A program made the position numbers and the translations under genes. Positions 1 through 64,000 of a stretch of DNA of 64,000 bases are shown piece after piece. Source of the DNA: an uncultured Pseudomonadales bacterium (lineage in GTDB: Bacteria > Patescibacteriota > Microgenomatia > UBA1400 > PJMF01); NCBI GenBank assembly GCA_964457085.1, contig CAYWDM010000003.1, positions 128,514-192,513 on the forward strand. Direction: 5' to 3'. The notes beneath the pieces are model-generated. The model had not been told where the DNA came from and made no database searches. It worked only from the letters and a program-made list of their open reading frames with translations. Every line of letters starts with the position of its first letter. The stretch's first letter is position 1.

Positions 1-839
1 CACCTCCACCAAATGATCCAAGTGAATATTCTGGGATTGTGATTTCAAAAATCATTCCAGTGTAGTAATCGAGTCCGCGTGCTAGGTTGGAACTGAATTG
101 TAGCCGGTCAGCCGGAACTCCAAGAGCTTGTGCAAGCTTGAGAATGTTTTGGAGATTTTCAGATGGTTTGGCGATCGCAAGGGCACTGAGTGCAGCTCTA
201 GCTGATTTTTCATCAAGTCCTTTGCTAATCAATTCCGAAACAACTTCGTCGACTGTTTGCTTGTCGAGCTTATCAATTGATTGGATAAGTGACATCACAC
301 TCACTTTTTCGGTAGCAAATGGGGTGAGTGTGGAGAATAGAACTTGGCGGTCATTAACTTTTAAAATAACAGTGGTGAAACCAACTTCTTGGAAGCTAGC
401 ATAGGCACAGGCTAAGATTTCTGCGTCTGCGATCGCATCAGTTGAGCCGAGCACGTCAATGTCACACTGGGTAAATTCACGGAATCGACCCTTTTGAGGT
501 TTATCAGCTCGGAAAACATTTTGAATCTGGTAACGTCGAAAGTATTTTGGCAAATCGCTTTGATATTGTGCCAGCACTCTTGCAGTAGGAACTGTTTGAT
601 CGTAGCGTAACCCAACTTGACGGTCGCCTTTATCACTGAAGGTATACACTAATTTGTCTGCCTCAGCTCCGTATTTGCCTAGAAGTAGCGAGGCATATTC
701 AAGTGTTGGGGTTTCGAGTGGCTCGAAACCAAATCGCCGAAAAGTTGATTTAATTTTTTCAGAGAGCAAATCTCGAAGTCGTTTTTCAGCTGGCAGGAAG
801 TCGCGAAAGCCCTTAAGTGTTTGTAAATTAGTTGCCATA
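1..839 (-). CDS. hisS: Histidyl-tRNA synthetase, N-terminal about 279 aa; the 3' end of the gene runs off the window start
   Basis: Reverse-complement translation from the ATG at 839-837 reads MATNLQTLKGFRDFLPAEK... and contains the class II motif 2 region RFREFTQCDIDVLG. It is open to the window edge. The six-frame track lists no complete ORF here because there is no stop inside the window. Confidence 0.85.
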
Positions 840-933
840 TAAGCCTTTATTTTGCAGTTTTGTCTTGACTGTATTATGCCATTAAATGGTATAAAATAGG
901 GAACCGAGTCGGCTCGACTAGCCGGCAAAAAAT

Positions 934-1004
934 GGGCTAATAGTATAACGGTAGTACGCAGCATTCGCATTGCTGATGTCCGGGTTCAATTCCCGGTTGG
1001 TCCA
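934..1004 (+). tRNA. tRNA-Ala (anticodon CGC)
   Basis: Cloverleaf found by eye: 7-bp acceptor stem GGGCTAA/TTGGTCC with a G3:U70 pair (the Ala identity element). Anticodon stem CAGCA/TGCTG with loop TTCGCAT gives anticodon CGC. T-arm CCGGG-TTCAATT-CCCGG. Discriminator A; CCA not encoded. Confidence 0.7.
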
Positions 1005-1036
1005 CAAATAAACAATAGTTGTTACAATCATTTTTT

Positions 1037-1657
1037 ATGACTTCAAAAACCCCAGTTCGTTTTATTTATTTTGATGTTGGTGGCGTGCTATTGGCTTTTT
1101 ATCACATTCGTTTTGACATGCCAAAAGAGTGGGGAATTGATCCAAACGAATATGCTGAAGTTTTGACAGCAATTGAACCTGACCGAGCAACTGGCAAGAT
1201 TACTGATGCAGATGCAGAGCGGATACTGACTGCAAAATTTGGTGACAAAATTCCTAAAGGGTATTTGGCAAGTGCTCAATTTGTGGAGCGATTTCGGCCC
1301 ATTAAGCCAATGCATGACATGGTTGTACAGTTGAGTAAAAAATATCGAATTGGTTTACTCACTAATGTCAGCGAGCAGGTCTGGAATCGGGGACATGGAG
1401 ACTTTGCACATATTTACCCAGCGGTAGAGTTTGACCAGATCGTTGCCTCATATCGAGAAAAAGTGGCCAAACCTGACCCAGAAATTTATCGACGGGCAAT
1501 CGAAAGAACTGGCTTGCCAGCCAATCAGATTTGCTTTGTGGATGATTTGCAAGAAAATCTAGATGTTGCAGCACAATTGGGGATGGTGACGGTACTCTCC
1601 GTGCCCGACGATATCGCAATCACTGTCAATCAACTTCAAGAAATGTTTCTTGACTAA
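1037..1657 (+). CDS. HAD-superfamily hydrolase (subfamily IA-like)
   Basis: N-terminal FDVGGVL (DxG-type nucleophile motif), a LLTN region, KPDPEIY and FVDD motifs. The track ORF 1019 begins at a TTG; the first ATG is at 1037. Confidence 0.75.
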   Translation: MTSKTPVRFIYFDVGGVLLAFYHIRFDMPKEWGIDPNEYAEVLTAIEPDRATGKITDADAERILTAKFGDKIPKGYLASAQFVERFRPIKPMHDMVVQLSKKYRIGLLTNVSEQVWNRGHGDFAHIYPAVEFDQIVASYREKVAKPDPEIYRRAIERTGLPANQICFVDDLQENLDVAAQLGMVTVLSVPDDIAITVNQLQEMFLD

Positions 1658-1685
1658 GTGCTGTAAATTGTGAGCAAAATGCTTA

Positions 1686-2204
1686 CTATAACTCCAGCAC
1701 CCATTCCAGTTCATCATCATATTCACCTTGCCATTTAACACTTTTTGGTCGTCGACCCCAGTTTTTGAAACCAAGTGCCTGGTAAAAAGCTGCACCTTGA
1801 ATATTCTTTGCATTACAACCGACGAAAAGTTGCTCGATTACGGTCTGTGCTCGCAATAATTCAGTCGCATAGGTAATCAGTTGCTGGGCTAGTTTTTGAC
1901 GCCTGAAATCCTTGGCAATATATAAATTATAGAGAAAAGCTAAGTGATGTTGCTTTGGTAAGTATGAGCCGCCGAGTTGGATGTACCCAACTAACTGCTG
2001 GTCAATAAATACACCATGGTAGCCAAAAACAGGGGGATATACGGCAGCTTTAAGTTCATACTCATAAGAAATCAAGCTTTTTTTCTGCTCAGTTGCTACT
2101 GTAGATAAAAAACTTTCAGGATTGACCGTCAAAGCTTCAAGTCTTAGTGTTTGGTAGTGTTTAGCATCAGAAGTATCGAGTTGTCTGAAGGTGATGTTAC
2201 TCAT
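1686..2204 (-). CDS. GNAT-family N-acetyltransferase
   Basis: 172-aa ORF with an acetyl-CoA-binding-like segment (QLGGSYLPKQHHLAFLYNLYIAKDFRRQKLAQQL...). Its start overlaps the stop of the upstream peptidase gene by 4 bp. Confidence 0.7.
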   Translation of the reverse strand: MSNITFRQLDTSDAKHYQTLRLEALTVNPESFLSTVATEQKKSLISYEYELKAAVYPPVFGYHGVFIDQQLVGYIQLGGSYLPKQHHLAFLYNLYIAKDFRRQKLAQQLITYATELLRAQTVIEQLFVGCNAKNIQGAAFYQALGFKNWGRRPKSVKWQGEYDDELEWVLEL

Positions 2205-3298
2205 GTTTTTTGTTCTGTGGTAATCAGTAGCCCATTTGCAGTAACTAGTACAGTATTTTCAAAACGATAACCAAACTCTCCAGTGAGATACACACCTGGC
2301 TCGATGGTTATCGTCATTCCAGGCAGTAACGGTTGATAGTTTCGACTTGATACAGATGGTGGCTCATGAATTTCGAGACCCAACCCATGTCCGGTGGTAT
2401 GGATAAATTTTTCGCCAAATCCGGATTGTGAAATACTAGTGCGCACCGCCTGATCAATGTTTGAGGCAGTGAGTGGTTTTGTTTTGAGATCAAGTTCACT
2501 GAGAAGGGTGATTCCTGCTGTATATGCTTTTTGTACCGCAGTTGCTACAGTTTGAAACTGTTCACTGGGTAGATTGCCATGCCACCAAGTGCGAGTGAAG
2601 TCTGAGCAATAAGACTGCAGTTTAGCTCCGAAGTCAAGTAAAATCGTTGTTTCAGCTTCAAGTATTTGATCTGTGGGTTGATGATGGGGTAATGCTGAAT
2701 TGCTGCCAAAGGCAACAATCGTTGGGAAGGCTGGAGTCGCACCTGCTGCTCGCAGTGTTTGGTCGAGCAGGTTAGCTACCTCAATCTCAGTCATACCTGT
2801 TTTAATTTGATTTTTAATATTAGTAAAAGTGGCTGTGGTGATAGTGCTAGCAGCAATAATACATTGCTGCTCGAGTTCATCTTTGATTGAGCGTTGCTCC
2901 CAAATTACTTTTCGATCCAGATCAATACTGAATAATTTGGTGGCGTCTGCGAAGAGCAGACGGTGCTCTTGCACCGAAAGGTCGCTACCATCGATCGCTA
3001 CATTTGTTAGTTCCTGAAGTTTGATCCAGGCTAACACATCTAGTATGCCGTTCATTGGTTGTGCAGCACAGGGAACCGATGTGGGTAATGGTGAAAAACT
3101 AGCATACCAAAGCATTACTCTCTCTGGTGTTACCATTAGAAAAGCCTCGCGTTCTTCGGCCAGCAAAAAGCCAAATCCAGTGTAGTAAAAAATATCTGAG
3201 GGTCTGGAAATCAACCAATTGGGGCAATCTTGTGTCGAGAGCAAAGATTGAAGGGCAGTAAGGCGGTGAGAGCAAACAGTAGCGGCAACTGTTGGCAT
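2201..3298 (-). CDS. M24-family Xaa-Pro aminopeptidase/dipeptidase
   Basis: 365 aa with the pita-bread metal-binding motifs HGLGLEIHEPP and the EPG..., TVLVT C-terminus. Confidence 0.8.
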   Translation of the reverse strand: MPTVAATVCSHRLTALQSLLSTQDCPNWLISRPSDIFYYTGFGFLLAEEREAFLMVTPERVMLWYASFSPLPTSVPCAAQPMNGILDVLAWIKLQELTNVAIDGSDLSVQEHRLLFADATKLFSIDLDRKVIWEQRSIKDELEQQCIIAASTITTATFTNIKNQIKTGMTEIEVANLLDQTLRAAGATPAFPTIVAFGSNSALPHHQPTDQILEAETTILLDFGAKLQSYCSDFTRTWWHGNLPSEQFQTVATAVQKAYTAGITLLSELDLKTKPLTASNIDQAVRTSISQSGFGEKFIHTTGHGLGLEIHEPPSVSSRNYQPLLPGMTITIEPGVYLTGEFGYRFENTVLVTANGLLITTEQKT

Positions 3299-3301
3299 AT
3301 A

Positions 3302-4117
3302 TTAGTTTTTAGTTGCTTTGCTTGTCGGCTCGATTTTAGTAAATGGTGCTAGTGCTTTTAGCTCTAGTACTCTTGAGTTATCTTCGCCCTGAATGGCGAT
3401 CAACAGAACTTGCACATTGGCTGAAAAATTACTGCTTGTTACTTTTTGATTAGTGGAGTCGAAAAATTGTGTATTCTTATCTAGTATCAAAACACTTTCT
3501 TCACCACTTTTACGCGATTTAAATGTAAGACTTGCTTTCTTAATGTCTACTATAGTGCCCAGTTGAACAATACTAGTTTTAGGGCGAGGTGAGGTTGCAA
3601 GAAACTCGACCGATTCAGCGATGAATGCGTCATCTTTGGTAGCTCCAACAACAACTGTCCAATCACCGACCGAGACTTTGTCAGCAGTGATGGCTTTGCC
3701 TGCTTTAAACATTTCAACACCTTGGTCAACAGGGATAACTTGAGTACCAGATTTGGTGCGAAGTGTGATTGCACCCTCACGAATATTCTTTATTTCACCA
3801 ATAAATCCTCGACGACGACTGCCAATTTCTTGCAGTCTAGCTTTAACCTTTTCTTTGTTTTGCTCAACAACTTTGTCAATCATTTTTTTAAGATTTTGGT
3901 TGACAGTTGCGGTTTTGTTGTTGTCTAGTTCGTCTGGGACTGGTGTTGTCGTAGGTGTAATTTTGGTTGTAGCCGATTTAGTTGGGGTAGGAGTGATCTT
4001 AGGAGTAACGGTTTTTGTCGGCGTAATGGTAACTGCACTTGCCGTTGCTGTGCTCAAAATAAGTATCAGCGAGGCAAATGCCAATGTAAGAATGCGTTTT
4101 GGTTGGTTATTATTCAT
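3302..4117 (-). CDS. Secreted hypothetical protein with Thr/Pro-rich linker
   Basis: N-terminal signal peptide (LTLAFASLILILSTATASA), then TPTKTVTPKITPTPTKS repeats, then a globular domain. Its start is 2 nt from the stop of the upstream gene. Confidence 0.55.
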   Translation of the reverse strand: MNNNQPKRILTLAFASLILILSTATASAVTITPTKTVTPKITPTPTKSATTKITPTTTPVPDELDNNKTATVNQNLKKMIDKVVEQNKEKVKARLQEIGSRRRGFIGEIKNIREGAITLRTKSGTQVIPVDQGVEMFKAGKAITADKVSVGDWTVVVGATKDDAFIAESVEFLATSPRPKTSIVQLGTIVDIKKASLTFKSRKSGEESVLILDKNTQFFDSTNQKVTSSNFSANVQVLLIAIQGEDNSRVLELKALAPFTKIEPTSKATKN

Positions 4118-4119
4118 AA

Positions 4120-4674
4120 TTATGGTTTGTTGGTCGGTGTTGGGGTAGGTACTTTAGTTGATTTTTTAGTTGGGGTAGGAGTGATCTTTGAGTTTTTACT
4201 CGGAGTAGGAGTGGCAGTTTCAGCTGAATCTGAAGCTTCAATAGTTTTTTCACTTTCAGGTCTAACAATGACAGTTCGCTCTTCTACAGTAGTATCTCCA
4301 TTCTCGTCTAAGGCAGTAATGATAATAATGTGAGGACCTTCAGATAGTTTGATTGATTTATCAAATTTATTTGTAGTTGTATCAACTTCAAGTATTGATG
4401 GTGTGTCGTCAACGAAGACGACTATGAAATTGCCCGCATTGACGCTACCACTGATCTTGATGTCACCTGACTCTATTACTAATTCATCTTCTGGTGAGGT
4501 GACAACTAGTTTGCTACTCGTAGATTCCTCAGCACTTGAAGTGGCTTGAGCAATCTCGTCTTTTTTGGTGACGTTTTCCTCAGTCGTAGCGATTTTGGCA
4601 CTGTAAAATCCATAGGTAATTACGAGTCCCAATATCAGACCGATTAAAATAGAGATAATGATCTCTTTACGCAT
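4120..4674 (-). CDS. Membrane-anchored surface protein with C-terminal TPTPTK repeats
   Basis: N-terminal TM helix (IIISILIGLILGLVITYGF), an acidic extracytoplasmic domain, and a C-terminal TPTPSKNSKITPTPTKKSTKVPTPTPT tail. It shares an approximately 17-bp DNA repeat (GGGGTAGGAGTGATCTT) with the next gene. Confidence 0.55.
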   Translation of the reverse strand: MRKEIIISILIGLILGLVITYGFYSAKIATTEENVTKKDEIAQATSSAEESTSSKLVVTSPEDELVIESGDIKISGSVNAGNFIVVFVDDTPSILEVDTTTNKFDKSIKLSEGPHIIIITALDENGDTTVEERTVIVRPESEKTIEASDSAETATPTPSKNSKITPTPTKKSTKVPTPTPTNKP

Positions 4675-4709
4675 AATGCTATTATAAGGTATAACGCTTC
4701 GGAGGATCT

Positions 4710-5369
4710 ATGATTATAACCTATCACGGCCATTCATGTTTTAAACTCAAAGGAAAGAGGGGCACAGTTGTCACCGATCCATTTGATAGCTATGTAGGCT
4801 TTAGTCTACCAGCCATGAATGCTGACATCATTACCGTATCTCATCAGCATAAAGATCACAATGCAATTGGCAAGGTTAAAGGCACTGATGCACATAGCTC
4901 ACCTTTTATCATTGATGCACCAGGTGAATATGAAGTCGGTGGCATCTCAGTTTTTGGCGATCGTTTTTATCATGACAATAGTAAAGGTGTGGAGAGAGGC
5001 GAAAGTATTGCTTTCACCATTTTGCTGGATGATTTAAAAATCTGTCACTTGGGTGATCTTGGTCATCAACTCAGTGATGATCAGGTCGCACGAATTGGTG
5101 TGGTTGATGTGTTATTTGTACCAGTTGGTGGCACTTTCACTCTCAACCCTGAACAAGCGATGCAGGTGGTTAGAACCATTGACCCAAGTATTGTGATTCC
5201 AATGCACTATCGATTACCAGAACATGATGAAAAAGTCTTTGGCGATCTCAAGACACTCGAGGATTTTGCTAAGGAGTATGGTGCCAATCCAGTTCCTGAA
5301 GCTAAATTACTGGTTGAAAAAGAACGATTGCCAGAAGAAATGCAGTTGTCAATTTTGAGTCGAATTTAA
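4710..5369 (+). CDS. Metallo-beta-lactamase-fold hydrolase (UPF0173-like)
   Basis: HQHKDH metal-binding motif, later H and D ligands, 219 aa. A GGAGG Shine-Dalgarno sits upstream. Confidence 0.75.
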   Translation: MIITYHGHSCFKLKGKRGTVVTDPFDSYVGFSLPAMNADIITVSHQHKDHNAIGKVKGTDAHSSPFIIDAPGEYEVGGISVFGDRFYHDNSKGVERGESIAFTILLDDLKICHLGDLGHQLSDDQVARIGVVDVLFVPVGGTFTLNPEQAMQVVRTIDPSIVIPMHYRLPEHDEKVFGDLKTLEDFAKEYGANPVPEAKLLVEKERLPEEMQLSILSRI

Positions 5370-5389
5370 TTAACAGGCCTCAATTTATC

Positions 5390-6706
5390 ATGAGCGAACA
5401 CTACAACCCAAAACTACCTCCGCATGACATGGACGCGGAGCGTAGTGTGTTAGCTGCGGCTCTGATTGATCCTGAAGCCATGATCAAGGCGACTGAATTA
5501 TTGCGGCCAGAGAGTTTTTACGCACGAGCCCATCAAGAGATTTTCGAGGCAATGACTATTCTCTTTGAACAGCGTGAGCCAATAGATGTGGTGACTTTGA
5601 CAAATCAGTTGAAAAAGATGAAGAAACTGTCTGTAGTTGGTGGTGCAAGTGCACTGTCACAGCTCTCGACAATTGTTTCAACCTCAGCAAATGTTGGCCA
5701 CTACGCAGGCTTGGTTCGAGAATATTTTGTCAAAAGACAGCTGATTAGTTTGTCAGCTGAGATGAGTGACATGGCATTTGATGATGGTAAGAATATTAAA
5801 GATGTTTTGGACTTGGCAGAGCAGAAAGTGTTGGGGATTTCTCAGTTACACAACACCAAAGCCTTTATTCCAATTAAAAATACCTTGGTAGAGAGCTTTG
5901 ACCGTCTTGATGAGTTGCAGCGTTCTGGAAGTGATTTACGTGGTGTGCCCACTGGATTTCAAGATGTCGACGCAATGTTGGCAGGATTGCAGAAATCTAA
6001 TTTAATTATTTTGGCTGCACGTCCAGGTATGGGAAAGACTGCATTTGCAATTAACATCGCACAAAATGTGGCGGTGTTGGCAAAGAAGAAAGTTGGCGTA
6101 TTTTCACTAGAAATGAGTAGAGAAGAGTTGGTTGACCGGTTGTTGGTGGCACAGGCAGATATTGATGCTTGGAAACTTAAAACTGGCCGACTCGATCAAC
6201 AAGACTTTTTGAAACTTTCGGATGCGATGGGGGTTTTGGCAGAGGCACAGTTATTTATTGACGATACTCCAGGATTATCTATCTACGACATGCGAACTAA
6301 AGCTCGCCGGTTGATGACAGAGCAACACATTGATTTGCTGATAGTTGACTATTTGCAGTTAGCTCAAGGCAAAACAAAAGACAATCGTGTGCAGGAAGTG
6401 GCAGAGATTTCTCAGGGTTTGAAAAACATTGCTCGTGAGTTGAAGATTCCGGTAATTGCCTTGTCTCAGCTCTCTCGTGCCATTGAACAGCGTGGCGAAA
6501 AATCGCCGCAGCTATCAGATCTTCGTGAGTCAGGTTCTATTGAACAGGATGCTGACGTAGTGATGTTCTTATATCGTAAAGATGATGACATTCGTGAAGC
6601 AGTCTCACTTAAGATTGCTAAACACCGTAATGGGGCACTTGGTGAAGTTGAGCTCTATTTCCGTGGTGATCGCGTACGTTTCTACGGTATGGAAAAGAGA
6701 CTATAA
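5390..6706 (+). CDS. dnaB: Replicative DNA helicase DnaB
   Basis: 438 aa. The N-terminal domain starts near ERSVLAAAL. Walker A ARPGMGKTAF, with the DnaB H2-H4 motifs (LIVDYLQL, SQLSR). Confidence 0.95.
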   Translation: MSEHYNPKLPPHDMDAERSVLAAALIDPEAMIKATELLRPESFYARAHQEIFEAMTILFEQREPIDVVTLTNQLKKMKKLSVVGGASALSQLSTIVSTSANVGHYAGLVREYFVKRQLISLSAEMSDMAFDDGKNIKDVLDLAEQKVLGISQLHNTKAFIPIKNTLVESFDRLDELQRSGSDLRGVPTGFQDVDAMLAGLQKSNLIILAARPGMGKTAFAINIAQNVAVLAKKKVGVFSLEMSREELVDRLLVAQADIDAWKLKTGRLDQQDFLKLSDAMGVLAEAQLFIDDTPGLSIYDMRTKARRLMTEQHIDLLIVDYLQLAQGKTKDNRVQEVAEISQGLKNIARELKIPVIALSQLSRAIEQRGEKSPQLSDLRESGSIEQDADVVMFLYRKDDDIREAVSLKIAKHRNGALGEVELYFRGDRVRFYGMEKRL

Positions 6707-6744
6707 GGTGGGTGTTTACTAAGCCGTGATATTTTTTTGACAAG

Positions 6745-6981
6745 TTAACTTTTTGGCATGTAGCCAAAAAGTAAGTAAATGAGACCTCCAGTAACTACGG
6801 TGAACATCAGAAAAAAGCCTAAGTTTGCCTTCAATTTAAGTGAAGAGGTCTCGGCATCTGGGTTATCCATGCTGACGATAATCACCACAGAGATCACTAA
6901 CCAGATTATGCCTCGGACCACAACTGACCAAATACTGTCCACAGCAAATGCTTTAATAATAAGCTCACGCAGAATTTCCAT
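6745..6981 (-). CDS. Small two-TM membrane protein (hypothetical)
   Basis: 78 aa with two hydrophobic helices. It is more protein-like than the overlapping plus-strand ORF. Confidence 0.35.
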   Translation of the reverse strand: MEILRELIIKAFAVDSIWSVVVRGIIWLVISVVIIVSMDNPDAETSSLKLKANLGFFLMFTVVTGGLIYLLFGYMPKS

Positions 6982-7162
6982 GATGTCTTACTATGCCGAA
7001 ATTTAGTTGAAAACGCAAGCAACCACCCTTGTGTAGCGGTGATGCAACTATGATGTATTGGGTCAAACTATAGTAAGTAAATGACAACAGTATTCTTTTC
7101 ATTGTTGCAGAGTGTTGAGGTGGTATTAGCAATAGTTTTGCGTTAGAATACCAATCGTGTCA

Positions 7163-7248
7163 GCCGCGGTGGCGGAATTGGTAGACGCGTAGGTCTCAAA
7201 AACCTATGAGACTTAAATCTCGTGTGGGTTCGATTCCCACCCGCGGCA
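7163..7248 (+). tRNA. tRNA-Leu (anticodon CAA)
   Basis: Acceptor stem GCCGCGG/CCGCGGC, D-arm, anticodon stem TAGGT/ACCTA with loop CTCAAAA giving anticodon CAA. The long variable arm is typical of Leu. T-arm GGGTTCGATTCCC. Discriminator A. Confidence 0.8.
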
Positions 7249-7373
7249 CACTTCGGACTTTTGTCTACCAAAAAACTATTTCAGATTTTTTTCAAGCGAA
7301 TGGCTTCATATCTCATGGAGTTGCTGCCGTTGTCCAGTGACAAGCCCCTGTGTAATGTGTTACCACTAAAGTA

Positions 7374-8876
7374 ATGTCCAATTCATTGGCACAAAAACAG
7401 GTGGTCGTGATCGGAGCTGGTGTCGGAGGTTTGGCAACAGCAGCATTGTTGGCGAAACAAGGGGCGAGAGTCTTGGTATTTGAGAAAAACTCCAGTTTAG
7501 GTGGCAGAGTTAGTGTGACTAAGTCACAAGGCTTTACTTTTGAGATGGGTCCCTCATGGTATTTATTACCAAGCATTCTGGAGGATTTTTTTACTCAATT
7601 TGGCCATAAATCGAGCGATTTCTATCGTCTTGCTCGACTAAAAGAGCGAGCACAGATCTTTTTTGATGACCAAAGTTTTATTGTGCCACAGGCTCAGAAT
7701 GACTTAGAATCATTGTTTGAGAATTGGGAACAAAACGGCGGGGTAAAGTTGAGACAGTTGCTTGGAAAATCTGCAAGAATGCTGCAGATTTTGAAAAAAA
7801 GTATTTTTCAAAGCACATTTGATCAAAGAACTGATTACTTCAAACTTGAAACTGCAAAAGCATTATGGCAATTACAGCTGATTACCAATCAATTTCAGAC
7901 ATGGTCTCAGCTTGTAAACTCGCATTTTAGTTCAGCACAGTCACGCCAACTACTCAATCAGTTATTTTTACCAATTGGAAAGAGCTCCCAGGAAATCCCA
8001 GTGATGTATGGGGCATTATTGGCAGCCCAGTTTCGTGAGTTGCAGCTATATCCAATGGGAGGATTCGGTGAAGTAATTAGGGGTATAGCACAAGTTGGTT
8101 GGGAACAAGGAGTTGCAACCCAGACAGGCGAGGTAGAACAAATCGTGGTTAAGAACGATTGTGTGAGTGGTGTTACTGTCGGCGGAGAATTTGTTCCAGC
8201 TGACGTGGTAGTGGCAAATACAGACTTTGGATATTTACAGTCAGAATTATTGCCAAGTGGCTGGAGAGACGAACGGTTTTCTGATTGGCAATCAAAAAAA
8301 CATACACAAAGTGTAATTCAGATTTGCTTAGGATTGAAAAAGAAATTGCCGCTACTGAAACACCATAATTTTTTCATTACAGATAGTCGACAGACAAATA
8401 TACTCTGGGGAGATATAAATCTGGAAACATCAGCAACCATGTATTGTGTGGTACCAAGTCAATCTGACTGGCAAGTTGCACCAACAGGGGGAGAAAATCT
8501 TCGCATCATCTTGCCAATTTCATCGCAGATTTCCGATACGGCTGCACTGCGCCAAAAAATTGCCACTCAAGTGATTCAACAGTTTGAAAAGAAACTACAG
8601 ACGACCATATCTGATTCAATAGCATATATCCGAGTTGTGGCCAACCAACAATCAACAGTTCAATTCAACTCGACACCAGCATCAATGGGCGGTCTAGCAC
8701 TGACATTTGATCAAATGCTGTGGAAACGACCGTCACAGTCAAGTAAGTTGAGAGGATTATTTACCGTTGGTCACTCACTGCATCCCGGAGCTGGCATTCC
8801 TTTAGTGTTGAGTGGGGCTAGTCAGTGTGCCACAAAGGTAATCGCCGATTTGAATTTGAGAAGCGAGAGAAATTGA
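7374..8876 (+). CDS. FAD/NAD(P)-binding oxidoreductase (phytoene desaturase / amine oxidase family)
   Basis: N-terminal Rossmann dinucleotide-binding motif VVVIGAGVGGLATAALLAKQGARVLVFEKNSSLGGR. 500 aa. Confidence 0.7.
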   Translation: MSNSLAQKQVVVIGAGVGGLATAALLAKQGARVLVFEKNSSLGGRVSVTKSQGFTFEMGPSWYLLPSILEDFFTQFGHKSSDFYRLARLKERAQIFFDDQSFIVPQAQNDLESLFENWEQNGGVKLRQLLGKSARMLQILKKSIFQSTFDQRTDYFKLETAKALWQLQLITNQFQTWSQLVNSHFSSAQSRQLLNQLFLPIGKSSQEIPVMYGALLAAQFRELQLYPMGGFGEVIRGIAQVGWEQGVATQTGEVEQIVVKNDCVSGVTVGGEFVPADVVVANTDFGYLQSELLPSGWRDERFSDWQSKKHTQSVIQICLGLKKKLPLLKHHNFFITDSRQTNILWGDINLETSATMYCVVPSQSDWQVAPTGGENLRIILPISSQISDTAALRQKIATQVIQQFEKKLQTTISDSIAYIRVVANQQSTVQFNSTPASMGGLALTFDQMLWKRPSQSSKLRGLFTVGHSLHPGAGIPLVLSGASQCATKVIADLNLRSERN

Positions 8877-9071
8877 TAGTTATAAGATTTTCTTATCTGG
8901 AGATTTTAAAAAATTACACTTTGCGAAAATATAACAAAAGGTATCATTGCATATAAGAATTATGTTGAGCAAACACTGTCACCTGTAATATAACTGAGTT
9001 TTATTGGTAGAGTAGGCAACTGCAAAAAAACAAAAACAGTTAAGTTGTCTGAAAATGATAAGATAAGCAAT

Positions 9072-9857
9072 ATGTGGCCAACTTTATTTACCATCGGGCA
9101 TTTTAGTTTACAAACGAGTAGCTTGTTCTCAGTAATCGCTTTTGTACTCAGTGGCTTTATTTTTTGGCGTAAGAGTAGAGAAGAACACTATTCTGAGTCA
9201 CAGGCTTTCGATGGATTTTTGTTATCGGTGATTTTTGGTTTTATCATTGGTCGTTTGGGGTACATTGGTTTGCATTGGTCTTCTTTTGGTTGGGATTTCT
9301 TTAGATGGAGTAATTTTGTCGCATTTCCTGGGACTCAGTTTGTGATTGGAATGATCGCTTCTGGTTGGTATCTAGCAAGGTTTGCTGGTCAGAAAAAATG
9401 GGATACATATGAAGTGCTTGATTTTTGGGTGATTGCCAGTGCTTTGGGAGCAGCAATTAGATATTTGGGGAGTTTCTTTGAAGGGAGCATGTACGGTTTA
9501 CCCACAAACATGCCTTGGGGGTTTATTTTTACTCAAACGCAGGAAAAAGTACATCCAACGCAACTATATTTGAGCGTGATGATGTTTGTTTTATTCTATT
9601 ATTTGTCTCAAGTTGAATATCAATATCGGACCTTTGAGTGGTACCGATATGGTAAAAAAACCGCACAAACTGGTTTCTTATTGGCTTCGTTTATTTTATT
9701 TTATTCATTGATGGGAGTGGTGACTTCATTTGTCAGGTTGCCAGAGTTTGTGGTTTCGGGAGTTGCCTTAGATCTCTGGTTATATCTAATTGGTTCAATT
9801 GTTGGCGGTAGTATGCTCTGGGTTCGATCTGGTCGACAATTATTGTGGTGGAAATGA
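9072..9857 (+). CDS. lgt: Prolipoprotein diacylglyceryl transferase-like membrane protein
   Basis: Polytopic membrane protein with Lgt-like motifs (IGRLGY..., GLPTNMPWGFIF, HPTQLY). It sits immediately upstream of, and overlapping, lspA. The first ATG is at 9072; the track ORF starts at a TTG. Confidence 0.6.
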   Translation: MWPTLFTIGHFSLQTSSLFSVIAFVLSGFIFWRKSREEHYSESQAFDGFLLSVIFGFIIGRLGYIGLHWSSFGWDFFRWSNFVAFPGTQFVIGMIASGWYLARFAGQKKWDTYEVLDFWVIASALGAAIRYLGSFFEGSMYGLPTNMPWGFIFTQTQEKVHPTQLYLSVMMFVLFYYLSQVEYQYRTFEWYRYGKKTAQTGFLLASFILFYSLMGVVTSFVRLPEFVVSGVALDLWLYLIGSIVGGSMLWVRSGRQLLWWK

Positions 9858-10258
9858 AGCGTTTTTACTGGCAGATACTTATTTGTTTATTGCTGCTTTT
9901 TGATCAGTTGAGCAAATATTGGGCAATGTCAAATTCTCAGCAGATTCTGAATAGTGGAGTTTCATTTGGACTTGGTGGTGAAACTGGGGTGTTGCCGCTG
10001 GTTGCATCAGGAATACTATTAATTTGTTTAGGTTGGTATTGGGTGCACTCGGGGAGATCAAATGCATTATTGTTGATTATGGCTGGAGGAGTTAGCAATT
10101 TGCTGGATAGAATCTGGTATGGTGCTGTAATTGATTGGATGGGTATACCAGGTACAGAACTGAGGAATAATTGTGCAGATTATATGATTGCGGTCGGGGT
10201 ACTTTGGCTAGTTGCACAAGTAATTATTGATCAAGTTTCAGTTAAAAAAAATTCGTGA
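9854..10258 (+). CDS. lspA: Lipoprotein signal peptidase II
   Basis: The LspA conserved boxes are present: FDQLSKYWA...NSGVSFGLG, AGGVSNLLDRIWYGAVIDW, and NNCADYMI (the FNxAD box). ATGA overlap with lgt. Confidence 0.85.
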   Translation: MKRFYWQILICLLLLFDQLSKYWAMSNSQQILNSGVSFGLGGETGVLPLVASGILLICLGWYWVHSGRSNALLLIMAGGVSNLLDRIWYGAVIDWMGIPGTELRNNCADYMIAVGVLWLVAQVIIDQVSVKKNS

Positions 10259-10297
10259 TAAGTCAGTACAGTGCTTGGCATTGTACAATACCACCAG

Positions 10298-11182
10298 ATG
10301 TCAAAAATTTCCCCAAAAATTCTACATGAAGACACCGACATTATAGTCATACACAAACCAAGTGGTATGGTGGTTAATGAGGCACAATCAAATCAAGTAC
10401 CCACAATTCAAACTTGGGTCACTGAATATTTACAAACAACTGCACAATTACAAAAACCTGATTGGCAACAATTTGTACCCAGTGACTTTGATGCCACTTA
10501 TGGTTCACCAGAAGATATTTGGCAAGAAAGACAGGGAATCGTTCATCGACTCGATAAAGATACTAGTGGAGTGTTGATCTTAGCCAAGCATCCTGGTGCA
10601 TTAGTCGAGTTACTTCGTCAGTTTCGTTCAAGGGAAGTTAAAAAAACATATACATGTTTGGTTCATGGTGGCATGTCCTTAGCCAAGGGCTTGATTAATG
10701 CTCCCATACATCGTGCTCAGCGTGATCGACGCAAGTTTGCAGTCGATGCCTCTGGCAGACAAGCTGTGACACTATATGAAACTCTAGGGCGATATGAACA
10801 GTTGCGGTGTTTAAGTAAGCAAACACAGGAAGAACCAGCCGACAACTCAGTTTTAGAGGAAGATGACTTATCAGAAGAATCACAGAGAATTCTCAGAAAG
10901 AACCATGATACCTACTTGCAGGGCTTCAGCTTGTTGTCTTGTCAACCAAAAACAGGACGAACCCATCAAATTCGTGTCCACCTAGCACATTTACATCATC
11001 CAGTTGTTGGCGATCAAGTGTATGCGGGAAGACAAAGATGCCAACTTGATGCACTCTGGTGCCCCAGACAGTTCTTGCATGCTAGAGAATTAAAAATAAC
11101 GCATCCACGAACGCATGAAAGTATGACTTTCACGGCTGAGTTGCCAGCAGATCTGACAAAAGTATTGCGACAATTGGTATAG
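10298..11182 (+). CDS. RluA-family pseudouridine synthase (RluD/RluC-like)
   Basis: Catalytic motif HRLDKDTSGVLILAK, and C-terminal TGRTHQIRVHLAHLHHPVVGD. Contains an acidic insert. The first ATG is at 10298. Confidence 0.85.
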   Translation: MSKISPKILHEDTDIIVIHKPSGMVVNEAQSNQVPTIQTWVTEYLQTTAQLQKPDWQQFVPSDFDATYGSPEDIWQERQGIVHRLDKDTSGVLILAKHPGALVELLRQFRSREVKKTYTCLVHGGMSLAKGLINAPIHRAQRDRRKFAVDASGRQAVTLYETLGRYEQLRCLSKQTQEEPADNSVLEEDDLSEESQRILRKNHDTYLQGFSLLSCQPKTGRTHQIRVHLAHLHHPVVGDQVYAGRQRCQLDALWCPRQFLHARELKITHPRTHESMTFTAELPADLTKVLRQLV

Positions 11183-11198
11183 TTTTCTATACTAGCTC

Positions 11199-11855
11199 AT
11201 GATGAGCCTCTCCACAGTTGCCCCAAATAATTCAAATTTAGTTACTTCGGAATTTCCCACAGTTCAGTTCGAAGGAGATAGCACTACATATGTATCTCCC
11301 TCATGGAACCAATTAAGTGGGTTGGCATTTACTGTGGCCACTGCGATTCTTAACCGTGATTTACACTTTGATAGCATTGTTACCCTCGCCAAAGGTGGCT
11401 GGCCAATGACACGTACATTAGTTGATTTTTTGAGTGTTGGCCAAGTTGCGAGTATCGGGGTCAAATTCTATGCAGGTATTAAGGAACGGCTAAAACAACC
11501 TGAGATTTACCAAGATATTCCCGTTTCTGTGTCTGGAGAATCAGTACTATTATTTGATGATGTGGCTGACACCGGGGAATCACTGAAATTTGTGATGGAT
11601 TATCTGGGGGATCGAGGCGTTTCTCGAGTGACTACGGCCTCATTATTTTATAAACCACATTCCATTGTGAAACCAGATTTTTTTGGAGCAGAGGTCACTG
11701 GTTGGATAGTGTTTCCCTATGAATTGGTTGAAACACTGCGAGTTTTAAATCGAAAATGGCGAGATGCTGGACTGGATCAGTCACAAATTATTGCTCGGTT
11801 TACCAAACTGGGGTTCCAGGCCGATCAAGTAAATTGGTATATTTCTAGATTTTAG
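11199..11855 (+). CDS. Type I phosphoribosyltransferase family protein
   Basis: PRPP-binding motif VLLFDDVADTGESL. Confidence 0.7.
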   Translation: MMSLSTVAPNNSNLVTSEFPTVQFEGDSTTYVSPSWNQLSGLAFTVATAILNRDLHFDSIVTLAKGGWPMTRTLVDFLSVGQVASIGVKFYAGIKERLKQPEIYQDIPVSVSGESVLLFDDVADTGESLKFVMDYLGDRGVSRVTTASLFYKPHSIVKPDFFGAEVTGWIVFPYELVETLRVLNRKWRDAGLDQSQIIARFTKLGFQADQVNWYISRF

Positions 11856-11955
11856 GTCATATAAACATGCTGTTAAACATGCTGTTGCGTTATGCGTAGC
11901 GGTTATGTATAATTTTCAACTAAGTTAGTACAAGAATTGTAGCGAAGACACCTCG

Positions 11956-13068
11956 ATGTTTTCGCTCCCAAGCAACGATTCCCTGAGGGGATGGATACCA
12001 AGCGAGCGCAGACGTCGGGGTTTTTTTTATAACAATATGGCATTAACACCTGATCAAGAGCAACGTCACACCATGGGAACATGGCTGGCAGAGCGTGCTC
12101 AGAGGTTTGGATCAGATCTAGGTACGGACAAACAACCAAATCAGCAATCAGTGGATAGCTGTATCCCCATACAAATCTCAAGCAATTTCCGCAAATTGGT
12201 GAAGCGAGCAGATCAAAATCGCAGAGACGAGTTGCTTAGGGCATTCGCTGGTCTTGATGCCGCAGTACTAGCCAGTACCAGTAGAAAGAAAATTGCTGGA
12301 TTAGAAAAATTATTGGTTGCTCTGATTGGTGACCAGGGTAATGGTTTTTTGGCCTCAGCAGTGATGGCAGATGAGGAAATCACCTCAAAATCAGTGATGA
12401 AAGTTGCGAATCAAAAGGCACGAGCCGCGTATTGTAATCACATTGAGCAGACTGGCCAGGCAGTTGACAATCGTATCCTTGAGTTGATTCGGATTTTTCA
12501 AGAGGTCCATGCAGTAGATGAGCATATCTACCAAGAGATTAAAGAGTTTATGCCTAAAGGAATGGCTTTTTTGGGTGCTGATGTTAATTTTTGGACGGTT
12601 AACCCTGACGGTAGCTGGCAACAACAACACAAGCTTGAGCGGCTAAATCGAGAACTAACTGACAGTGAATTTTTACAATTCGCCGAGAAACTAAAAGCAT
12701 ATTATTGTCATCCAGAATTAAAAGAAGTGCGAGTACTTTGGGATATTGGAGTTGTGGCATTAAATGGCGGTTTGCATGAATTTCATGATCAAATTGAGGT
12801 AGTAGCGGAGCCAATTGATGAATATCTATTCTGGCAATATATGCTCGAGGCAAAAGATACCAAACAGTTGTACACCTATAATCCACATTTTGCTTTGATC
12901 GAGTGTTTAATGGCACAAGGAAAAATCAAAACACTTGCAACGCTCTCGAATGAAGAGCGAAAACTAGGTTTAAAGATGGAAAATAAACGCTTTACGCCAT
13001 GTGATGCCGACTTGCAGGTTGTACAAACAGCAGTTAGTGGCAACCGACCACCACGTATTCCGGATTAA
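11956..13068 (+). CDS. Hypothetical protein (start uncertain; 12037 is possible)
   Basis: Long ORF with coding-like composition. No motif I recognise. Confidence 0.45.
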   Translation: MFSLPSNDSLRGWIPSERRRRGFFYNNMALTPDQEQRHTMGTWLAERAQRFGSDLGTDKQPNQQSVDSCIPIQISSNFRKLVKRADQNRRDELLRAFAGLDAAVLASTSRKKIAGLEKLLVALIGDQGNGFLASAVMADEEITSKSVMKVANQKARAAYCNHIEQTGQAVDNRILELIRIFQEVHAVDEHIYQEIKEFMPKGMAFLGADVNFWTVNPDGSWQQQHKLERLNRELTDSEFLQFAEKLKAYYCHPELKEVRVLWDIGVVALNGGLHEFHDQIEVVAEPIDEYLFWQYMLEAKDTKQLYTYNPHFALIECLMAQGKIKTLATLSNEERKLGLKMENKRFTPCDADLQVVQTAVSGNRPPRIPD

Positions 13069-13147
13069 CCGCAAATTGCATTTGCTTGTGGTAGAGTAGG
13101 AGGCAGACATATTTTTTTACATGATAGGTCTTGTAAAGGAGCTTTCA

Positions 13148-14560
13148 ATGTCAGCAGTTAAAAACAAGAATTACATCGTCAACGCTAAACAGGCTGATGC
13201 TGTCACGGATCCTCAAATCAGTGAATTAGTTGAGGCAGAAACACAACGCCAAATCGATAAAATTGGGTTGATTCCTTCTGAAAATAATAGTTCTCCCGAA
13301 GTTTTATCTGTTTTATCAAGCAGTCTTTCTAGTAAATATGCCGAAGGGTATCCTGAGCGAAGATACTATGAAGGCAACCAGTATATTGATCAAATTGAGA
13401 CCTTGGCACAGCAGCGAATCATGACACTTTTCAATGATGGACCAGCAGCACAGTCTGGTGATGATAGTGGCGAGGTAGTTCATGTGAATGTGCAGCCGTA
13501 TTCTGGATCGCCTGCAAATAGTGCTGTGCAGTTTGCATTGCTGCAACCAGGAGACACGTTGATGGGCTTAGCACTATCTTCTGGTGGCCATCTAACCCAT
13601 GGTCAGCCGAAAGTAACTTTTTCGGGTAAATATTTTAAATCCGTATCTTACGGTTTGGGGAAAGATGATCGAATTGATTTTGATCAGCTGCGACAACTAG
13701 CACTGCAGGAAAAACCAAAGCTGATTATTGCTGGTACTACTGCGTATCCTTTCACACTTGATTTTAAAAAGTTTAGAGCCATTGCTGACGAAGTTGGGGC
13801 ATGGCTGTTAGCTGATATTTCTCACATTACTGGATTGGTGGTAGCTGGAGAACATCCTTCACCAGTGCCCTATGCTGATATCATCATGTCTACGACTCAC
13901 AAGACTTTTCGTGGTCCAAGAGGGGCAATGTTGCTAATTACCAAGCATGGTTTAGACCGCGATCCCAAGCTCGCAGATAAAATCGATAAAGCAGTATTTC
14001 CTGGACTACAAGGTGGACCACACAATGCTACTACTGCCGGCATTGCAATTGCTGCATTAGAAGCACAAGATCCTTCATTTAAAGAATACGCTGTCCAAAT
14101 CTGCAAAAATGCCCAAGCTTTGGCCAAGGCTTTGCAGGCAGGTGGACTCAAGTTAGTTGGTGATGGCACAGACAACCATTTACTATTGGTTGATTTGACC
14201 AAAACCCATGGAATTGGTTTTGGCACACAAGCAGCTTTTGCACTGGATGTGGCAGGTATTTATGCCAATCGCAATACCATTCCACATGAACCATGTTCGC
14301 CATTTTATCCTAGTGGTTTGCGCCTCGGGACACCACTGGTAACTACTCGTGGTATGAAAGAAGCACAAATGGAGCAAATTGCTGCTTGGATTGTTGAGGC
14401 TATTAATTGTGTCAAAGAGTGGCAGCTACCAACTGACAAAAAAGCCTATGGTGAATTTGTGGAGCGATTTAGAGAACACGCCAAAGCTGACCTGCAGCTA
14501 AAATTCATCGCCACGCAGGTAGCTAAAATGGCACGACAATATCCACTGTTTGCACAGTAG
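13148..14560 (+). CDS. glyA: Serine hydroxymethyltransferase
   Basis: ELIPSENNSSPEV..., the PLP-lysine region TTHKTFRGPRGAMLL, and GLRLGTPLVTTRG. An AAGGAG RBS is 6 nt upstream of the ATG at 13148. Confidence 0.95.
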   Translation: MSAVKNKNYIVNAKQADAVTDPQISELVEAETQRQIDKIGLIPSENNSSPEVLSVLSSSLSSKYAEGYPERRYYEGNQYIDQIETLAQQRIMTLFNDGPAAQSGDDSGEVVHVNVQPYSGSPANSAVQFALLQPGDTLMGLALSSGGHLTHGQPKVTFSGKYFKSVSYGLGKDDRIDFDQLRQLALQEKPKLIIAGTTAYPFTLDFKKFRAIADEVGAWLLADISHITGLVVAGEHPSPVPYADIIMSTTHKTFRGPRGAMLLITKHGLDRDPKLADKIDKAVFPGLQGGPHNATTAGIAIAALEAQDPSFKEYAVQICKNAQALAKALQAGGLKLVGDGTDNHLLLVDLTKTHGIGFGTQAAFALDVAGIYANRNTIPHEPCSPFYPSGLRLGTPLVTTRGMKEAQMEQIAAWIVEAINCVKEWQLPTDKKAYGEFVERFREHAKADLQLKFIATQVAKMARQYPLFAQ

Positions 14561-14572
14561 AAAGTTTTGAGT

Positions 14573-15511
14573 ATGGTCGCAACCAAACAACCTCGAATTG
14601 GAGCTCATCTCTCTACAAGTGGTGGCATTGATAAAGCTGTGGAGCAAGCAGAACTTATCGGTGCTAATTGTTTACAGGTTTTTTCTGGTTCACCACGAAT
14701 GTGGCGACGGACATCACTGGAAAAAATTGATACTAAAAAATTGTTTGCTAAACAAGTCGAATGTGACGTCACCCCAATTTTTACTCATGCGTTGTATTTG
14801 GTTAACTTAGCTTCTGACAATCCAGAAATTTTAGCGAACTCAGTAATGACTCTGAAACACGATTTGTCGTTTGACGCACACATCAAAGGTGCGGGTGTAG
14901 TTGTGCATGTGGGCAGTCATCAAGGTCGTGGATTTCTAGCAATGCGCGATCAAATCGCCACTCAAATTGCGAACATTTTAGCTAACACTCCCAGCGAATC
15001 GAGGTTTTTAATCGAAAATTCCGCCGGTCAAAACGGCAAAATTGCGAGCGATTTGCATGAGATTTCTTGGTTAATTGAACAGCTAAAATCACCCAGAGTC
15101 GGCTGGTGTCTAGATAGTTGTCATGCTTTTGCCGCAGGTTACGCGTTCTCAAATAATTCATCTGTATATCAATCAAAAGAACCAAAAGAGAGTAATTTAT
15201 TTTCAGACTCAAACGGCTCAGATGTTAGACAATTTCCAGTACTACAAACGCAGATCAAAGAGTTACATTTAGACGAAACTCTGAGCGTGATTCATGTTAA
15301 TGACAGCCGTGATCCGTTTGCATCGGGAAGAGATCGCCATGACAATATTGGTTTGGGCACTATTCCAACGGGCGAACTGGAGTTATTGGTAAACGACCAA
15401 TTATTTACTGGTATTCCATTAATAACTGAGGTCCCCGGAATCACTGGCGAGGGTCCTGATGCTGCAAATATCGCTCGGATCAAAGAGCTGGTAAAATACT
15501 CTGGTGAGTAA
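14573..15511 (+). CDS. nfo: Endonuclease IV (AP endonuclease family 2), carrying an insertion of about 22 aa
   Basis: IGAHLSTSGGIDKA...QVF, CLDSCHAFAAGY, HVNDS..RDRHDNIG. A low-complexity insert sits between the GY motif and the HxND motif. Confidence 0.85.
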   Translation: MVATKQPRIGAHLSTSGGIDKAVEQAELIGANCLQVFSGSPRMWRRTSLEKIDTKKLFAKQVECDVTPIFTHALYLVNLASDNPEILANSVMTLKHDLSFDAHIKGAGVVVHVGSHQGRGFLAMRDQIATQIANILANTPSESRFLIENSAGQNGKIASDLHEISWLIEQLKSPRVGWCLDSCHAFAAGYAFSNNSSVYQSKEPKESNLFSDSNGSDVRQFPVLQTQIKELHLDETLSVIHVNDSRDPFASGRDRHDNIGLGTIPTGELELLVNDQLFTGIPLITEVPGITGEGPDAANIARIKELVKYSGE

Positions 15512-16442
15512 TCCAATTATTTTTGATGGCAACGCTACAGCACAGGCTCGAGAACAGGAGCTATTAGTCTTGTCAGCTCAACTGCGGGCTCAAGGCATCC
15601 AGTCAAAAATCGCGGCCATTTTGTTTCGTGAAGATAAAGGTAGCGTTCTCTATACAGGACTTAAAAGGGATGCTGCGGCCAGACTTGGTATCCAGTATGA
15701 GGTTTATGAATTTTCTTTGACCGCCAGTCCCGACGAAGCAGTTTCTCAAATTCTCAAACTCAATGAAGACAAATTAGTAACTGGTATTATCGTCCAAAAA
15801 CCATGGCAAAAAACTTGGATTTTAAACCAAAAGCAACTTGCTAGTGAAAACCATGCTGAAGCTTTTGCACAGTGGTGGCAGCAATTGGTGGGGGCAGTAG
15901 CACCCAGCAAAGATGTAGATGGACTAACTCCCAGCACCCTAGAATTGATAGCGAAAAACGAGTGGCAAGCTGCTGGTCGAGTTTTGCCTGCAACCTGCCA
16001 GGCAGTAATATCGATAATAGATGCATATAGCAATCTTTTTTCACTACAAAAAACAGCAGAGCGGGGTAGTGCACCAGTAGCAATCATTGGTCGTTCAGAC
16101 CTATTGGGTACGCCTTTATTTTGGGTGTTAAAACATCGTGGTTGCGACGTAAAATTGCTTGGTAAGAAAGAATTTAAACAGGGGATAGAGCAAAAAAAAT
16201 TTTTACATGGATTTGGAACAATAATTAGTGCAACTGGTGTTAGTAAGCTGATTACTGGTGAACTATTAGACGATGGTGTTTGTGTGGTGGACGTGGGTGA
16301 GCCTAAGGGCGATGTTGATTTTGAATCAGTCAAAACTAAGGCCAAATTCATCACACCAGTTCCCGGTGGCGTTGGCCCAATGACGGTTTCTTGTTTGATG
16401 GAGAACTGTCTAAAGTTGTGTCAAATTAAGCGCGATAAATAA
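15504..16442 (+). CDS. folD: Methylenetetrahydrofolate dehydrogenase / methenyl-THF cyclohydrolase
   Basis: N-terminus IIFDGN aligns to the FolD IIDGK motif. C-terminal PVPGGVGPMTV. GTG start overlapping the nfo stop. Adjacent to glyA, forming a one-carbon cluster. Confidence 0.85.
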   Translation: MSNPIIFDGNATAQAREQELLVLSAQLRAQGIQSKIAAILFREDKGSVLYTGLKRDAAARLGIQYEVYEFSLTASPDEAVSQILKLNEDKLVTGIIVQKPWQKTWILNQKQLASENHAEAFAQWWQQLVGAVAPSKDVDGLTPSTLELIAKNEWQAAGRVLPATCQAVISIIDAYSNLFSLQKTAERGSAPVAIIGRSDLLGTPLFWVLKHRGCDVKLLGKKEFKQGIEQKKFLHGFGTIISATGVSKLITGELLDDGVCVVDVGEPKGDVDFESVKTKAKFITPVPGGVGPMTVSCLMENCLKLCQIKRDK

Positions 16443-16472
16443 TTGAGCTATTAGCCAGCTCTTTGATGTAGA

Positions 16473-16934
16473 ATGTTTGATATGACGGAAAATGAATCTA
16501 CGGTTTCAGCAATTATTGGTGGATTGAAGGCTGGTCTTAAGGATGTGAGTGGCATCCACACATTTTCTCAAGAACGTGATCGTGGCGAATCTAGATTTAA
16601 AGCTGCAATTTTAGGTGCTTTTGAATATCTATGTCCTTGTCTTGCAAATTTGGACAAGACAAAGGATAGCTATCCAAAGGACATGCAACAATGGTTGACT
16701 CTTTCTGCAGTCCTCATGGATTTTAGTAACTTGTTTAGTGCAGCTATGGTTACATTGCTTGAGGCAAATGCAGTTTCAAGTGCAAGTGTGATGGAAATTA
16801 TTATGATTGGAATGGCAAATAAAATGACATCCAACCTTGTGCTTAGAGGCCAACGCGAATCCTTTGAGAATTTATCAGATTTAGATAAGAGTGTAATTGC
16901 TAGCCATAATCAAGCTGATTCTGCTAATTCTTAG
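16473..16934 (+). CDS. Hypothetical protein
   Basis: 153-aa ORF with coding-like composition; no recognisable motif. Confidence 0.4.
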   Translation: MFDMTENESTVSAIIGGLKAGLKDVSGIHTFSQERDRGESRFKAAILGAFEYLCPCLANLDKTKDSYPKDMQQWLTLSAVLMDFSNLFSAAMVTLLEANAVSSASVMEIIMIGMANKMTSNLVLRGQRESFENLSDLDKSVIASHNQADSANS

Positions 16935-16962
16935 CAAACTATCTTAGTGAAGGATTTAATCT

Positions 16963-17316
16963 ATGAATCAGTCAAGTGATATTTTGTTACAACAAGTTTT
17001 TGATGGTGTCGAAATTTCTGATGAAGAGTTAGGTCAATTGCAAGGCATGCTGGTTATTAGTCAAACCAAAACCGCAGTTGAGTTACTGCTCGGATTATCC
17101 TCAAACCACACAGAATTGTTGACTAGTATCGCCACACTTTTAAAAAAATACCATGAAGATTTGTCTGTAGATCAACAACAACAGTATGAAACAGCTATGA
17201 CTAGGCAAGCGGCCAACTCGATAGCCGAGATAGTTAAAATTATTCAGCCACACCTTCAAGCAAGCGAAGTTGAAATTGTTCAAAAAAACTTAGCCGTGAT
17301 TTTGTCCGAAAAATAG
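16963..17316 (+). CDS. Hypothetical protein
   Basis: 117-aa ORF; helical, acidic. Confidence 0.4.
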   Translation: MNQSSDILLQQVFDGVEISDEELGQLQGMLVISQTKTAVELLLGLSSNHTELLTSIATLLKKYHEDLSVDQQQQYETAMTRQAANSIAEIVKIIQPHLQASEVEIVQKNLAVILSEK

Positions 17317-17490
17317 AGATGTGCATTGAACTCCAATAGATATGGAATGCCACTACTGCTCTAGCGTCTCTCAAGTGATGATGCTATACTACCGCCCTTA
17401 TACAAATTTGTGTGGGTAGTGGTTTCACTCGTCCTGACTCAAAACCGCCCCACCATTCTGCAGCAGACTGCAGATAAACAAGGACACAAA

Positions 17491-18207
17491 ATGCTAGATC
17501 TCACTAATCTACCAAAAAAAGCTCCTGAATATGATTTAGCCGACCTTCTTGAGGCTGGTTGCCATTTTGGTCACCAAAAGCGCAAGTGGCATCCAAAGAT
17601 GAAACCTTTCATCTATATGGAAAAAGATGGCGTTCATATTTTTGATTTGGCCAAGACCGCTTCACAGCTGCAGGTTGCTTATGATTTTGCCTACCAATTA
17701 GGTAAAGAGGGCAAAACCATGGTTTTCGTTGGTACCAAACGCCAAACTCGTGAAGTTGTTAAAGATGCTGCTACTAAAGCAGGTATCTTGAGCATTTCTT
17801 CCAGATGGTTGGGTGGTTTATTAACCAATTGGGATCAAGTTCGCTTGTCGATCAACCGCATGACTTTCATTGAAGATGGCTTGAAGAATGACAAATTCAA
17901 AGGCTATACCAAATACGAGCGTGGTCAGATTGAAAAAGAACTCGGTCGTTTGGCTCGTTTCTTTGAAGGTATCCGAGCACTTAAGACCAAGCCAGATTGT
18001 TTGTTCATCTTAGATCCAGTCAAGGAAAAGAATGCCTTGGCAGAAGCTGTTAAAATGGGTGTACCAGTCATCGCTTTAGCTGACTCAAATGCCGATCCTA
18101 CTGAAATCGATGTGGCAATTCCAGCTAATGATGACGCAGTACGCAGTGTCACCTTTATCGTTGATCAGGTTGCAGCTGGATACATGGCTGGTCGAGACAG
18201 TAAATAA
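17491..18207 (+). CDS. rpsB: 30S ribosomal protein S2
   Basis: LLEAGCHFGHQKRKWHPKMKPFIY...GVHIFDL. AAGGA RBS before the ATG at 17491. Confidence 0.95.
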   Translation: MLDLTNLPKKAPEYDLADLLEAGCHFGHQKRKWHPKMKPFIYMEKDGVHIFDLAKTASQLQVAYDFAYQLGKEGKTMVFVGTKRQTREVVKDAATKAGILSISSRWLGGLLTNWDQVRLSINRMTFIEDGLKNDKFKGYTKYERGQIEKELGRLARFFEGIRALKTKPDCLFILDPVKEKNALAEAVKMGVPVIALADSNADPTEIDVAIPANDDAVRSVTFIVDQVAAGYMAGRDSK

Positions 18208-18272
18208 TTTTATTGATTTGCATCAAGCCATGCAGGCTGATGCACTCAAAAAAAAACTAACTAAAGGAAATA

Positions 18273-18731
18273 ATGGCAATTACAACAGAAGACGTCAAAA
18301 AACTACGTGAGACCACAGGTGCTCGCATCATGGACTGCAAAAAAGCTTTAGAAGAAGCCAATGGTGATTTCGCTCAGGCTGTGAAGCTTGTCGAGGCCAA
18401 AGGTATGGCTCGTGCCGAAAAAAATCTCGACCGTGAGACCAAAGCTGGCTTCATCGCTAATTATGTGCACATGACTGGCATGACCGCAGCTTTAGTAGAA
18501 GTCGTTTGTGAGACAGATTTTGTAGCCAAGAATCAAGAATATCGTGATCTCGCTCGCGAGGTCGCAATGCAAGTGGTGGCTATGAATCCAGAGTCAGTTT
18601 CAGAATTATTGGAGCAGGAGTTTATTAAAGATCCAAGTAAAACCATTGGTGAGATGCTTAAAGCACTCAGTGGCAAAATTGGTGAGAAAATGGAAATTCG
18701 CCGATTTGTTCGATATGAACTTGGTGCTTAA
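18273..18731 (+). CDS. tsf: Elongation factor Ts (short, 152-aa form)
   Basis: N-terminal UBA-like EF-Ts motif (LRETTGARIMDCKKALEEANGDFAQAVKLVEAKG), and TDFVAKN. It follows rpsB, the conserved rpsB-tsf synteny. Confidence 0.9.
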   Translation: MAITTEDVKKLRETTGARIMDCKKALEEANGDFAQAVKLVEAKGMARAEKNLDRETKAGFIANYVHMTGMTAALVEVVCETDFVAKNQEYRDLAREVAMQVVAMNPESVSELLEQEFIKDPSKTIGEMLKALSGKIGEKMEIRRFVRYELGA

Positions 18732-18753
18732 AAATTGACTAGATTTTGAAATG

Positions 18754-18781
18754 AAAAACCCGCCGAAAGGCGGGTTTTTGG
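18754..18781. terminator. Bidirectional intrinsic terminator between tsf and convergent queA
   Basis: An A-run, then the hairpin CCCGCC-GAAA-GGCGGG, then TTTTT. Confidence 0.7.
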
Positions 18782-18830
18782 TATTGTAGATTGCTCGTTA
18801 ATCAGCTTACATGTTTGAAGAAATTAGCTA

Positions 18831-19922
18831 CTAGCTAATCAACATCCCATCCCCAAAACTGTAGAATCTGTATCCGCTTTCAATGGCGTGCTGATACGCT
18901 TTTCCCAGATGTGAACTCTTGAAATTCTTAAATTCACTTTGGGTATTTGGTTGACTCATGAATGCTGAGACCATCATCAATAAACTAGATTTTGGCAAGT
19001 GAAAATTAGTGATCAAACCATCAATAATTCTGAATTGATAGGGTGGGTAAATATACATTTGGGTTTCACCTTCGCCAGCCCGCAACAGTCCAGTTTTCTG
19101 ATCTGTGCAGCTTTCTAAAACTCGGGTGCTGGTAGTACCAACGGCAATAATTTTTCGACCTTGCAGTTTAGCTGTGTTAATTGCTGTTGCTGTTGTTTCC
19201 GACAAACTAAACCATTCTTTGTGCAGATGGTGTTTAGTAATATCTTCAGTTTTAACTGGCAAAAAAGTCCCCAGTCCCACATGCAGTGTCAGTTCTAAAA
19301 TCTCAATACCTTTTTCCAATAAACGAGATTCAAGTTCGGGAGTGAAGTGGAGGCCTGCGGTTGGAGCGGCAGCTGAGCCAGCAATTTTTGCATAGAGTGT
19401 TTGATACAACTCACGAAGCTTTAGCTCATCACCGCCATCCCAGTGGATATATGGAGGGATGGGAGTTTTACCGAGCTCATATAACGCAGCAAAAAGGGCT
19501 TCTTTACCGAGGTTAAAAGTCATCTCTCGGGTGTAATCGGTAACAGCCGAACAGACGGCAGATAAATCGCCCTGAGACCCAAATGATATTTTTTGATCCA
19601 GTTTAAGCCCCGGTTTGGTCAAACATTCCCAGGTTTCTGTTCCAGTGGCAGTGATGCCAATGCGACGGGTGAGTAGCACCTCCACCAAACCGCCAGATTC
19701 TTTATGTCCAAAAATTCGTGCTGGAATGACTTTGGTGTTATTGCGAACCAATACGGAATTGCTCGGCAACAATTGATCAAGTTCGTAGAAATGGTGATCG
19801 GCCAAATTACCTGTCTGACGATCAATAGACAGTAGATGGCTATGGTCTCTTGGCTCTGCAGGTTTCTGAGCGATACTTGATTGGGGTAGGTGGTAATCAA
19901 AGTCAGTTATGGTCAGTTGCAT
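18831..19922 (-). CDS. queA: S-adenosylmethionine:tRNA ribosyltransferase-isomerase
   Basis: MQLTITDFDYHLPQSSIAQKPAEPRDHSHLL is a QueA N-terminus. The start is taken at the internal Met (19922), not at the upstream extension. Confidence 0.9.
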   Translation of the reverse strand: MQLTITDFDYHLPQSSIAQKPAEPRDHSHLLSIDRQTGNLADHHFYELDQLLPSNSVLVRNNTKVIPARIFGHKESGGLVEVLLTRRIGITATGTETWECLTKPGLKLDQKISFGSQGDLSAVCSAVTDYTREMTFNLGKEALFAALYELGKTPIPPYIHWDGGDELKLRELYQTLYAKIAGSAAAPTAGLHFTPELESRLLEKGIEILELTLHVGLGTFLPVKTEDITKHHLHKEWFSLSETTATAINTAKLQGRKIIAVGTTSTRVLESCTDQKTGLLRAGEGETQMYIYPPYQFRIIDGLITNFHLPKSSLLMMVSAFMSQPNTQSEFKNFKSSHLGKAYQHAIESGYRFYSFGDGMLIS

Positions 19923-19927
19923 TGGAG

Positions 19928-20998
19928 ATGGTTCGCAAAGCTCGTATACTAATGCGTATGCGCGATTATAACGCTCGCAAATCTTCTCGTCAGCCAAATA
20001 CACAGCATCGGCCAACACACTCGCACCAACGTCACTATGATAGATCTAGGGGTGCTCAGACTGGTTGGTTTAATTCGTTGGCTGCCAATCCACTAGCAGT
20101 TTTTTTTCAAAGAATATTTGTTGGAGTATTGATTGTTGGAGTTGCCATAGTTGCAGCACTGTTAGTGCTGTGGTTGTTACGTGCCAACATTCACCAGCTG
20201 CATCCAATGAAGCAGGCAGTGACATTGGTATTTCTAGATCCAGCAGCCGGGAATACTTCAGATTTGTTGGTTGTTCAGTTGGCAGCAGAATCTAAAAAAG
20301 TATTGATATATAGCGTAAAATACCAATCAGAAACACAACTATTTAGTGGATATGGAATGTATCCACTGGCTTCAATTTATCCATTATTAAAAATTGAGCG
20401 AAAATCAGACCATTATATTCGAGCGACGCTCAGTGCTGTTTTGGGAGTGATGGTTGATCGAATCATTCCGGTTCCAAACATGGCCAGTTTATTTTCCTCT
20501 GAGACCTTGGAAAAACAGCCACAAGTAGTAATGACAAAGCTGTTGCGGCCATTTTGGTTTAGATCGCTCCCTGGAGTGGGGATACTTGAGAAGTTTCAAT
20601 GGCTTTCATACCTCGAGCAACTTAATCTGGTTTGGGTGGCTACAGCTCAAAGAGATGTTTTTACTGAGGGTTTTCGATTTGAGTCAAAATACCACGAGCT
20701 AAACAATTGTTCTGTGGCCGTAGTAAACACAACCATTGTGAAGGGGCTTGCACGGCGAATCAGCAATGTATTAGATGGCAGTGGATTGAGTGTAATTAGA
20801 ACCGCTGCGGAGCAATTACTTGAGTCAGAGAGTGTAGTTGTCTATGATCCAGCATATCCCAACTGTATGCCGTTGGTGCCGTATATTGAACAGTCACTCC
20901 CGAGTCATAAAGCACCGTATGCTGATCAGTCGGCAGCAAATCGCTTTAGAGCCAATATCGTGGTGATACTCGGCCAAGATTTAACAAACAGCAAATGA
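19928..20998 (+). CDS. LytR-CpsA-Psr (LCP) family membrane-anchored protein, with a C-terminal LytR_C-like domain
   Basis: N-terminal TM (VFFQRIFVGVLIVGVAIVAALLVLWLL). LCP-like core (VTLVFLDPAAGNTSDLLVV...). C-terminal NCSVAVVNTTIVKGLARRISNVLDGSGLSVI resembles a LytR_C domain. Start uncertain; it lies very close to the divergent queA start. Confidence 0.5.
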   Translation: MVRKARILMRMRDYNARKSSRQPNTQHRPTHSHQRHYDRSRGAQTGWFNSLAANPLAVFFQRIFVGVLIVGVAIVAALLVLWLLRANIHQLHPMKQAVTLVFLDPAAGNTSDLLVVQLAAESKKVLIYSVKYQSETQLFSGYGMYPLASIYPLLKIERKSDHYIRATLSAVLGVMVDRIIPVPNMASLFSSETLEKQPQVVMTKLLRPFWFRSLPGVGILEKFQWLSYLEQLNLVWVATAQRDVFTEGFRFESKYHELNNCSVAVVNTTIVKGLARRISNVLDGSGLSVIRTAAEQLLESESVVVYDPAYPNCMPLVPYIEQSLPSHKAPYADQSAANRFRANIVVILGQDLTNSK

Positions 20999-21035
20999 CT
21001 ATAAGCGAGCCAGTTGGAGTAAACAGAGACCAACC

Positions 21036-21776
21036 TTAAGAATAATCTTCGATTTTTTCGAGAGCAGTTTCGATTGAAGGCACGTCACTATCTCCGTCGA
21101 CCATTTGAATTGGGATGTCGTCTTCAAGAATGAAGTCATCATTGAGCTGATTAAGGGCACTGAGTGATTGTTTGTTGACTGGAAATGACTGCAAATGAGC
21201 ATTTTTCTCACTAGTTTTAGTTTCCTTAATCAGGACTTTGCAGGTTTTCTCGGTACACGAGTGGACCACACAAGAATATTCATTACCGTTGGTGATTAGT
21301 TTTGATAGTCGAAATGAGATATCCTCTGGGAGTGAACCAATATGTGTACCATCATCAGTCTCGACACAGATAAAATGACTCTTAATAATCAATGCGCAGG
21401 CGTGACCAACAGAGAGTTTGGCTAAGATTTGTTTACTAGCCAATCGATGCAGATCAATAATCTTGGTTTTACCCGGCTCTTCAATGAAATAGTTGTCAGA
21501 AAAGGTCTGAATGGTGAGAACTTGATTACTGGTAATCTTTTTGAGGTGTTTGTTAGCGATGATGTTTGATTTATCAACCTCTAATACCTGTTTGAAAACT
21601 TTTTTTGCTTCATCGACTTTTTTGATTTGCAATAAAGACAGTCCTAGCCGGTTCATAGCGGAAATGTCACGACTGTCCTGTTCAAGAATGGCTTGATTTG
21701 CCTCGATTGCTTGCTGCCAATCTTGGTTTTTCGCGGCTGTAATTGCTGCTTGGCTGAGAACTGAGATTTTCTGCAT
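21036..21776 (-). CDS. TPR-repeat hypothetical protein
   Basis: N-terminal TPR-like helical repeats (AIEANQAILEQDSRDISAMNRLGLSLLQIKKVDEAKKVFKQVLEVD). Confidence 0.5.
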   Translation of the reverse strand: MQKISVLSQAAITAAKNQDWQQAIEANQAILEQDSRDISAMNRLGLSLLQIKKVDEAKKVFKQVLEVDKSNIIANKHLKKITSNQVLTIQTFSDNYFIEEPGKTKIIDLHRLASKQILAKLSVGHACALIIKSHFICVETDDGTHIGSLPEDISFRLSKLITNGNEYSCVVHSCTEKTCKVLIKETKTSEKNAHLQSFPVNKQSLSALNQLNDDFILEDDIPIQMVDGDSDVPSIETALEKIEDYS

Positions 21777-21973
21777 AGGCGCGTCAGAGACGGATAAAAA
21801 TGTCGCTACAGAATACTGTCAAATCAGGTACTTGTCAACTGAATATCTGTATTTGCCAGTGAATGAATAAAATTATAAAATAACGTTGATATATCAATAT
21901 AATTTTGCATATATACTCTATAGCAGATACACCATACATTGTAGTATGATTGGCAGGTGAGAGGACTTTAGCT

Positions 21974-22534
21974 ATGTCTGGACACAGTAAATGGAATAAC
22001 ATTAAGAATCGTAAGGCTGCAGTCGATGGTAAAAAATCTCGCATTTTTAGTCAATTGGCTAAAAATATCCGGATGGCGGTTAAAGAAGGTGAGTCCGGAG
22101 ATCCAAAGTTTAATCCATCACTGCGCTTGCTCTTGGAAAAGGCCAGAGAAGCTAACATGCCTAAGGAAAAAGTGCTCAAAGCCATTGATGTTGGACTTGG
22201 CAAGGGTGAAGGAGCTAATGCCCAGGAAGTGGTCTATGAGGGCTTTGGACCAGGTGGTGTGGGCATCATGGCGGTGGCCATGACTAATAATCTCAATCGC
22301 ACCGCGGGTGAGGTGCGAGCAATTTTTTCCAAAGCCGGTGGCTCGTTGGGTACTCCAGGTTGTGTCAGATACTTATTTACCAGGGGAGTTGGTAATGAAT
22401 TTGTGCTAATGATGCCGATGGTAGTCACTGATCCGCAGGTGCAATCACAGATGCAAAATTTAATTGACCAATTACACGAGCATGATGACATTGAGGATGT
22501 GTATTGTGTGGGTGAATGGGAAGGTAAGGAATAA
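21974..22534 (+). CDS. yebC: YebC/PmpR-family probable transcriptional regulator (shortened)
   Basis: MSGHSKWNNIKNRKAAVDGKKSRIFSQLAKNI is the DUF28/YebC N-terminus. Confidence 0.85.
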   Translation: MSGHSKWNNIKNRKAAVDGKKSRIFSQLAKNIRMAVKEGESGDPKFNPSLRLLLEKAREANMPKEKVLKAIDVGLGKGEGANAQEVVYEGFGPGGVGIMAVAMTNNLNRTAGEVRAIFSKAGGSLGTPGCVRYLFTRGVGNEFVLMMPMVVTDPQVQSQMQNLIDQLHEHDDIEDVYCVGEWEGKE

Positions 22535-22541
22535 TAGTTTT

Positions 22542-23309
22542 ATGAGAAGACGTGAGAAGTTTGTCATTAGTGCGGTGCTACTCAGTCTGGGGATGTTTGG
22601 ACTGCAGTATCTCAGTCTCGACTGGAGATACTTGGGTATTGGGCTTTTTATCGTGGCCACCTATTTTGCTTCTGCCTGGGCACTTCGAGAGGATTTGCAG
22701 CCACATGAATGGTTGACGATTTTGCCGTTTCCAGCTATGTACGCAGCAGCAGTCTCATTGTTTTATTTTTTATTACCATCAAATGTTATTAGCCAGTTGG
22801 CGATTCTTGGAGTGTTTGGGGTAGGCATGTACGCCTCATACTTAACTGCCAATATTTTTTCAGTAGCGAAGGGGAGAACAATTCAGTTGCTCTATGCGGC
22901 TCATGCAGTAAGTTTGTTTTTTAATCTACTTACCTCATTACTATTGACCAACACCGTACTGTCATTGCACTTGCCATGGTTCGGAAATGCCCTGATTGTA
23001 GGGGGCACACATTACCTAATCATCTTGATGTCGCTTTGGTCTGTGAAGCTCGAGAACCGAATTAGCAGAGAGGTCTTGGTTCTGACAATGTTTGTGTCGG
23101 TCATTTTAGCTCAATATACCGCACTTTTTTCTTTGCTCCCGATGGAGATCTGGCATAGCTCCTTGTATATCATGGCACTGTTATATATCTCCTTGAGTAT
23201 GTTGCACAATTTACTTAAAGGGAGACTATTCAGAAACACAGTACAAGAATTTTCGTTAGTTGCTGGCTTGTTAGCAGTGATGTTTGTGATTACTTTTCCT
23301 TGGAAATAA
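22542..23309 (+). CDS. Polytopic membrane protein (hypothetical)
   Basis: At least six predicted TM helices. Start at the first in-frame ATG after the yebC stop. Confidence 0.5.
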   Translation: MRRREKFVISAVLLSLGMFGLQYLSLDWRYLGIGLFIVATYFASAWALREDLQPHEWLTILPFPAMYAAAVSLFYFLLPSNVISQLAILGVFGVGMYASYLTANIFSVAKGRTIQLLYAAHAVSLFFNLLTSLLLTNTVLSLHLPWFGNALIVGGTHYLIILMSLWSVKLENRISREVLVLTMFVSVILAQYTALFSLLPMEIWHSSLYIMALLYISLSMLHNLLKGRLFRNTVQEFSLVAGLLAVMFVITFPWK

Positions 23310-24567
23310 TTTTTTCTGAATAATTTTTTGCTCATAACTCCATTTAAAAGGGGAATGAGCAAATTTTTTTTATCTCACCAGGTATAGGCAGGGAAGAGTG
23401 ATATAGTTTGATACAGTGTTGAAATGTGGATAACTTTGAAAGTTATAGGACGTGAAAAGACTAGTTAAGCCTGGATTGATATATTAAGTATTAGAAAAGT
23501 ATGGGTATCTGAACCAAAATTTACGACCAACCAGTTCCTCGAGTAGAGCGTGAAAACAGAAAAAACCCGAATAACCATCTAGCCTGGTGCAGTGATGATG
23601 CAAGAATAAATAACTCAAGATGTCTCAAGTAGTCAGAATATAGTCATTTTGAAGCTAATTGGAGAGAGGCTGATTACAGTGTTACTACCAGATACAGAAT
23701 GGTGTCAGTGATGAGGGTATGTACCGATTATTAATCCTATTTACGGAACAATGCATTTATGAGCTGTATCGACCAGTGCCGATACTTCTACTCTAGTTAA
23801 AAGAGAGGTTTTGCCCTGGTTTAATTATGTCGCACAATAATACTTTTGCGACATAGACCAAGAAATTTAAATCTGTGTTTGTAATTGCTCGCTAGTTAGT
23901 TTGTTGACTTTGTTGTGTCATATATTGTTCCTACCAGGCTTGTAGATTGTTTCCCTACTACTTGGCTTTCATCGTTTACTCTGGCAGATGTGTTTTTTGA
24001 TTTTATTTTAGTCTGGAAATATATAAATTATTCCGCTTCATCAAGTAATTGTTCAATTATCCAGTCTAAATGATGACCAAGTCATCAGCTTAGAGATAAA
24101 AAGCCCGTTTTGAGGGTTTGAGGGGGTTCTGATCTGGTAGAAGGGGTTATTTTCACTGAATGACTGTCAAATTTATTGGTTTACGACGTTCTTTACTATA
24201 AAAACACAAGGTTTTCTATTCTATTTGTGGTTTGTTATAGAAAAACACGTTTTTTTAATTTTTAGCCTGGAGACTAATGAAAAAACAATGCGTCCTTTTT
24301 AATATATGAAGAGCTTGAAGCATTAGTATTTTTTAGTCTTGATCAAAATGCAAATATGATTGATCAATAGCCATTTAAATTGGTGCCTAAATATTAGCAG
24401 TAACTGGTGTCTTCTGCCAATGTCTCATAGTATTGTTTGATTTGGTTGTCTGCATCCAATATGTCGCTGAGGTGCTTGCAATATGTAAGTGTGTTATTGG
24501 TTACATTTGCTTAGATGGGGGAGGCATGTTGCCATCTGATTTGGTGAAACTGTGATAGGCTTACTAT

Positions 24568-25506
24568 ATGGCGATCTCTACTCTACCAGCTGTTGCGATG
24601 ATCGATTTTCTCGAGGCAATTGAGGTTGAGAGAAATCTAAGTCGACTCACAATTCGCAATTATGGCCATTATTTGCGCAGATTCAATGACTGGTTTATTA
24701 AGCAAGGATACACTGATCTCAAACAATTGGACCGTGATGTGATGCGTAAGTACCGAATTTTCTTAGCACGGTATGTAGATGACCAAGCAAGAATGCTGTC
24801 GAAGAAAACTCAAAGCTATCACGTGATTGCCATGCGTTCTTGGTTGAAATGGTTGGTTAAAAATGACGCTGCAGTACTTGCTCCTGAGAAAGTTGACCTT
24901 CCCAAGGCGGAGTCAACTCCAATGAAGTTTATGATGGCGGATAAAATTGAGCGCTTGCTGAGTCAACCTCTGAGCTCTACCCCACCAGGCTTACGTGATA
25001 AGGCAATGCTTGAGGTACTCTTTTCTACAGGGTTGCGGGTGAGTGAGCTTGTAGGTATGAATCGAGACCAGATTGATCTCGATAGGCGAGAGTTTGGGGT
25101 GATAGGCAAAGGGCGTCGACCTAGAGTGGTGTTTTTGAGTGAACGTGCTCATTTATGGTTGTCTCGTTGGCTAAACAGTCGAGAGGATAATTGGCGGCCA
25201 GTTTTTGTAAATTTCTCTGGTAAAAAATGTGATCCCTATGCCGATGGCGAAGAAAAACGGCTTTCCACACGTAGTGTTCAGCGAATGGTTGATACATATT
25301 GCCGGAAGGCAAAATTGCCTATTAAGCTCAGTCCGCATGGCATAAGACACAGCTTTGCAACTGATCTTTTAGCGAATGGTGCGGGGCTTCGCGATGTTCA
25401 AGAAATGCTGGGTCATAAAAACATCGCAACCACTCAAATCTATACACACGTTACCCGTCCACAATTAAAAAAGGCCTATGATTCATTCCATACTAAGCTT
25501 GAATGA
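24568..25506 (+). CDS. Tyrosine recombinase, XerC/XerD family
   Basis: Catalytic-domain motifs RDKAMLEVLFSTGLRVSELVGM (box I, Arg), GKGRRPRVVFL (K), HGIRHSFATDLLANGAGLRDVQEMLGHKNIATTQIYTHV (H-R-H...Y). Confidence 0.9.
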   Translation: MAISTLPAVAMIDFLEAIEVERNLSRLTIRNYGHYLRRFNDWFIKQGYTDLKQLDRDVMRKYRIFLARYVDDQARMLSKKTQSYHVIAMRSWLKWLVKNDAAVLAPEKVDLPKAESTPMKFMMADKIERLLSQPLSSTPPGLRDKAMLEVLFSTGLRVSELVGMNRDQIDLDRREFGVIGKGRRPRVVFLSERAHLWLSRWLNSREDNWRPVFVNFSGKKCDPYADGEEKRLSTRSVQRMVDTYCRKAKLPIKLSPHGIRHSFATDLLANGAGLRDVQEMLGHKNIATTQIYTHVTRPQLKKAYDSFHTKLE

Positions 25507-25775
25507 TGCTTAGCAATCACTGAGCTTGATTGATATATTTTGTTTGCTTAGTCACCATTTTGATTGCAATTGATGATGGTATTAGAATTAGCAGTCGCTT
25601 CTCTACTCTGCTAATTCTGAAGTAGGATTATTCAGGTTGATATGTCAATCTAAATAACATTCAATAGTTCAATTTTTTAGAAAATTGTAAAAATATAGAT
25701 ATTGGTTGCTATGCTACTAGCCAGTATGCAGGCGGTTGATTATAATCGTCAGCCGTTGGTAGAATACCAATTGTT

Positions 25776-25849
25776 GGGCCGATAGCTCAGTTGGCTAGAG
25801 CGCCTGCATGGCATGCAGGAGGTCAGGGGTTCGAGCCCCCTCCGGTCCA
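25776..25849 (+). tRNA. tRNA-Ala (anticodon GGC)
   Basis: Acceptor GGGCCGA with a G3:U70 pair. D-arm GCTC-AGTTGGCTA-GAGC. Anticodon stem CCTGC/GCAGG with loop ATGGCAT gives GGC. T-arm AGGGG-TTCGAGC-CCCCT. One A7:C66 mismatch. Confidence 0.8.
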
Positions 25850-25857
25850 CCTTACTT

Positions 25858-25890
25858 CCCCACCTTTATTTGGTGGGGTTTTTGTTTTTA
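25858..25890 (+). terminator. Intrinsic terminator after tRNA-Ala(GGC)
   Basis: CCCCACC-TTTATTT-GGTGGGG followed by TTTTTGTTTTT. Confidence 0.65.
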
Positions 25891-26117
25891 ATTTGAATCT
25901 CATCAGATTCTTGAAATGCGTAAAGCGATACCTTTACATCAAGCTTTAGATGATCCACCAATCCTTTTTGCTATTTTGTTGTTTGTCTGTTATACTGCCG
26001 TTCTTCGGTTTGAAAAGGTGAGCTTTCCCCTTAATGTGATTCTTTCCAGAAGGTTTGTTAGAAATAACGACAACGTGCCGCTTGCGAAAGCGCGAGCAGC
26101 CTTGTTGGAAAGAGTAT

Positions 26118-27329
26118 ATGTTATACGCTCACAGCGGACGTTTTCGTCCGTCATCTTCATTTGGTTCTAGAGGTCCAAATCGCCGCCGATCTGATCGGGG
26201 TCATGCTGGATTTCGCTCGAACTCAACACCTATTGCAGCTAGTCGCTATGTCAACCAAGCTGCCGAGTTGATCGAAGGCCCAAAGGCTGTTATCACCCAT
26301 CAATTCACTGATTTTGGTCTAGATGAAAGAATTGTTGCCAACGTAGTCAGACATGGATATGGCGAACCAACTCCAATTCAAGACCAGATAATTCCTTTAA
26401 TGCTGACTGGGAAAGATGTGGTTGGTATTGCTAATACAGGTACAGGTAAAACTGCAGCTTTCTTATTACCATTACTGCACAAGGTATTGAATGATAACAA
26501 ACAAGGGGTCTTGATCGTGGTGCCTACTCGAGAGTTGGCAGCCCAAATTCGAGATGAATTGACTCATTTCGCTCAAGATCTTCCAGTAAGTATGTGTCTG
26601 TGCGTAGGCGGCGTTGGTATTCAACCCCAAATCAGCAAAGTCTCGCATAATCCACATTTTGTGATTGGTACTCCAGGTCGAATCAAAGACTTAGTTAATA
26701 GAGGAGCTTTAAAAACTGCCTCATACACTAACGTCGTACTTGATGAAGTCGACCGGATGCTGGACATAGGATTTGTGCATGATATTCGTTTCTTAATTGA
26801 TCGATTGCCAGCTGTGCGTCAATCTGGTTTCTTTAGTGCAACCATGACCAACCAAGTGAAGCCAATCATGCAGTCATTTCTAGACAATCCAGTGACGGTA
26901 AGTGTTGAAACTGCTCGGACTAGTGCACACATCCATCAAGATGTAGTTCGCATTGCTCCAGGCCAGAACAAAGCTGAAGTCTTGCATGACTTGTTGATTC
27001 AAGAAGAATTCAGTCGAGTGATTGTGTTTGGTAGAACCAAGCATGGCATCAACAAACTCGAAATGATGCTGTCTGGTAGAGGGTTACGCGTTTGTGCTAT
27101 TCATGGCAACAAATCTCAAAATGCTAGACAACAGGCTTTGCAGCAATTCAAACGAGGATTTGCCCAAGCTCTACTGGCCACCGATGTGGCAGCTAGAGGT
27201 ATCGACATTGATGGTGTAACTCATGTCATTAACTATGACGAGCCAAACTGTTATGACGATTACGTCCATCGTATTGGTCGAACCGGTCGAGCTGGCAAAA
27301 CCGGCAAAGCTTTAACTTTCGTCGGCTAA
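26118..27329 (+). CDS. DEAD-box ATP-dependent RNA helicase with an Arg/Gly-rich N-terminal tail
   Basis: Q motif plus motif I (GYGEPTPIQDQ...ANTGTGKTAAF). Motif II is DEVD. SAT motif. Motif VI HRIGRTGRAG. Start uncertain (26055 TTG or 26118 ATG). Confidence 0.9.
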   Translation: MLYAHSGRFRPSSSFGSRGPNRRRSDRGHAGFRSNSTPIAASRYVNQAAELIEGPKAVITHQFTDFGLDERIVANVVRHGYGEPTPIQDQIIPLMLTGKDVVGIANTGTGKTAAFLLPLLHKVLNDNKQGVLIVVPTRELAAQIRDELTHFAQDLPVSMCLCVGGVGIQPQISKVSHNPHFVIGTPGRIKDLVNRGALKTASYTNVVLDEVDRMLDIGFVHDIRFLIDRLPAVRQSGFFSATMTNQVKPIMQSFLDNPVTVSVETARTSAHIHQDVVRIAPGQNKAEVLHDLLIQEEFSRVIVFGRTKHGINKLEMMLSGRGLRVCAIHGNKSQNARQQALQQFKRGFAQALLATDVAARGIDIDGVTHVINYDEPNCYDDYVHRIGRTGRAGKTGKALTFVG

Positions 27330-27358
27330 TTGACAATAACAAGCAATATTGATATATT
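27330..27358 (+). promoter_or_regulatory. Cassette-1 sigma70-type promoter, immediately after the helicase stop codon
   Basis: TTGACA at 27330-27335 (-35), then a 17-nt spacer, then TATATT at 27353-27358 (-10). Confidence 0.55.
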
Positions 27359-27567
27359 ATAGGATGTACTGTTGCCTGCTGGGTGTTTCTCAACTTGGCG
27401 ACTGTACAAACTTTTAGGCACGTTAACAGGAAAAAGGAAGAGAAAAAGTGGTGGTCGAACTGAGCGACTGACTGGTTTTAAACCAGATCGGATGCTGAGT
27501 TTGACCACCACACAAAGGCTGTGTAGCCTGTGGTGTAATTTTTTTTACAGCCCGGAGGGCATAAAGC

Positions 27568-27783
27568 ATGGCAAACGTAAAAGTTGCAGAAGCAAAAGAT
27601 CGACTCGTTGAGGTTAAAAGGAAAGAGGACATCGTCCCGATCCTGGAAAAACTTGACAGCGATCTGGATAGATTTACTGCGTTGGATTTAGCGGTTAGTT
27701 TTGCTGAGTCCAATCTCGAAGAAACCGCTCCGATTCAAGAATGGCTCAAGTTTTATCGAGACATTTATCGCGGGCAAAAATAA
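27568..27783 (+). CDS. Small protein, 71 aa (cassette 1), hypothetical
   Basis: GGAGG SD 9 nt upstream of the ATG. Helical, charged protein (MANVKVAEAKDRLVEVKRKEDIV...). Preceded by an approximately 200-nt structured leader. Confidence 0.55.
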   Translation: MANVKVAEAKDRLVEVKRKEDIVPILEKLDSDLDRFTALDLAVSFAESNLEETAPIQEWLKFYRDIYRGQK

Positions 27784-27815
27784 CGTATTTTCTCTCTCCT
27801 CCTCCAGTTTCGTGC

Positions 27816-27866
27816 CAGGCCCCGCTCTCAACAAGTGGGGCTTGTCATTTTCAAACACCTTTTTTG
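27816..27866 (+). terminator. Cassette-1 intrinsic terminator
   Basis: Roughly 10-bp stem (CAGGCCCCGC ... GTGGGGCTTG), followed by the conserved tail CTTGTCATTTTCAAACACCTTTTTTG. Confidence 0.55.
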
Positions 27867-27872
27867 AGTATC

Positions 27873-27901
27873 TTGACCAAATAACCAATGATTGATATAT
27901 T
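27873..27901 (+). promoter_or_regulatory. Cassette-2 sigma70-type promoter
   Basis: TTGACC, then a 17-nt spacer, then TATATT. Near-identical to the cassette 1 and 3 promoters, including the TATATTAT(G/A)GG start region. Confidence 0.55.
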
Positions 27902-28094
27902 ATGGGCTGTCATATTGCCACTTAGAATTATTTCTATCAAGGCGATTTGGCAAATAGAATCGGCACGTTAATAGTTGAAATGATTAGAGTCACTTAAAGT
28001 GGTGGTTGGCAAAGCTGTTTATTTTGACAGTTTTGCCAACCACCACTAGCCCGTAAGGCTTGAGGTGAGAATTTTTTCTCAGGAGAACATGGTT

Positions 28095-28310
28095 ATGAAC
28101 TTCACAGAAGTCACAGAGCATTTAGCGATTTGCGATGACAAAAGTCGCGCCCAGAAGTTGCTGGAATATCTGGATGCAACTCGTCATAAGGAAGCACTGC
28201 TGGAAGCTCGGCGTCTCGCCGGGCAGACAGTAGGCGTTAGTCTTCAAGGAGGCGAAAAGCATCCTCGAATGGTTATGCTCCAGGAGATGATTAACAAGCT
28301 CACCGAGTGA
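28095..28310 (+). CDS. Small protein, 71 aa (cassette 2), hypothetical
   Basis: AGGAG SD 9 nt upstream of the ATG at 28095; the in-frame ATG at 28089 has only 3-nt spacing. The track ORF 28065 starts at a GTG. Confidence 0.55.
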   Translation: MNFTEVTEHLAICDDKSRAQKLLEYLDATRHKEALLEARRLAGQTVGVSLQGGEKHPRMVMLQEMINKLTE

Positions 28311-28333
28311 CCTATATTTTGACCCAACGTGCC

Positions 28334-28383
28334 AAGCCCTTCCCCTAATCCGGAAGGGCTTGTCATTTCTAAATACTTTTTTT
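28334..28383 (+). terminator. Cassette-2 intrinsic terminator
   Basis: 10-bp perfect stem AAGCCCTTCC / GGAAGGGCTT, then the conserved tail TGTCATTTCTAAATACTTTTTTTTG. Confidence 0.65.
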
Positions 28384-28405
28384 GCATAAATACAAAAAAA
28401 CTTTC

Positions 28406-28433
28406 TTGACTTGTCTGGTAAAGATGATATATT
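28406..28433 (+). promoter_or_regulatory. Cassette-3 sigma70-type promoter
   Basis: TTGACT, then a 16-nt spacer, then TATATT, then ATGGG. Confidence 0.55.
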
Positions 28434-28619
28434 ATGGGTCGTGATGAGCTGCTTGGATGACTTTGGCTGTCTATAGCGGCGAAATCGCATGTACGTTAAC
28501 AGAGGAAGAAGAAATGAAGTGGTAATCGAGTGAAATCTTCATTGAAGTTGGAGGTTTAATTTGATTACCACTTTTCAGCGTGAGAGGTGGGTCAAAATTC
28601 TTAGCAAGAGAGGTGTTTC

Positions 28620-28817
28620 ATGCCAGCAGTTTATGATCGATATACTGTTCGATGGCTGTTGATTTATGCAGCCAATACCGTGGAAATAAGTACCGCCTTT
28701 AAAGACAATAAAGTGCCTGAGGCAGACCAGCGTGGTCTGCTTGAAGAGGCTTTGGCCGATGACGCGGTCAAACCTGGGTCGAAATCGGCTGAGTTGCTTG
28801 GTTCACTGCTCACATAG
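28620..28817 (+). CDS. Small protein, 65 aa (cassette 3), hypothetical
   Basis: GAGAGG SD 6 nt upstream of the ATG. The leader carries the same ACGTTAACAG box and a GTGGTAATC/GATTACCAC helix. Confidence 0.5.
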   Translation: MPAVYDRYTVRWLLIYAANTVEISTAFKDNKVPEADQRGLLEEALADDAVKPGSKSAELLGSLLT

Positions 28818-28893
28818 TCATCTTTTCCTCCTTAACGTTGGGCCCTCTTCTTTGCGGAAGGGGGCTCAACTACTTTTAGGACCTTTTTTAACC

Positions 28894-28922
28894 AAAAAAC
28901 CCGTCATTGCTGGCGGGTTTTT
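28894..28922. terminator. Bidirectional intrinsic terminator shared by cassette 3 and convergent gyrA
   Basis: AAAAAA, then CCCGTCA-TTGC-TGGCGGG, then TTTTT. A second hairpin at 28839-28866 lies upstream. Confidence 0.65.
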
Positions 28923-28940
28923 CAATTACAAAACTAAAAA

Positions 28941-31796
28941 CTATTTTTTCTCTTCTCCGATTTCTTCTTTTTCGACTAAGGCTACAGCCACAACACAGTC
29001 GGTCTCTTTGAGTTTCATCAAAATCACGCCTTGTGTTGGTCGAGTTAGTAGTGGTACTGAGCTTCCTTTCAAAGGCAATTTGATGGTGGTGCCTTCTTTG
29101 GTGCTGATAACTACGTTTTCGTCGAGAGGTCCAATGAGCTTGGCAGCGGCAATTTTACCAGTGCGTGAGGTGACTTCTGCAACTTTAACGCCAAGACCAG
29201 ATCGTTTTTGTACTGGGTATTGGCTGAGCAAGGTTTTCTTGCCGAGACCGTTTTCAGTGACGATCAGCAACGGGGTCTTGTTGAGAATAGCTGGGTCTTC
29301 TGGGAACGCTTCTACGCCGATGACATAGTCGCTGGCTCGCAAAGTGATGCCACGGACACCTTTGGTGTCACGTTGAGAAGACTTGACCTCAACCTCGCTA
29401 AAGCGGATTGATTTACCTTCGTATGAAATCAACATAATGTTGTCTTCACCAGAGGTAATTTTGCCCCAGACCAACTCATCTTCCTTATTAAGTGAAATAG
29501 CGACGATGCCGTTTTGGCGAATATTGTCGTAAAGCTTGACTGCAGTTTTCTTAACTAATCCCTGGCGGGTGGCCAAGGTGATGTATTTGGTAGCATCGCC
29601 AATTTCGTCGAAAACGATGATTGATTGGGCTCGCTCCTCGGCTTTTAGGTTGAGCAAATTAACGATAGCAGTTCCCTTGGCTTGGCGACTGGCATCTGGC
29701 ATTTCGTGTGCCTTCATCCGGAAAACACGACCTTGGTTGGTAAAGATTAGTAAAGTGTCGTGAGTGGTACAGCTGACCAAGCACTTAAGCATGTCCTCGT
29801 GCTTCATCGAGAGACCCATGGCACCTTTGCCACCTCTGGATTGTGAGCGGAATGAGCCTGGGCTCATACGTTTTACATAGCCACTCTCAGTGAGTGTGAT
29901 CACAGTTGCTTCATCAGCAACCAGATCTTCTTCACTAAATTCATCAACCTTGCCTTTGACTAATTTAGTCTTGCGAGCATCGCCATACAAACCGATGAGT
30001 TCATTGGTTTCACTGACAACTACATCGAGAATTTCTTGTGGGTGACTCAAGAGTTTAATTAATTTACCGATTGTTTCTTGAATGGCTTTATATTCATCCT
30101 CAATCTTCTGACGCTCGAGAGCAGCTAGTCGTTTGAGTTGCATTTCAAGGATGGCAGTTGATTGAATGTCGCTGAGACCAAACTTAGCCATCAGTGCGTT
30201 ATGAGCTGTCTCAGTGTCTGGAGAGCGTCTAATGGTATCAATTACGTCATCTAGATTTTTAAGTGCAATGAGTAATCCCTCTAGGATATGAGCCCGATCT
30301 CTGGACTCAGAGAGCTCATATTGACTTCTTTTCACAATCACTAGCTGGCGATGGACAATATATTCCTTGAGCACTTGGCGGATGTTCATCAGCTGAGGAG
30401 TACCCTCACTGTTGAGTGCCACCATGTTTAAGGAAAAAGTAGTCTGGAGATCAGTGTACTTGAATAATTTATTGAGAATGACTTTTGGCTTGGCATCGCG
30501 CTTCAACTCGATGGTCATCTGCATACCTTTACGGTCAGAGTCATCTCTAAGACTGCGAATACCAACGATTTTTTTATCGCGTACTAGATCAGCAATCTTC
30601 ATTAATAATTTGGCTTTGTTGACTTGATATGGGAGTTCAGTAATTACAATCTTGAAGCTGCCCTTTTCACCTTCTTCAATCGAGGCTTTACCACGAATTA
30701 AGATTCGACCCTTACCAGTTTGGTAGGCCTGCTTGATGGTGGCAAAATCGTAGATAATGGCTGCAGTTGGGAAATCTGGACCTTTAACATATTCCATGAT
30801 TTCTTCGACAGTGGTCTCGGAATTGAATTCTCCGGCCAGCATTTTTGGATCTGCATGCAAGAGTGTTTCGACTTCAGTACTGGTTGAAAGTGCGATTTCT
30901 GAGGGTGCAGAGGCAGTTGTGGCTTTGGCTGCCAGTGAATCGACAGCTTTTTTGTTAGCAGTGGCTGACTCTCCCTCGGTTTGAATCGAGGTGGCGGTGC
31001 CAGCTTTGATCATGGCGATGACCGCATTACTCACCTCAGTGAGATTATGTGGTGGAATTTTGGTAGCCATACCAACGGCAATGCCTTCAGAACCCATGAG
31101 TAACAGATTTGGCAATCTGGTGGGAAGCACTAATGGTTCTTTGATGGAGCCATCGAAGTTATCCCCCATCGGTACAGTGTTTTTATTGAGATCGGCAAGT
31201 AATTCTTGGGAAATCTTAGCTAACCGAGCCTCGGTGTAACGCATAGCAGCTGGGCTATCGCCATCGATAGAACCAAAGTTTCCTTGGCCATCAATCAGTG
31301 GATATCGCATGCTAAATGACTGTGCAAGTCTAACTAATGCCATGTAGACAGAGGAATCACCATGGGGGTGATAGCGACCGAGCACATCACCGACAATACG
31401 GGCTGATTTTTTATATGAACCACTGTGGTGAATGCCACTTTTAAACATTGAGAACAAGATGCGACGATGCACTGGCTTGAGTCCATCACGAACATCTGGT
31501 AGTGCACGAGCTACGATGACGCTCATGGCGTAGTCAAGATAACTCTTCTCCATTTCATCTACGATCGACATGTGTTTAAACTTGCCAAACCTGGTCTCTT
31601 CAATGGTGCCGATCAATGAGGCTGCTGCCTCGGCAGCTAGTTCTTGTTCGGAAACGGATTGATTTTCAGGAGTAAGCTCCACGACAGCAGCTTCAGCTGC
31701 TAGTTCATCAGCGGTGAGATCTGCTGACTCAACCTCATCGATTTCCTCGACTTCGGCTACTTCGTTTTCGTTATCTGGACGATCTTGATCTGTCAT
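28941..31796 (-). CDS. gyrA: DNA gyrase subunit A (951 aa, with an Ala/Ser/Thr-rich insertion of about 55-60 aa)
   Basis: Active-site region AMRYTEARL (Tyr). N-terminal acidic extension. C-terminal beta-pinwheel repeats. The insertion lies between [16 protein letters not shown] and [10 protein letters not shown]. Confidence 0.97.
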
Positions 31797-31859
31797 ACGT
31801 GCAATTCATGTACCAGGCATTCGACTAATAGTGCCGAATGCCTGGCTATTTTTTATTTC

Positions 31860-32363
31860 TTAGTCTGTCATTTCCTCAAAACGCTTAATACTTGCCTCGA
31901 GTACTTTGGTGGCTTCAGTTGCATCTCTCCAATCTTTGAGTTTCACAAATTTGCCTTGTTCAAGGTCTTTGTAATGCTCGAAGAAATGTCGAATCTGGCG
32001 TTTTTTAGCCTCTGGAATATCAGAGAGGCTACTCCATTCACCGCAGAATGGATCGATTTTTGCCTTGGCTGGAACGCAGAGAATTTTATGATCTACACCC
32101 TCTTCATCTTCCATCTCGAGCATACCGATGATTTTGCATTTAATTACTACTCCTGGAATCATTGGTTCAGAGGTGAACACCAATGCATCAAGTGCATCGC
32201 CGTCTTCACCATGTGTGCCTTCAATCAAACCGTAGTTGATTGGATATGCCATGACGGTAGGCATAAAGCGATCAACAGTAAGCTCTCCTGTTTCTTCGTC
32301 GAGCTCGTATTTAACTCGTGAACCTTCTGGAATCTCTATAAAAACCTTTAAATCGTCTGACAT
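31860..32363 (-). CDS. ppa: Family I inorganic pyrophosphatase
   Basis: DGDALDALVF...MEDEEGVDHKIL is a PPase signature. 167 aa. Confidence 0.95.
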   Translation of the reverse strand: MSDDLKVFIEIPEGSRVKYELDEETGELTVDRFMPTVMAYPINYGLIEGTHGEDGDALDALVFTSEPMIPGVVIKCKIIGMLEMEDEEGVDHKILCVPAKAKIDPFCGEWSSLSDIPEAKKRQIRHFFEHYKDLEQGKFVKLKDWRDATEATKVLEASIKRFEEMTD

Positions 32364-32469
32364 TTGTATCCTTTCTTTATATTTACAGATATTTAGATTA
32401 TCTTTTGATTATTTTGATCTATTTTTATACTATTGTTCATCTTTAGATTATCTTTGATGAAGATAATCT

Positions 32470-34491
<2,022 letters not shown>

Positions 34492-34667
34492 TTATTTCGA
34501 TTGATATGTTATTGGTTGATTTGCTAGTCTTTTGTGGCTCAGAGCGTGTTGAGTTGAGTCTTTTACGTCTTTTTTAGACTAAAAGCAGCTCGGACATCAA
34601 AAAACACAATCCAAGACCTCTTTTGTACCACGAAGCAATCAAAAATGAAAGGCTGGAATAGTCAGAA

Positions 34668-35399
34668 TCATGTCTGGTGCGTCAACTGATTATGAAAGCT
34701 AAAAAGCCAATGTTCTAAGGCAAGTGCGAGATTGGCATTTTGCGAAAGATTTTGCCAGCATTTTAGAGTGCATTTAAGTAATTGTGCTTGGATTGAAGTG
34801 GGAGTCTTCTCCTGACTCAGTTTTTTTAGGCAGTGATGTACTAGATTAATTGCCTCAGTACGATCTTTGTATTTGGCTGCCAGTGAGACCAATTCGCCAA
34901 ATGAAGTGGCAGGGTTTGAAATGGTAGCTAAAAATGTGTCTACATCGGAATCAACTTGACTTGGCTGTTTTAGGGCAGTTGATTGAAAAAAATGTTGCTG
35001 ACAACGTGAGTGAATTGTGCCAAGCAAAGTAGTACTGTTGGTAACTGCCAAGACGATACTGACATTTTTGGGAGGTTCTTCAAGAGTTTTGAGCAATACG
35101 TTCTGTGCGTTTTCACCAATATGGTCAGCAGCTAATAGCACCCAGATGGTGGGTTGTGTCATGCCCCCATAACCTCCAAGCGAGACGATCTCTCGAGCGT
35201 CATCTACAGTTAGGCCACTGAGTGATTCTCCAAACCATGAAATAGCGGGTGAAGTAATCTGCGAATCCGAGCTGTTTTGAATCTGAGTGGCTAGTGTGGC
35301 GGTGATATAGCTTAAAACTTCCGATCTCCACTCATGTATGTCGGGTGTGGCTGATTGAAAGGCAATGTTGAGGATGATTGGAATGTGATGCATAAACAC
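34668..35399 (-). CDS. holB: DNA polymerase III clamp-loader delta-prime-like subunit (no P-loop)
   Basis: LLKTLEEPP (box VII) and TIHSRCQ (sensor-1 SRC) motifs. It lies downstream of gyrB on the same strand. Confidence 0.7.
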   Translation of the reverse strand: MFMHHIPIILNIAFQSATPDIHEWRSEVLSYITATLATQIQNSSDSQITSPAISWFGESLSGLTVDDAREIVSLGGYGGMTQPTIWVLLAADHIGENAQNVLLKTLEEPPKNVSIVLAVTNSTTLLGTIHSRCQQHFFQSTALKQPSQVDSDVDTFLATISNPATSFGELVSLAAKYKDRTEAINLVHHCLKKLSQEKTPTSIQAQLLKCTLKCWQNLSQNANLALALEHWLFSFHNQLTHQT

Positions 35400-35541
35400 T
35401 GATTTATTTCAGTAGTAGACAGTTTGATTGCGTCTGTACACAAACCCGTCGCTCTGCTGCTTTTATTGCGATGGCCGCTATGGCATTATAAACATATGAG
35501 CGAGAGAAGGACCCTCTGATTTTGGGTGTTCTTCTGATGGT

Positions 35542-38500
35542 ATGAGCGAGCCTGTCCAAAACAACCAGTCTGCCCCAGCTGGCACTGATCCTGCTGTTGC
35601 TGCATCTGATGCAGTAGCTATGGCAGATGCAGCAGTGTCGGAAGCTGATTTATCCGCGGCTCTTGCTGAGGTCGATAAAATGGATGCCACTACTTCAGAT
35701 GGAAGTGATGTGGTGAATTCGCTGTCGGTTGATTCTGCTATTGAAGCAACCATCCCCTCTGACTCAGGTGAAATTGAAGCTGTGGCCAATAGTGCTGCAG
35801 AGCAGTTATCCAATGAATCCGTGCCCAACCAAGATCAACTCGATGCAATCGCCAATCAGGTAGAACAAACAGTCTTTGGAGAGGCAGAGTCGACATCTTC
35901 GAATCAAACTGTTAATAGTGAAATTACGCCAACTATTTCAGGTGTTGTTGTTGCCCAACCAACTATCTCGCCAGCTCCAGTTTCACCAGCGATGGTGCCA
36001 CGTCAAGTAACTCCTGCCCCCGTAGCAGTTGCATTTCAAGCGACTCCTGTTGCCGCTATTGCACCAACAGTGCCACCTCAGATTCAAAATTTGTCCAACC
36101 AAGCACCTCAAATGCCACCAGGTTATCCGCAGCAAGGTGGCTTTGCACCCACATCCAATCAAAATACCAGCTTTAGTTCCCAGATGGCTCCATCTCTCGC
36201 TCAACCTCAGATGGGATATCAGAACAATGCTGGTATGGGGATGCAGCAGCCTAACACTGGACAAATGAATGGTGGATATGGTGCAGCACCAGGACAGCAA
36301 GGTGGTGGCCAAAGCTTTGCACAGCAAATGCCAATGTACCAAAATGGCCAATATCAAAATCAGAATGGTCAATTTGGTGCTCAATCACCAAATCAAGGAC
36401 AGTTTTTGCCTCAAATGCAAAATTTGCCCAACCAAGCATCTCAAATGCCACCAGGATATCCGCTGCAAGGTGGCTTTGCACCCACATCCAATCAAATGTC
36501 TGGCCAGCCCAACCAAACTGGTGGCCAAAGCTTCACACAGCAAATGCCACCAGGTTATCCACAACAGAGTTTTGTTGGCAGTGCTCCCCCACCATCACCC
36601 CAGATGCAAAGCCAGCCAGTTGCTCCACAAGCATTAGTTCCGGGGACCATTATTTCTGGTCCAGGAGCGTCAATTGCGTCCGCAGTGCCGAATGTTAATA
36701 CGGCTAGTCCAACACCACCTGCACCAGCTCCAGCTACTCCAGCTCCAGCCGAGAATCCAGCTGTTACTCCGCCAGCAACTCCTGCTCCCATTATTTCGAG
36801 CGGTGGATTTAAGACATATAGCAGTTTAGTAGATGTCTTGGCTGAGATGCAGTTGTTGACACCCGAGCAACTCAATCAACTGAAGCAAGAATTATTGACG
36901 ACCGGCCGAAGTTATGATGATTTGTTGATTGAGAAAAAGTGGTTGTCCGAAGAAAGTCTCACCAAAGCCAAAGCAAAACTCAACAATTTACCGTTTATTA
37001 CAATTGGAGAGACAGGTATCTCACCAGAAGCATTAAGCAAGCTTGACGAGAGCGTGGCACATCGCTATGGCATCTTGCCATTTGCAATCGACAAAGTGGA
37101 ACGTAAGTTGTCTGTGGCCATGAAGAATCCACTGGATATCCAGGCTGTTGGATTTGTAGAGCAGAAAACAGGGTTTAAGTTAGCCATTTACTACGCCAGT
37201 CCGACTGAAATCGAGCGCATCATTGTAGAGCGATACGCTCAGAATTTATCTTCAGAGGTAAATGAGGCACTCAAAGATACGGATCAGTCAAAGGCTAGGC
37301 ACAAAGAGCAAACCGAACAACTCAACAACTTTGGTGGAGTCATTCGCGACGCACCAATTAATCGAATTGTAGAAACTATTTTAGAATTTGCCGTTAAATC
37401 TCGTGCCTCTGATATTCACATTGAGCCACTGCCAAATAAAGTGCGGGTTCGGTACCGCATTGACGGTATCTTGGTAGAAAAATTAATTCTACCTAGAAGT
37501 GTGATTGATGCGGTAGTGTCTCGTATTAAGATTTTGGGCAACATGAAGATTGACGAACGACGGATTCCTCAGGATGGTCGTTTTAGTTACAACAATGATG
37601 AAAAGAATGTAGATCTGCGTGTATCTACAATTCCTACAGTTCATGGTGAGAAGATCAACTTGCGGTTACTCGAGAAGAATCTCAATGTTCCCACAATGGA
37701 ACAATTAGGCTTGGAAGGTTTGTCTTTGGCAAACGTTAAAGAAGCCATTAAGGTGCCGCACGGTATCATCCTAATTTCAGGTCCAACTGGATCAGGTAAG
37801 ACCACTACTTTGTATTCCTTGATTCATATACTGAATACGCCAAAAGTGAACATCGTGACCTTGGAAGATCCTGTTGAGTACCAGATGCTTGGCGTTAACC
37901 AAGTTCAGATTAATCCAAAAGCAGGTTTGACCTTTTCAACGGGGCTGCGTGCGTTCTTGCGGCAAGATCCAAATATTATCATGGTTGGAGAAATGCGTGA
38001 CCGCGAAACTACTGAGTTGGCAATCCAAGCGTCACTTACTGGTCACTTAGTGTTTTCCACTATTCATACTTCTTCAGCTGCTACTGCTCTACCCCGTATG
38101 ATAGATATGGGTGCTGAGAATTTCTTAATTGCATCATCAGTTACTCTAATCATGGCACAGCGTGTGGTGCGTAAAATTAACCCTGCCTATTTAGAGGAAT
38201 ATGTTCCTGAGCCAGCTGTGGTAGCGGACATTTCAAAGGTTTTGGGAGTACATTTTGATAACTGGCTAATGCAACATGGAAAAACACCTCAAACAGTTAC
38301 TTTGTTCAGACCAAGTGCAAATCGCCCGGAAAATGAACCAGAGTATCTTGGTCGTATGGCTATTTATGAGGTGTTACGGATGACTGAAGTAATTGGTCGA
38401 ATGGTGCTGCAAAATCGACCTGCAAGCGAGATTGAACAGGAAGCATTGCGAAATGGTATGTTGCTCATGAAGCAGGATGGATATCTTAAGGCACTTAATG

Positions 38501-38544
38501 GACTTACAACTATCGAAGAAATATTACGTGTGGCAGATGTTTAA
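35542..38544 (+). CDS. pilB: Type IV pilus assembly ATPase PilB/GspE family, with a low-complexity N-terminal extension of about 430 aa
   Basis: C-terminal Walker A GPTGSGKTTT, Asp box, His box. GSPII_N-like domain (LTPEQLNQLKQELLTTGRSYDDLLI...). Residues 1-430 are A/Q/P/G/N-rich with internal repeats. Confidence 0.9.
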   Translation: MSEPVQNNQSAPAGTDPAVAASDAVAMADAAVSEADLSAALAEVDKMDATTSDGSDVVNSLSVDSAIEATIPSDSGEIEAVANSAAEQLSNESVPNQDQLDAIANQVEQTVFGEAESTSSNQTVNSEITPTISGVVVAQPTISPAPVSPAMVPRQVTPAPVAVAFQATPVAAIAPTVPPQIQNLSNQAPQMPPGYPQQGGFAPTSNQNTSFSSQMAPSLAQPQMGYQNNAGMGMQQPNTGQMNGGYGAAPGQQGGGQSFAQQMPMYQNGQYQNQNGQFGAQSPNQGQFLPQMQNLPNQASQMPPGYPLQGGFAPTSNQMSGQPNQTGGQSFTQQMPPGYPQQSFVGSAPPPSPQMQSQPVAPQALVPGTIISGPGASIASAVPNVNTASPTPPAPAPATPAPAENPAVTPPATPAPIISSGGFKTYSSLVDVLAEMQLLTPEQLNQLKQELLTTGRSYDDLLIEKKWLSEESLTKAKAKLNNLPFITIGETGISPEALSKLDESVAHRYGILPFAIDKVERKLSVAMKNPLDIQAVGFVEQKTGFKLAIYYASPTEIERIIVERYAQNLSSEVNEALKDTDQSKARHKEQTEQLNNFGGVIRDAPINRIVETILEFAVKSRASDIHIEPLPNKVRVRYRIDGILVEKLILPRSVIDAVVSRIKILGNMKIDERRIPQDGRFSYNNDEKNVDLRVSTIPTVHGEKINLRLLEKNLNVPTMEQLGLEGLSLANVKEAIKVPHGIILISGPTGSGKTTTLYSLIHILNTPKVNIVTLEDPVEYQMLGVNQVQINPKAGLTFSTGLRAFLRQDPNIIMVGEMRDRETTELAIQASLTGHLVFSTIHTSSAATALPRMIDMGAENFLIASSVTLIMAQRVVRKINPAYLEEYVPEPAVVADISKVLGVHFDNWLMQHGKTPQTVTLFRPSANRPENEPEYLGRMAIYEVLRMTEVIGRMVLQNRPASEIEQEALRNGMLLMKQDGYLKALNGLTTIEEILRVADV
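36088..36560 (+). repeat. Intragenic tandem duplication inside the pilB N-terminal extension
   Basis: 76-bp units at 36088-36163 and 36421-36496 differ at only 4 positions. The sub-repeat GGTGGCCAAAGCTT(T/C)(G/A)CACAGCAAATGCCA occurs at 36304 and 36520. CAAATGCCACCAGG(T/A)TATCC occurs three times. Confidence 0.6.
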
Positions 38545-38555
38545 ATGAGGAACAT

Positions 38556-39617
38556 ATGACAATTTTTGATGTACTTGAACTACTGATTAGCCAAAAGGGC
38601 TCAGACGTGCATTTGGCAGTTGGTCATGCTCCAGTACTGCGTGTTGATGGTGAGTTGCGAAGTCTTGAAGGTGCTCCAGCACTAACTGCCGAGGCAGTGG
38701 AAATGTTGGTTAAACCGCTGATGTCTCAAGAGCAGCAGACTCTATTTAAAAAGAATCGTGAGATTGATTTTGGATATCAATATGGTGAGGCTGGCCGCTT
38801 TCGTATCAATGTGTATCATTCACTAAATAACATGGCCGCAGCACTGCGGTTGATTCCTCCAAAAATCCTTACCATTTCTGATCTGGGATTACCAGATGTT
38901 TTCAATCAGTTCACACAGTTCAATCAAGGTTTGATTTTGCTCACAGGTCCAACTGGTGAAGGTAAGTCTACTACTCTAGCAGCACTTATCAATGAAATAA
39001 ATCGAATTCGAGCAGATCATATTTTAACGATCGAAGATCCTGTCGAGTTTGTGCATAAGCCAATTAAGTCTTTTATTTCACAGCGAGAATTGAATCAAGA
39101 TACAAACGACTGGACTGTGGCACTAAAGTCTGCACTTCGTGAAGATCCTAATGTTGTTCTGGTTGGAGAAATGCGCGATTACGAGACGATAGCGGCAACA
39201 TTGACTGTGGCGGAGACTGGGCATTTGGTGATGGCTACACTTCACACAAGTACAGCAGCACAAACAATTGATCGTATCATTGATGTTTTTCCTGGTACCC
39301 AACAAGGCCAGATACGTCAGCAATTAGCAGCCACAATTAAAGTAGTGGTATCTCAGCGTTTAGTACCAAAAATTGGGGGTGGCCGAGTTGCAGCTTTTGA
39401 AATCATGATTGTGAACGATGCAATTCGCAATTTAATCCGTGAACAGAAAACATTTCAAATCGATAACGTGATTCAAACAGCTGCAGAATCTGGAATGTTT
39501 TTGATTGAAACATACTTGCTGGATTTAGTTGGTCGAGGGGTGATCACCAGAGAAACAGCTATAGCTAGTGCTTTTCGACCTAGGGAACTTCAGCGTATGA
39601 TGGGTATTGGAAAATAG
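38556..39617 (+). CDS. pilT: Type IV pilus retraction ATPase PilT
   Basis: 353 aa. Walker A GPTGEGKSTT. HILTIEDPVEF. PilT-type C-terminus AIRNLIRE. Confidence 0.9.
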   Translation: MTIFDVLELLISQKGSDVHLAVGHAPVLRVDGELRSLEGAPALTAEAVEMLVKPLMSQEQQTLFKKNREIDFGYQYGEAGRFRINVYHSLNNMAAALRLIPPKILTISDLGLPDVFNQFTQFNQGLILLTGPTGEGKSTTLAALINEINRIRADHILTIEDPVEFVHKPIKSFISQRELNQDTNDWTVALKSALREDPNVVLVGEMRDYETIAATLTVAETGHLVMATLHTSTAAQTIDRIIDVFPGTQQGQIRQQLAATIKVVVSQRLVPKIGGGRVAAFEIMIVNDAIRNLIREQKTFQIDNVIQTAAESGMFLIETYLLDLVGRGVITRETAIASAFRPRELQRMMGIGK

Positions 39618-39626
39618 GATTTTAAT

Positions 39627-40832
39627 ATGCCGATTTTTGAGTACGTTGCTCGCAATTCTCATCAAGAAAAAGTCACCGGTAAAGTTGAGTCAAAAGGTGT
39701 AGCTCAAGCCGTGACCATGCTCACCTCTCGTGGTTTATTTGTAATTCGAGTTAAGCCATACAACGAGGGATCAATTGAGTTTATTAACAAAATGCTCAAT
39801 CGAATTGGATTCGTGGAGATCGTGACCTTTACTCGTCAGATGGCTACCATGATTACTGCGGGGTTATCACTTTCCAAAGCATTGTCGATTCTTGAACAAC
39901 AAACAAATCCTGAAATGGGCAAAATGGTGAGTACATTGCTTAAAGATGTAGAGACAGGAAGTACTTTTTCCAGTTCATTAGTTAAATATCCCAAAGAATT
40001 CAGTCGTGTATATATTCAGCTAGTAAAAGCTGGTGAGTTAGGTGGTGTTTTGGATAAAGTACTAGAGCGGTTGGCCATTAACCTAGAAAAAGAAAAAGAG
40101 TTTCAATCAAAGACAAAAGGTGCCTTAATTTATCCTATTATCGTTATGTCGGCGATGGGTGTAGTGGCTACCATCATGATGATTTTTGTGGTGCCAAAAT
40201 TGACGAGTATGTACAAAGATTTTGGTGCCAAAATGCCTACTCCTACTTTGGTATTGATGTCGATGTCTGATTTTATGGTCAATAATTGGTGGGTAGTGGC
40301 AATTATTGGTGTGATTGCGTATTTGTCGTTTCAAAAATGGCATAAGACACGCAACGGCCAGATTCAATTTGATAAATTTGTGTTTAAACTGCCTGTTTTC
40401 GGTGATTTGAAGAAAAAGATTGTAATTACTGACTTTGCACGCACATTAGCATTGTTGCTCAGCACAGGCGTTTCCTTGTTGGAGGCAATGGATATCGTGG
40501 CTGAAGCTGCAGATAGTTTGATTTACCGTGAAGCATTTCAGGATGCCTCAAAGATGGTGGAAAAAGGAGACAGTTTGTCTCAGGCCATTGCTAAATATGG
40601 TGATATTTTTCCGCCAATTCTCAACCAAATGATTGCTGTGGGTGAAGAAACCGGTAAGCTTGACGATGTTTTGCAAAAACTATCAGTATTTTTTGAAGCT
40701 GAAACAGAGCAAGCAGTTAAGAATATGACCACCGCAATGGAGCCAATGATCATGGTAGTTTTAGGTCTTGGTGTCGGTCTCTTGGTGGTGGCAGTGATTT
40801 TGCCGATCTATAGCTTGACTAGCTCGTTTTAA
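39627..40832 (+). CDS. pilC: Type IV pilus inner-membrane platform protein PilC / GspF family
   Basis: 401 aa with two T2SSF repeats (GLSLSKAL..., GVSLLEAMDIV...) and three TM segments. Confidence 0.9.
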   Translation: MPIFEYVARNSHQEKVTGKVESKGVAQAVTMLTSRGLFVIRVKPYNEGSIEFINKMLNRIGFVEIVTFTRQMATMITAGLSLSKALSILEQQTNPEMGKMVSTLLKDVETGSTFSSSLVKYPKEFSRVYIQLVKAGELGGVLDKVLERLAINLEKEKEFQSKTKGALIYPIIVMSAMGVVATIMMIFVVPKLTSMYKDFGAKMPTPTLVLMSMSDFMVNNWWVVAIIGVIAYLSFQKWHKTRNGQIQFDKFVFKLPVFGDLKKKIVITDFARTLALLLSTGVSLLEAMDIVAEAADSLIYREAFQDASKMVEKGDSLSQAIAKYGDIFPPILNQMIAVGEETGKLDDVLQKLSVFFEAETEQAVKNMTTAMEPMIMVVLGLGVGLLVVAVILPIYSLTSSF

Positions 40833-40884
40833 TTGATGTATTCTGAACTGTAAGTAGTAGCACTCATACGTGGAACGTATATAT

Positions 40885-41538
40885 ATGACAAAGCCTCGCC
40901 CGTCTTTCATCCAGAGTCTTGGTTTTACCATGATCGAGCTCTTGATTGTTATTAGTATCTTGGGTTTTCTAGCTGTTGCTGTGTTAGCGGCTATTAATCC
41001 AATTGAGCAAATTAATCGTGGTAAAGACACTGGAAGTCGCTCAGATGCTGAGCAGCTACTGTCATCAATTGACCGATATTACGCTTCGAATGGGTACTAT
41101 CCTTGGACGATTGGTCCAACCGATGTGCAAACTGGTACTAGTGCAGCTGGTAATGCAGCCGCAGGTTCTGGTGTACAAGTACTTTTTAACACAACTGTGA
41201 ATCCATTAGATGAAACAGGTTGCTCATGGGCAGCTAAACTCACCTCTGGAGATGCTTTAGTAGCAGGTTGTAATGGTGCAAATGAGTTGAAGGCTACCTT
41301 CACCACTCGTGTAATGCATCCAACAAACTACAACACATTACAGGTCTATAACCGAGGTAATCAGGGAGACAGTACCTATATCTGTTTCCAGCCTAAGTCA
41401 AAGCAGTTCTTAGATGACGCAAAGAATCGATGTGTGGATGCAGCAGGAAGCGGTTTCCCAGCTGATATTGCCATCGGTGCGGCACTGTGTGTCGATGCGG
41501 TGACAACTGGCACTGACGTCTGGAGCTGCTTACCATAA
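40885..41538 (+). CDS. Type IV (major) pilin candidate
   Basis: Prepilin leader ending ...SLG, then FTMIELLIVISILGFLAV with Glu at +5. Located directly after pilC and before pilD. C-terminal Cys pairs. Confidence 0.8.
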   Translation: MTKPRPSFIQSLGFTMIELLIVISILGFLAVAVLAAINPIEQINRGKDTGSRSDAEQLLSSIDRYYASNGYYPWTIGPTDVQTGTSAAGNAAAGSGVQVLFNTTVNPLDETGCSWAAKLTSGDALVAGCNGANELKATFTTRVMHPTNYNTLQVYNRGNQGDSTYICFQPKSKQFLDDAKNRCVDAAGSGFPADIAIGAALCVDAVTTGTDVWSCLP

Positions 41539-41553
41539 AGGTAAGATACAGCC

Positions 41554-42369
41554 GTGTTGTTTGTCTCATATTTGTTAGTTGGCTTCGCCCTGTTCTACTT
41601 TGGTGCGATAATAGGCAGTTTCGTAAATGTCTTTATCTACCGAACAGTACAGGGCGAAGATTGGGTAAATGGCAGATCTCGTTGTGAAGTCTGCCACCGT
41701 AAAATTCATTGGTACGATAATTTTCCGATACTTTCTTATTTGGTTTTAAATGGCAAATGTCGCTATTGCCACACTGGCATTTCGCCAATTCATCCTATTG
41801 TTGAGGGACTGATGGGCAGCCTGTTTGTTTGGTGGTATTTTATTGGCACTTTATTTTTTAGGTTAACTGAACAGCCTTACTCTGCGATACAACCTGCCTT
41901 TTGGTTGTTGGTTGGCATATTGTTGTTGGTGATTTGTGTAGCAGATTTACTGTATCTAATAATTCCTGATACTGCAGTGATATCACTGATGGTTTTGACA
42001 CTTACCTACCGGATAAGCTTAGCTGTTGGTGGCCAGATGCAGTGGCGAGATTTCGGCATGATGCTGGTTGGAATGGTAGGTCTTGTTGGTTTCTTCCTTT
42101 TTCTCTACTTTGTGACCAAGAAAAAAGGTTTTGGACTGGGTGATGTCAAACTTGCAGTGCCGCTTGCTTTGTTACTTGGGTGGCCAAAAATTGTGGTGGG
42201 CATATTTGCTGCATTTATATTTGGAGCACTCGTTGGTGGCGTACTATTATGGAAGAAACTAAGAACATTAAATAATGTATTGCCCTTTGCACCTTTTTTA
42301 GTAATCGGAGCATTGTTTTCACTGTTGTTCGGAGAGCAGATTTGGCAAATGTATTTCAGTCTGCTTTAA
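41554..42369 (+). CDS. pilD: Prepilin peptidase (A24 family)
   Basis: N-terminal CxxC...CxxC zinc motif (CEVCHRKIHWYDNFPILSYLVLNGKCRYCH). Catalytic GLGDVKL. Confidence 0.9.
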   Translation: MLFVSYLLVGFALFYFGAIIGSFVNVFIYRTVQGEDWVNGRSRCEVCHRKIHWYDNFPILSYLVLNGKCRYCHTGISPIHPIVEGLMGSLFVWWYFIGTLFFRLTEQPYSAIQPAFWLLVGILLLVICVADLLYLIIPDTAVISLMVLTLTYRISLAVGGQMQWRDFGMMLVGMVGLVGFFLFLYFVTKKKGFGLGDVKLAVPLALLLGWPKIVVGIFAAFIFGALVGGVLLWKKLRTLNNVLPFAPFLVIGALFSLLFGEQIWQMYFSLL

Positions 42370-42442
42370 TCAATAGTATGGATTGTGTGACTAAAAACAT
42401 CGTCAATGCTGTTTTGAGATCACATGATGCTGATAGCTGCCT

Positions 42443-43456
42443 ATGAGAATTCTAAAAGCACTATTTTTTTCCTTTGTAATCTTGTTGGTGACACTTATTG
42501 TTGTGGTGTATGGGGCTCGTGAAGTTTTGCTAATCGGCTCAACTTGGCTCATTTCTAGCCGATACAATCAAGTAGTGCAGTCAGTTGCTGCTGGTGATCA
42601 CAGACAAGAATGCATGAAACTTGGAGTGTTTGGAGGTGAAGCGTTCCCCCAACTTCGTTTCGTATCTAGCACCGAGTACTATGCCGAAGCAGTGTGCGGC
42701 ACATTGAGTGAGAGTGCATTAGTCATCACAAAATACAAACTGTGGCCACTGGTAACAAAGACCACTGGAGACTCTGGATTAACTGATCAAAAGAAACAAG
42801 CGGTGGTGGCATTGGAAGTTCTAGGACGAGTTGCCTCAGTAGAACAAGACGAATTTGGGAATACACACACCGTTTGGAGAAAAGGTAAGCTCATCTCGAC
42901 TGGTGCTGGACCAGTGACTAATTGTGGTGGATATGGCACAACCTGTTGTATTGAAGGTGAAGAGCAAGGCATTGGAGATCAGATTAAGGGTGCTCTAGAT
43001 TGTCCCAAAACTTGTTATGTTGCCTGTTATAGTCGGCCTGTAATCTTGGCGTTTAACTCTAACCCGTTTTATGACTATGAGAGCCGAATTTTGACTGTTA
43101 AGCGTGGTCAGACGATTGATTTTAGTTATGTGATTAGTGAATCACAACGCGATGTATTTGCTGATGCTCGTTTGAAGGAAAACACCGATCCACTTGCTAT
43201 TTTATTGTCGTTATCCAAACAACTTTTAAATACCAAAAAAATTGAGGCTGAAAAAGAGGCACTGAGGCAAGTGACACTTGATTTTGGCGATGGTGAAACC
43301 ACGACTTTAAGTAAGCTGCAAGATACCGGAAGCCACAGCTATACCTGTGCTCGAGAGCTTTGCAGATACACTGCAAATTTGTCAGCAAAAAATTACTATG
43401 GTGCCCAGACATTAGCTGGATATCTCAGCACGATCACTATTAATGTGGTACCGTAA
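42443..43456 (+). CDS. Membrane-anchored Cys-containing hypothetical protein within the pilus operon
   Basis: N-terminal TM anchor plus an extracytoplasmic domain with conserved Cys (CGGYGTTCCIEG, CPKTCYVACY). Confidence 0.5.
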   Translation: MRILKALFFSFVILLVTLIVVVYGAREVLLIGSTWLISSRYNQVVQSVAAGDHRQECMKLGVFGGEAFPQLRFVSSTEYYAEAVCGTLSESALVITKYKLWPLVTKTTGDSGLTDQKKQAVVALEVLGRVASVEQDEFGNTHTVWRKGKLISTGAGPVTNCGGYGTTCCIEGEEQGIGDQIKGALDCPKTCYVACYSRPVILAFNSNPFYDYESRILTVKRGQTIDFSYVISESQRDVFADARLKENTDPLAILLSLSKQLLNTKKIEAEKEALRQVTLDFGDGETTTLSKLQDTGSHSYTCARELCRYTANLSAKNYYGAQTLAGYLSTITINVVP

Positions 43457-43464
43457 AGGAAGCT

Positions 43465-43944
43465 ATGTTTGTACACACTCCCCTATTTCAACAACAAAGA
43501 CGACGGAAACAATTTGGTTTTAGTTTGTTAGAACTTTTAGTGGTTGTTTCTATTATTGGAATTTTGATTGCAATTGCTGCTGCTGCTTATTCCACAGCAC
43601 AGAAAAAAGGTCGTGATGCCAAACGTCGTGGAGATGTGGCTGCGATGCAAAAAGCCTTTGAACAATATAATGCAGCAAATAATGGTGCATATGACAGTGT
43701 GGGCACTAATTGTAGTGGTATGGTAAGTCTATCTGGTTCTGATTTTCTACCAGGCGGTTTGCCAGTTGATTCAAAAGGAAACCCCTATACCTGTTTCAAT
43801 ACAAGCTCTACTTACTGCATCTGCTCAACCGTACTTGAGGGTGGTGGTGGTAACACGCTCGCATTGCCAACCGATGCTGATTGTGCCGGAATTGGGGCTC
43901 CCGCAGCAGTAAATACGTATTTTTGTACCAAAAATTTGCAATAG
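43465..43944 (+). CDS. Type IV pilin-like protein
   Basis: Prepilin motif ...KQFG, then FSLLELLVVVSIIGIL. Confidence 0.75.
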   Translation: MFVHTPLFQQQRRRKQFGFSLLELLVVVSIIGILIAIAAAAYSTAQKKGRDAKRRGDVAAMQKAFEQYNAANNGAYDSVGTNCSGMVSLSGSDFLPGGLPVDSKGNPYTCFNTSSTYCICSTVLEGGGGNTLALPTDADCAGIGAPAAVNTYFCTKNLQ

Positions 43945-43947
43945 CAT

Positions 43948-44376
43948 ATGCTAAAAATAATGCAGAATTTACAATTAAAAACTCGTAGACGTCAGGGTGG
44001 TTTTTCAATGATTGAGCTGTTGGTGGTGGCGACGTTAATAATCATTTTGACCATGATTGGACTGGTGAGTTATAGCAAGACATTGGTGAATAGTCGTAAT
44101 GCACGTCGCAAAGCTGATTTAGAGGTGATGCGACAAGCACTCGTTTTATATAAACTTGATAATGGTCGCTATCCTAATCAACAAGGTGTCCATGCTGAAG
44201 CAGTGACCATCGGCAGCAGCTATCTGCAAACCGCACCGCTAGATCCAAAAAATGATGCTACTTATTTTTATCAATACGATGGGACAGGAACTTGCACAGT
44301 AGCTGGCTGTACCACCTTCACTTTAACTGCAAGGCTAGAATCAAGTGCAACCGTGTACTCAGTAAATAATCCATAA
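43948..44376 (+). CDS. Type IV pilin-like protein (PulG-like)
   Basis: Prepilin motif ...RQGG, then FSMIELLVVATLI. Confidence 0.75.
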   Translation: MLKIMQNLQLKTRRRQGGFSMIELLVVATLIIILTMIGLVSYSKTLVNSRNARRKADLEVMRQALVLYKLDNGRYPNQQGVHAEAVTIGSSYLQTAPLDPKNDATYFYQYDGTGTCTVAGCTTFTLTARLESSATVYSVNNP

Positions 44377-44384
44377 AGTATCGT

Positions 44385-44927
44385 ATGGAACAGCACTACT
44401 TAACGAACTGGAGGTCTGTTCATAATTCAAAAAGTGGTTTTACTTTGATTGAAATGTTAGTTGTCGTAGCAATCGCAACTCTATTTGTTGGTGGCGGTTT
44501 AGCGGGATTCATGAGTTTTAACTCACGCCAAAAAGCTATAAATGGAGCCAAAGAATTGGAGCAGATAATTAAAATTGCAGAAACAAAAACTCAATCAGGA
44601 GTGGTCGGCGTTTGTAATCAACTTGAGGCATATGAAATCACTTTTGACACGGCCGTTGATCCTGTGATTGTTTCGCTACAAGAGGTGTGTGCCACTGGCG
44701 AGGTAGTAACTCCTGTTGCAACAGAATATCCCCTGTCCCAGGGAGTTTCGATGTCGTTTAGTCCTGCCACCACGTATATTCGTTTTAAAATCTTAAGCGG
44801 GGGGCTGCTGTTTAGCAGTGGTGCCAGCAGCATTCAAGCACAATTTGAAGATGCAAATAACCCAGGTCAAGTATATGCAGTTACCATTTCCGAAGGAGGC
44901 GATGTCAGTGAAGGCGATTGGCTCTAA
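44385..44927 (+). CDS. Type IV pilin-like protein
   Basis: Prepilin motif ...SKSG, then FTLIEMLVVVAIATLF. Confidence 0.75.
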   Translation: MEQHYLTNWRSVHNSKSGFTLIEMLVVVAIATLFVGGGLAGFMSFNSRQKAINGAKELEQIIKIAETKTQSGVVGVCNQLEAYEITFDTAVDPVIVSLQEVCATGEVVTPVATEYPLSQGVSMSFSPATTYIRFKILSGGLLFSSGASSIQAQFEDANNPGQVYAVTISEGGDVSEGDWL

Positions 44928-45405
44928 ATTTCATCGAGGAACTTTCTTCCACTCTCAATTGGGGTTTGGAATCATGGAGGTGGTCATCTCGATTGGTATT
45001 GTCGGTTTAATTTTGACCGCAATTTCTAGTGGTCTGATTTTTTCACTTAAAACTAATGCAGAAACCAAGTTTCGAGGTATTGCACTGAGTAAAAATCAAG
45101 AAGTTTTTGAAGTTATTCGTCGGGAACGCGTGATCAGAGGTTGGGATAGTTTTTTACAACTATACGGTGGGGGTGTTGCCGGGACATATACTTATTGTCT
45201 TAATTCCGCAAATATACTGGATCACGCCAATTTCCCTCCTGCAGCTGCCGCCTGTGTTGATACGGTTGATTGGGAAGGAAATGACTACATTCGTGAGCTA
45301 GTAGTTGATACAACCACTGTTGGCCAAATCGGTTTTACCTCGACGGTATACTGGCAGGGTCGTGACAAGCAAATTCAGCTCTCACAGACACTCAAGAGTT
45401 GGTAA
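44902..45405 (+). CDS. Minor pilin-like protein (start uncertain; overlaps the previous gene)
   Basis: ...HSQLG then FGIMEVVISIGIVGLILT. Prepilin-like, with Glu at +5. Confidence 0.45.
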   Translation: MSVKAIGSKFHRGTFFHSQLGFGIMEVVISIGIVGLILTAISSGLIFSLKTNAETKFRGIALSKNQEVFEVIRRERVIRGWDSFLQLYGGGVAGTYTYCLNSANILDHANFPPAAAACVDTVDWEGNDYIRELVVDTTTVGQIGFTSTVYWQGRDKQIQLSQTLKSW

Positions 45406-45465
45406 TAACCAGAAGCAGTAAACATCCCAAAAATGGTTGACACACTTACCTACGGGAAGACTTTA

Positions 45466-46020
45466 TTACAGATTTTGGTTTCTCACTGAAACACCAGAAC
45501 GGAACTCACGGATGATGGTTTCTGAGTCGTTACCAGCACCTTCTCCTCGTTTCAGTTTGAAGTAAATCTCAACGTAATTTTGTTTGTTTTCACCCTCATA
45601 GCAGTTGAAGGTGATGGTGTTAGCAGGATCTAATGCCATTGAATCCGAACTGAGATAGTAAATTTTTCCGGTTGTGGTCGAAGTTGAAGCAATTCGACCA
45701 TTATCTGCTCCAAGTATAGTGATGCCGCCATCGCCATTTTCGAGCTCAAGTCCAGAGATGATGCCAGCCACACAGGTGGTGTTGATTTTACGAGCATTAC
45801 GAATAATAAAACTCATTCGATCGATTGCTCGCTCTCCCTCACTCTTGGCTTTTTGCTCAAAGTTGGATTTAGCTGAACTTATCACAAATGACATAAAAAA
45901 ACTTGAGACAGTGGTCAAAAGTATAACTGAGATTGTGGTTACAACCAACAACTCAATTAGGGTAAACCCAGATTGATTCGAGTATTCAGAGAACCTACTT
46001 TGTGAGACATGCTGACGCAT
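45466..46020 (-). CDS. Type IV pilin / pseudopilin-like protein
   Basis: ...NQSG then FTLIELLVVTTISVILLT. Last gene of a minus-strand operon with the Cys-rich adhesin candidate. Confidence 0.7.
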   Translation of the reverse strand: MRQHVSQSRFSEYSNQSGFTLIELLVVTTISVILLTTVSSFFMSFVISSAKSNFEQKAKSEGERAIDRMSFIIRNARKINTTCVAGIISGLELENGDGGITILGADNGRIASTSTTTGKIYYLSSDSMALDPANTITFNCYEGENKQNYVEIYFKLKRGEGAGNDSETIIREFRSGVSVRNQNL

Positions 46021-46034
46021 TTTTGGTACGTCCT

Positions 46035-47894
46035 TTATCGCTGTGGTGCTATCTCTTTCCAGTTATATTGTGCAGTCTTCATCTCGGTTGGATAGTTGTC
46101 AACGAAATCAGGCCTGAAAATGAAGACCTCTGAGGGGCTGACACTATTCATGGTTTTGCCGAGTAAGCCATCGTCATAGTTACGTAGTAGGTTAATACCA
46201 TTCCCAGTAGCTGCACTATCAAGTGCAACAAAGGTGCCTGATCCAATAAACTTACGATCAATGGTTGCGACATTGCTGTCACTGTTGATAGTGATTTGTC
46301 CATCAGCAACGAACACCCCTTCTAGATTAGCGGTTACATTACTTGGAGTGACGGTATTGCTGTTGTGTCCTACTGCAGCGTCAATGATGATGTTGTTTCG
46401 AACAACGAACATCAGGAAACCACCATTGGCAACTGAAGTAAGCTTCGAGGCATCTAGAGCACTACTATTGGAAAATTGTAGACTGCCGGGAATAAAGACG
46501 ATGACCTTTTTGTCAGCAGGGATGCTGAGTGGTATTGCAGCATCTGCTTTGTCGATGACTAAGTTTCCAGCGTTATACAAATAGAGACCAGTGACGCCAG
46601 CAGCCTGAGCTGTGATCTTGGAGTTAAGATCTGTCAGACTACTTGTAGTGATGAGCTGACGGCTGACATTACCATAGAAGAAATCATAGTTTTCAGCACT
46701 GGGAGCGACACCAATGGCATAGGCTCCAAGAGAGGTTGTTCGACTTGTTGCCGAGTGTACGTATGCATCACTGTCATCCTTAGTAGTTTTGACCGTACCG
46801 GTGTTGCCTACTGCGATGAATCCGCCATAGTTAGAGTTGGTAGCCGCAGTGATGACGCCACTCTCACAGTTGGGATCAGTGTCACAGGTAGCGACTGGAA
46901 CCTTTGACTTAACTTCATAGCGAGCGTAAATATTGCCGCCAACAGTCTGCCACCATGGATCAGCTAAGTTGTTTTCTTTAACAAAGAAGCTAACGGTGTC
47001 ATCAGCAGTGATACCACTATATTCACATAGATAGTCTTGACCAGCGGTTAATGGACAACCACAAGTGTATGCCACTGCTTGACCTGGAGCTGGGGTTGGG
47101 AGGGCTAAGCGGACACGATAATCTGTTGCTCCTTTAACAAGGTTGGTAACGATGGTGAAGGTGGAACCAAGAATGGTGCCTGGGGAGATAACTCCACTAC
47201 TATCTTTAGTGGCACTCACCGCTGCATTAGCAACAATTTGTGGAGTTGGTGCCAGTCCGATACGAGTACACATACCCCCAATGGCTTGGATAGTGCCATC
47301 ATCATTGTCGTAGTAAATGTTGCCAACAATCACAGGTGTGGGAGTTGGAGTTGGTGTGTTGGTTGGTGTGGGCGTAGGAGTATTTGTTGGTGTCGGTGTG
47401 TTGGTTGGCGTAGATGTGGGAGTGCTTGTTGGAGGAATAGGTGTTGGGCTGGCACCAATTGGAGGATCACCAGTTGGATTTGGTGGTGTAGTTGGGCCGA
47501 CTCCATCCCAAGCACAGTTAAGGGTGGCGGTGCCTCGATTCGTTTCACACGTAGTCATAAAAAGCACACAGTTGCAGAGATTTCCAGAGTAGATAAGGGT
47601 ACTGCATGTTCCAGAACAACTTTCATCACTTTGCGTGCAGTTGCATACACTCTCATATGTCCCCTGACAGGTAGCGGATGGAACAGTACATGAACAGTTA
47701 CCAGGACCACAGTCGCAGCTCTCATTTGAGACACCGGTCGTGGCACAGTAACCCGCACCTTCTCCCCATCTACCGCAATCAGAAATCTGATTGCCACCGG
47801 GAGATCCAGCAACGCAATCTGCACTTACAGTAGAAGTGGCTACGACAAAAAAAACTGCTGCAATAAAAAAAGTTTTGTAAGAGTTAATGGACAT
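46035..47894 (-). CDS. Large secreted Cys-rich protein with Pro/Thr repeat linker (candidate pilus-associated adhesin)
   Basis: Signal peptide, then an N-terminal domain of about 100 aa with about 20 Cys, then a (PT)n/TPTN linker, then about 430 aa of beta-rich domain. Co-oriented with, and 14 bp from, the pilin-like gene. Confidence 0.6.
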   Translation of the reverse strand: MSINSYKTFFIAAVFFVVATSTVSADCVAGSPGGNQISDCGRWGEGAGYCATTGVSNESCDCGPGNCSCTVPSATCQGTYESVCNCTQSDESCSGTCSTLIYSGNLCNCVLFMTTCETNRGTATLNCAWDGVGPTTPPNPTGDPPIGASPTPIPPTSTPTSTPTNTPTPTNTPTPTPTNTPTPTPTPVIVGNIYYDNDDGTIQAIGGMCTRIGLAPTPQIVANAAVSATKDSSGVISPGTILGSTFTIVTNLVKGATDYRVRLALPTPAPGQAVAYTCGCPLTAGQDYLCEYSGITADDTVSFFVKENNLADPWWQTVGGNIYARYEVKSKVPVATCDTDPNCESGVITAATNSNYGGFIAVGNTGTVKTTKDDSDAYVHSATSRTTSLGAYAIGVAPSAENYDFFYGNVSRQLITTSSLTDLNSKITAQAAGVTGLYLYNAGNLVIDKADAAIPLSIPADKKVIVFIPGSLQFSNSSALDASKLTSVANGGFLMFVVRNNIIIDAAVGHNSNTVTPSNVTANLEGVFVADGQITINSDSNVATIDRKFIGSGTFVALDSAATGNGINLLRNYDDGLLGKTMNSVSPSEVFIFRPDFVDNYPTEMKTAQYNWKEIAPQR

Positions 47895-47896
47895 AT

Positions 47897-48520
47897 CTAT
47901 TTATAAGTGAGTAATGTAAAGCTAGCTGCCAAGAAAATCGGTTTGCCTGATGTCATTTTTGGTAGGTCTTTAGGATCCTCGCTTTCAGCAAAGCGTGCCG
48001 GCCACTCAGTGCCAAAACTTTGATTGATTTTCTGGAAAAATTTTGAGGTTTTAATATCCTCGGGGTTGTAATTGCTTGTTTCTGCATATAACTGTACTGC
48101 AGGATCTTCTCTATCAAGAACCTTTGAAATAAGTTTGTCTATGTAGCTGTCACCAGGTAGTTCTATAGCACTTACCACAGTGTTAATTACTAGAAATTGG
48201 CGCAACTCTTGGTTGTACAGTGCTAATGGAACCTGTACTGTCTCGATGGTGCCGTCTTTTTTGCGATACACACAAGATGTTTTTCGCACCATAACCAGCC
48301 CGTTTTCGAGTTCTTCAAAGGTATTTTCAATTTGAGTAGATGCAAGTCGACACTCTAGATAGTAGCTCTGTATTTTATTGGCTAATCTAATTGCTGGTTT
48401 CTCTGAAATTGAAGGGGCAATGTTCTCGAGTCGGCGCTTTTTTATTACTCGTGTGAGTAAAATCATGCCTACAATAGCGAGTACTGCTAGAACTAAAAAC
48501 AAGAGTATATTTTTCTTCAC
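47897..48520 (-). CDS. Membrane-anchored hypothetical protein (paralog of the C-terminal domain of the next gene)
   Basis: N-terminal TM (ILLFLVLAVLAIVGMILL). The C-terminal region aligns with the 48596-49783 product (CVYRKKDGTIETVQVPLALYNQELRQF versus CFFVDAAGKTQTVTMPLAFYNRDTNQF). Confidence 0.5.
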   Translation of the reverse strand: MKKNILLFLVLAVLAIVGMILLTRVIKKRRLENIAPSISEKPAIRLANKIQSYYLECRLASTQIENTFEELENGLVMVRKTSCVYRKKDGTIETVQVPLALYNQELRQFLVINTVVSAIELPGDSYIDKLISKVLDREDPAVQLYAETSNYNPEDIKTSKFFQKINQSFGTEWPARFAESEDPKDLPKMTSGKPIFLAASFTLLTYK

Positions 48521-48595
48521 AAATCTAGTGTACAGTTCTTGTTGAGAATCTACAAGTAAGCTATTTGGTGCTTAGTGCTTATTTTTGAATCAAAT

Positions 48596-49783
48596 TTATT
48601 CACCTCTTTTAAAGTCAGCATATGCGGGGATGACGAAGTTCTCGGCATTTGGCTTATCTGGGAATTCGTCTACAACACCCTGATCGTAATAAATGTCACT
48701 TGGAGTTCCAAATGAGTCGACCGCGGCTTGCATAAATGCTTTGTCGTATTCACTACCACCTTTTGTTTTACCCATACCAAACTGCATGATTAGATATTTA
48801 CCAGTTGGGCTTATTTTACTCAGTAGCCCTCTTAGTTGGCCATCGATAAATGCATCAGTTGGTTTGCCCTCAGATGGGGCGGCTTGGGCCATGATACGGA
48901 ATTGATTGGTATCTCTATTATAGAATGCCAACGGCATGGTAACAGTTTGTGTTTTGCCAGCTGCGTCAACAAAAAAACAGTCTGCTACTCTGAGAATGTC
49001 AAGATTGGCAAATTGAAAGTTGACAGTTCTAACGCTATCCAGTTCGACGGCACAATATGTTCCCCGTCTTTCATTTTTATTTACGATTTTTGTGGGGAAT
49101 TGTTGTTCACTTCCACTCGATGCAACTATTCCCTCTAGGTATGCCGGGTCAATTACAATTTCTGGGATCGCAGTTGGTGGCACCTCTGTTGGTGGTATCT
49201 CAGTTGGTGATATTGGCGTCCAAGACAGTGTGGGAGTGGGAACATCTTGGGTACCATTAGCTATGTCAGTTCCAGCTTGTCCCGTTGCAGTAGCAGCAGC
49301 TTCTGTATTACTAAATGCTTTGGCAGGAGGTGCCCCGCATGCAGACACAACCATTGAAAAACAAACTAGCAGAGTCAGGATTGTCAGTAGCTTGTTCCCT
49401 GAAAATTCAAAGCGATTGGGATGTTTTAATTTAAACTTAATTTTATCAAAAATAGCAGCAACGACTTGATTTATGTCAATGCTTTCAACAGTGGCGGGAG
49501 TGATTTCTCTTTCAAGAGCTGCAACAAATAGTTCTTCATCTTCGTTCATGCCAAGCTTTTCGGCTTGCAATTCAACCCAAGCACGCACCACTGCAGTTTG
49601 GTCACCGATAAAAGCTCTTGCTTTTTCCACCAACGCTCTACCCTGTTCTTGGATACTGCCACTCATCTCTGCGATTTTTGCAGCAAATCGTGACTTTTCG
49701 TTTGTTTCTGACATGTTTTTTGTTTGTGTCCACACATATTTTGATGGACAATTACTGTGGATTTTATCACTAAATATAACCAA
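48596..49783 (-). CDS. Bitopic membrane protein with an approximately 130-aa cytoplasmic N-terminal domain and an extracytoplasmic paralogous domain
   Basis: Internal TM (LLTILTLLVCFSMVVSA). C-terminal 150 aa homologous to the preceding gene product. Confidence 0.5.
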   Translation of the reverse strand: MVIFSDKIHSNCPSKYVWTQTKNMSETNEKSRFAAKIAEMSGSIQEQGRALVEKARAFIGDQTAVVRAWVELQAEKLGMNEDEELFVAALEREITPATVESIDINQVVAAIFDKIKFKLKHPNRFEFSGNKLLTILTLLVCFSMVVSACGAPPAKAFSNTEAAATATGQAGTDIANGTQDVPTPTLSWTPISPTEIPPTEVPPTAIPEIVIDPAYLEGIVASSGSEQQFPTKIVNKNERRGTYCAVELDSVRTVNFQFANLDILRVADCFFVDAAGKTQTVTMPLAFYNRDTNQFRIMAQAAPSEGKPTDAFIDGQLRGLLSKISPTGKYLIMQFGMGKTKGGSEYDKAFMQAAVDSFGTPSDIYYDQGVVDEFPDKPNAENFVIPAYADFKRGE

Positions 49784-49987
49784 TGCAAATAACTATAAGC
49801 CTAAATATGTATCCGTTACACATCGTCTGTTAATCTGGTAACTGAGTTTTTTTGATTTTTTCTTGATCCCATTTGATAGTCCTATAGTTATTAGAAAAAA
49901 ACAACAGTGGCAATAGCAGATGCACAACTCAGTGGCAAAGCAATTGGGAGTTATGGCAGCTGTTGTTAAAGAGCCTTATAATTTGTG

Positions 49988-50016
49988 TTGAGTTTTGACC
50001 CCCACTACGCTACAAT
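49988..50016 (+). promoter_or_regulatory. Candidate promoter for rpmF-nusB
   Basis: TTGAGT, then a 17-nt spacer, then TACAAT. Confidence 0.3.
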
Positions 50017-50054
50017 CGTCAAGTTATTAGCCTTCATTTATATAAAGGATCGCC

Positions 50055-50213
50055 ATGGGTGCACTACCAAAGAATAAAATCACACGAGCTGAGCGCGGCA
50101 AAAGACGTCGAGGAAACACCAAAAGTGTCACTCAAGATGTTAAAGTTGTCAAAGTAGCTCCATACAAACAAGGTTTGGTGTCTGCTATTTTGAAGAGCGT
50201 TGGTTTGGCATAA
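50055..50213 (+). CDS. rpmF: Candidate 50S ribosomal protein L32 (52 aa); not in the ORF track (under 60 aa)
   Basis: AAAGGA RBS. The N-terminus MGALPKNKITRAERGKRRRGN fits the L32 pattern M-A-V-P-K-R-x-T-S-K-x-R-x-K-R-R. Basic, 52 aa. Confidence 0.5.
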   Translation: MGALPKNKITRAERGKRRRGNTKSVTQDVKVVKVAPYKQGLVSAILKSVGLA

Positions 50214-50255
50214 TTTGTCAGCCGACGGTTTACATCACTCCACCTACAGTATTTA

Positions 50256-50738
50256 ATGAGTTCTATGTCTGATAATTCAGGATCAGTAAATGTGTTGACC
50301 AGTCAGCAACCAGTGGTTGATGATGAGTTGGTGCAAACTGAGGTTGATCCCAGACATCTCAAACGTGCCGCCTTGATGCAGGCGTTGTTCGCTGCCACTT
50401 TTGCAGGCCCTGATGAACAAGCAATTGAAGATGAGGAGTTGCAGCAAAAAGTACATACTATTTTTGAACAGTTGCCCACAATTGACGCCAAAATCAAGGA
50501 ACATGCCCCTGAGCGACCGCTCAGCGAGGTTAATCAAGTTGATTTGGCAATTCTCCGCTTGACAGTTTTCGAGGCGGAGCATAAAAAGACACCTATAAAG
50601 GTCTTGATTAACGAAGCAGTCGAGCTTGCCAAGCAATATGGCACAGAAAGCTCGCCTAAATTCGTCAATGGAGTCCTTGGTAAATTATTGGTATTAACTG
50701 AGGAAGAACATGTCGGTTCCAGCGAAACAACAACTTAA
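50256..50738 (+). CDS. nusB: Transcription antitermination factor NusB
   Basis: [14 protein letters not shown]..., [11 protein letters not shown]..., [33 protein letters not shown] is a NusB signature. Confidence 0.8.
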
Positions 50739-50991
50739 GTCACTCGAGCAACTTCGAAATTTATTGGCCGATATTACCGGCAATGAACTTGATGAAATTC
50801 ACCCCCAATCAAATTTGGAGGATGATCTCGGTATTAATCTAGCAGACGAGTTTCCTCGCCTACTCTCTCAAGTTAACACTGAGTTTGAGATTGAGCTTGA
50901 ACTAGATGCGGTGAAAGATGAAATGGAAGTAGCCGGTGAAACTGTGGCCGAATTAGCCAAATTAATTGACGATGAGAGTGAGCTTGGATAA
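50710..50991 (+). CDS. Small acidic ACP-like protein lacking the phosphopantetheine-attachment Ser (start uncertain)
   Basis: [13 protein letters not shown] aligns to the ACP motif DLGADSLDTVEL with Ser replaced by Leu. Located immediately upstream of rnc, as acpP is in Firmicutes. Confidence 0.4.
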
Positions 50992-51017
50992 GCATACGAC
51001 ACTTGCGTAAGATATTT

Positions 51018-51695
51018 ATGGCGTTACCAACTTTTAAAAATTCTCAACTGCTTATAACTGCCTTATCTCATCGCAGTTCTCTAAACGAAAAAACTGCTTC
51101 TGGAACTACCGCTTTGGAATCAAATGAGCGATTGGAGTTTTTAGGTGATGCAGTACTTGAATTGGCTGTTACCGAGTATCTGTTCGCCATGTTTCCCGCG
51201 GAGCCTGAAGGTAAATTAACTGCCTATCGCAGTGCTTTGGTGAAAACCACCACACTTGCCGAGTTATCAAAAGAATTAAAGCTAGGTGATCAGATGTATA
51301 TGAGCAAGGGTGAGGAAGCTACTGGCGGTCGTAAAAATGAGAGTTTATTGGCCGACACTTTTGAAGCAGTGCTCGGAGCTTTGTATCTAGATCAAGGATA
51401 TGCTGTGGCAGTTGAGTTTCTGACTGCTAATTTATATCCCAAATTTGCCGATATTTTAGAGAACAAGCTATATAAAGATCACAAAAGTCTACTGCAGGAA
51501 GTAGTTCAGGCCAAAGGCTTACCTACTCCAGCATATGAGGTGGTAAAAGAGGTTGGTCCAGATCATGATAAGGAGTTTACAGTAGTAGTTAAAGTAGCCG
51601 AGATCGTCAAGGGTACTGGTGCGGGTAAGAATAAACAACAAGCCCAACAACAAGCAGCACTGGCAGCTTTGAAGGAATTTGGCGAATTATCTTGA
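51018..51695 (+). CDS. rnc: Ribonuclease III
   Basis: RNase III signature ERLEFLGDAVLELAVTEYLF, and a C-terminal dsRBD. Confidence 0.95.
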   Translation: MALPTFKNSQLLITALSHRSSLNEKTASGTTALESNERLEFLGDAVLELAVTEYLFAMFPAEPEGKLTAYRSALVKTTTLAELSKELKLGDQMYMSKGEEATGGRKNESLLADTFEAVLGALYLDQGYAVAVEFLTANLYPKFADILENKLYKDHKSLLQEVVQAKGLPTPAYEVVKEVGPDHDKEFTVVVKVAEIVKGTGAGKNKQQAQQQAALAALKEFGELS

Positions 51696-51727
51696 TAAAT
51701 CATTAGAAGCAAGATACAATCCCCCCT

Positions 51728-52123
51728 ATGTTGAAAATCAAATTAGCTCGTTTTGGTAAAAAGAAACAACCCGCCTATCGAATAGTGGTTAATGAGGCCA
51801 AATCCAAGCGCGACGGTCAATACGTTGCTATGGTTGGTCGTTATGCCCCTACCGAGAGTCCCAAGATTCTCGAGGTCGATATGCCAGCTTATGAAGCATG
51901 GTTGAAAAAAGGTGCTCAGCCCACCGAGACAGTGGCTAGTTTAGTCACTCGCTTAAAATCAGGAAATCCATTCCCACCAAAGAAATCAAAGCCAAACAAA
52001 AAGGCTATGATTCGTGCAGCTGCCGAGGCTGAAGCAAAAGCTGCTGAAGTAGTTGCTCCAGCAGAGCCAGTAGTCGCCGAGGTTGCAGCTGTGGAATCAG
52101 CTGAAACTGAAGTAACTGCTTAA
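51728..52123 (+). CDS. rpsP: 30S ribosomal protein S16, with an Ala/Glu-rich C-terminal extension
   Basis: MLKIKLARFGKKKQPAYRIVVNEAKSKRDGQYVAMVGRYAP. Confidence 0.9.
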   Translation: MLKIKLARFGKKKQPAYRIVVNEAKSKRDGQYVAMVGRYAPTESPKILEVDMPAYEAWLKKGAQPTETVASLVTRLKSGNPFPPKKSKPNKKAMIRAAAEAEAKAAEVVAPAEPVVAEVAAVESAETEVTA

Positions 52124-52155
52124 TCTTGTATCCAAAAGTACATAGGGATTAAACG

Positions 52156-52467
52156 ATGAAAAACCTTCTCGAGTTTTTACTGAATCATTTAGTAGATCAT
52201 CCAGAATCAGTGGTAGTCGAAGAGATTACCGATGAAGAAGGTAAACTGTATCGTTTTAAAGTTCATCCAGAAGATATTGGTCGAGTGATTGGTAAACAGG
52301 GCAAGATCATCAAAGCTCTCCGTAAAATTGCCCAAATTCGCCTAGTACATGATGGTGAATGGGCACATATTGTCTTAGATAGTGACGACAGCGATAACTC
52401 AGTGAGTGAGACAGCTCAAATGCCTGAGGTCGGTGATGGTGCAGTGATTGAAGACAAAGTAGCTTAA
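52156..52467 (+). CDS. KH-domain RNA-binding protein (UPF0109/YlqC-like)
   Basis: GRVIGKQGKIIKALRKIAQI is a KH GXXG motif. It follows rpsP, as in the rpsP-KH-rimM synteny. Confidence 0.85.
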   Translation: MKNLLEFLLNHLVDHPESVVVEEITDEEGKLYRFKVHPEDIGRVIGKQGKIIKALRKIAQIRLVHDGEWAHIVLDSDDSDNSVSETAQMPEVGDGAVIEDKVA

Positions 52468-52576
52468 TTCTTGAGAGAAACTTTTTATATAGCACTTACA
52501 AACAGAACGCGTTTGTATTGTTTTGTGGTGCCTAATTATCTCGGAAAATACTCGTACTAGATTGGCTTAGTAGTAG

Positions 52577-53353
52577 TTACTCACTTGGAATTCTCTCAAT
52601 TGAAAATGGATCAGATAGTCCCCCACCCTCAACATCATTTTGAGGCTCTGGTTCAGCAATGGTAAAACCTTGAATGGTTTGGAATATTTCTTTTTCTCGT
52701 TGTGAGATCTTTGGCAAGTTAGAGCCTAAGGTGGTTTTAATCTGCTGTGTAAAGTAGTGTGTTTGTAGTGTTAGTTGAGCAGTGGTGAGTATGACACCGG
52801 ATTGTTTTGAGGTGTTTTGGCTCAATGCAATTTTTGTGATGGTAGTGATGGGTGAGATTTGTTCAATCAAAACCATGAAGTCTTGGATGTTATTTAATTG
52901 ACCAATGACTGTGATAGTAATCTCGATGCTGTCGAAGTTAACTGATTGTTGTCTTGCAGTTTGTTTGAGTTGAGCACTCGAGGTGGCAATCTCTCCAGGA
53001 TTAATCTGTAGCTCTGCAACCGCGACTTCTGAGATGGCGGCCACTGAATTAATTCCTGTCATTAGTTCTAGTAATGGCTTTTTTGAAGGTAAGATGGCAT
53101 CAATCTTGTCTGATTGAGCAAATTCTGGCGATAATTTAATTTGCTCTAGTTCCTTATATTTTCCAGTAATTTTATCCAATTCTTGTTGTTCTTTAGCGAG
53201 TTTTGCATTTGCTGTCTTGATGGTATTTATCTGTGGAATAATTGCTAAAATTAAAATTAATAAGCTGCCAAAAAATATTGCTATAGCCATCAGAAGTTGC
53301 TTACGAGTGAAGACAAATAATCGCCAGTAAAGTTCGTTATTTTTATTTGGCAT
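52577..53353 (-). CDS. PilO-like bitopic pilus assembly protein
   Basis: N-terminal TM, a coiled-coil and a periplasmic domain. Last gene of the pilM-pilN-pilO-like operon. Confidence 0.45.
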   Translation of the reverse strand: MPNKNNELYWRLFVFTRKQLLMAIAIFFGSLLILILAIIPQINTIKTANAKLAKEQQELDKITGKYKELEQIKLSPEFAQSDKIDAILPSKKPLLELMTGINSVAAISEVAVAELQINPGEIATSSAQLKQTARQQSVNFDSIEITITVIGQLNNIQDFMVLIEQISPITTITKIALSQNTSKQSGVILTTAQLTLQTHYFTQQIKTTLGSNLPKISQREKEIFQTIQGFTIAEPEPQNDVEGGGLSDPFSIERIPSE

Positions 53354-53933
53354 TAGTCCCAGTCTTGCTGTCAGATGCGCTGTTTCCAGTTTGCTTTTTT
53401 AATTCAACTGTTAGCTTCATTGCATAGTTGCCAACTTCTGTCCGCCGAATATTGCTTCTATTTAGTGATGAAAAATTTGTTTTCACTTCATCAGAGTCAA
53501 GTTTTTCGACTAGTTTTTCAAGTTGAAAAATACTAGTGCTATCTACTGTGAGCGACAGAATTTGAGCATCACCATCATAGTTAACGCCACCAATAAAGCC
53601 AGAATCAGTGAATAAATTGCTTAGATAGTTAATTGCTTGCTGCTTGTTGTTGCGTTTCTCAAAAATCTCAGCAATGGTTTTTAATTTATTGCTAAACAGT
53701 AGGTATTGGGCCTCTACTGTTTGGTTGGTCATGATTGATTGTTTGGTTTCGTTCTGTTTTTTTACCACACCTTTCAGTGTTGAGCTTAGGTAAATGTTAA
53801 AACCAATTAAAGCAAGCAAGGTTATAACAGTGACGCCAAACACAATTAGTGCAATCAAAAATAGTCGACGATCGTAGACTATGTTTTTCTGGTAAATGCC
53901 TCCTCGTTTTCCGAGAAAGTTAATGCTCTGCAC
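53343..53933 (-). CDS. PilN-like fimbrial assembly protein
   Basis: MQSINFLGKRGG... N-terminus followed by a TM. This matches the conserved PilN INLLP-like start. Confidence 0.5.
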   Translation of the reverse strand: MQSINFLGKRGGIYQKNIVYDRRLFLIALIVFGVTVITLLALIGFNIYLSSTLKGVVKKQNETKQSIMTNQTVEAQYLLFSNKLKTIAEIFEKRNNKQQAINYLSNLFTDSGFIGGVNYDGDAQILSLTVDSTSIFQLEKLVEKLDSDEVKTNFSSLNRSNIRRTEVGNYAMKLTVELKKQTGNSASDSKTGTNAK

Positions 53934-53934
53934 G

Positions 53935-54942
53935 CTACAGCTCCCTCATCAGTAACCCCATACAAATGGTAAAAGCCTGACGATTGGTGGTGGGTATTTC
54001 ACCCTTAATATCGTAGAAAGGATCCGCAAGTAAGACTTCAGCATTAAGTTTTTCGGTGAGATATTGTGTCAATCCAGGAAGTTGAGAAGTGCCACCAGAC
54101 AGCACAATTCTTCGCACATCTCCATTTGGATTCTCGCTTTGAAAGTAACGGATGGATTTGCTGATCTCGCCCACCAGACTATCAATTGCTGGAAGCAGTG
54201 CTTGGCGGACTTTACCCTCAAACTGAGTGCCGTCCAAACCATACTGCCGTTTATATTGCTCTGCTTGCTCTGGGTCGAGACCAATTTCTTGCTCGAGTGC
54301 TTTGCTCAGTGCCTTGCCGCCGAGTGGATTTGTAAAGACAAAACCCAATTCTGCTTGGTCAACAACACCCAGATCTGTGGTGCTGGCACCAAGGTTAGCG
54401 ACTAATGTTGGCGGTTCTGTGGTAGCAAGATCAAGTGATCTAATAACTGAGAAAATTTGTGTTTCGAGTAATACAGGTTCAACGCCAATGCCGAGAAACA
54501 TATTGGTAAATCGTTCAACTACGGTTTTTCGAGCACCTACCAACAGCACCTTCATCGGTTTCTGTTTATCGGTTTTTGCAGGACGAAATAGCACTTGGTA
54601 CTGCAGTGCAAGCTCTTCTTTGGGAATTGGAATATATTGCTCAGCTTGCCACTCAATTGCAGATGCTAGTTCTGCGTCAGTCAAAGGTGGAATTGAGATT
54701 ACTTTGCTGGAAATAGCAGACTCTGGCAAGCTCAGACGGATGTTGGTCCGAGGAAGCTTATTATCATTGATGATCGAGAAAATGACTTCACCAAGTTTGG
54801 TAGCTTGTTCATCATCATTTGGCAACGAAAAACCGAGGTCATTTGGAGCCTCGACTACTCGAGAGATGGTTGGTTTTTTGGCACTTACTCCGCTGACGAG
54901 TTTTAAGCTGTATGCACCAATGTCGATAGCTAGGGCAGGCAT
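53935..54942 (-). CDS. pilM: Type IV pilus assembly protein PilM (actin-like ATPase)
   Basis: ALAIDIGAYSLKLV (phosphate-1), VANLGASTTDLGVV, and LSGGTSQLPGL are actin/HSP70-fold motifs typical of PilM. Confidence 0.85.
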   Translation of the reverse strand: MPALAIDIGAYSLKLVSGVSAKKPTISRVVEAPNDLGFSLPNDDEQATKLGEVIFSIINDNKLPRTNIRLSLPESAISSKVISIPPLTDAELASAIEWQAEQYIPIPKEELALQYQVLFRPAKTDKQKPMKVLLVGARKTVVERFTNMFLGIGVEPVLLETQIFSVIRSLDLATTEPPTLVANLGASTTDLGVVDQAELGFVFTNPLGGKALSKALEQEIGLDPEQAEQYKRQYGLDGTQFEGKVRQALLPAIDSLVGEISKSIRYFQSENPNGDVRRIVLSGGTSQLPGLTQYLTEKLNAEVLLADPFYDIKGEIPTTNRQAFTICMGLLMREL

Positions 54943-54962
54943 ATCTATGTTTTTTTTGTTAA

Positions 54963-55769
54963 TTACTTTGTGATCGATGATCCGCTGTATAAGGTGTAGT
55001 CCATGAATGATGGTGGCGTGGATAGCGTGCGTCTAACTTCAATGGCTTTGGCTTGACTCACGCCAGTAACATCTTGTGCTTTGGAAGTAACAGTAAATTG
55101 AGCTCTATTGATGGACGGACCCTCAGCCATAATATCTGTACTGTTGAACAGTGGTTCTATACGAACAAAATAGTCGTTTGCTTGTAAACTCAGCTGATAT
55201 TTAAACTTATAGGGACTGTCTCCAACAACTGTGCTGGCGTAGTTAAAGTTTTTACCGCTGCTACAACCTTCTGATTCAGGTCCTTTCACCGCCTCAAAGC
55301 GACTTGTGATGTTTCCTAGCCCATCTTGGTTGTAAATGGAAATAATTAAAGCAGCTGGATTTTGTGAACAGGGTACAAATGACCAGTTGATATCAATTGG
55401 AGCTGTTGAGTTAACTGACAATTCAGCAGCTGAACTTTGATCAAGGTGTGTTTTTAGGATGTTATCTTGTGAAATTTGTAGATTTACGCTAGCGTTTGGA
55501 TCGGTAATGTCTTGGTTGGCAACGGCAGACAACTCAACTTGGTTTTGCTCAAGACTTTGGATGTCAGCCAGTGCTTTTTCCACACCAGTTTCCGCAGCTC
55601 CAAAAATCTTAGCAGATTCTTCTTGCTGTGCAGTAATTTCAGCTTGTTGTGAGGTTCGAACCATTAATGACAGACCAATAGTCAGTACTACCACAGAAAG
55701 CAAGACTACGATTAAGCCAGCCTGACCAGACTGAGAATGAACTTGAGAACGAAGATAATTGCTAGTCAT
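54963..55769 (-). CDS. PilX-N-like putative minor pilin / pilus assembly protein
   Basis: N-terminus SGQAGLIVVLLSVVVLTIGLSLMVRTSQQAEITAQQEESAKIFGAAETGVEKALADI resembles a PilX_N domain. First gene of the operon with pilMNO. Confidence 0.45.
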   Translation of the reverse strand: MTSNYLRSQVHSQSGQAGLIVVLLSVVVLTIGLSLMVRTSQQAEITAQQEESAKIFGAAETGVEKALADIQSLEQNQVELSAVANQDITDPNASVNLQISQDNILKTHLDQSSAAELSVNSTAPIDINWSFVPCSQNPAALIISIYNQDGLGNITSRFEAVKGPESEGCSSGKNFNYASTVVGDSPYKFKYQLSLQANDYFVRIEPLFNSTDIMAEGPSINRAQFTVTSKAQDVTGVSQAKAIEVRRTLSTPPSFMDYTLYSGSSITK

Positions 55770-55879
55770 GAATCCATGATAAAGGAAAAACTTGGATTAG
55801 TAAATCTGTCTATATTATATGAACACTCACCGGGGTCGTGGGTGAAAAAATTGCCGATCAATTGTAGTGAAGACTTGTA

Positions 55880-57928
55880 TCAATTGTGGAGGATTTTTGT
55901 GTCTTCATCTCCCCAATCAATGAGGGGAACCCAGGTATTTGGTTGTACTGCATCTATTTTGTCAGACATAGTTTTTGCCTGTTGTATCAGTTCAAAATTC
56001 GTCCAAGAAGCAAAGCGCAACTCATCAAGTCCATGTTGAGTAGTGCCAAAAATATCGCCCGCTCCACGTCTTTTTAAATCGAGTTCAGCTAATTTAATAC
56101 CACTATGTTCTTTAGTGAATACAGTTAGGCGAGTTTTTGTTTCAGCTTGTTTGCTTGAACTGAATAATAAACAGTAACTTTTTTGCCCTGCCCGTCCTAC
56201 TCTACCTCGTAATTGATGTAGGCTGGCTAATCCAAAACGCTCAGCTGCTTCAATAATCATGATATCGGCTGCAGGAATATCGACTCCAACCTCAACAATT
56301 GGGGTGGTAACCAGTAGCCGAATTTTATTGGCAAATAAGTCAGCAATGATTTGATCTTTTTCTGTGGGTTTTAGCCTACTATGAAGTAGTGACATCGTAA
56401 TGTCTGGTTTATTGGCAAATTGTTGTTGTAGTGTGGCGAATGTCTCGGTAGCTGCCGCGACATTTTCCAGTGATTGCGTGGCTGACGGATCAATAAAGGG
56501 ACAAACCACTAATGCCTGACCAGGTCTGTCAGGATTTGCGAACAACTCTTTGCTCATCCAATCTAAGGCACCGGTTCGTTTCGACTCAGGCACATACCAA
56601 GTAGTAACTGGCTGTCTGCCCTCTGGCAATTGTTCAATTGTTGATAGTGATAGATGCGAGAAAATCGTGAGCATCAAACTTCTGGGAATGGGTGTAGCAG
56701 TCATAGTGAGAATATGTGCGTTGTGTGCGGCTGCGGTCAATTTGTTGGAAACTGAACTCTCGACAGCATCTGTCACTCCAAGAGATCGCTGTTTGACTCC
56801 AAAACGATGTTGCTCATCGTAGACAATTAGTCCTGGTTTAATGTCAACAAGTTTATTGATGACGCTGTGAGTACCGATAAAGAGTGTTGGTGACAGTGTC
56901 TGTAAATCGAGAGAACTTTTTGCTTTGGTGGTAAGACTGGTGATTAATTTGATTGGGATATGTGGAAATTGAGTACTGAGTCGATCGGCATGTTGTTTAG
57001 CTAGAATTTGGGTGGGTGCGGCGATAACGCTATGTTGTCCAGCCAAAACCATTTGCACACAAGCAAGTGCGGCCACAATGGTTTTCCCTGATCCTACATC
57101 GCCAACAAGCAATCGATTCATTGGTTGGTTGGAAGTTAAATCTGTGACGATTTCGGCGAGTGACTTTTCTTGATCAGCGGTAAGTGTGTAGGGTAAGTTG
57201 GTGGGAATAATCGGCAGAGTTGGCTTAATAGCAATGGCATTCTGTCGCTGTTTCCAATAGTTTTTTAATTGTTTGGATTTATGAATCAATGCTAAAAGTT
57301 CTTCGAGTGCCAGCCGTTCTCTCGCCAGTATTAATGACTCACTGTCATCTGGGAAATGTAATTGTTGAATTGCTTGGATAATATCGGTCAACTCAGTGAT
57401 TTGGGCAGCTGATGGCTCGAGATTTGAGATAACGCTTTTGAGAATTCGTCTCAGACTCCCCTGTTTGATAGCAAGTGTCGAGGAATAAACCGGCACCAGT
57501 CTCCCGGTGTGAATAGTATCGGTTTTGACTGCCTCTACAGTGGCCTGAGTCAAAACTCCACGGTTTGAGATTTTGCCGGAAAAGTAAAAATCTTTTTCTT
57601 CATCGAGGGTGTGCTTGATATAGCGATTATTAAACCAAAAAGCCTTGAGCTGACCAGAATCATCGGTGAGCGTGGCTGAAGTGATCCGCCGACCAGTTTT
57701 GTAAAATTCATTCACTTTGCTAATTTGTGCCTGGATAGTCACAAATTGCTTAGGATCGTTGAGTGCAATGGCCTGCTCAATATTTAGTTTGCTACTTCGG
57801 TCTTCATAACGAAGAGGTAGTGTTAACAATAAATCTTTAACAGTGATAATTCCTTGCTTAGCACACAACTCGACAGTTGCTTTTCCCACCCCATGAATTG
57901 CTCGAAGTGGATCAGTAAGCTGGTACAT
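55880..57928 (-). CDS. recG: ATP-dependent DNA helicase RecG
   Basis: Wedge/OB N-terminal domain. Helicase motif I LVGDVGSGKTIVA. DEQH motif. Motif VI QLRGRVGRAGQKSYC. Confidence 0.9.
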   Translation of the reverse strand: MYQLTDPLRAIHGVGKATVELCAKQGIITVKDLLLTLPLRYEDRSSKLNIEQAIALNDPKQFVTIQAQISKVNEFYKTGRRITSATLTDDSGQLKAFWFNNRYIKHTLDEEKDFYFSGKISNRGVLTQATVEAVKTDTIHTGRLVPVYSSTLAIKQGSLRRILKSVISNLEPSAAQITELTDIIQAIQQLHFPDDSESLILARERLALEELLALIHKSKQLKNYWKQRQNAIAIKPTLPIIPTNLPYTLTADQEKSLAEIVTDLTSNQPMNRLLVGDVGSGKTIVAALACVQMVLAGQHSVIAAPTQILAKQHADRLSTQFPHIPIKLITSLTTKAKSSLDLQTLSPTLFIGTHSVINKLVDIKPGLIVYDEQHRFGVKQRSLGVTDAVESSVSNKLTAAAHNAHILTMTATPIPRSLMLTIFSHLSLSTIEQLPEGRQPVTTWYVPESKRTGALDWMSKELFANPDRPGQALVVCPFIDPSATQSLENVAAATETFATLQQQFANKPDITMSLLHSRLKPTEKDQIIADLFANKIRLLVTTPIVEVGVDIPAADIMIIEAAERFGLASLHQLRGRVGRAGQKSYCLLFSSSKQAETKTRLTVFTKEHSGIKLAELDLKRRGAGDIFGTTQHGLDELRFASWTNFELIQQAKTMSDKIDAVQPNTWVPLIDWGDEDTKILHN

Positions 57929-58036
57929 AGAGCTAGAACAATAATGCTGTGGCTAGACTGCCAACAAGCATTGAGGCTATTGCGATGATAGCGAAAATTC
58001 GCAGCAATAACTGGCGTTGTTTTTTGGTCATATTTC

Positions 58037-59239
58037 CTATTTTTTGATAACAGAAAAATAAGTACGTTTACCCACTTTAATTACTTGGCCATCAGCTATC
58101 TCAATTGGTTCTGGTGAGTTAGTTAGTGCGGTGCCTTGTGGTACTAAGCTTACAGCTTTTTGATCGAGTAGTCGACGGATATCACTATTACTTGTTTGAG
58201 ACATGCCCATTTTTACCAATTCAACAGCTGAGATTGCAGTATCTGGCAATTGATATACAGAAATGTCGGTCGGCAGTGCTTTTTCTTGAACAGTTCGTTG
58301 GAAGTTGGCTGCGGCCACATCAGCAGCTGTTGTGGAGTGTAGCTGACTAGTAATGGTGTGAGCCAATCGTTTTTTGTATTGCATGGGATTTTCACCACTG
58401 GTCATGGCTGTTGCCATTTGTTCAATTTCCTCGAGAGCAACATCAGTAAGCAGGGTAAAGTATTCAACGATCACACTATCGCTAATGCTCATCAGTTTGC
58501 CGTACATATCAGTAGCATTTTCGTTGAGGGCAATAAAGTTGTTGTAACTTTTGCTCATCTTGCGGCCATCAGTGCCATTAATGATTGGTGTAGTGAGTAC
58601 CCATTTTTCGTGGTTATTGTAGACGTGTTGCAGTTCACGACCCATCATCATGTTAAAGGTTTGGTCGGTGCCACCAATTTCCAGATCCACATTCATAGCA
58701 ACCGAGTCGTAACCTTGAAGTAACGGATACATGATTTCATGGCCGAAGATTGGCAAGCCATTTTTAAGACGGTCTTGAAACATATCACGCTCAATTAGTT
58801 GCTGAATCGTGGTTTTGGCCATCAACTTAACGATATCCACAAAGTTGAGTTTGTCGAGCCAGTCGCCGTTGCGGCGAATCTCAATCATTGAAAAATCAAG
58901 CACTTTGCTTGCCTGTTCTTTCCAGGTAACAAAATTAGCATCAATTTCACTGTCAGTTAATGTTGGACGAGTAGAATCACGGCCGGTGGGATCCCCGATT
59001 CGCACAGTACCATTGCCAATGAGCAAGATTACTTTATGACCAAGAGTGGCAAATTGTTGTAGTTTTCGTAGGGCAACCGAGTGCCCTAGATGTAGCAATG
59101 ATCCGGTTGGATCAATGCCTAGATATACGGTTATGGGTCGTTCGCTGAGCAATTGAGCCAGTGAGTCTCTCTTGGGAAGTATCTCTGCAACACTACGGTG
59201 CAAAATTTGGTGAATGGCTTGAGGATCGGTGTTTTGCAT
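58037..59239 (-). CDS. tyrS: Tyrosyl-tRNA synthetase
   Basis: HIGH-type motif (LHLGHSVAL), KMSKS, and a C-terminal S4 domain. Confidence 0.95.
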   Translation of the reverse strand: MQNTDPQAIHQILHRSVAEILPKRDSLAQLLSERPITVYLGIDPTGSLLHLGHSVALRKLQQFATLGHKVILLIGNGTVRIGDPTGRDSTRPTLTDSEIDANFVTWKEQASKVLDFSMIEIRRNGDWLDKLNFVDIVKLMAKTTIQQLIERDMFQDRLKNGLPIFGHEIMYPLLQGYDSVAMNVDLEIGGTDQTFNMMMGRELQHVYNNHEKWVLTTPIINGTDGRKMSKSYNNFIALNENATDMYGKLMSISDSVIVEYFTLLTDVALEEIEQMATAMTSGENPMQYKKRLAHTITSQLHSTTAADVAAANFQRTVQEKALPTDISVYQLPDTAISAVELVKMGMSQTSNSDIRRLLDQKAVSLVPQGTALTNSPEPIEIADGQVIKVGKRTYFSVIKK

Positions 59240-59313
59240 GACACAGCAATTGTATCATCGCTTAATCTGGCAAAACTAATTAAAAAGCGAATAGATGATA
59301 ATAACGTCTCAAA

Positions 59314-60585
59314 CTAAACTTTCTCCGTTAATAATTTTGAAACTGCCGCTACATCTTGGGAAATTTGTTTGGTTAAGTCTTCTTTTTTAGAGAACAGAAT
59401 CACCTCTCTGAGTCTAGCTTCAATAGTGACAGTGATTGGGATCTGATTCTCAATTAAGTTTGTGGGTATGCTGTCGGTATCCAGCAAGAAAATCTCAATG
59501 GTTGGAACAGGTTTGTCAAAAGTCGGGATAGGACCGAAGTGTAGAGCTCCCTTGTAGCGATGACCAGCAATTTGAACGTGAGCTGCATAAATACCATGTG
59601 CCAGATTAAGGTTAGCGGGTATTTCGAGATTTAGAGTTGGGAAACCCATTTTTTTACCTCTGCCATCCCCTTTTTGTTGTCTTGAGACAAATTTGACGAC
59701 TAATAGCTGTTGGTTATGCTTGGCTATTTGCCAAGCAGAAAATAATAAGGCTGCCGCGGCCAAGTACTGCGTAGTGTTCAAACTGGTGTGGTACATTTTG
59801 GCATCGATAATCACAGCCAGAACTGGAAAAAATAACTCCAAGATTGTTGCAGTCGTAGCATTAGTTCGTTTTAGTCCTTGGTAGTAGATGGCCAAGGCGA
59901 CCATTCCAGTTGAGAACGCGATAATAAATAAGTTAAGTACTTGAGTAAAATTGATGGCGGTGAGTGCTTGTTGTGAGGGGAAAAACAGTAGCGCAACTAG
60001 ACCAATGGCGGTGGTCAATAGAAAACGAAGTGCGGTGGTGGCATTGGCAGGCAGTCGTAGTAATAACCACCTAGAAAAAACAGTAGAAGTGCCCCAAGCT
60101 GCAGCAGCACCCAGCGCCATTAACGCTGCTAGGTTGGTATTGCCAGCAATGGCGATTTTTCCACTGGGGAAAGTCATAAAAAATCCAGCTAGCAAGGCAA
60201 TGGCTGACCAAACAAGCTGTGATTTATTAACTTTTTCTCGAAGAATTATGGTGGCGGTGGCAAAGACAAAAATAGGCTGTAGTTTTTGCAATAGAAATAC
60301 AATGCTCATGGGAATAAATTGAACTTGTAGTAAGGCCGCAGTGAATAGTACGGTGCCAACCAAACCACTGAGCAGTGAAACTAGCCCAACCATTCCCCAC
60401 TCTTTTGTGGTGAGTTTGGTCAAGACATGTCTGAATTGCCAAAGTATTGGCAATAACAGGACTAACCCAATTGCGTGTTCAGCAGTCACAATTGTGAGTG
60501 GCGGCAAACTATAGAGGTTGCGACGAAGTAAGCCGTCAAGTGCCCAGAGTATTGCTGCAATGATGATGAGAAGTGGTCCAAACAT
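59314..60585 (-). CDS. Fusion protein: EamA/DMT-family 10-TM transporter (N-terminal) plus riboflavin kinase domain (C-terminal about 130 aa)
   Basis: The N-terminal 290 aa is polytopic DMT-like. The C-terminus GRGKKMGFPTLNL...GIYAAHV...GALHFGPIPTF...IEIFLLD...REVILFSKKEDLTKQISQD matches the RibF flavokinase domain (GFPTAN, GVYA, NIG.RPT, E.HLLD). Confidence 0.75.
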   Translation of the reverse strand: MFGPLLIIIAAILWALDGLLRRNLYSLPPLTIVTAEHAIGLVLLLPILWQFRHVLTKLTTKEWGMVGLVSLLSGLVGTVLFTAALLQVQFIPMSIVFLLQKLQPIFVFATATIILREKVNKSQLVWSAIALLAGFFMTFPSGKIAIAGNTNLAALMALGAAAAWGTSTVFSRWLLLRLPANATTALRFLLTTAIGLVALLFFPSQQALTAINFTQVLNLFIIAFSTGMVALAIYYQGLKRTNATTATILELFFPVLAVIIDAKMYHTSLNTTQYLAAAALLFSAWQIAKHNQQLLVVKFVSRQQKGDGRGKKMGFPTLNLEIPANLNLAHGIYAAHVQIAGHRYKGALHFGPIPTFDKPVPTIEIFLLDTDSIPTNLIENQIPITVTIEARLREVILFSKKEDLTKQISQDVAAVSKLLTEKV

Positions 60586-60724
60586 AGTGGCGAAGTATAT
60601 CTTGCAGCTTATGGGGTGACTGTAACAAATACTACTAATTTTTGGTGTGATTTATTGACTGACTTTTTATATTATAGAGGTATTTCTAGTTCATGAGTGG
60701 TCATCCTCTGTTACAATTGTGACA

Positions 60725-63490
60725 ATGCAACAAGTTTGGCAGCGGTGGCGATTCAGCTTAGAAGCCTGGACAGGGTTATTATTACACCGAGTGCAAAGTC
60801 TTGGATTGTTTGCAAAACAGGCACATATGTTTAAGCAATTAACCCGATCACGTAGAGCACTGTCTCAAGAAGAACGTAAGCTTCAGACCATGCGGCTGGT
60901 GCGATGGCTGGCACTCGGATTTGTGTTCTTAGTCATTTTGGGAATCATTAGCTTTTTTGGCTTATTTGCTTGGTACTCTCGTGATTTGCCTAAGCCTGGA
61001 CAAGTAGTGCGTCGTGAAGGATTCAGTACCAAGATTTATGATCGCAAAGGGGCATTACTCTATGACTTGTTTGATACAGAGCGACGTAACCCTATTCTGA
61101 TTAAAGATGTCCCAGAAAATCTCAAACATGCGACTGTGGCAATTGAAGACAAAGATTTTTACAAGCACAGCGGTTTTGATTATCTAACACTGCTTCGAAT
61201 TCCTTATAACGTCATTGCAAAACAGCGTGTAGTTGGTGGTTCAACATTAACGCAACAGCTGGTTAAAAATGTCTTGCTGACGAGCGATCGTACGATCTCA
61301 CGCAAATTTAAGGAATTGGTGTTGGCAGTTCAGCTTGAGCGAACTTTTACTAAAGATCAAATTTTAGAGATGTATCTAAATGAAGCCCCATATGGCGGTA
61401 CTGCTTGGGGTGTGGGCACAGCATCTGAAGTCTATTTCAATAAAAAAGTTCAGGATTTGAACTTGATTGAGTCAGCTGTTTTGGCAGGTTTGCCACAACG
61501 TCCCAGCGTCTATTCCCCATACGCAGGCAAGCAAGATGAAAATGGTGACGCCTATTGGAAAGTCCGTGGTCGAGGCGTACTAATGCAGATGCGTAAAAAT
61601 AATTACTTGGATGAAGCGGGCTACGAACAAGCAATGAAGGATATCGAAAATCTAACCTTTCAACGCGCTAATTCTGACTTGCAGGCTCCCCACTTCGTTT
61701 TTTATGTTCGAGAGGTGTTGGAAAAAATGTACGGCGAAACACTTGTCGAAAAAGGTGGCTTGTCTGTCACCACTTCACTAGATTTGGAAATGCAACATGA
61801 GTCAGAGCGAATCGTGATGGAGGAAATTGAGAAAGTTAAAGATTTAAATATTACTAATGGCTCGGTGATGGTGACTGATCCACGAACTGGTGAGATTTTG
61901 GCAATGGTGGGAAGTAAGGACTATTTTGATCAGACCATCGACGGACAATTTAACGTGGCAGTTAATGGACTGAGACAACCTGGATCATCAATTAAACCAA
62001 TCACTTATTTGGGAATGTTTAGACGTGGATACACACCTGCAAGTATGCTGGCTGATGTGCCTACCAAATTTACTCCAGAAGAAAAAGACAAGCCATACGA
62101 ACCAAAAAACTATGACGGCAAGTTTCGTGGAGCCGTGAATTTGCGCAATAGTCTCGGCAGTTCACTGAATATCCCAGCGGTTAAATCACTCGCTATCGTA
62201 GGTGTAGATAACTTTTTGAAGTTGGCCTATGAAATGGGATTCCCAACCCTCGAGCCAACTGAAGACAACATGAAGCGATTCGGCTTGGCCGTTACCTTGG
62301 GTGGTGCTGAGGTGCATTTGATCGATACTGTGTCGGCATATAGTGCGTTTGCCAACGGTGGATTAAAGGTCTCCCCAATTTCAGTACTCAAAGTGGCAGA
62401 TAAAGACGGCAAGGTACTGTTTGAACAAAAAAATGTGGCTGGTCAGCGGGTAATGAGTCCTGAAGAGTCATTTTTAATTAATAGCGTGTTATCTGACAAC
62501 AATGCTCGGTTAATGGCATTTGGTGTCAATTCACTGCTCAATACGGGCAAACCAATAGCAGTTAAAACTGGAACAACTAACGATCAGAAAGATAACTGGA
62601 CTGTGGGTTGGAGCCAAGAAATCATGGTTGGTACTTGGGTGGGTAATAGCAATAACACACCAATGAAAAAAGTTGCTTCAGGTATTACCGGTGCTTCCCC
62701 GATTTGGCGTCGGATCATCATGATGGCTTTGGAAAAAGGGTATAAAGCTCCCGAGTGGAAAGTACCTGATGGTATTGAACAACTTGAACTGGATACCATC
62801 AGTGGCTACACCAAACACGATGATTTTCCTTCAAAAAATGAGTATGTAGTCAAAGGATCAGCACTGACTGGACCAGATCCAATTCACACCAAGCTAAAGA
62901 TGTGTCGAGGTGAAAACAAACTCGCAACTGAAGCTCGAATTGCTGCTGGTGACTACGATGAGCGTGAATCAATCGTGCTTAAAGAAAATGATCCAGTTAG
63001 TAAAGACGGTGTTAATCGTTGGCAACTGGGAATTGATGGCTGGGTTGGCGGTCAAGAAGACAGTCGCTATAAAGTGCCAACTGAGTTTTGTGGCAGTAGC
63101 AGCGATGTGTTTGTGAGATTAAACAGACCTGAAAATCAAAAGAGTTATGGCGAAGAAGAGATTGAAGTTCAAATTGAATCAGACAGTGGCGATGGCATCG
63201 AAAAGATTGAGCTATGGGCGGATGGCAGTCTGCGCGAAACCATCACTAGCCGTTCATATACTGGCAAAATCAAACTATCTCCAGGTCAACATGAGCTATT
63301 TGCCAAGGCCCGGTCACGAGGCGGTAAAGATGCTCAGAGTGGCACAGTGTTCATCGGTACTGGTGGTCAGGATTGGAAGAAGCCGGAGCCAACTGCGGTG
63401 CCTCAACCCACTAATACTCCAGTGCCTACAGTAACTCCAACACCAACAGCAGGTGCATTACCAACACTGACCCCCACACCTTCTATTTAG
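60725..63490 (+). CDS. Class A penicillin-binding protein (PBP1A-type transglycosylase/transpeptidase), with a C-terminal Pro/Thr-rich extension
   Basis: GT51 motifs EDKDFYKHSGFD and GGSTLTQQLVKN. TP motifs SSIKP (SxxK), SLN, KTGTTND. Start uncertain (60725, 60827 or 60890). Confidence 0.9.
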   Translation: MQQVWQRWRFSLEAWTGLLLHRVQSLGLFAKQAHMFKQLTRSRRALSQEERKLQTMRLVRWLALGFVFLVILGIISFFGLFAWYSRDLPKPGQVVRREGFSTKIYDRKGALLYDLFDTERRNPILIKDVPENLKHATVAIEDKDFYKHSGFDYLTLLRIPYNVIAKQRVVGGSTLTQQLVKNVLLTSDRTISRKFKELVLAVQLERTFTKDQILEMYLNEAPYGGTAWGVGTASEVYFNKKVQDLNLIESAVLAGLPQRPSVYSPYAGKQDENGDAYWKVRGRGVLMQMRKNNYLDEAGYEQAMKDIENLTFQRANSDLQAPHFVFYVREVLEKMYGETLVEKGGLSVTTSLDLEMQHESERIVMEEIEKVKDLNITNGSVMVTDPRTGEILAMVGSKDYFDQTIDGQFNVAVNGLRQPGSSIKPITYLGMFRRGYTPASMLADVPTKFTPEEKDKPYEPKNYDGKFRGAVNLRNSLGSSLNIPAVKSLAIVGVDNFLKLAYEMGFPTLEPTEDNMKRFGLAVTLGGAEVHLIDTVSAYSAFANGGLKVSPISVLKVADKDGKVLFEQKNVAGQRVMSPEESFLINSVLSDNNARLMAFGVNSLLNTGKPIAVKTGTTNDQKDNWTVGWSQEIMVGTWVGNSNNTPMKKVASGITGASPIWRRIIMMALEKGYKAPEWKVPDGIEQLELDTISGYTKHDDFPSKNEYVVKGSALTGPDPIHTKLKMCRGENKLATEARIAAGDYDERESIVLKENDPVSKDGVNRWQLGIDGWVGGQEDSRYKVPTEFCGSSSDVFVRLNRPENQKSYGEEEIEVQIESDSGDGIEKIELWADGSLRETITSRSYTGKIKLSPGQHELFAKARSRGGKDAQSGTVFIGTGGQDWKKPEPTAVPQPTNTPVPTVTPTPTAGALPTLTPTPSI

Positions 63491-64000
63491 TCGTGATATT
63501 TTTGAAAGCAATTAGCTTGACTTAAGCCAATCAGCAGTGCTGTGGCAAAAATTCCTGGAGGTTGAGAAATTAAAAAGTGATCGAGTGCAGCTGCAGGTAG
63601 TAACAGCAGCCACCATAGTTCTTGCCGTGTGGTTTTTGAGGACTTGTTTGTCACCATAGCGCCACTAACGAGTGCCACTAACCCCAGCACACCAATCTCA
63701 CTGAGCAACAGCCAAAAAGCATTGTGTACTGGTTGGACAAATCGAACTATTTCAGTGCTAGTGCGATAGTTTTGTAGTTGAATGGTGCTCTGATTGACGC
63801 CAGTTCCAAACCAAAAATTTTGACGAATTAACTCAGTAGTAGCTAGAAAAAGTTCATTACGTCGTTGCCAGGAAAAAGTATCTGTGTGCTTTGGTAAATA
63901 GTTGCTGAGTGTCAGCAAAAATATCGGCATGATAATGGCTGCCAACACTCCAATAACCATAATAATTGCAAAAATTTTAGGTTTAACTTTAATTTTTCTC
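63487..64000 (-). CDS. O-antigen ligase (Wzy_C)-like membrane protein, C-terminal part; the gene continues beyond the window end
   Basis: NQSTIQ...VHNAFWLLLSEIGVLGL resembles the Wzy_C core. The ORF stays open upstream of the annotated Met, out to position 64000. Confidence 0.55.
   Translation of the reverse strand, partial: RKIKVKPKIFAIIMVIGVLAAIIMPIFLLTLSNYLPKHTDTFSWQRRNELFLATTELIRQNFWFGTGVNQSTIQLQNYRTSTEIVRFVQPVHNAFWLLLSEIGVLGLVALVSGAMVTNKSSKTTRQELWWLLLLPAAALDHFLISQPPGIFATALLIGLSQANCFQKYHD

Follow-up and report, generated by a model that had tools for sequence, protein, structure and literature searches.

A single gene in the window (the whole stretch of DNA analysed here, 64,000 nucleotides long, from a small-genome bacterium of the CPR/Patescibacteria type) joins a ten-helix DMT/EamA membrane carrier to a riboflavin kinase, and we consider it likely, with a probability of about 0.72, that the product is a riboflavin salvage protein which couples uptake of the vitamin to its trapping by phosphorylation. 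Judging from sequence comparison across some 80 related species, the fusion is a real and recurrent candidate uptake-and-trap device, and from this and the evidence set out below we infer that riboflavin is the substrate, that it is imported, that the kinase is active, and that phosphorylation pulls uptake through what is possibly a facilitator. The features of the gene are listed here, with kinase residues matched by alignment to the FAD synthetase of C. ammoniagenes (CaFADS) and their roles taken from work on that enzyme (PMC2573891).

59314..60585, minus strand: complete fusion gene of 423 sense codons, followed by a stop codon at 59314-59316, with two EamA matches and one Flavokinase match
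59710..60585, minus strand: transporter domain, residues 1-292, with 10 transmembrane (TM) helices, two EamA repeats, the DMT fold and a predicted N-in/C-in topology
59698..59709, minus strand: very short linker (about residues 293-296) leading from TM10 into the first barrel strand of the kinase, placed from the AlphaFold2 secondary structure
59317..59697, minus strand: monofunctional riboflavin kinase domain, residues 297-423, assigned from Pfam, PDB sequence matches to RibF/FADS kinase modules, and Foldseek
59629..59640, minus strand: PTLN (P316-T317-L318-N319), the PT-phi-N phosphate/Mg2+ motif (T208/N210 of CaFADS); the reverse complement CCAACTCTAAAT codes for P T L N
59494..59496, minus strand: E364 (codon GAG), counterpart of the CaFADS catalytic base E268 in the alignment to 5a88
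60586..60718, no strand assigned: divergent intergenic region of 133 nt lying 5' of the fusion gene, without an FMN riboswitch

The open reading frame listing gives the gene as one unbroken frame of 423 aa from an ATG start, and both halves of the product score above the Pfam thresholds. EamA (PF00892) matches at two places (E = 2.6e-32; 112 bits where 28 is the cutoff), and Flavokinase (PF01687, EC 2.7.1.26) spans residues 301-418, with positions 9-123 of the 124 in the profile covered (E = 2.2e-22; 80 bits where 19.6 is the cutoff). Of the bifunctional RibF models of NCBIfam, the C-terminal riboflavin-kinase part alone (a third to a half of the model) matches the fusion protein, so no FMN adenylyltransferase part is present, and this module (PF06574, FAD_syn) likewise has no Pfam match in the protein. 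An AlphaFold2 model of the whole chain (pLDDT 90.4, pTM 0.87) has ten TM helices (residues 2-24, 29-50, 60-87, 94-114, 121-138, 150-175, 180-201, 213-239, 243-265 and 271-290) followed by a beta-barrel domain, with the TM10 helix ending at residue 290 and the first kinase strand starting at residue 297. When compared with known structures by Foldseek, the N-terminal part matched the DMT transporters LicB (7paf, E = 1.8e-8) and YddG (5i20, E = 2.4e-8), each with a target TM score of 0.77, and the C-terminal part matched the riboflavin kinases 1q9s, 5a8a, 1nb0 and 1n06 (target TM scores of 0.72-0.74, rmsd 2.0-2.4 Å). These results, and the sequence motifs quoted earlier, agree with the first-pass annotation of the gene as one frame joining a 10-TM EamA permease to a flavokinase.

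The count of Lys and Arg residues for the N-in/C-in topology is 11 inside and 3 outside, and because this positive-inside distribution favours such an arrangement, the kinase half is predicted to lie in the cytoplasm, where NTP is present. The transporter has 41 residues which are invariant over 81 species, including W14, D17, R21, E36, H37, E117, W164, R187, Y234, Y235, E250, D261 and Q273, and the spacing between the transporter and kinase profile matches is held at 5-10 residues in 22/22 fused genes. Promoter and terminator matches in a scan of positions 57900-60800 were no more frequent than in shuffled sequence.

The transporter family and riboflavin kinases are tightly coupled in evolution. 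We compared 80 GTDB species-representative loci picked by transporter motifs alone, and an intact kinase is present at 73 of these, where it is fused to the transporter (21 loci), immediately downstream of it (30; referred to here as T>K), immediately upstream (16; K>T), divergent (5) or convergent (1). One further locus has a frameshifted kinase and the other six have no kinase in the stretch examined, two of these being on contigs of less than 2.3 kb. Even where the genes are not fused, transporter and kinase are still adjacent at 53 of 59 loci (counting the frameshifted kinase), and in 29 of the 30 T>K loci the kinase domain starts within a span that runs from 14 nt ahead of the transporter stop codon to 35 nt beyond it, with three of these pairs differing from a fusion by one in-frame stop. 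Neighbour-joining (NJ) trees of the two proteins are broadly congruent and suggest independent events of fusion and fission. Clustering of the 1776 ORFs from these loci found no conserved neighbour other than the kinase. We note that some housekeeping synteny is seen at these loci (aminoacyl-tRNA synthetases, DnaB, M1 peptidase and pterin dehydratase), in each case specific to a clade. A search for homologues of the kinase alone, limited by its word index, returned 13 matches, all of them free-standing kinases of about 120 aa. The transporter family is widespread, with a relative encoded in no fewer than 257 GTDB species representatives.

In four clusters (P0169 and P0282-P0284; locus L088) a transporter of this family (35% identity, with the WxxDG, EH and QKLQP motifs kept) is fused to a CTP-dependent riboflavin kinase (PF01982). 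Both types of fusion have their domains in the same order, joined by linkers of matching length, and are of matching overall size (420-433 aa), but the second has a kinase of another Pfam family which is archaeal in type and CTP-dependent. The archaeal marker Rpp14 shares a contig with one of the PF01982 fusions and the host is therefore probably an archaeon. As the kinase family differs and the host is probably archaeal, we regard this on comparative grounds as an independent fusion event, and it is this independent joining to a different riboflavin kinase family which makes the link between carrier and kinase unusually strong.

Predicted FMN riboswitches place the transporter under FMN-riboswitch control in some relatives. 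In 9 of the 80 species the strand that encodes the transporter carries, 60-160 nt upstream of it, an Rfam match to RF00050 scoring 75-107 bits (gathering score 66.2). One of these loci (L037) has the transporter alone, and a tenth riboswitch was matched only by a purpose-built FMN covariance model. An upstream FMN riboswitch was the criterion first used to predict the riboflavin transporters RibU, RibM, RibN and ImpX (PMC4418817). The window gene has no such element at the Rfam gathering threshold over the whole window, at E<=10 over positions 60400-60900, or by our own covariance model over the window, and the riboswitch is absent from all 22 fused genes. It was also absent from before the transporter homologues of Calditrichota, Melioribacteraceae and a 4.7-Mb genome, and from before the archaeal fusion. 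It should be noted that the Calditrichota and Melioribacteraceae homologues have no kinase nearby either, and so riboflavin need not be the cargo of every member of the transporter family.

The kinase domain retains the residues expected for phosphoryl transfer, as the Thr and Asn of PT-phi-N are kept in 74/74 related kinase domains and the catalytic position is Glu in 72 and Asp in 2 of these, which answers the question raised earlier of whether catalytic residues would survive a proper alignment. In CaFADS, substitution of T208, N210 or E268 abolishes or nearly abolishes FMN production (PMC2573891). The window protein also has the flavin-site motif G351-P-I-P354-T-F (consensus G-x-x-P-T-[FVI]) and R393 and D411, with the Arg–Asp salt-bridge pair (R292-D310 of CaFADS) invariant in all 74 domains, and its flavin-binding and ribityl-contacting residues are canonical. 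Among the relatives, GxxPTF is retained in the fused and T>K clades and lost in the K>T clade. The description of the domain as a complete flavokinase thus holds for the extent of the Pfam match, PT-phi-N, the catalytic Glu, GxxPTF and the Arg–Asp pair, but not for the adenine-binding motif DxYG (D277/Y279 of CaFADS), which is absent from the window kinase where the loop reads ...TNLIENQ.... The Tyr of this motif is found in 0/22 fused, 3/27 T>K and 16/16 K>T kinases, and the motif has been lost in the fused, T>K and divergent clades. In canonical enzymes D277 and Y279 stabilise the adenine and ribose of ATP, and because the fused clade has lost D277-x-Y279-G, neither ATP use nor full activity of these kinases is assured on the alignment.

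The linkage to the kinase, the riboswitches in nine species, the PF01982 fusion, and the kept residues together with the predicted cytoplasmic position of the kinase all give good support, as sequence-level evidence, to the coupled uptake and trapping suggested in the first-pass annotation. The window also encodes a FAD-type oxidoreductase (7374-8876) and, within the sensitivity of the searches given below, has no riboflavin biosynthesis genes, which speaks for a need for flavin. Under this reading, the N-terminal 10-TM DMT/EamA carrier would take riboflavin across the membrane, and the kinase, tethered by a linker of 5-10 residues to the cytoplasmic end of TM10, would phosphorylate it immediately to FMN. 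As FMN is charged it would be unable to diffuse back, resulting in metabolic trapping or 'vectorial phosphorylation', and the carrier might be a facilitator alone with phosphorylation driving uptake. We speculate that product inhibition of the kinase could provide feedback in the fused genes, since these have no riboswitch. A stronger version of this scheme, which we think doubtful, is that of a true vitamin group translocator in which the kinase active site sits under the inward-facing cavity, riboflavin passes directly from carrier to kinase and is never free in the cytoplasm, and occupancy of the kinase by FMN/NDP gates the transporter. Such a translocator would be of a non-PTS kind and would have arisen on two or more occasions, with one kinase family in CPR bacteria and another in archaea, and in the clade without DxYG it might use a donor other than ATP.

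An unlikely alternative to salvage is that the C-terminal domain works as a pseudo-kinase or 'trigger', a regulatory module which senses flavin by binding riboflavin or FMN and through this controls gating of the transporter, without making the FMN of the cell. The loss of DxYG, seen in the divergent clade as well as in the fused and T>K ones, would fit such a role, as would the lack of a riboswitch before the fused genes, which would then need some other feedback, and a riboflavin kinase domain has been recruited as a sensor before in archaeal RbkR (PMC5397151). However, RbkR itself retains kinase activity, and the phosphoryl-transfer residues (PTxN for Mg-phosphate and the catalytic Glu) are kept in 72–74 of 74 domains. 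Free-standing 120-aa kinases of the same clade as the fused domain also adjoin the transporter, and one of these is named riboflavin kinase by NCBI.

Slightly less probable again is the suggestion that the pair handles some other riboflavin-like compound, such as a deazaflavin precursor, a roseoflavin-type analogue or a lumichrome-like degradation product, or that the kinase uses a donor other than ATP in a reaction which differs from simple FMN synthesis. This would accommodate the divergent nucleotide loop of the clade and the loss of GxxPTF from the K>T clade, and transporters are known to be controlled by rare variants of the FMN riboswitch whose ligand specificity is altered (PMC6298564). 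Against it, the riboswitches in the relatives match the whole model (positions 1-138) with the scores of standard FMN aptamers, the flavin-site residues of the window protein are canonical, and the kinase of the archaeal counterpart belongs to a bona fide riboflavin kinase family.

EamA/DMT proteins are frequently exporters, and many of the characterised ones act in this way. It could then be supposed that the transporter exports FMN or riboflavin, for extracellular redox chemistry or to a host, with the kinase preparing the exported species, and the fusion protein does have a weak NCBIfam match to the YedA exporter. We consider this very unlikely. E. coli RibA, B, C, D and H queries had no match in the window or in the ~0.9 Mb of sequence from the 80 loci (single-sequence phmmer, a weak negative), and no riboflavin biosynthesis gene was recognised by Pfam among 40 large window ORFs; within this limited sensitivity, the earlier statement that the window has no such genes stands. 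Through its riboswitches, FMN at high levels normally shuts down supply genes, as would suit importers (PMC4418817), and exporting a cofactor that is already phosphorylated would be an expensive habit for an organism with a reduced genome. The context points instead to import as the direction of transport. Two further points count against the salvage reading. The N-domain of E. coli RibF, the FMN adenylyltransferase, had no match in the window or loci (again single-sequence phmmer and a weak negative), so no step from FMN to FAD was recognised. Riboflavin synthesis is reported from some CPR lineages (PMC9166423, PMC11188291), and the auxotrophy supposed in the first-pass annotation is at most a possibility on the 64 kb covered.

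Finally, an assembly or sequencing error which joined two neighbouring genes might be suspected as these are separate in 30 relatives, often one stop codon or frameshift short of fusion, but we reject this because the identical 423-aa protein (P0001) is found on three contigs, two of them demonstrably from separate assemblies (the three include a 228-kb contig from NCBI and a 63-kb one from Logan), and because the six nearest relatives (64-70% identity) are all fused. Beyond these, 75 other clusters at 90% identity have the same architecture, as do no fewer than 13 full-length clusters at 50% identity, with identity down to 28%. The fusion is also carried at locus L022, on an 840-kb Liptonbacteria contig, and the fused state is consistent within the clades of both the transporter and kinase NJ trees.

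We found no description of an EamA–flavokinase fusion in the literature searched, as had been supposed when it was first noticed, and it would be the fusion which is new, as DMT riboflavin importers and riboflavin kinases are each known separately. If our favoured reading of riboflavin salvage is correct, as we think likely, it would give a specific function to a widespread family labelled only as 'EamA/DMT family transporter' or 'hypothetical', and would fill a gap in the understanding of how flavin cofactors reach CPR bacteria, which are ultra-small and depend on hosts, and probably archaea of the DPANN type as well. The fusion would serve as a natural 'Rosetta stone' tying the carrier to its trapping enzyme, as a compact single-gene system in which to ask if phosphorylation drives uptake through a DMT carrier, and as a sequence signature for predicting riboflavin dependence in metagenomes.

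Amongst known systems, RibN (of R. leguminosarum, O. anthropi, V. cholerae and Aeromonas) is similar in being a single-component DMT permease of about 296-300 aa with a likely role in riboflavin uptake, and the A. salmonicida gene (891 bp) is likewise annotated as a 'DMT family transporter' (PMC10012899). RibN is controlled by FMN riboswitches in some lineages and not in others, with such control seen for the alpha-proteobacterial proteins (PMC4418817). In contrast to the family described here, RibN is reported only from the alpha- and gamma-Proteobacteria as a stand-alone gene with no kinase fused or paired, and by sequence the resemblance of the window transporter to RibN is established at the superfamily level only. 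The kinase half shares its fold, PT-phi-N, catalytic Glu, GxxPTF and Arg–Asp bridge with the kinase modules of RibF/FAD synthetases (C. ammoniagenes FADS, T. maritima and E. coli RibF) and with monofunctional riboflavin kinases (human RFK and S. pombe Fmn1), but its clade differs from canonical modules in lacking DxYG, and the window protein differs from bacterial RibF in having a membrane transporter as the N-terminal partner and no FMN adenylyltransferase module.

In PnuC/NadR (nicotinamide riboside) and RibM/PnuX with RibF (riboflavin), facilitated uptake is pulled by cytoplasmic phosphorylation, and by analogy the logic we propose would be the same, with a weakly energised carrier made directional by a trapping kinase. 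The Pnu systems, however, consist of separate proteins and use another transporter family, whereas here carrier and kinase are either parts of a single polypeptide or made as a translationally coupled pair. Other fusions of riboflavin kinases include the plant FMN hydrolase/RFK protein, in which the kinase is joined to a HAD phosphatase. Archaeal RbkR, a CTP-dependent riboflavin kinase with a wHTH regulator, is a further case of a kinase domain recruited into a bifunctional flavin-homeostasis protein (PMC5397151). In these two the partner is a HAD phosphatase or a DNA-binding regulator, unlike the fusion described here, in which it is a transporter.

The joining of an EamA permease to a flavokinase proposed in the first-pass annotation was borne out by Pfam, which identified two EamA repeats (E 2.6e-32) followed by a Flavokinase domain at residues 301–418 (profile positions 9–123 of 124; 80 bits vs a cutoff of 19.6) in the 423-aa product of a single uninterrupted ORF with an ATG start:

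59314..60585, minus strand: EamA–Flavokinase fusion gene

NCBIfam models of RibF, the bifunctional kinase/FMN adenylyltransferase, matched the protein solely via its C-terminal kinase third, and the FMN adenylyltransferase module is therefore absent. A confident AlphaFold2 model made from 75 homologues (pLDDT 90.4, pTM 0.87) consists of ten transmembrane helices, a gap of ~6 residues, and a β-barrel with a terminal helix. In Foldseek searches the N-terminal part matched solved DMT transporters (LicB 7paf, YddG 5i20, and nucleotide-sugar and triose-phosphate translocators) and the C-terminal part matched riboflavin kinases (human 1q9s and Corynebacterium ammoniagenes 5a8a; rmsd 2.0–2.4 Å), with no solved chain found to contain both. 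Using the helices of the model, we counted 11 lysines and arginines on the loops which are cytoplasmic under an N-in/C-in topology vs 3 on the other loops, which places the kinase on the cytoplasmic side. A pTM this high across a two-domain chain suggests that the modelled kinase is docked in a fixed position under the carrier, and we hypothesise that riboflavin might be handed over from one to the other.

An assembly artefact was ruled out, as the identical protein is found on three contigs (including a 228-kb NCBI contig and a 63-kb Logan assembly contig) and the six nearest relatives (64–70% identity) are all fused in the same two-domain architecture with no frameshift or stop separating the halves. 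The architecture is shared by 69 further 90%-identity clusters (42–51% identity), with lengths of 409–436 aa across these relatives and clusters and one exception of 519 aa, and at least 13 full-length fusions, eight of which were re-checked with Pfam, were found down to 28% identity in a library of 50%-identity representatives.

Two transporter-derived peptide patterns, scanned against one genome per GTDB species, recovered 257 relatives, of which the best 80 were analysed by scoring all six-frame ORFs with separate HMMs for the transporter and the kinase. Of the records bearing a name, the overwhelming majority are CPR/Patescibacteria (Roizman-, Davies-, Woese-, Gottesman-, Chisholm-, Pace-, Nomura-, Komeili-, Lipton-, Staskawicz- and Berkelbacteria, and 'Paceibacterota'); we deemed the generic titles of a single-submitter block of MAGs ('uncultured Pseudomonadales') unreliable. 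Transporter and kinase are fused in 21 of the 80 loci, with the kinase lying immediately 3' of the transporter on the same strand in 30, immediately 5' on the same strand in 16, divergent in five, convergent in one, and 3' and frameshifted in one; no kinase was found within the stretch covered in six loci, two of them on contigs <2.3 kb. Where the kinase is downstream, its domain starts -14 to +35 nt relative to the transporter stop codon in 29/30 pairs, and the nearest kinase start codon is at or before the end of that stop in 20/30, with overlaps of 1–26 nt with the transporter 3' end. In three loci (L002, L006 and L008) a single in-frame stop splits the two frames, indicating that fusion and fission are one mutation apart, and in rough neighbour-joining trees without support values the transporter and kinase were broadly congruent, the fused genes being distributed over about six distinct clades with split pairs in between. 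Forty-one transporter residues, many of them polar or aromatic positions within helices, are invariant in 81/81 sequences, fused and unfused alike, which indicates a single orthologous family that would have a single substrate. Clustering of the remaining ORFs gave no other conserved neighbours, only clade-specific housekeeping genes. We note a pterin-4a-carbinolamine dehydratase (PF01329) in a cluster spanning 12 loci with the kinase upstream; at L074 it lies at 2599-2952, directly 3' of the transporter (1706-2617).

FMN riboswitches were found directly 5' of the transporter in three loci by an Rfam scan of 20, and a covariance model made from these and run over all loci gave ten, nine of which were confirmed by Rfam (75–107 bits vs a gathering score of 66.2):

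L066:1331-1450, plus strand: FMN riboswitch
L046:69-188, plus strand: FMN riboswitch
L034:5722-5838, plus strand: FMN riboswitch
L008:5708-5840, plus strand: FMN riboswitch
L037:4860-4999, plus strand: FMN riboswitch
L049:5806-5940, plus strand: FMN riboswitch
L071:5811-5940, plus strand: FMN riboswitch
L057:5814-5940, plus strand: FMN riboswitch
L051:5773-5899, plus strand: FMN riboswitch
L077:5742-5893: candidate FMN riboswitch (69.7 bits in our own model; below the Rfam gathering score)

All are on the transporter strand, 60–160 nt ahead of the first aligned codon. Four precede operons with the kinase downstream, four confirmed riboswitches and the L077 candidate lie between divergent kinase and transporter genes, and one precedes a transporter with no nearby kinase (L037). 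The fused genes, including that of the window, have no FMN riboswitch by our own model, and Rfam gave none at the window gene. It was the presence of FMN riboswitches that first marked out RibU, RibM, RibN and ImpX as carriers of riboflavin (PMC4418817).

The kinase had been described as complete, and this holds for its catalytic residues but not for its nucleotide loop. By alignment to the kinase module of the C. ammoniagenes FAD synthetase (CaFADS), extended to 74 related domains and E. coli RibF, P316-T317-x-N319 of the window protein corresponds to 207-PT-φ-N-210, E364 to E268, and R393 and D411 to the R292–D310 salt bridge, while G351-x-x-P354-T-F corresponds to the flavin-site consensus. 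All 74 kinase domains keep the T, N, R and D, and 72/74 keep the catalytic-position Glu. Replacing T208, N210 or E268, the proposed catalytic base, stopped FMN accumulation in CaFADS, with the traces of FAD remaining in E268D consistent with a very slow kinase (PMC2573891). The window protein lacks one canonical element, the D277-x-Y279-G loop, for which a role in holding the ATP adenine has been proposed; the loop Tyr is absent from 22/22 fused kinases and present in only 3/27 encoded just downstream of the transporter, and is kept in 16/16 encoded upstream, where the PT of GxxPTF is lost instead. The catalytic core is thus intact and the nucleotide pocket of the fusion's clade unusual, and by sequence we class the window kinase as a monofunctional RibF/RFK family member with an atypical nucleotide loop.

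Downstream of the fusion gene, in the same orientation, are tyrS and recG, and a class A penicillin-binding protein gene diverges from it; none of the three is flavin-related. As originally noted, the 64-kb window has no riboflavin biosynthesis genes, nor FMNAT homologues, by searches with E. coli queries and Pfam on 40 large ORFs; this scope is too small to conclude riboflavin auxotrophy, and riboflavin pathways are reported in some CPR lineages (PMC9166423, PMC11188291). The cell needs flavins, FAD in particular, since the window encodes an FAD-type protein:

7374-8876, plus strand: flavin-containing amine-oxidase/FAD-dependent oxidoreductase-like protein (500 aa; PF01593, PF13450, PF01266)

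Other features of the window are as follows:

21950-22534, plus strand: YebC/TACO1-like ORF ending at 194 aa, with second/third-domain profile positions 2–55 of 160 only
22464-23309, plus strand: overlapping 281-aa ORF with no Pfam match
24568-25506, plus strand: tyrosine recombinase/integrase (PF00589 and SAM-like N domain), ~270 nt from a tRNA at 25776-25849
28941-31796, minus strand: GyrA (951 aa), with the DNA_topoisoIV profile in two separate stretches, the first from residue 97
35542-45405, plus strand, and 45466-46020, minus strand: type IV pilus cluster

The short YebC/TACO1-like ORF may reflect a frameshift, truncation or domain replacement, the recombinase may be of the XerC/D type or be a sign of an integrated element, and the GyrA profile suggests an N-terminal extension and internal insertion. 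The pilus cluster, of a kind typical of CPR episymbionts, encodes a PilB-like ATPase of 1000 aa, whose T2SSE domain starts at residue 603 after a long N-terminal extension, together with a PilT-like ATPase, PilC, a prepilin peptidase, two ORFs with N-terminal methylation motifs (44385-44927, plus strand, and 45466-46020, minus strand), and interspersed ORFs with no Pfam match.

Among the 50%-identity representatives, P0169 (428 aa; 35% identity over the transporter) keeps the WxxDG, EH and QKLQP motifs and ends in a CTP-dependent riboflavin kinase (PF01982, E 3.3e-29) in place of PF01687. It is present in two metagenome samples:

L088:8001-9287, plus strand: P0169-type fusion gene
L089:735-2021: P0169-type fusion gene

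A 30.8-kb contig carrying the gene also encodes the RNase P subunit Rpp14, an archaeal/eukaryotic marker, and is probably archaeal. Three more clusters (P0282–P0284) have the EamA–PF01982 architecture, and the closest stand-alone transporter relatives of P0169 include, by protein names, Aenigmatarchaeota, Micrarchaeota, Woesearchaeota and Nanoarchaeota as well as Cloacimonadota, Calditrichota and Melioribacteraceae. The EamA–PF01982 fusion is analogous to that of the window and independent of it, and the joining of one carrier family to riboflavin kinases of two Pfam families is hard to explain unless the substrate is riboflavin. Neither riboswitch nor kinase adjoins the bacterial non-CPR homologues examined, and we therefore do not apply the assignment family-wide. 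A further protein, P0154 (574 aa), has all the hallmark motifs of the transporter family and no kinase, ending in a HAD-superfamily hydrolase (PF12710/PF00702) whose role may be that of a flavin phosphatase or an unrelated one.

For the coupled uptake and phosphorylation put forward in the first-pass annotation, the domain composition and fold, the topology, the conserved residues, the gene linkage and relatives' riboswitches all speak in favour, and from these we infer riboflavin as the substrate, import as the direction, and a competent kinase. The DMT carrier would import riboflavin and the tethered kinase would immediately phosphorylate it to FMN, trapping the vitamin and maintaining an inward riboflavin gradient, such that phosphorylation would drive uptake by analogy with PnuC/NadR and RibM/RibF, where uptake is driven in this way. 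No new principle is involved; it is a well-supported and clean case of a transporter coupled to an enzyme that can be tested directly, in organisms about whose nutrient acquisition little is understood, and it has a striking convergent counterpart in archaea.

A full-text literature search found no mention of an EamA/DMT–riboflavin kinase fusion, in agreement with the original impression that it was undescribed, or of a CPR riboflavin transporter. The fusion joins known kinds of components, and the sequences are already public with their function unrecognised, being annotated as 'EamA family transporter', 'DMT-like permease' or 'hypothetical'. Among characterised transporters the nearest type, likened here by description, is RibN, a DMT-family protein of ~296 aa (PMC10012899) that is riboswitch-controlled in some lineages (PMC4418817); whereas descriptions of RibN are confined to Proteobacteria and to stand-alone genes (PMC4418817), the window transporter belongs to the CPR and is fused to its kinase.
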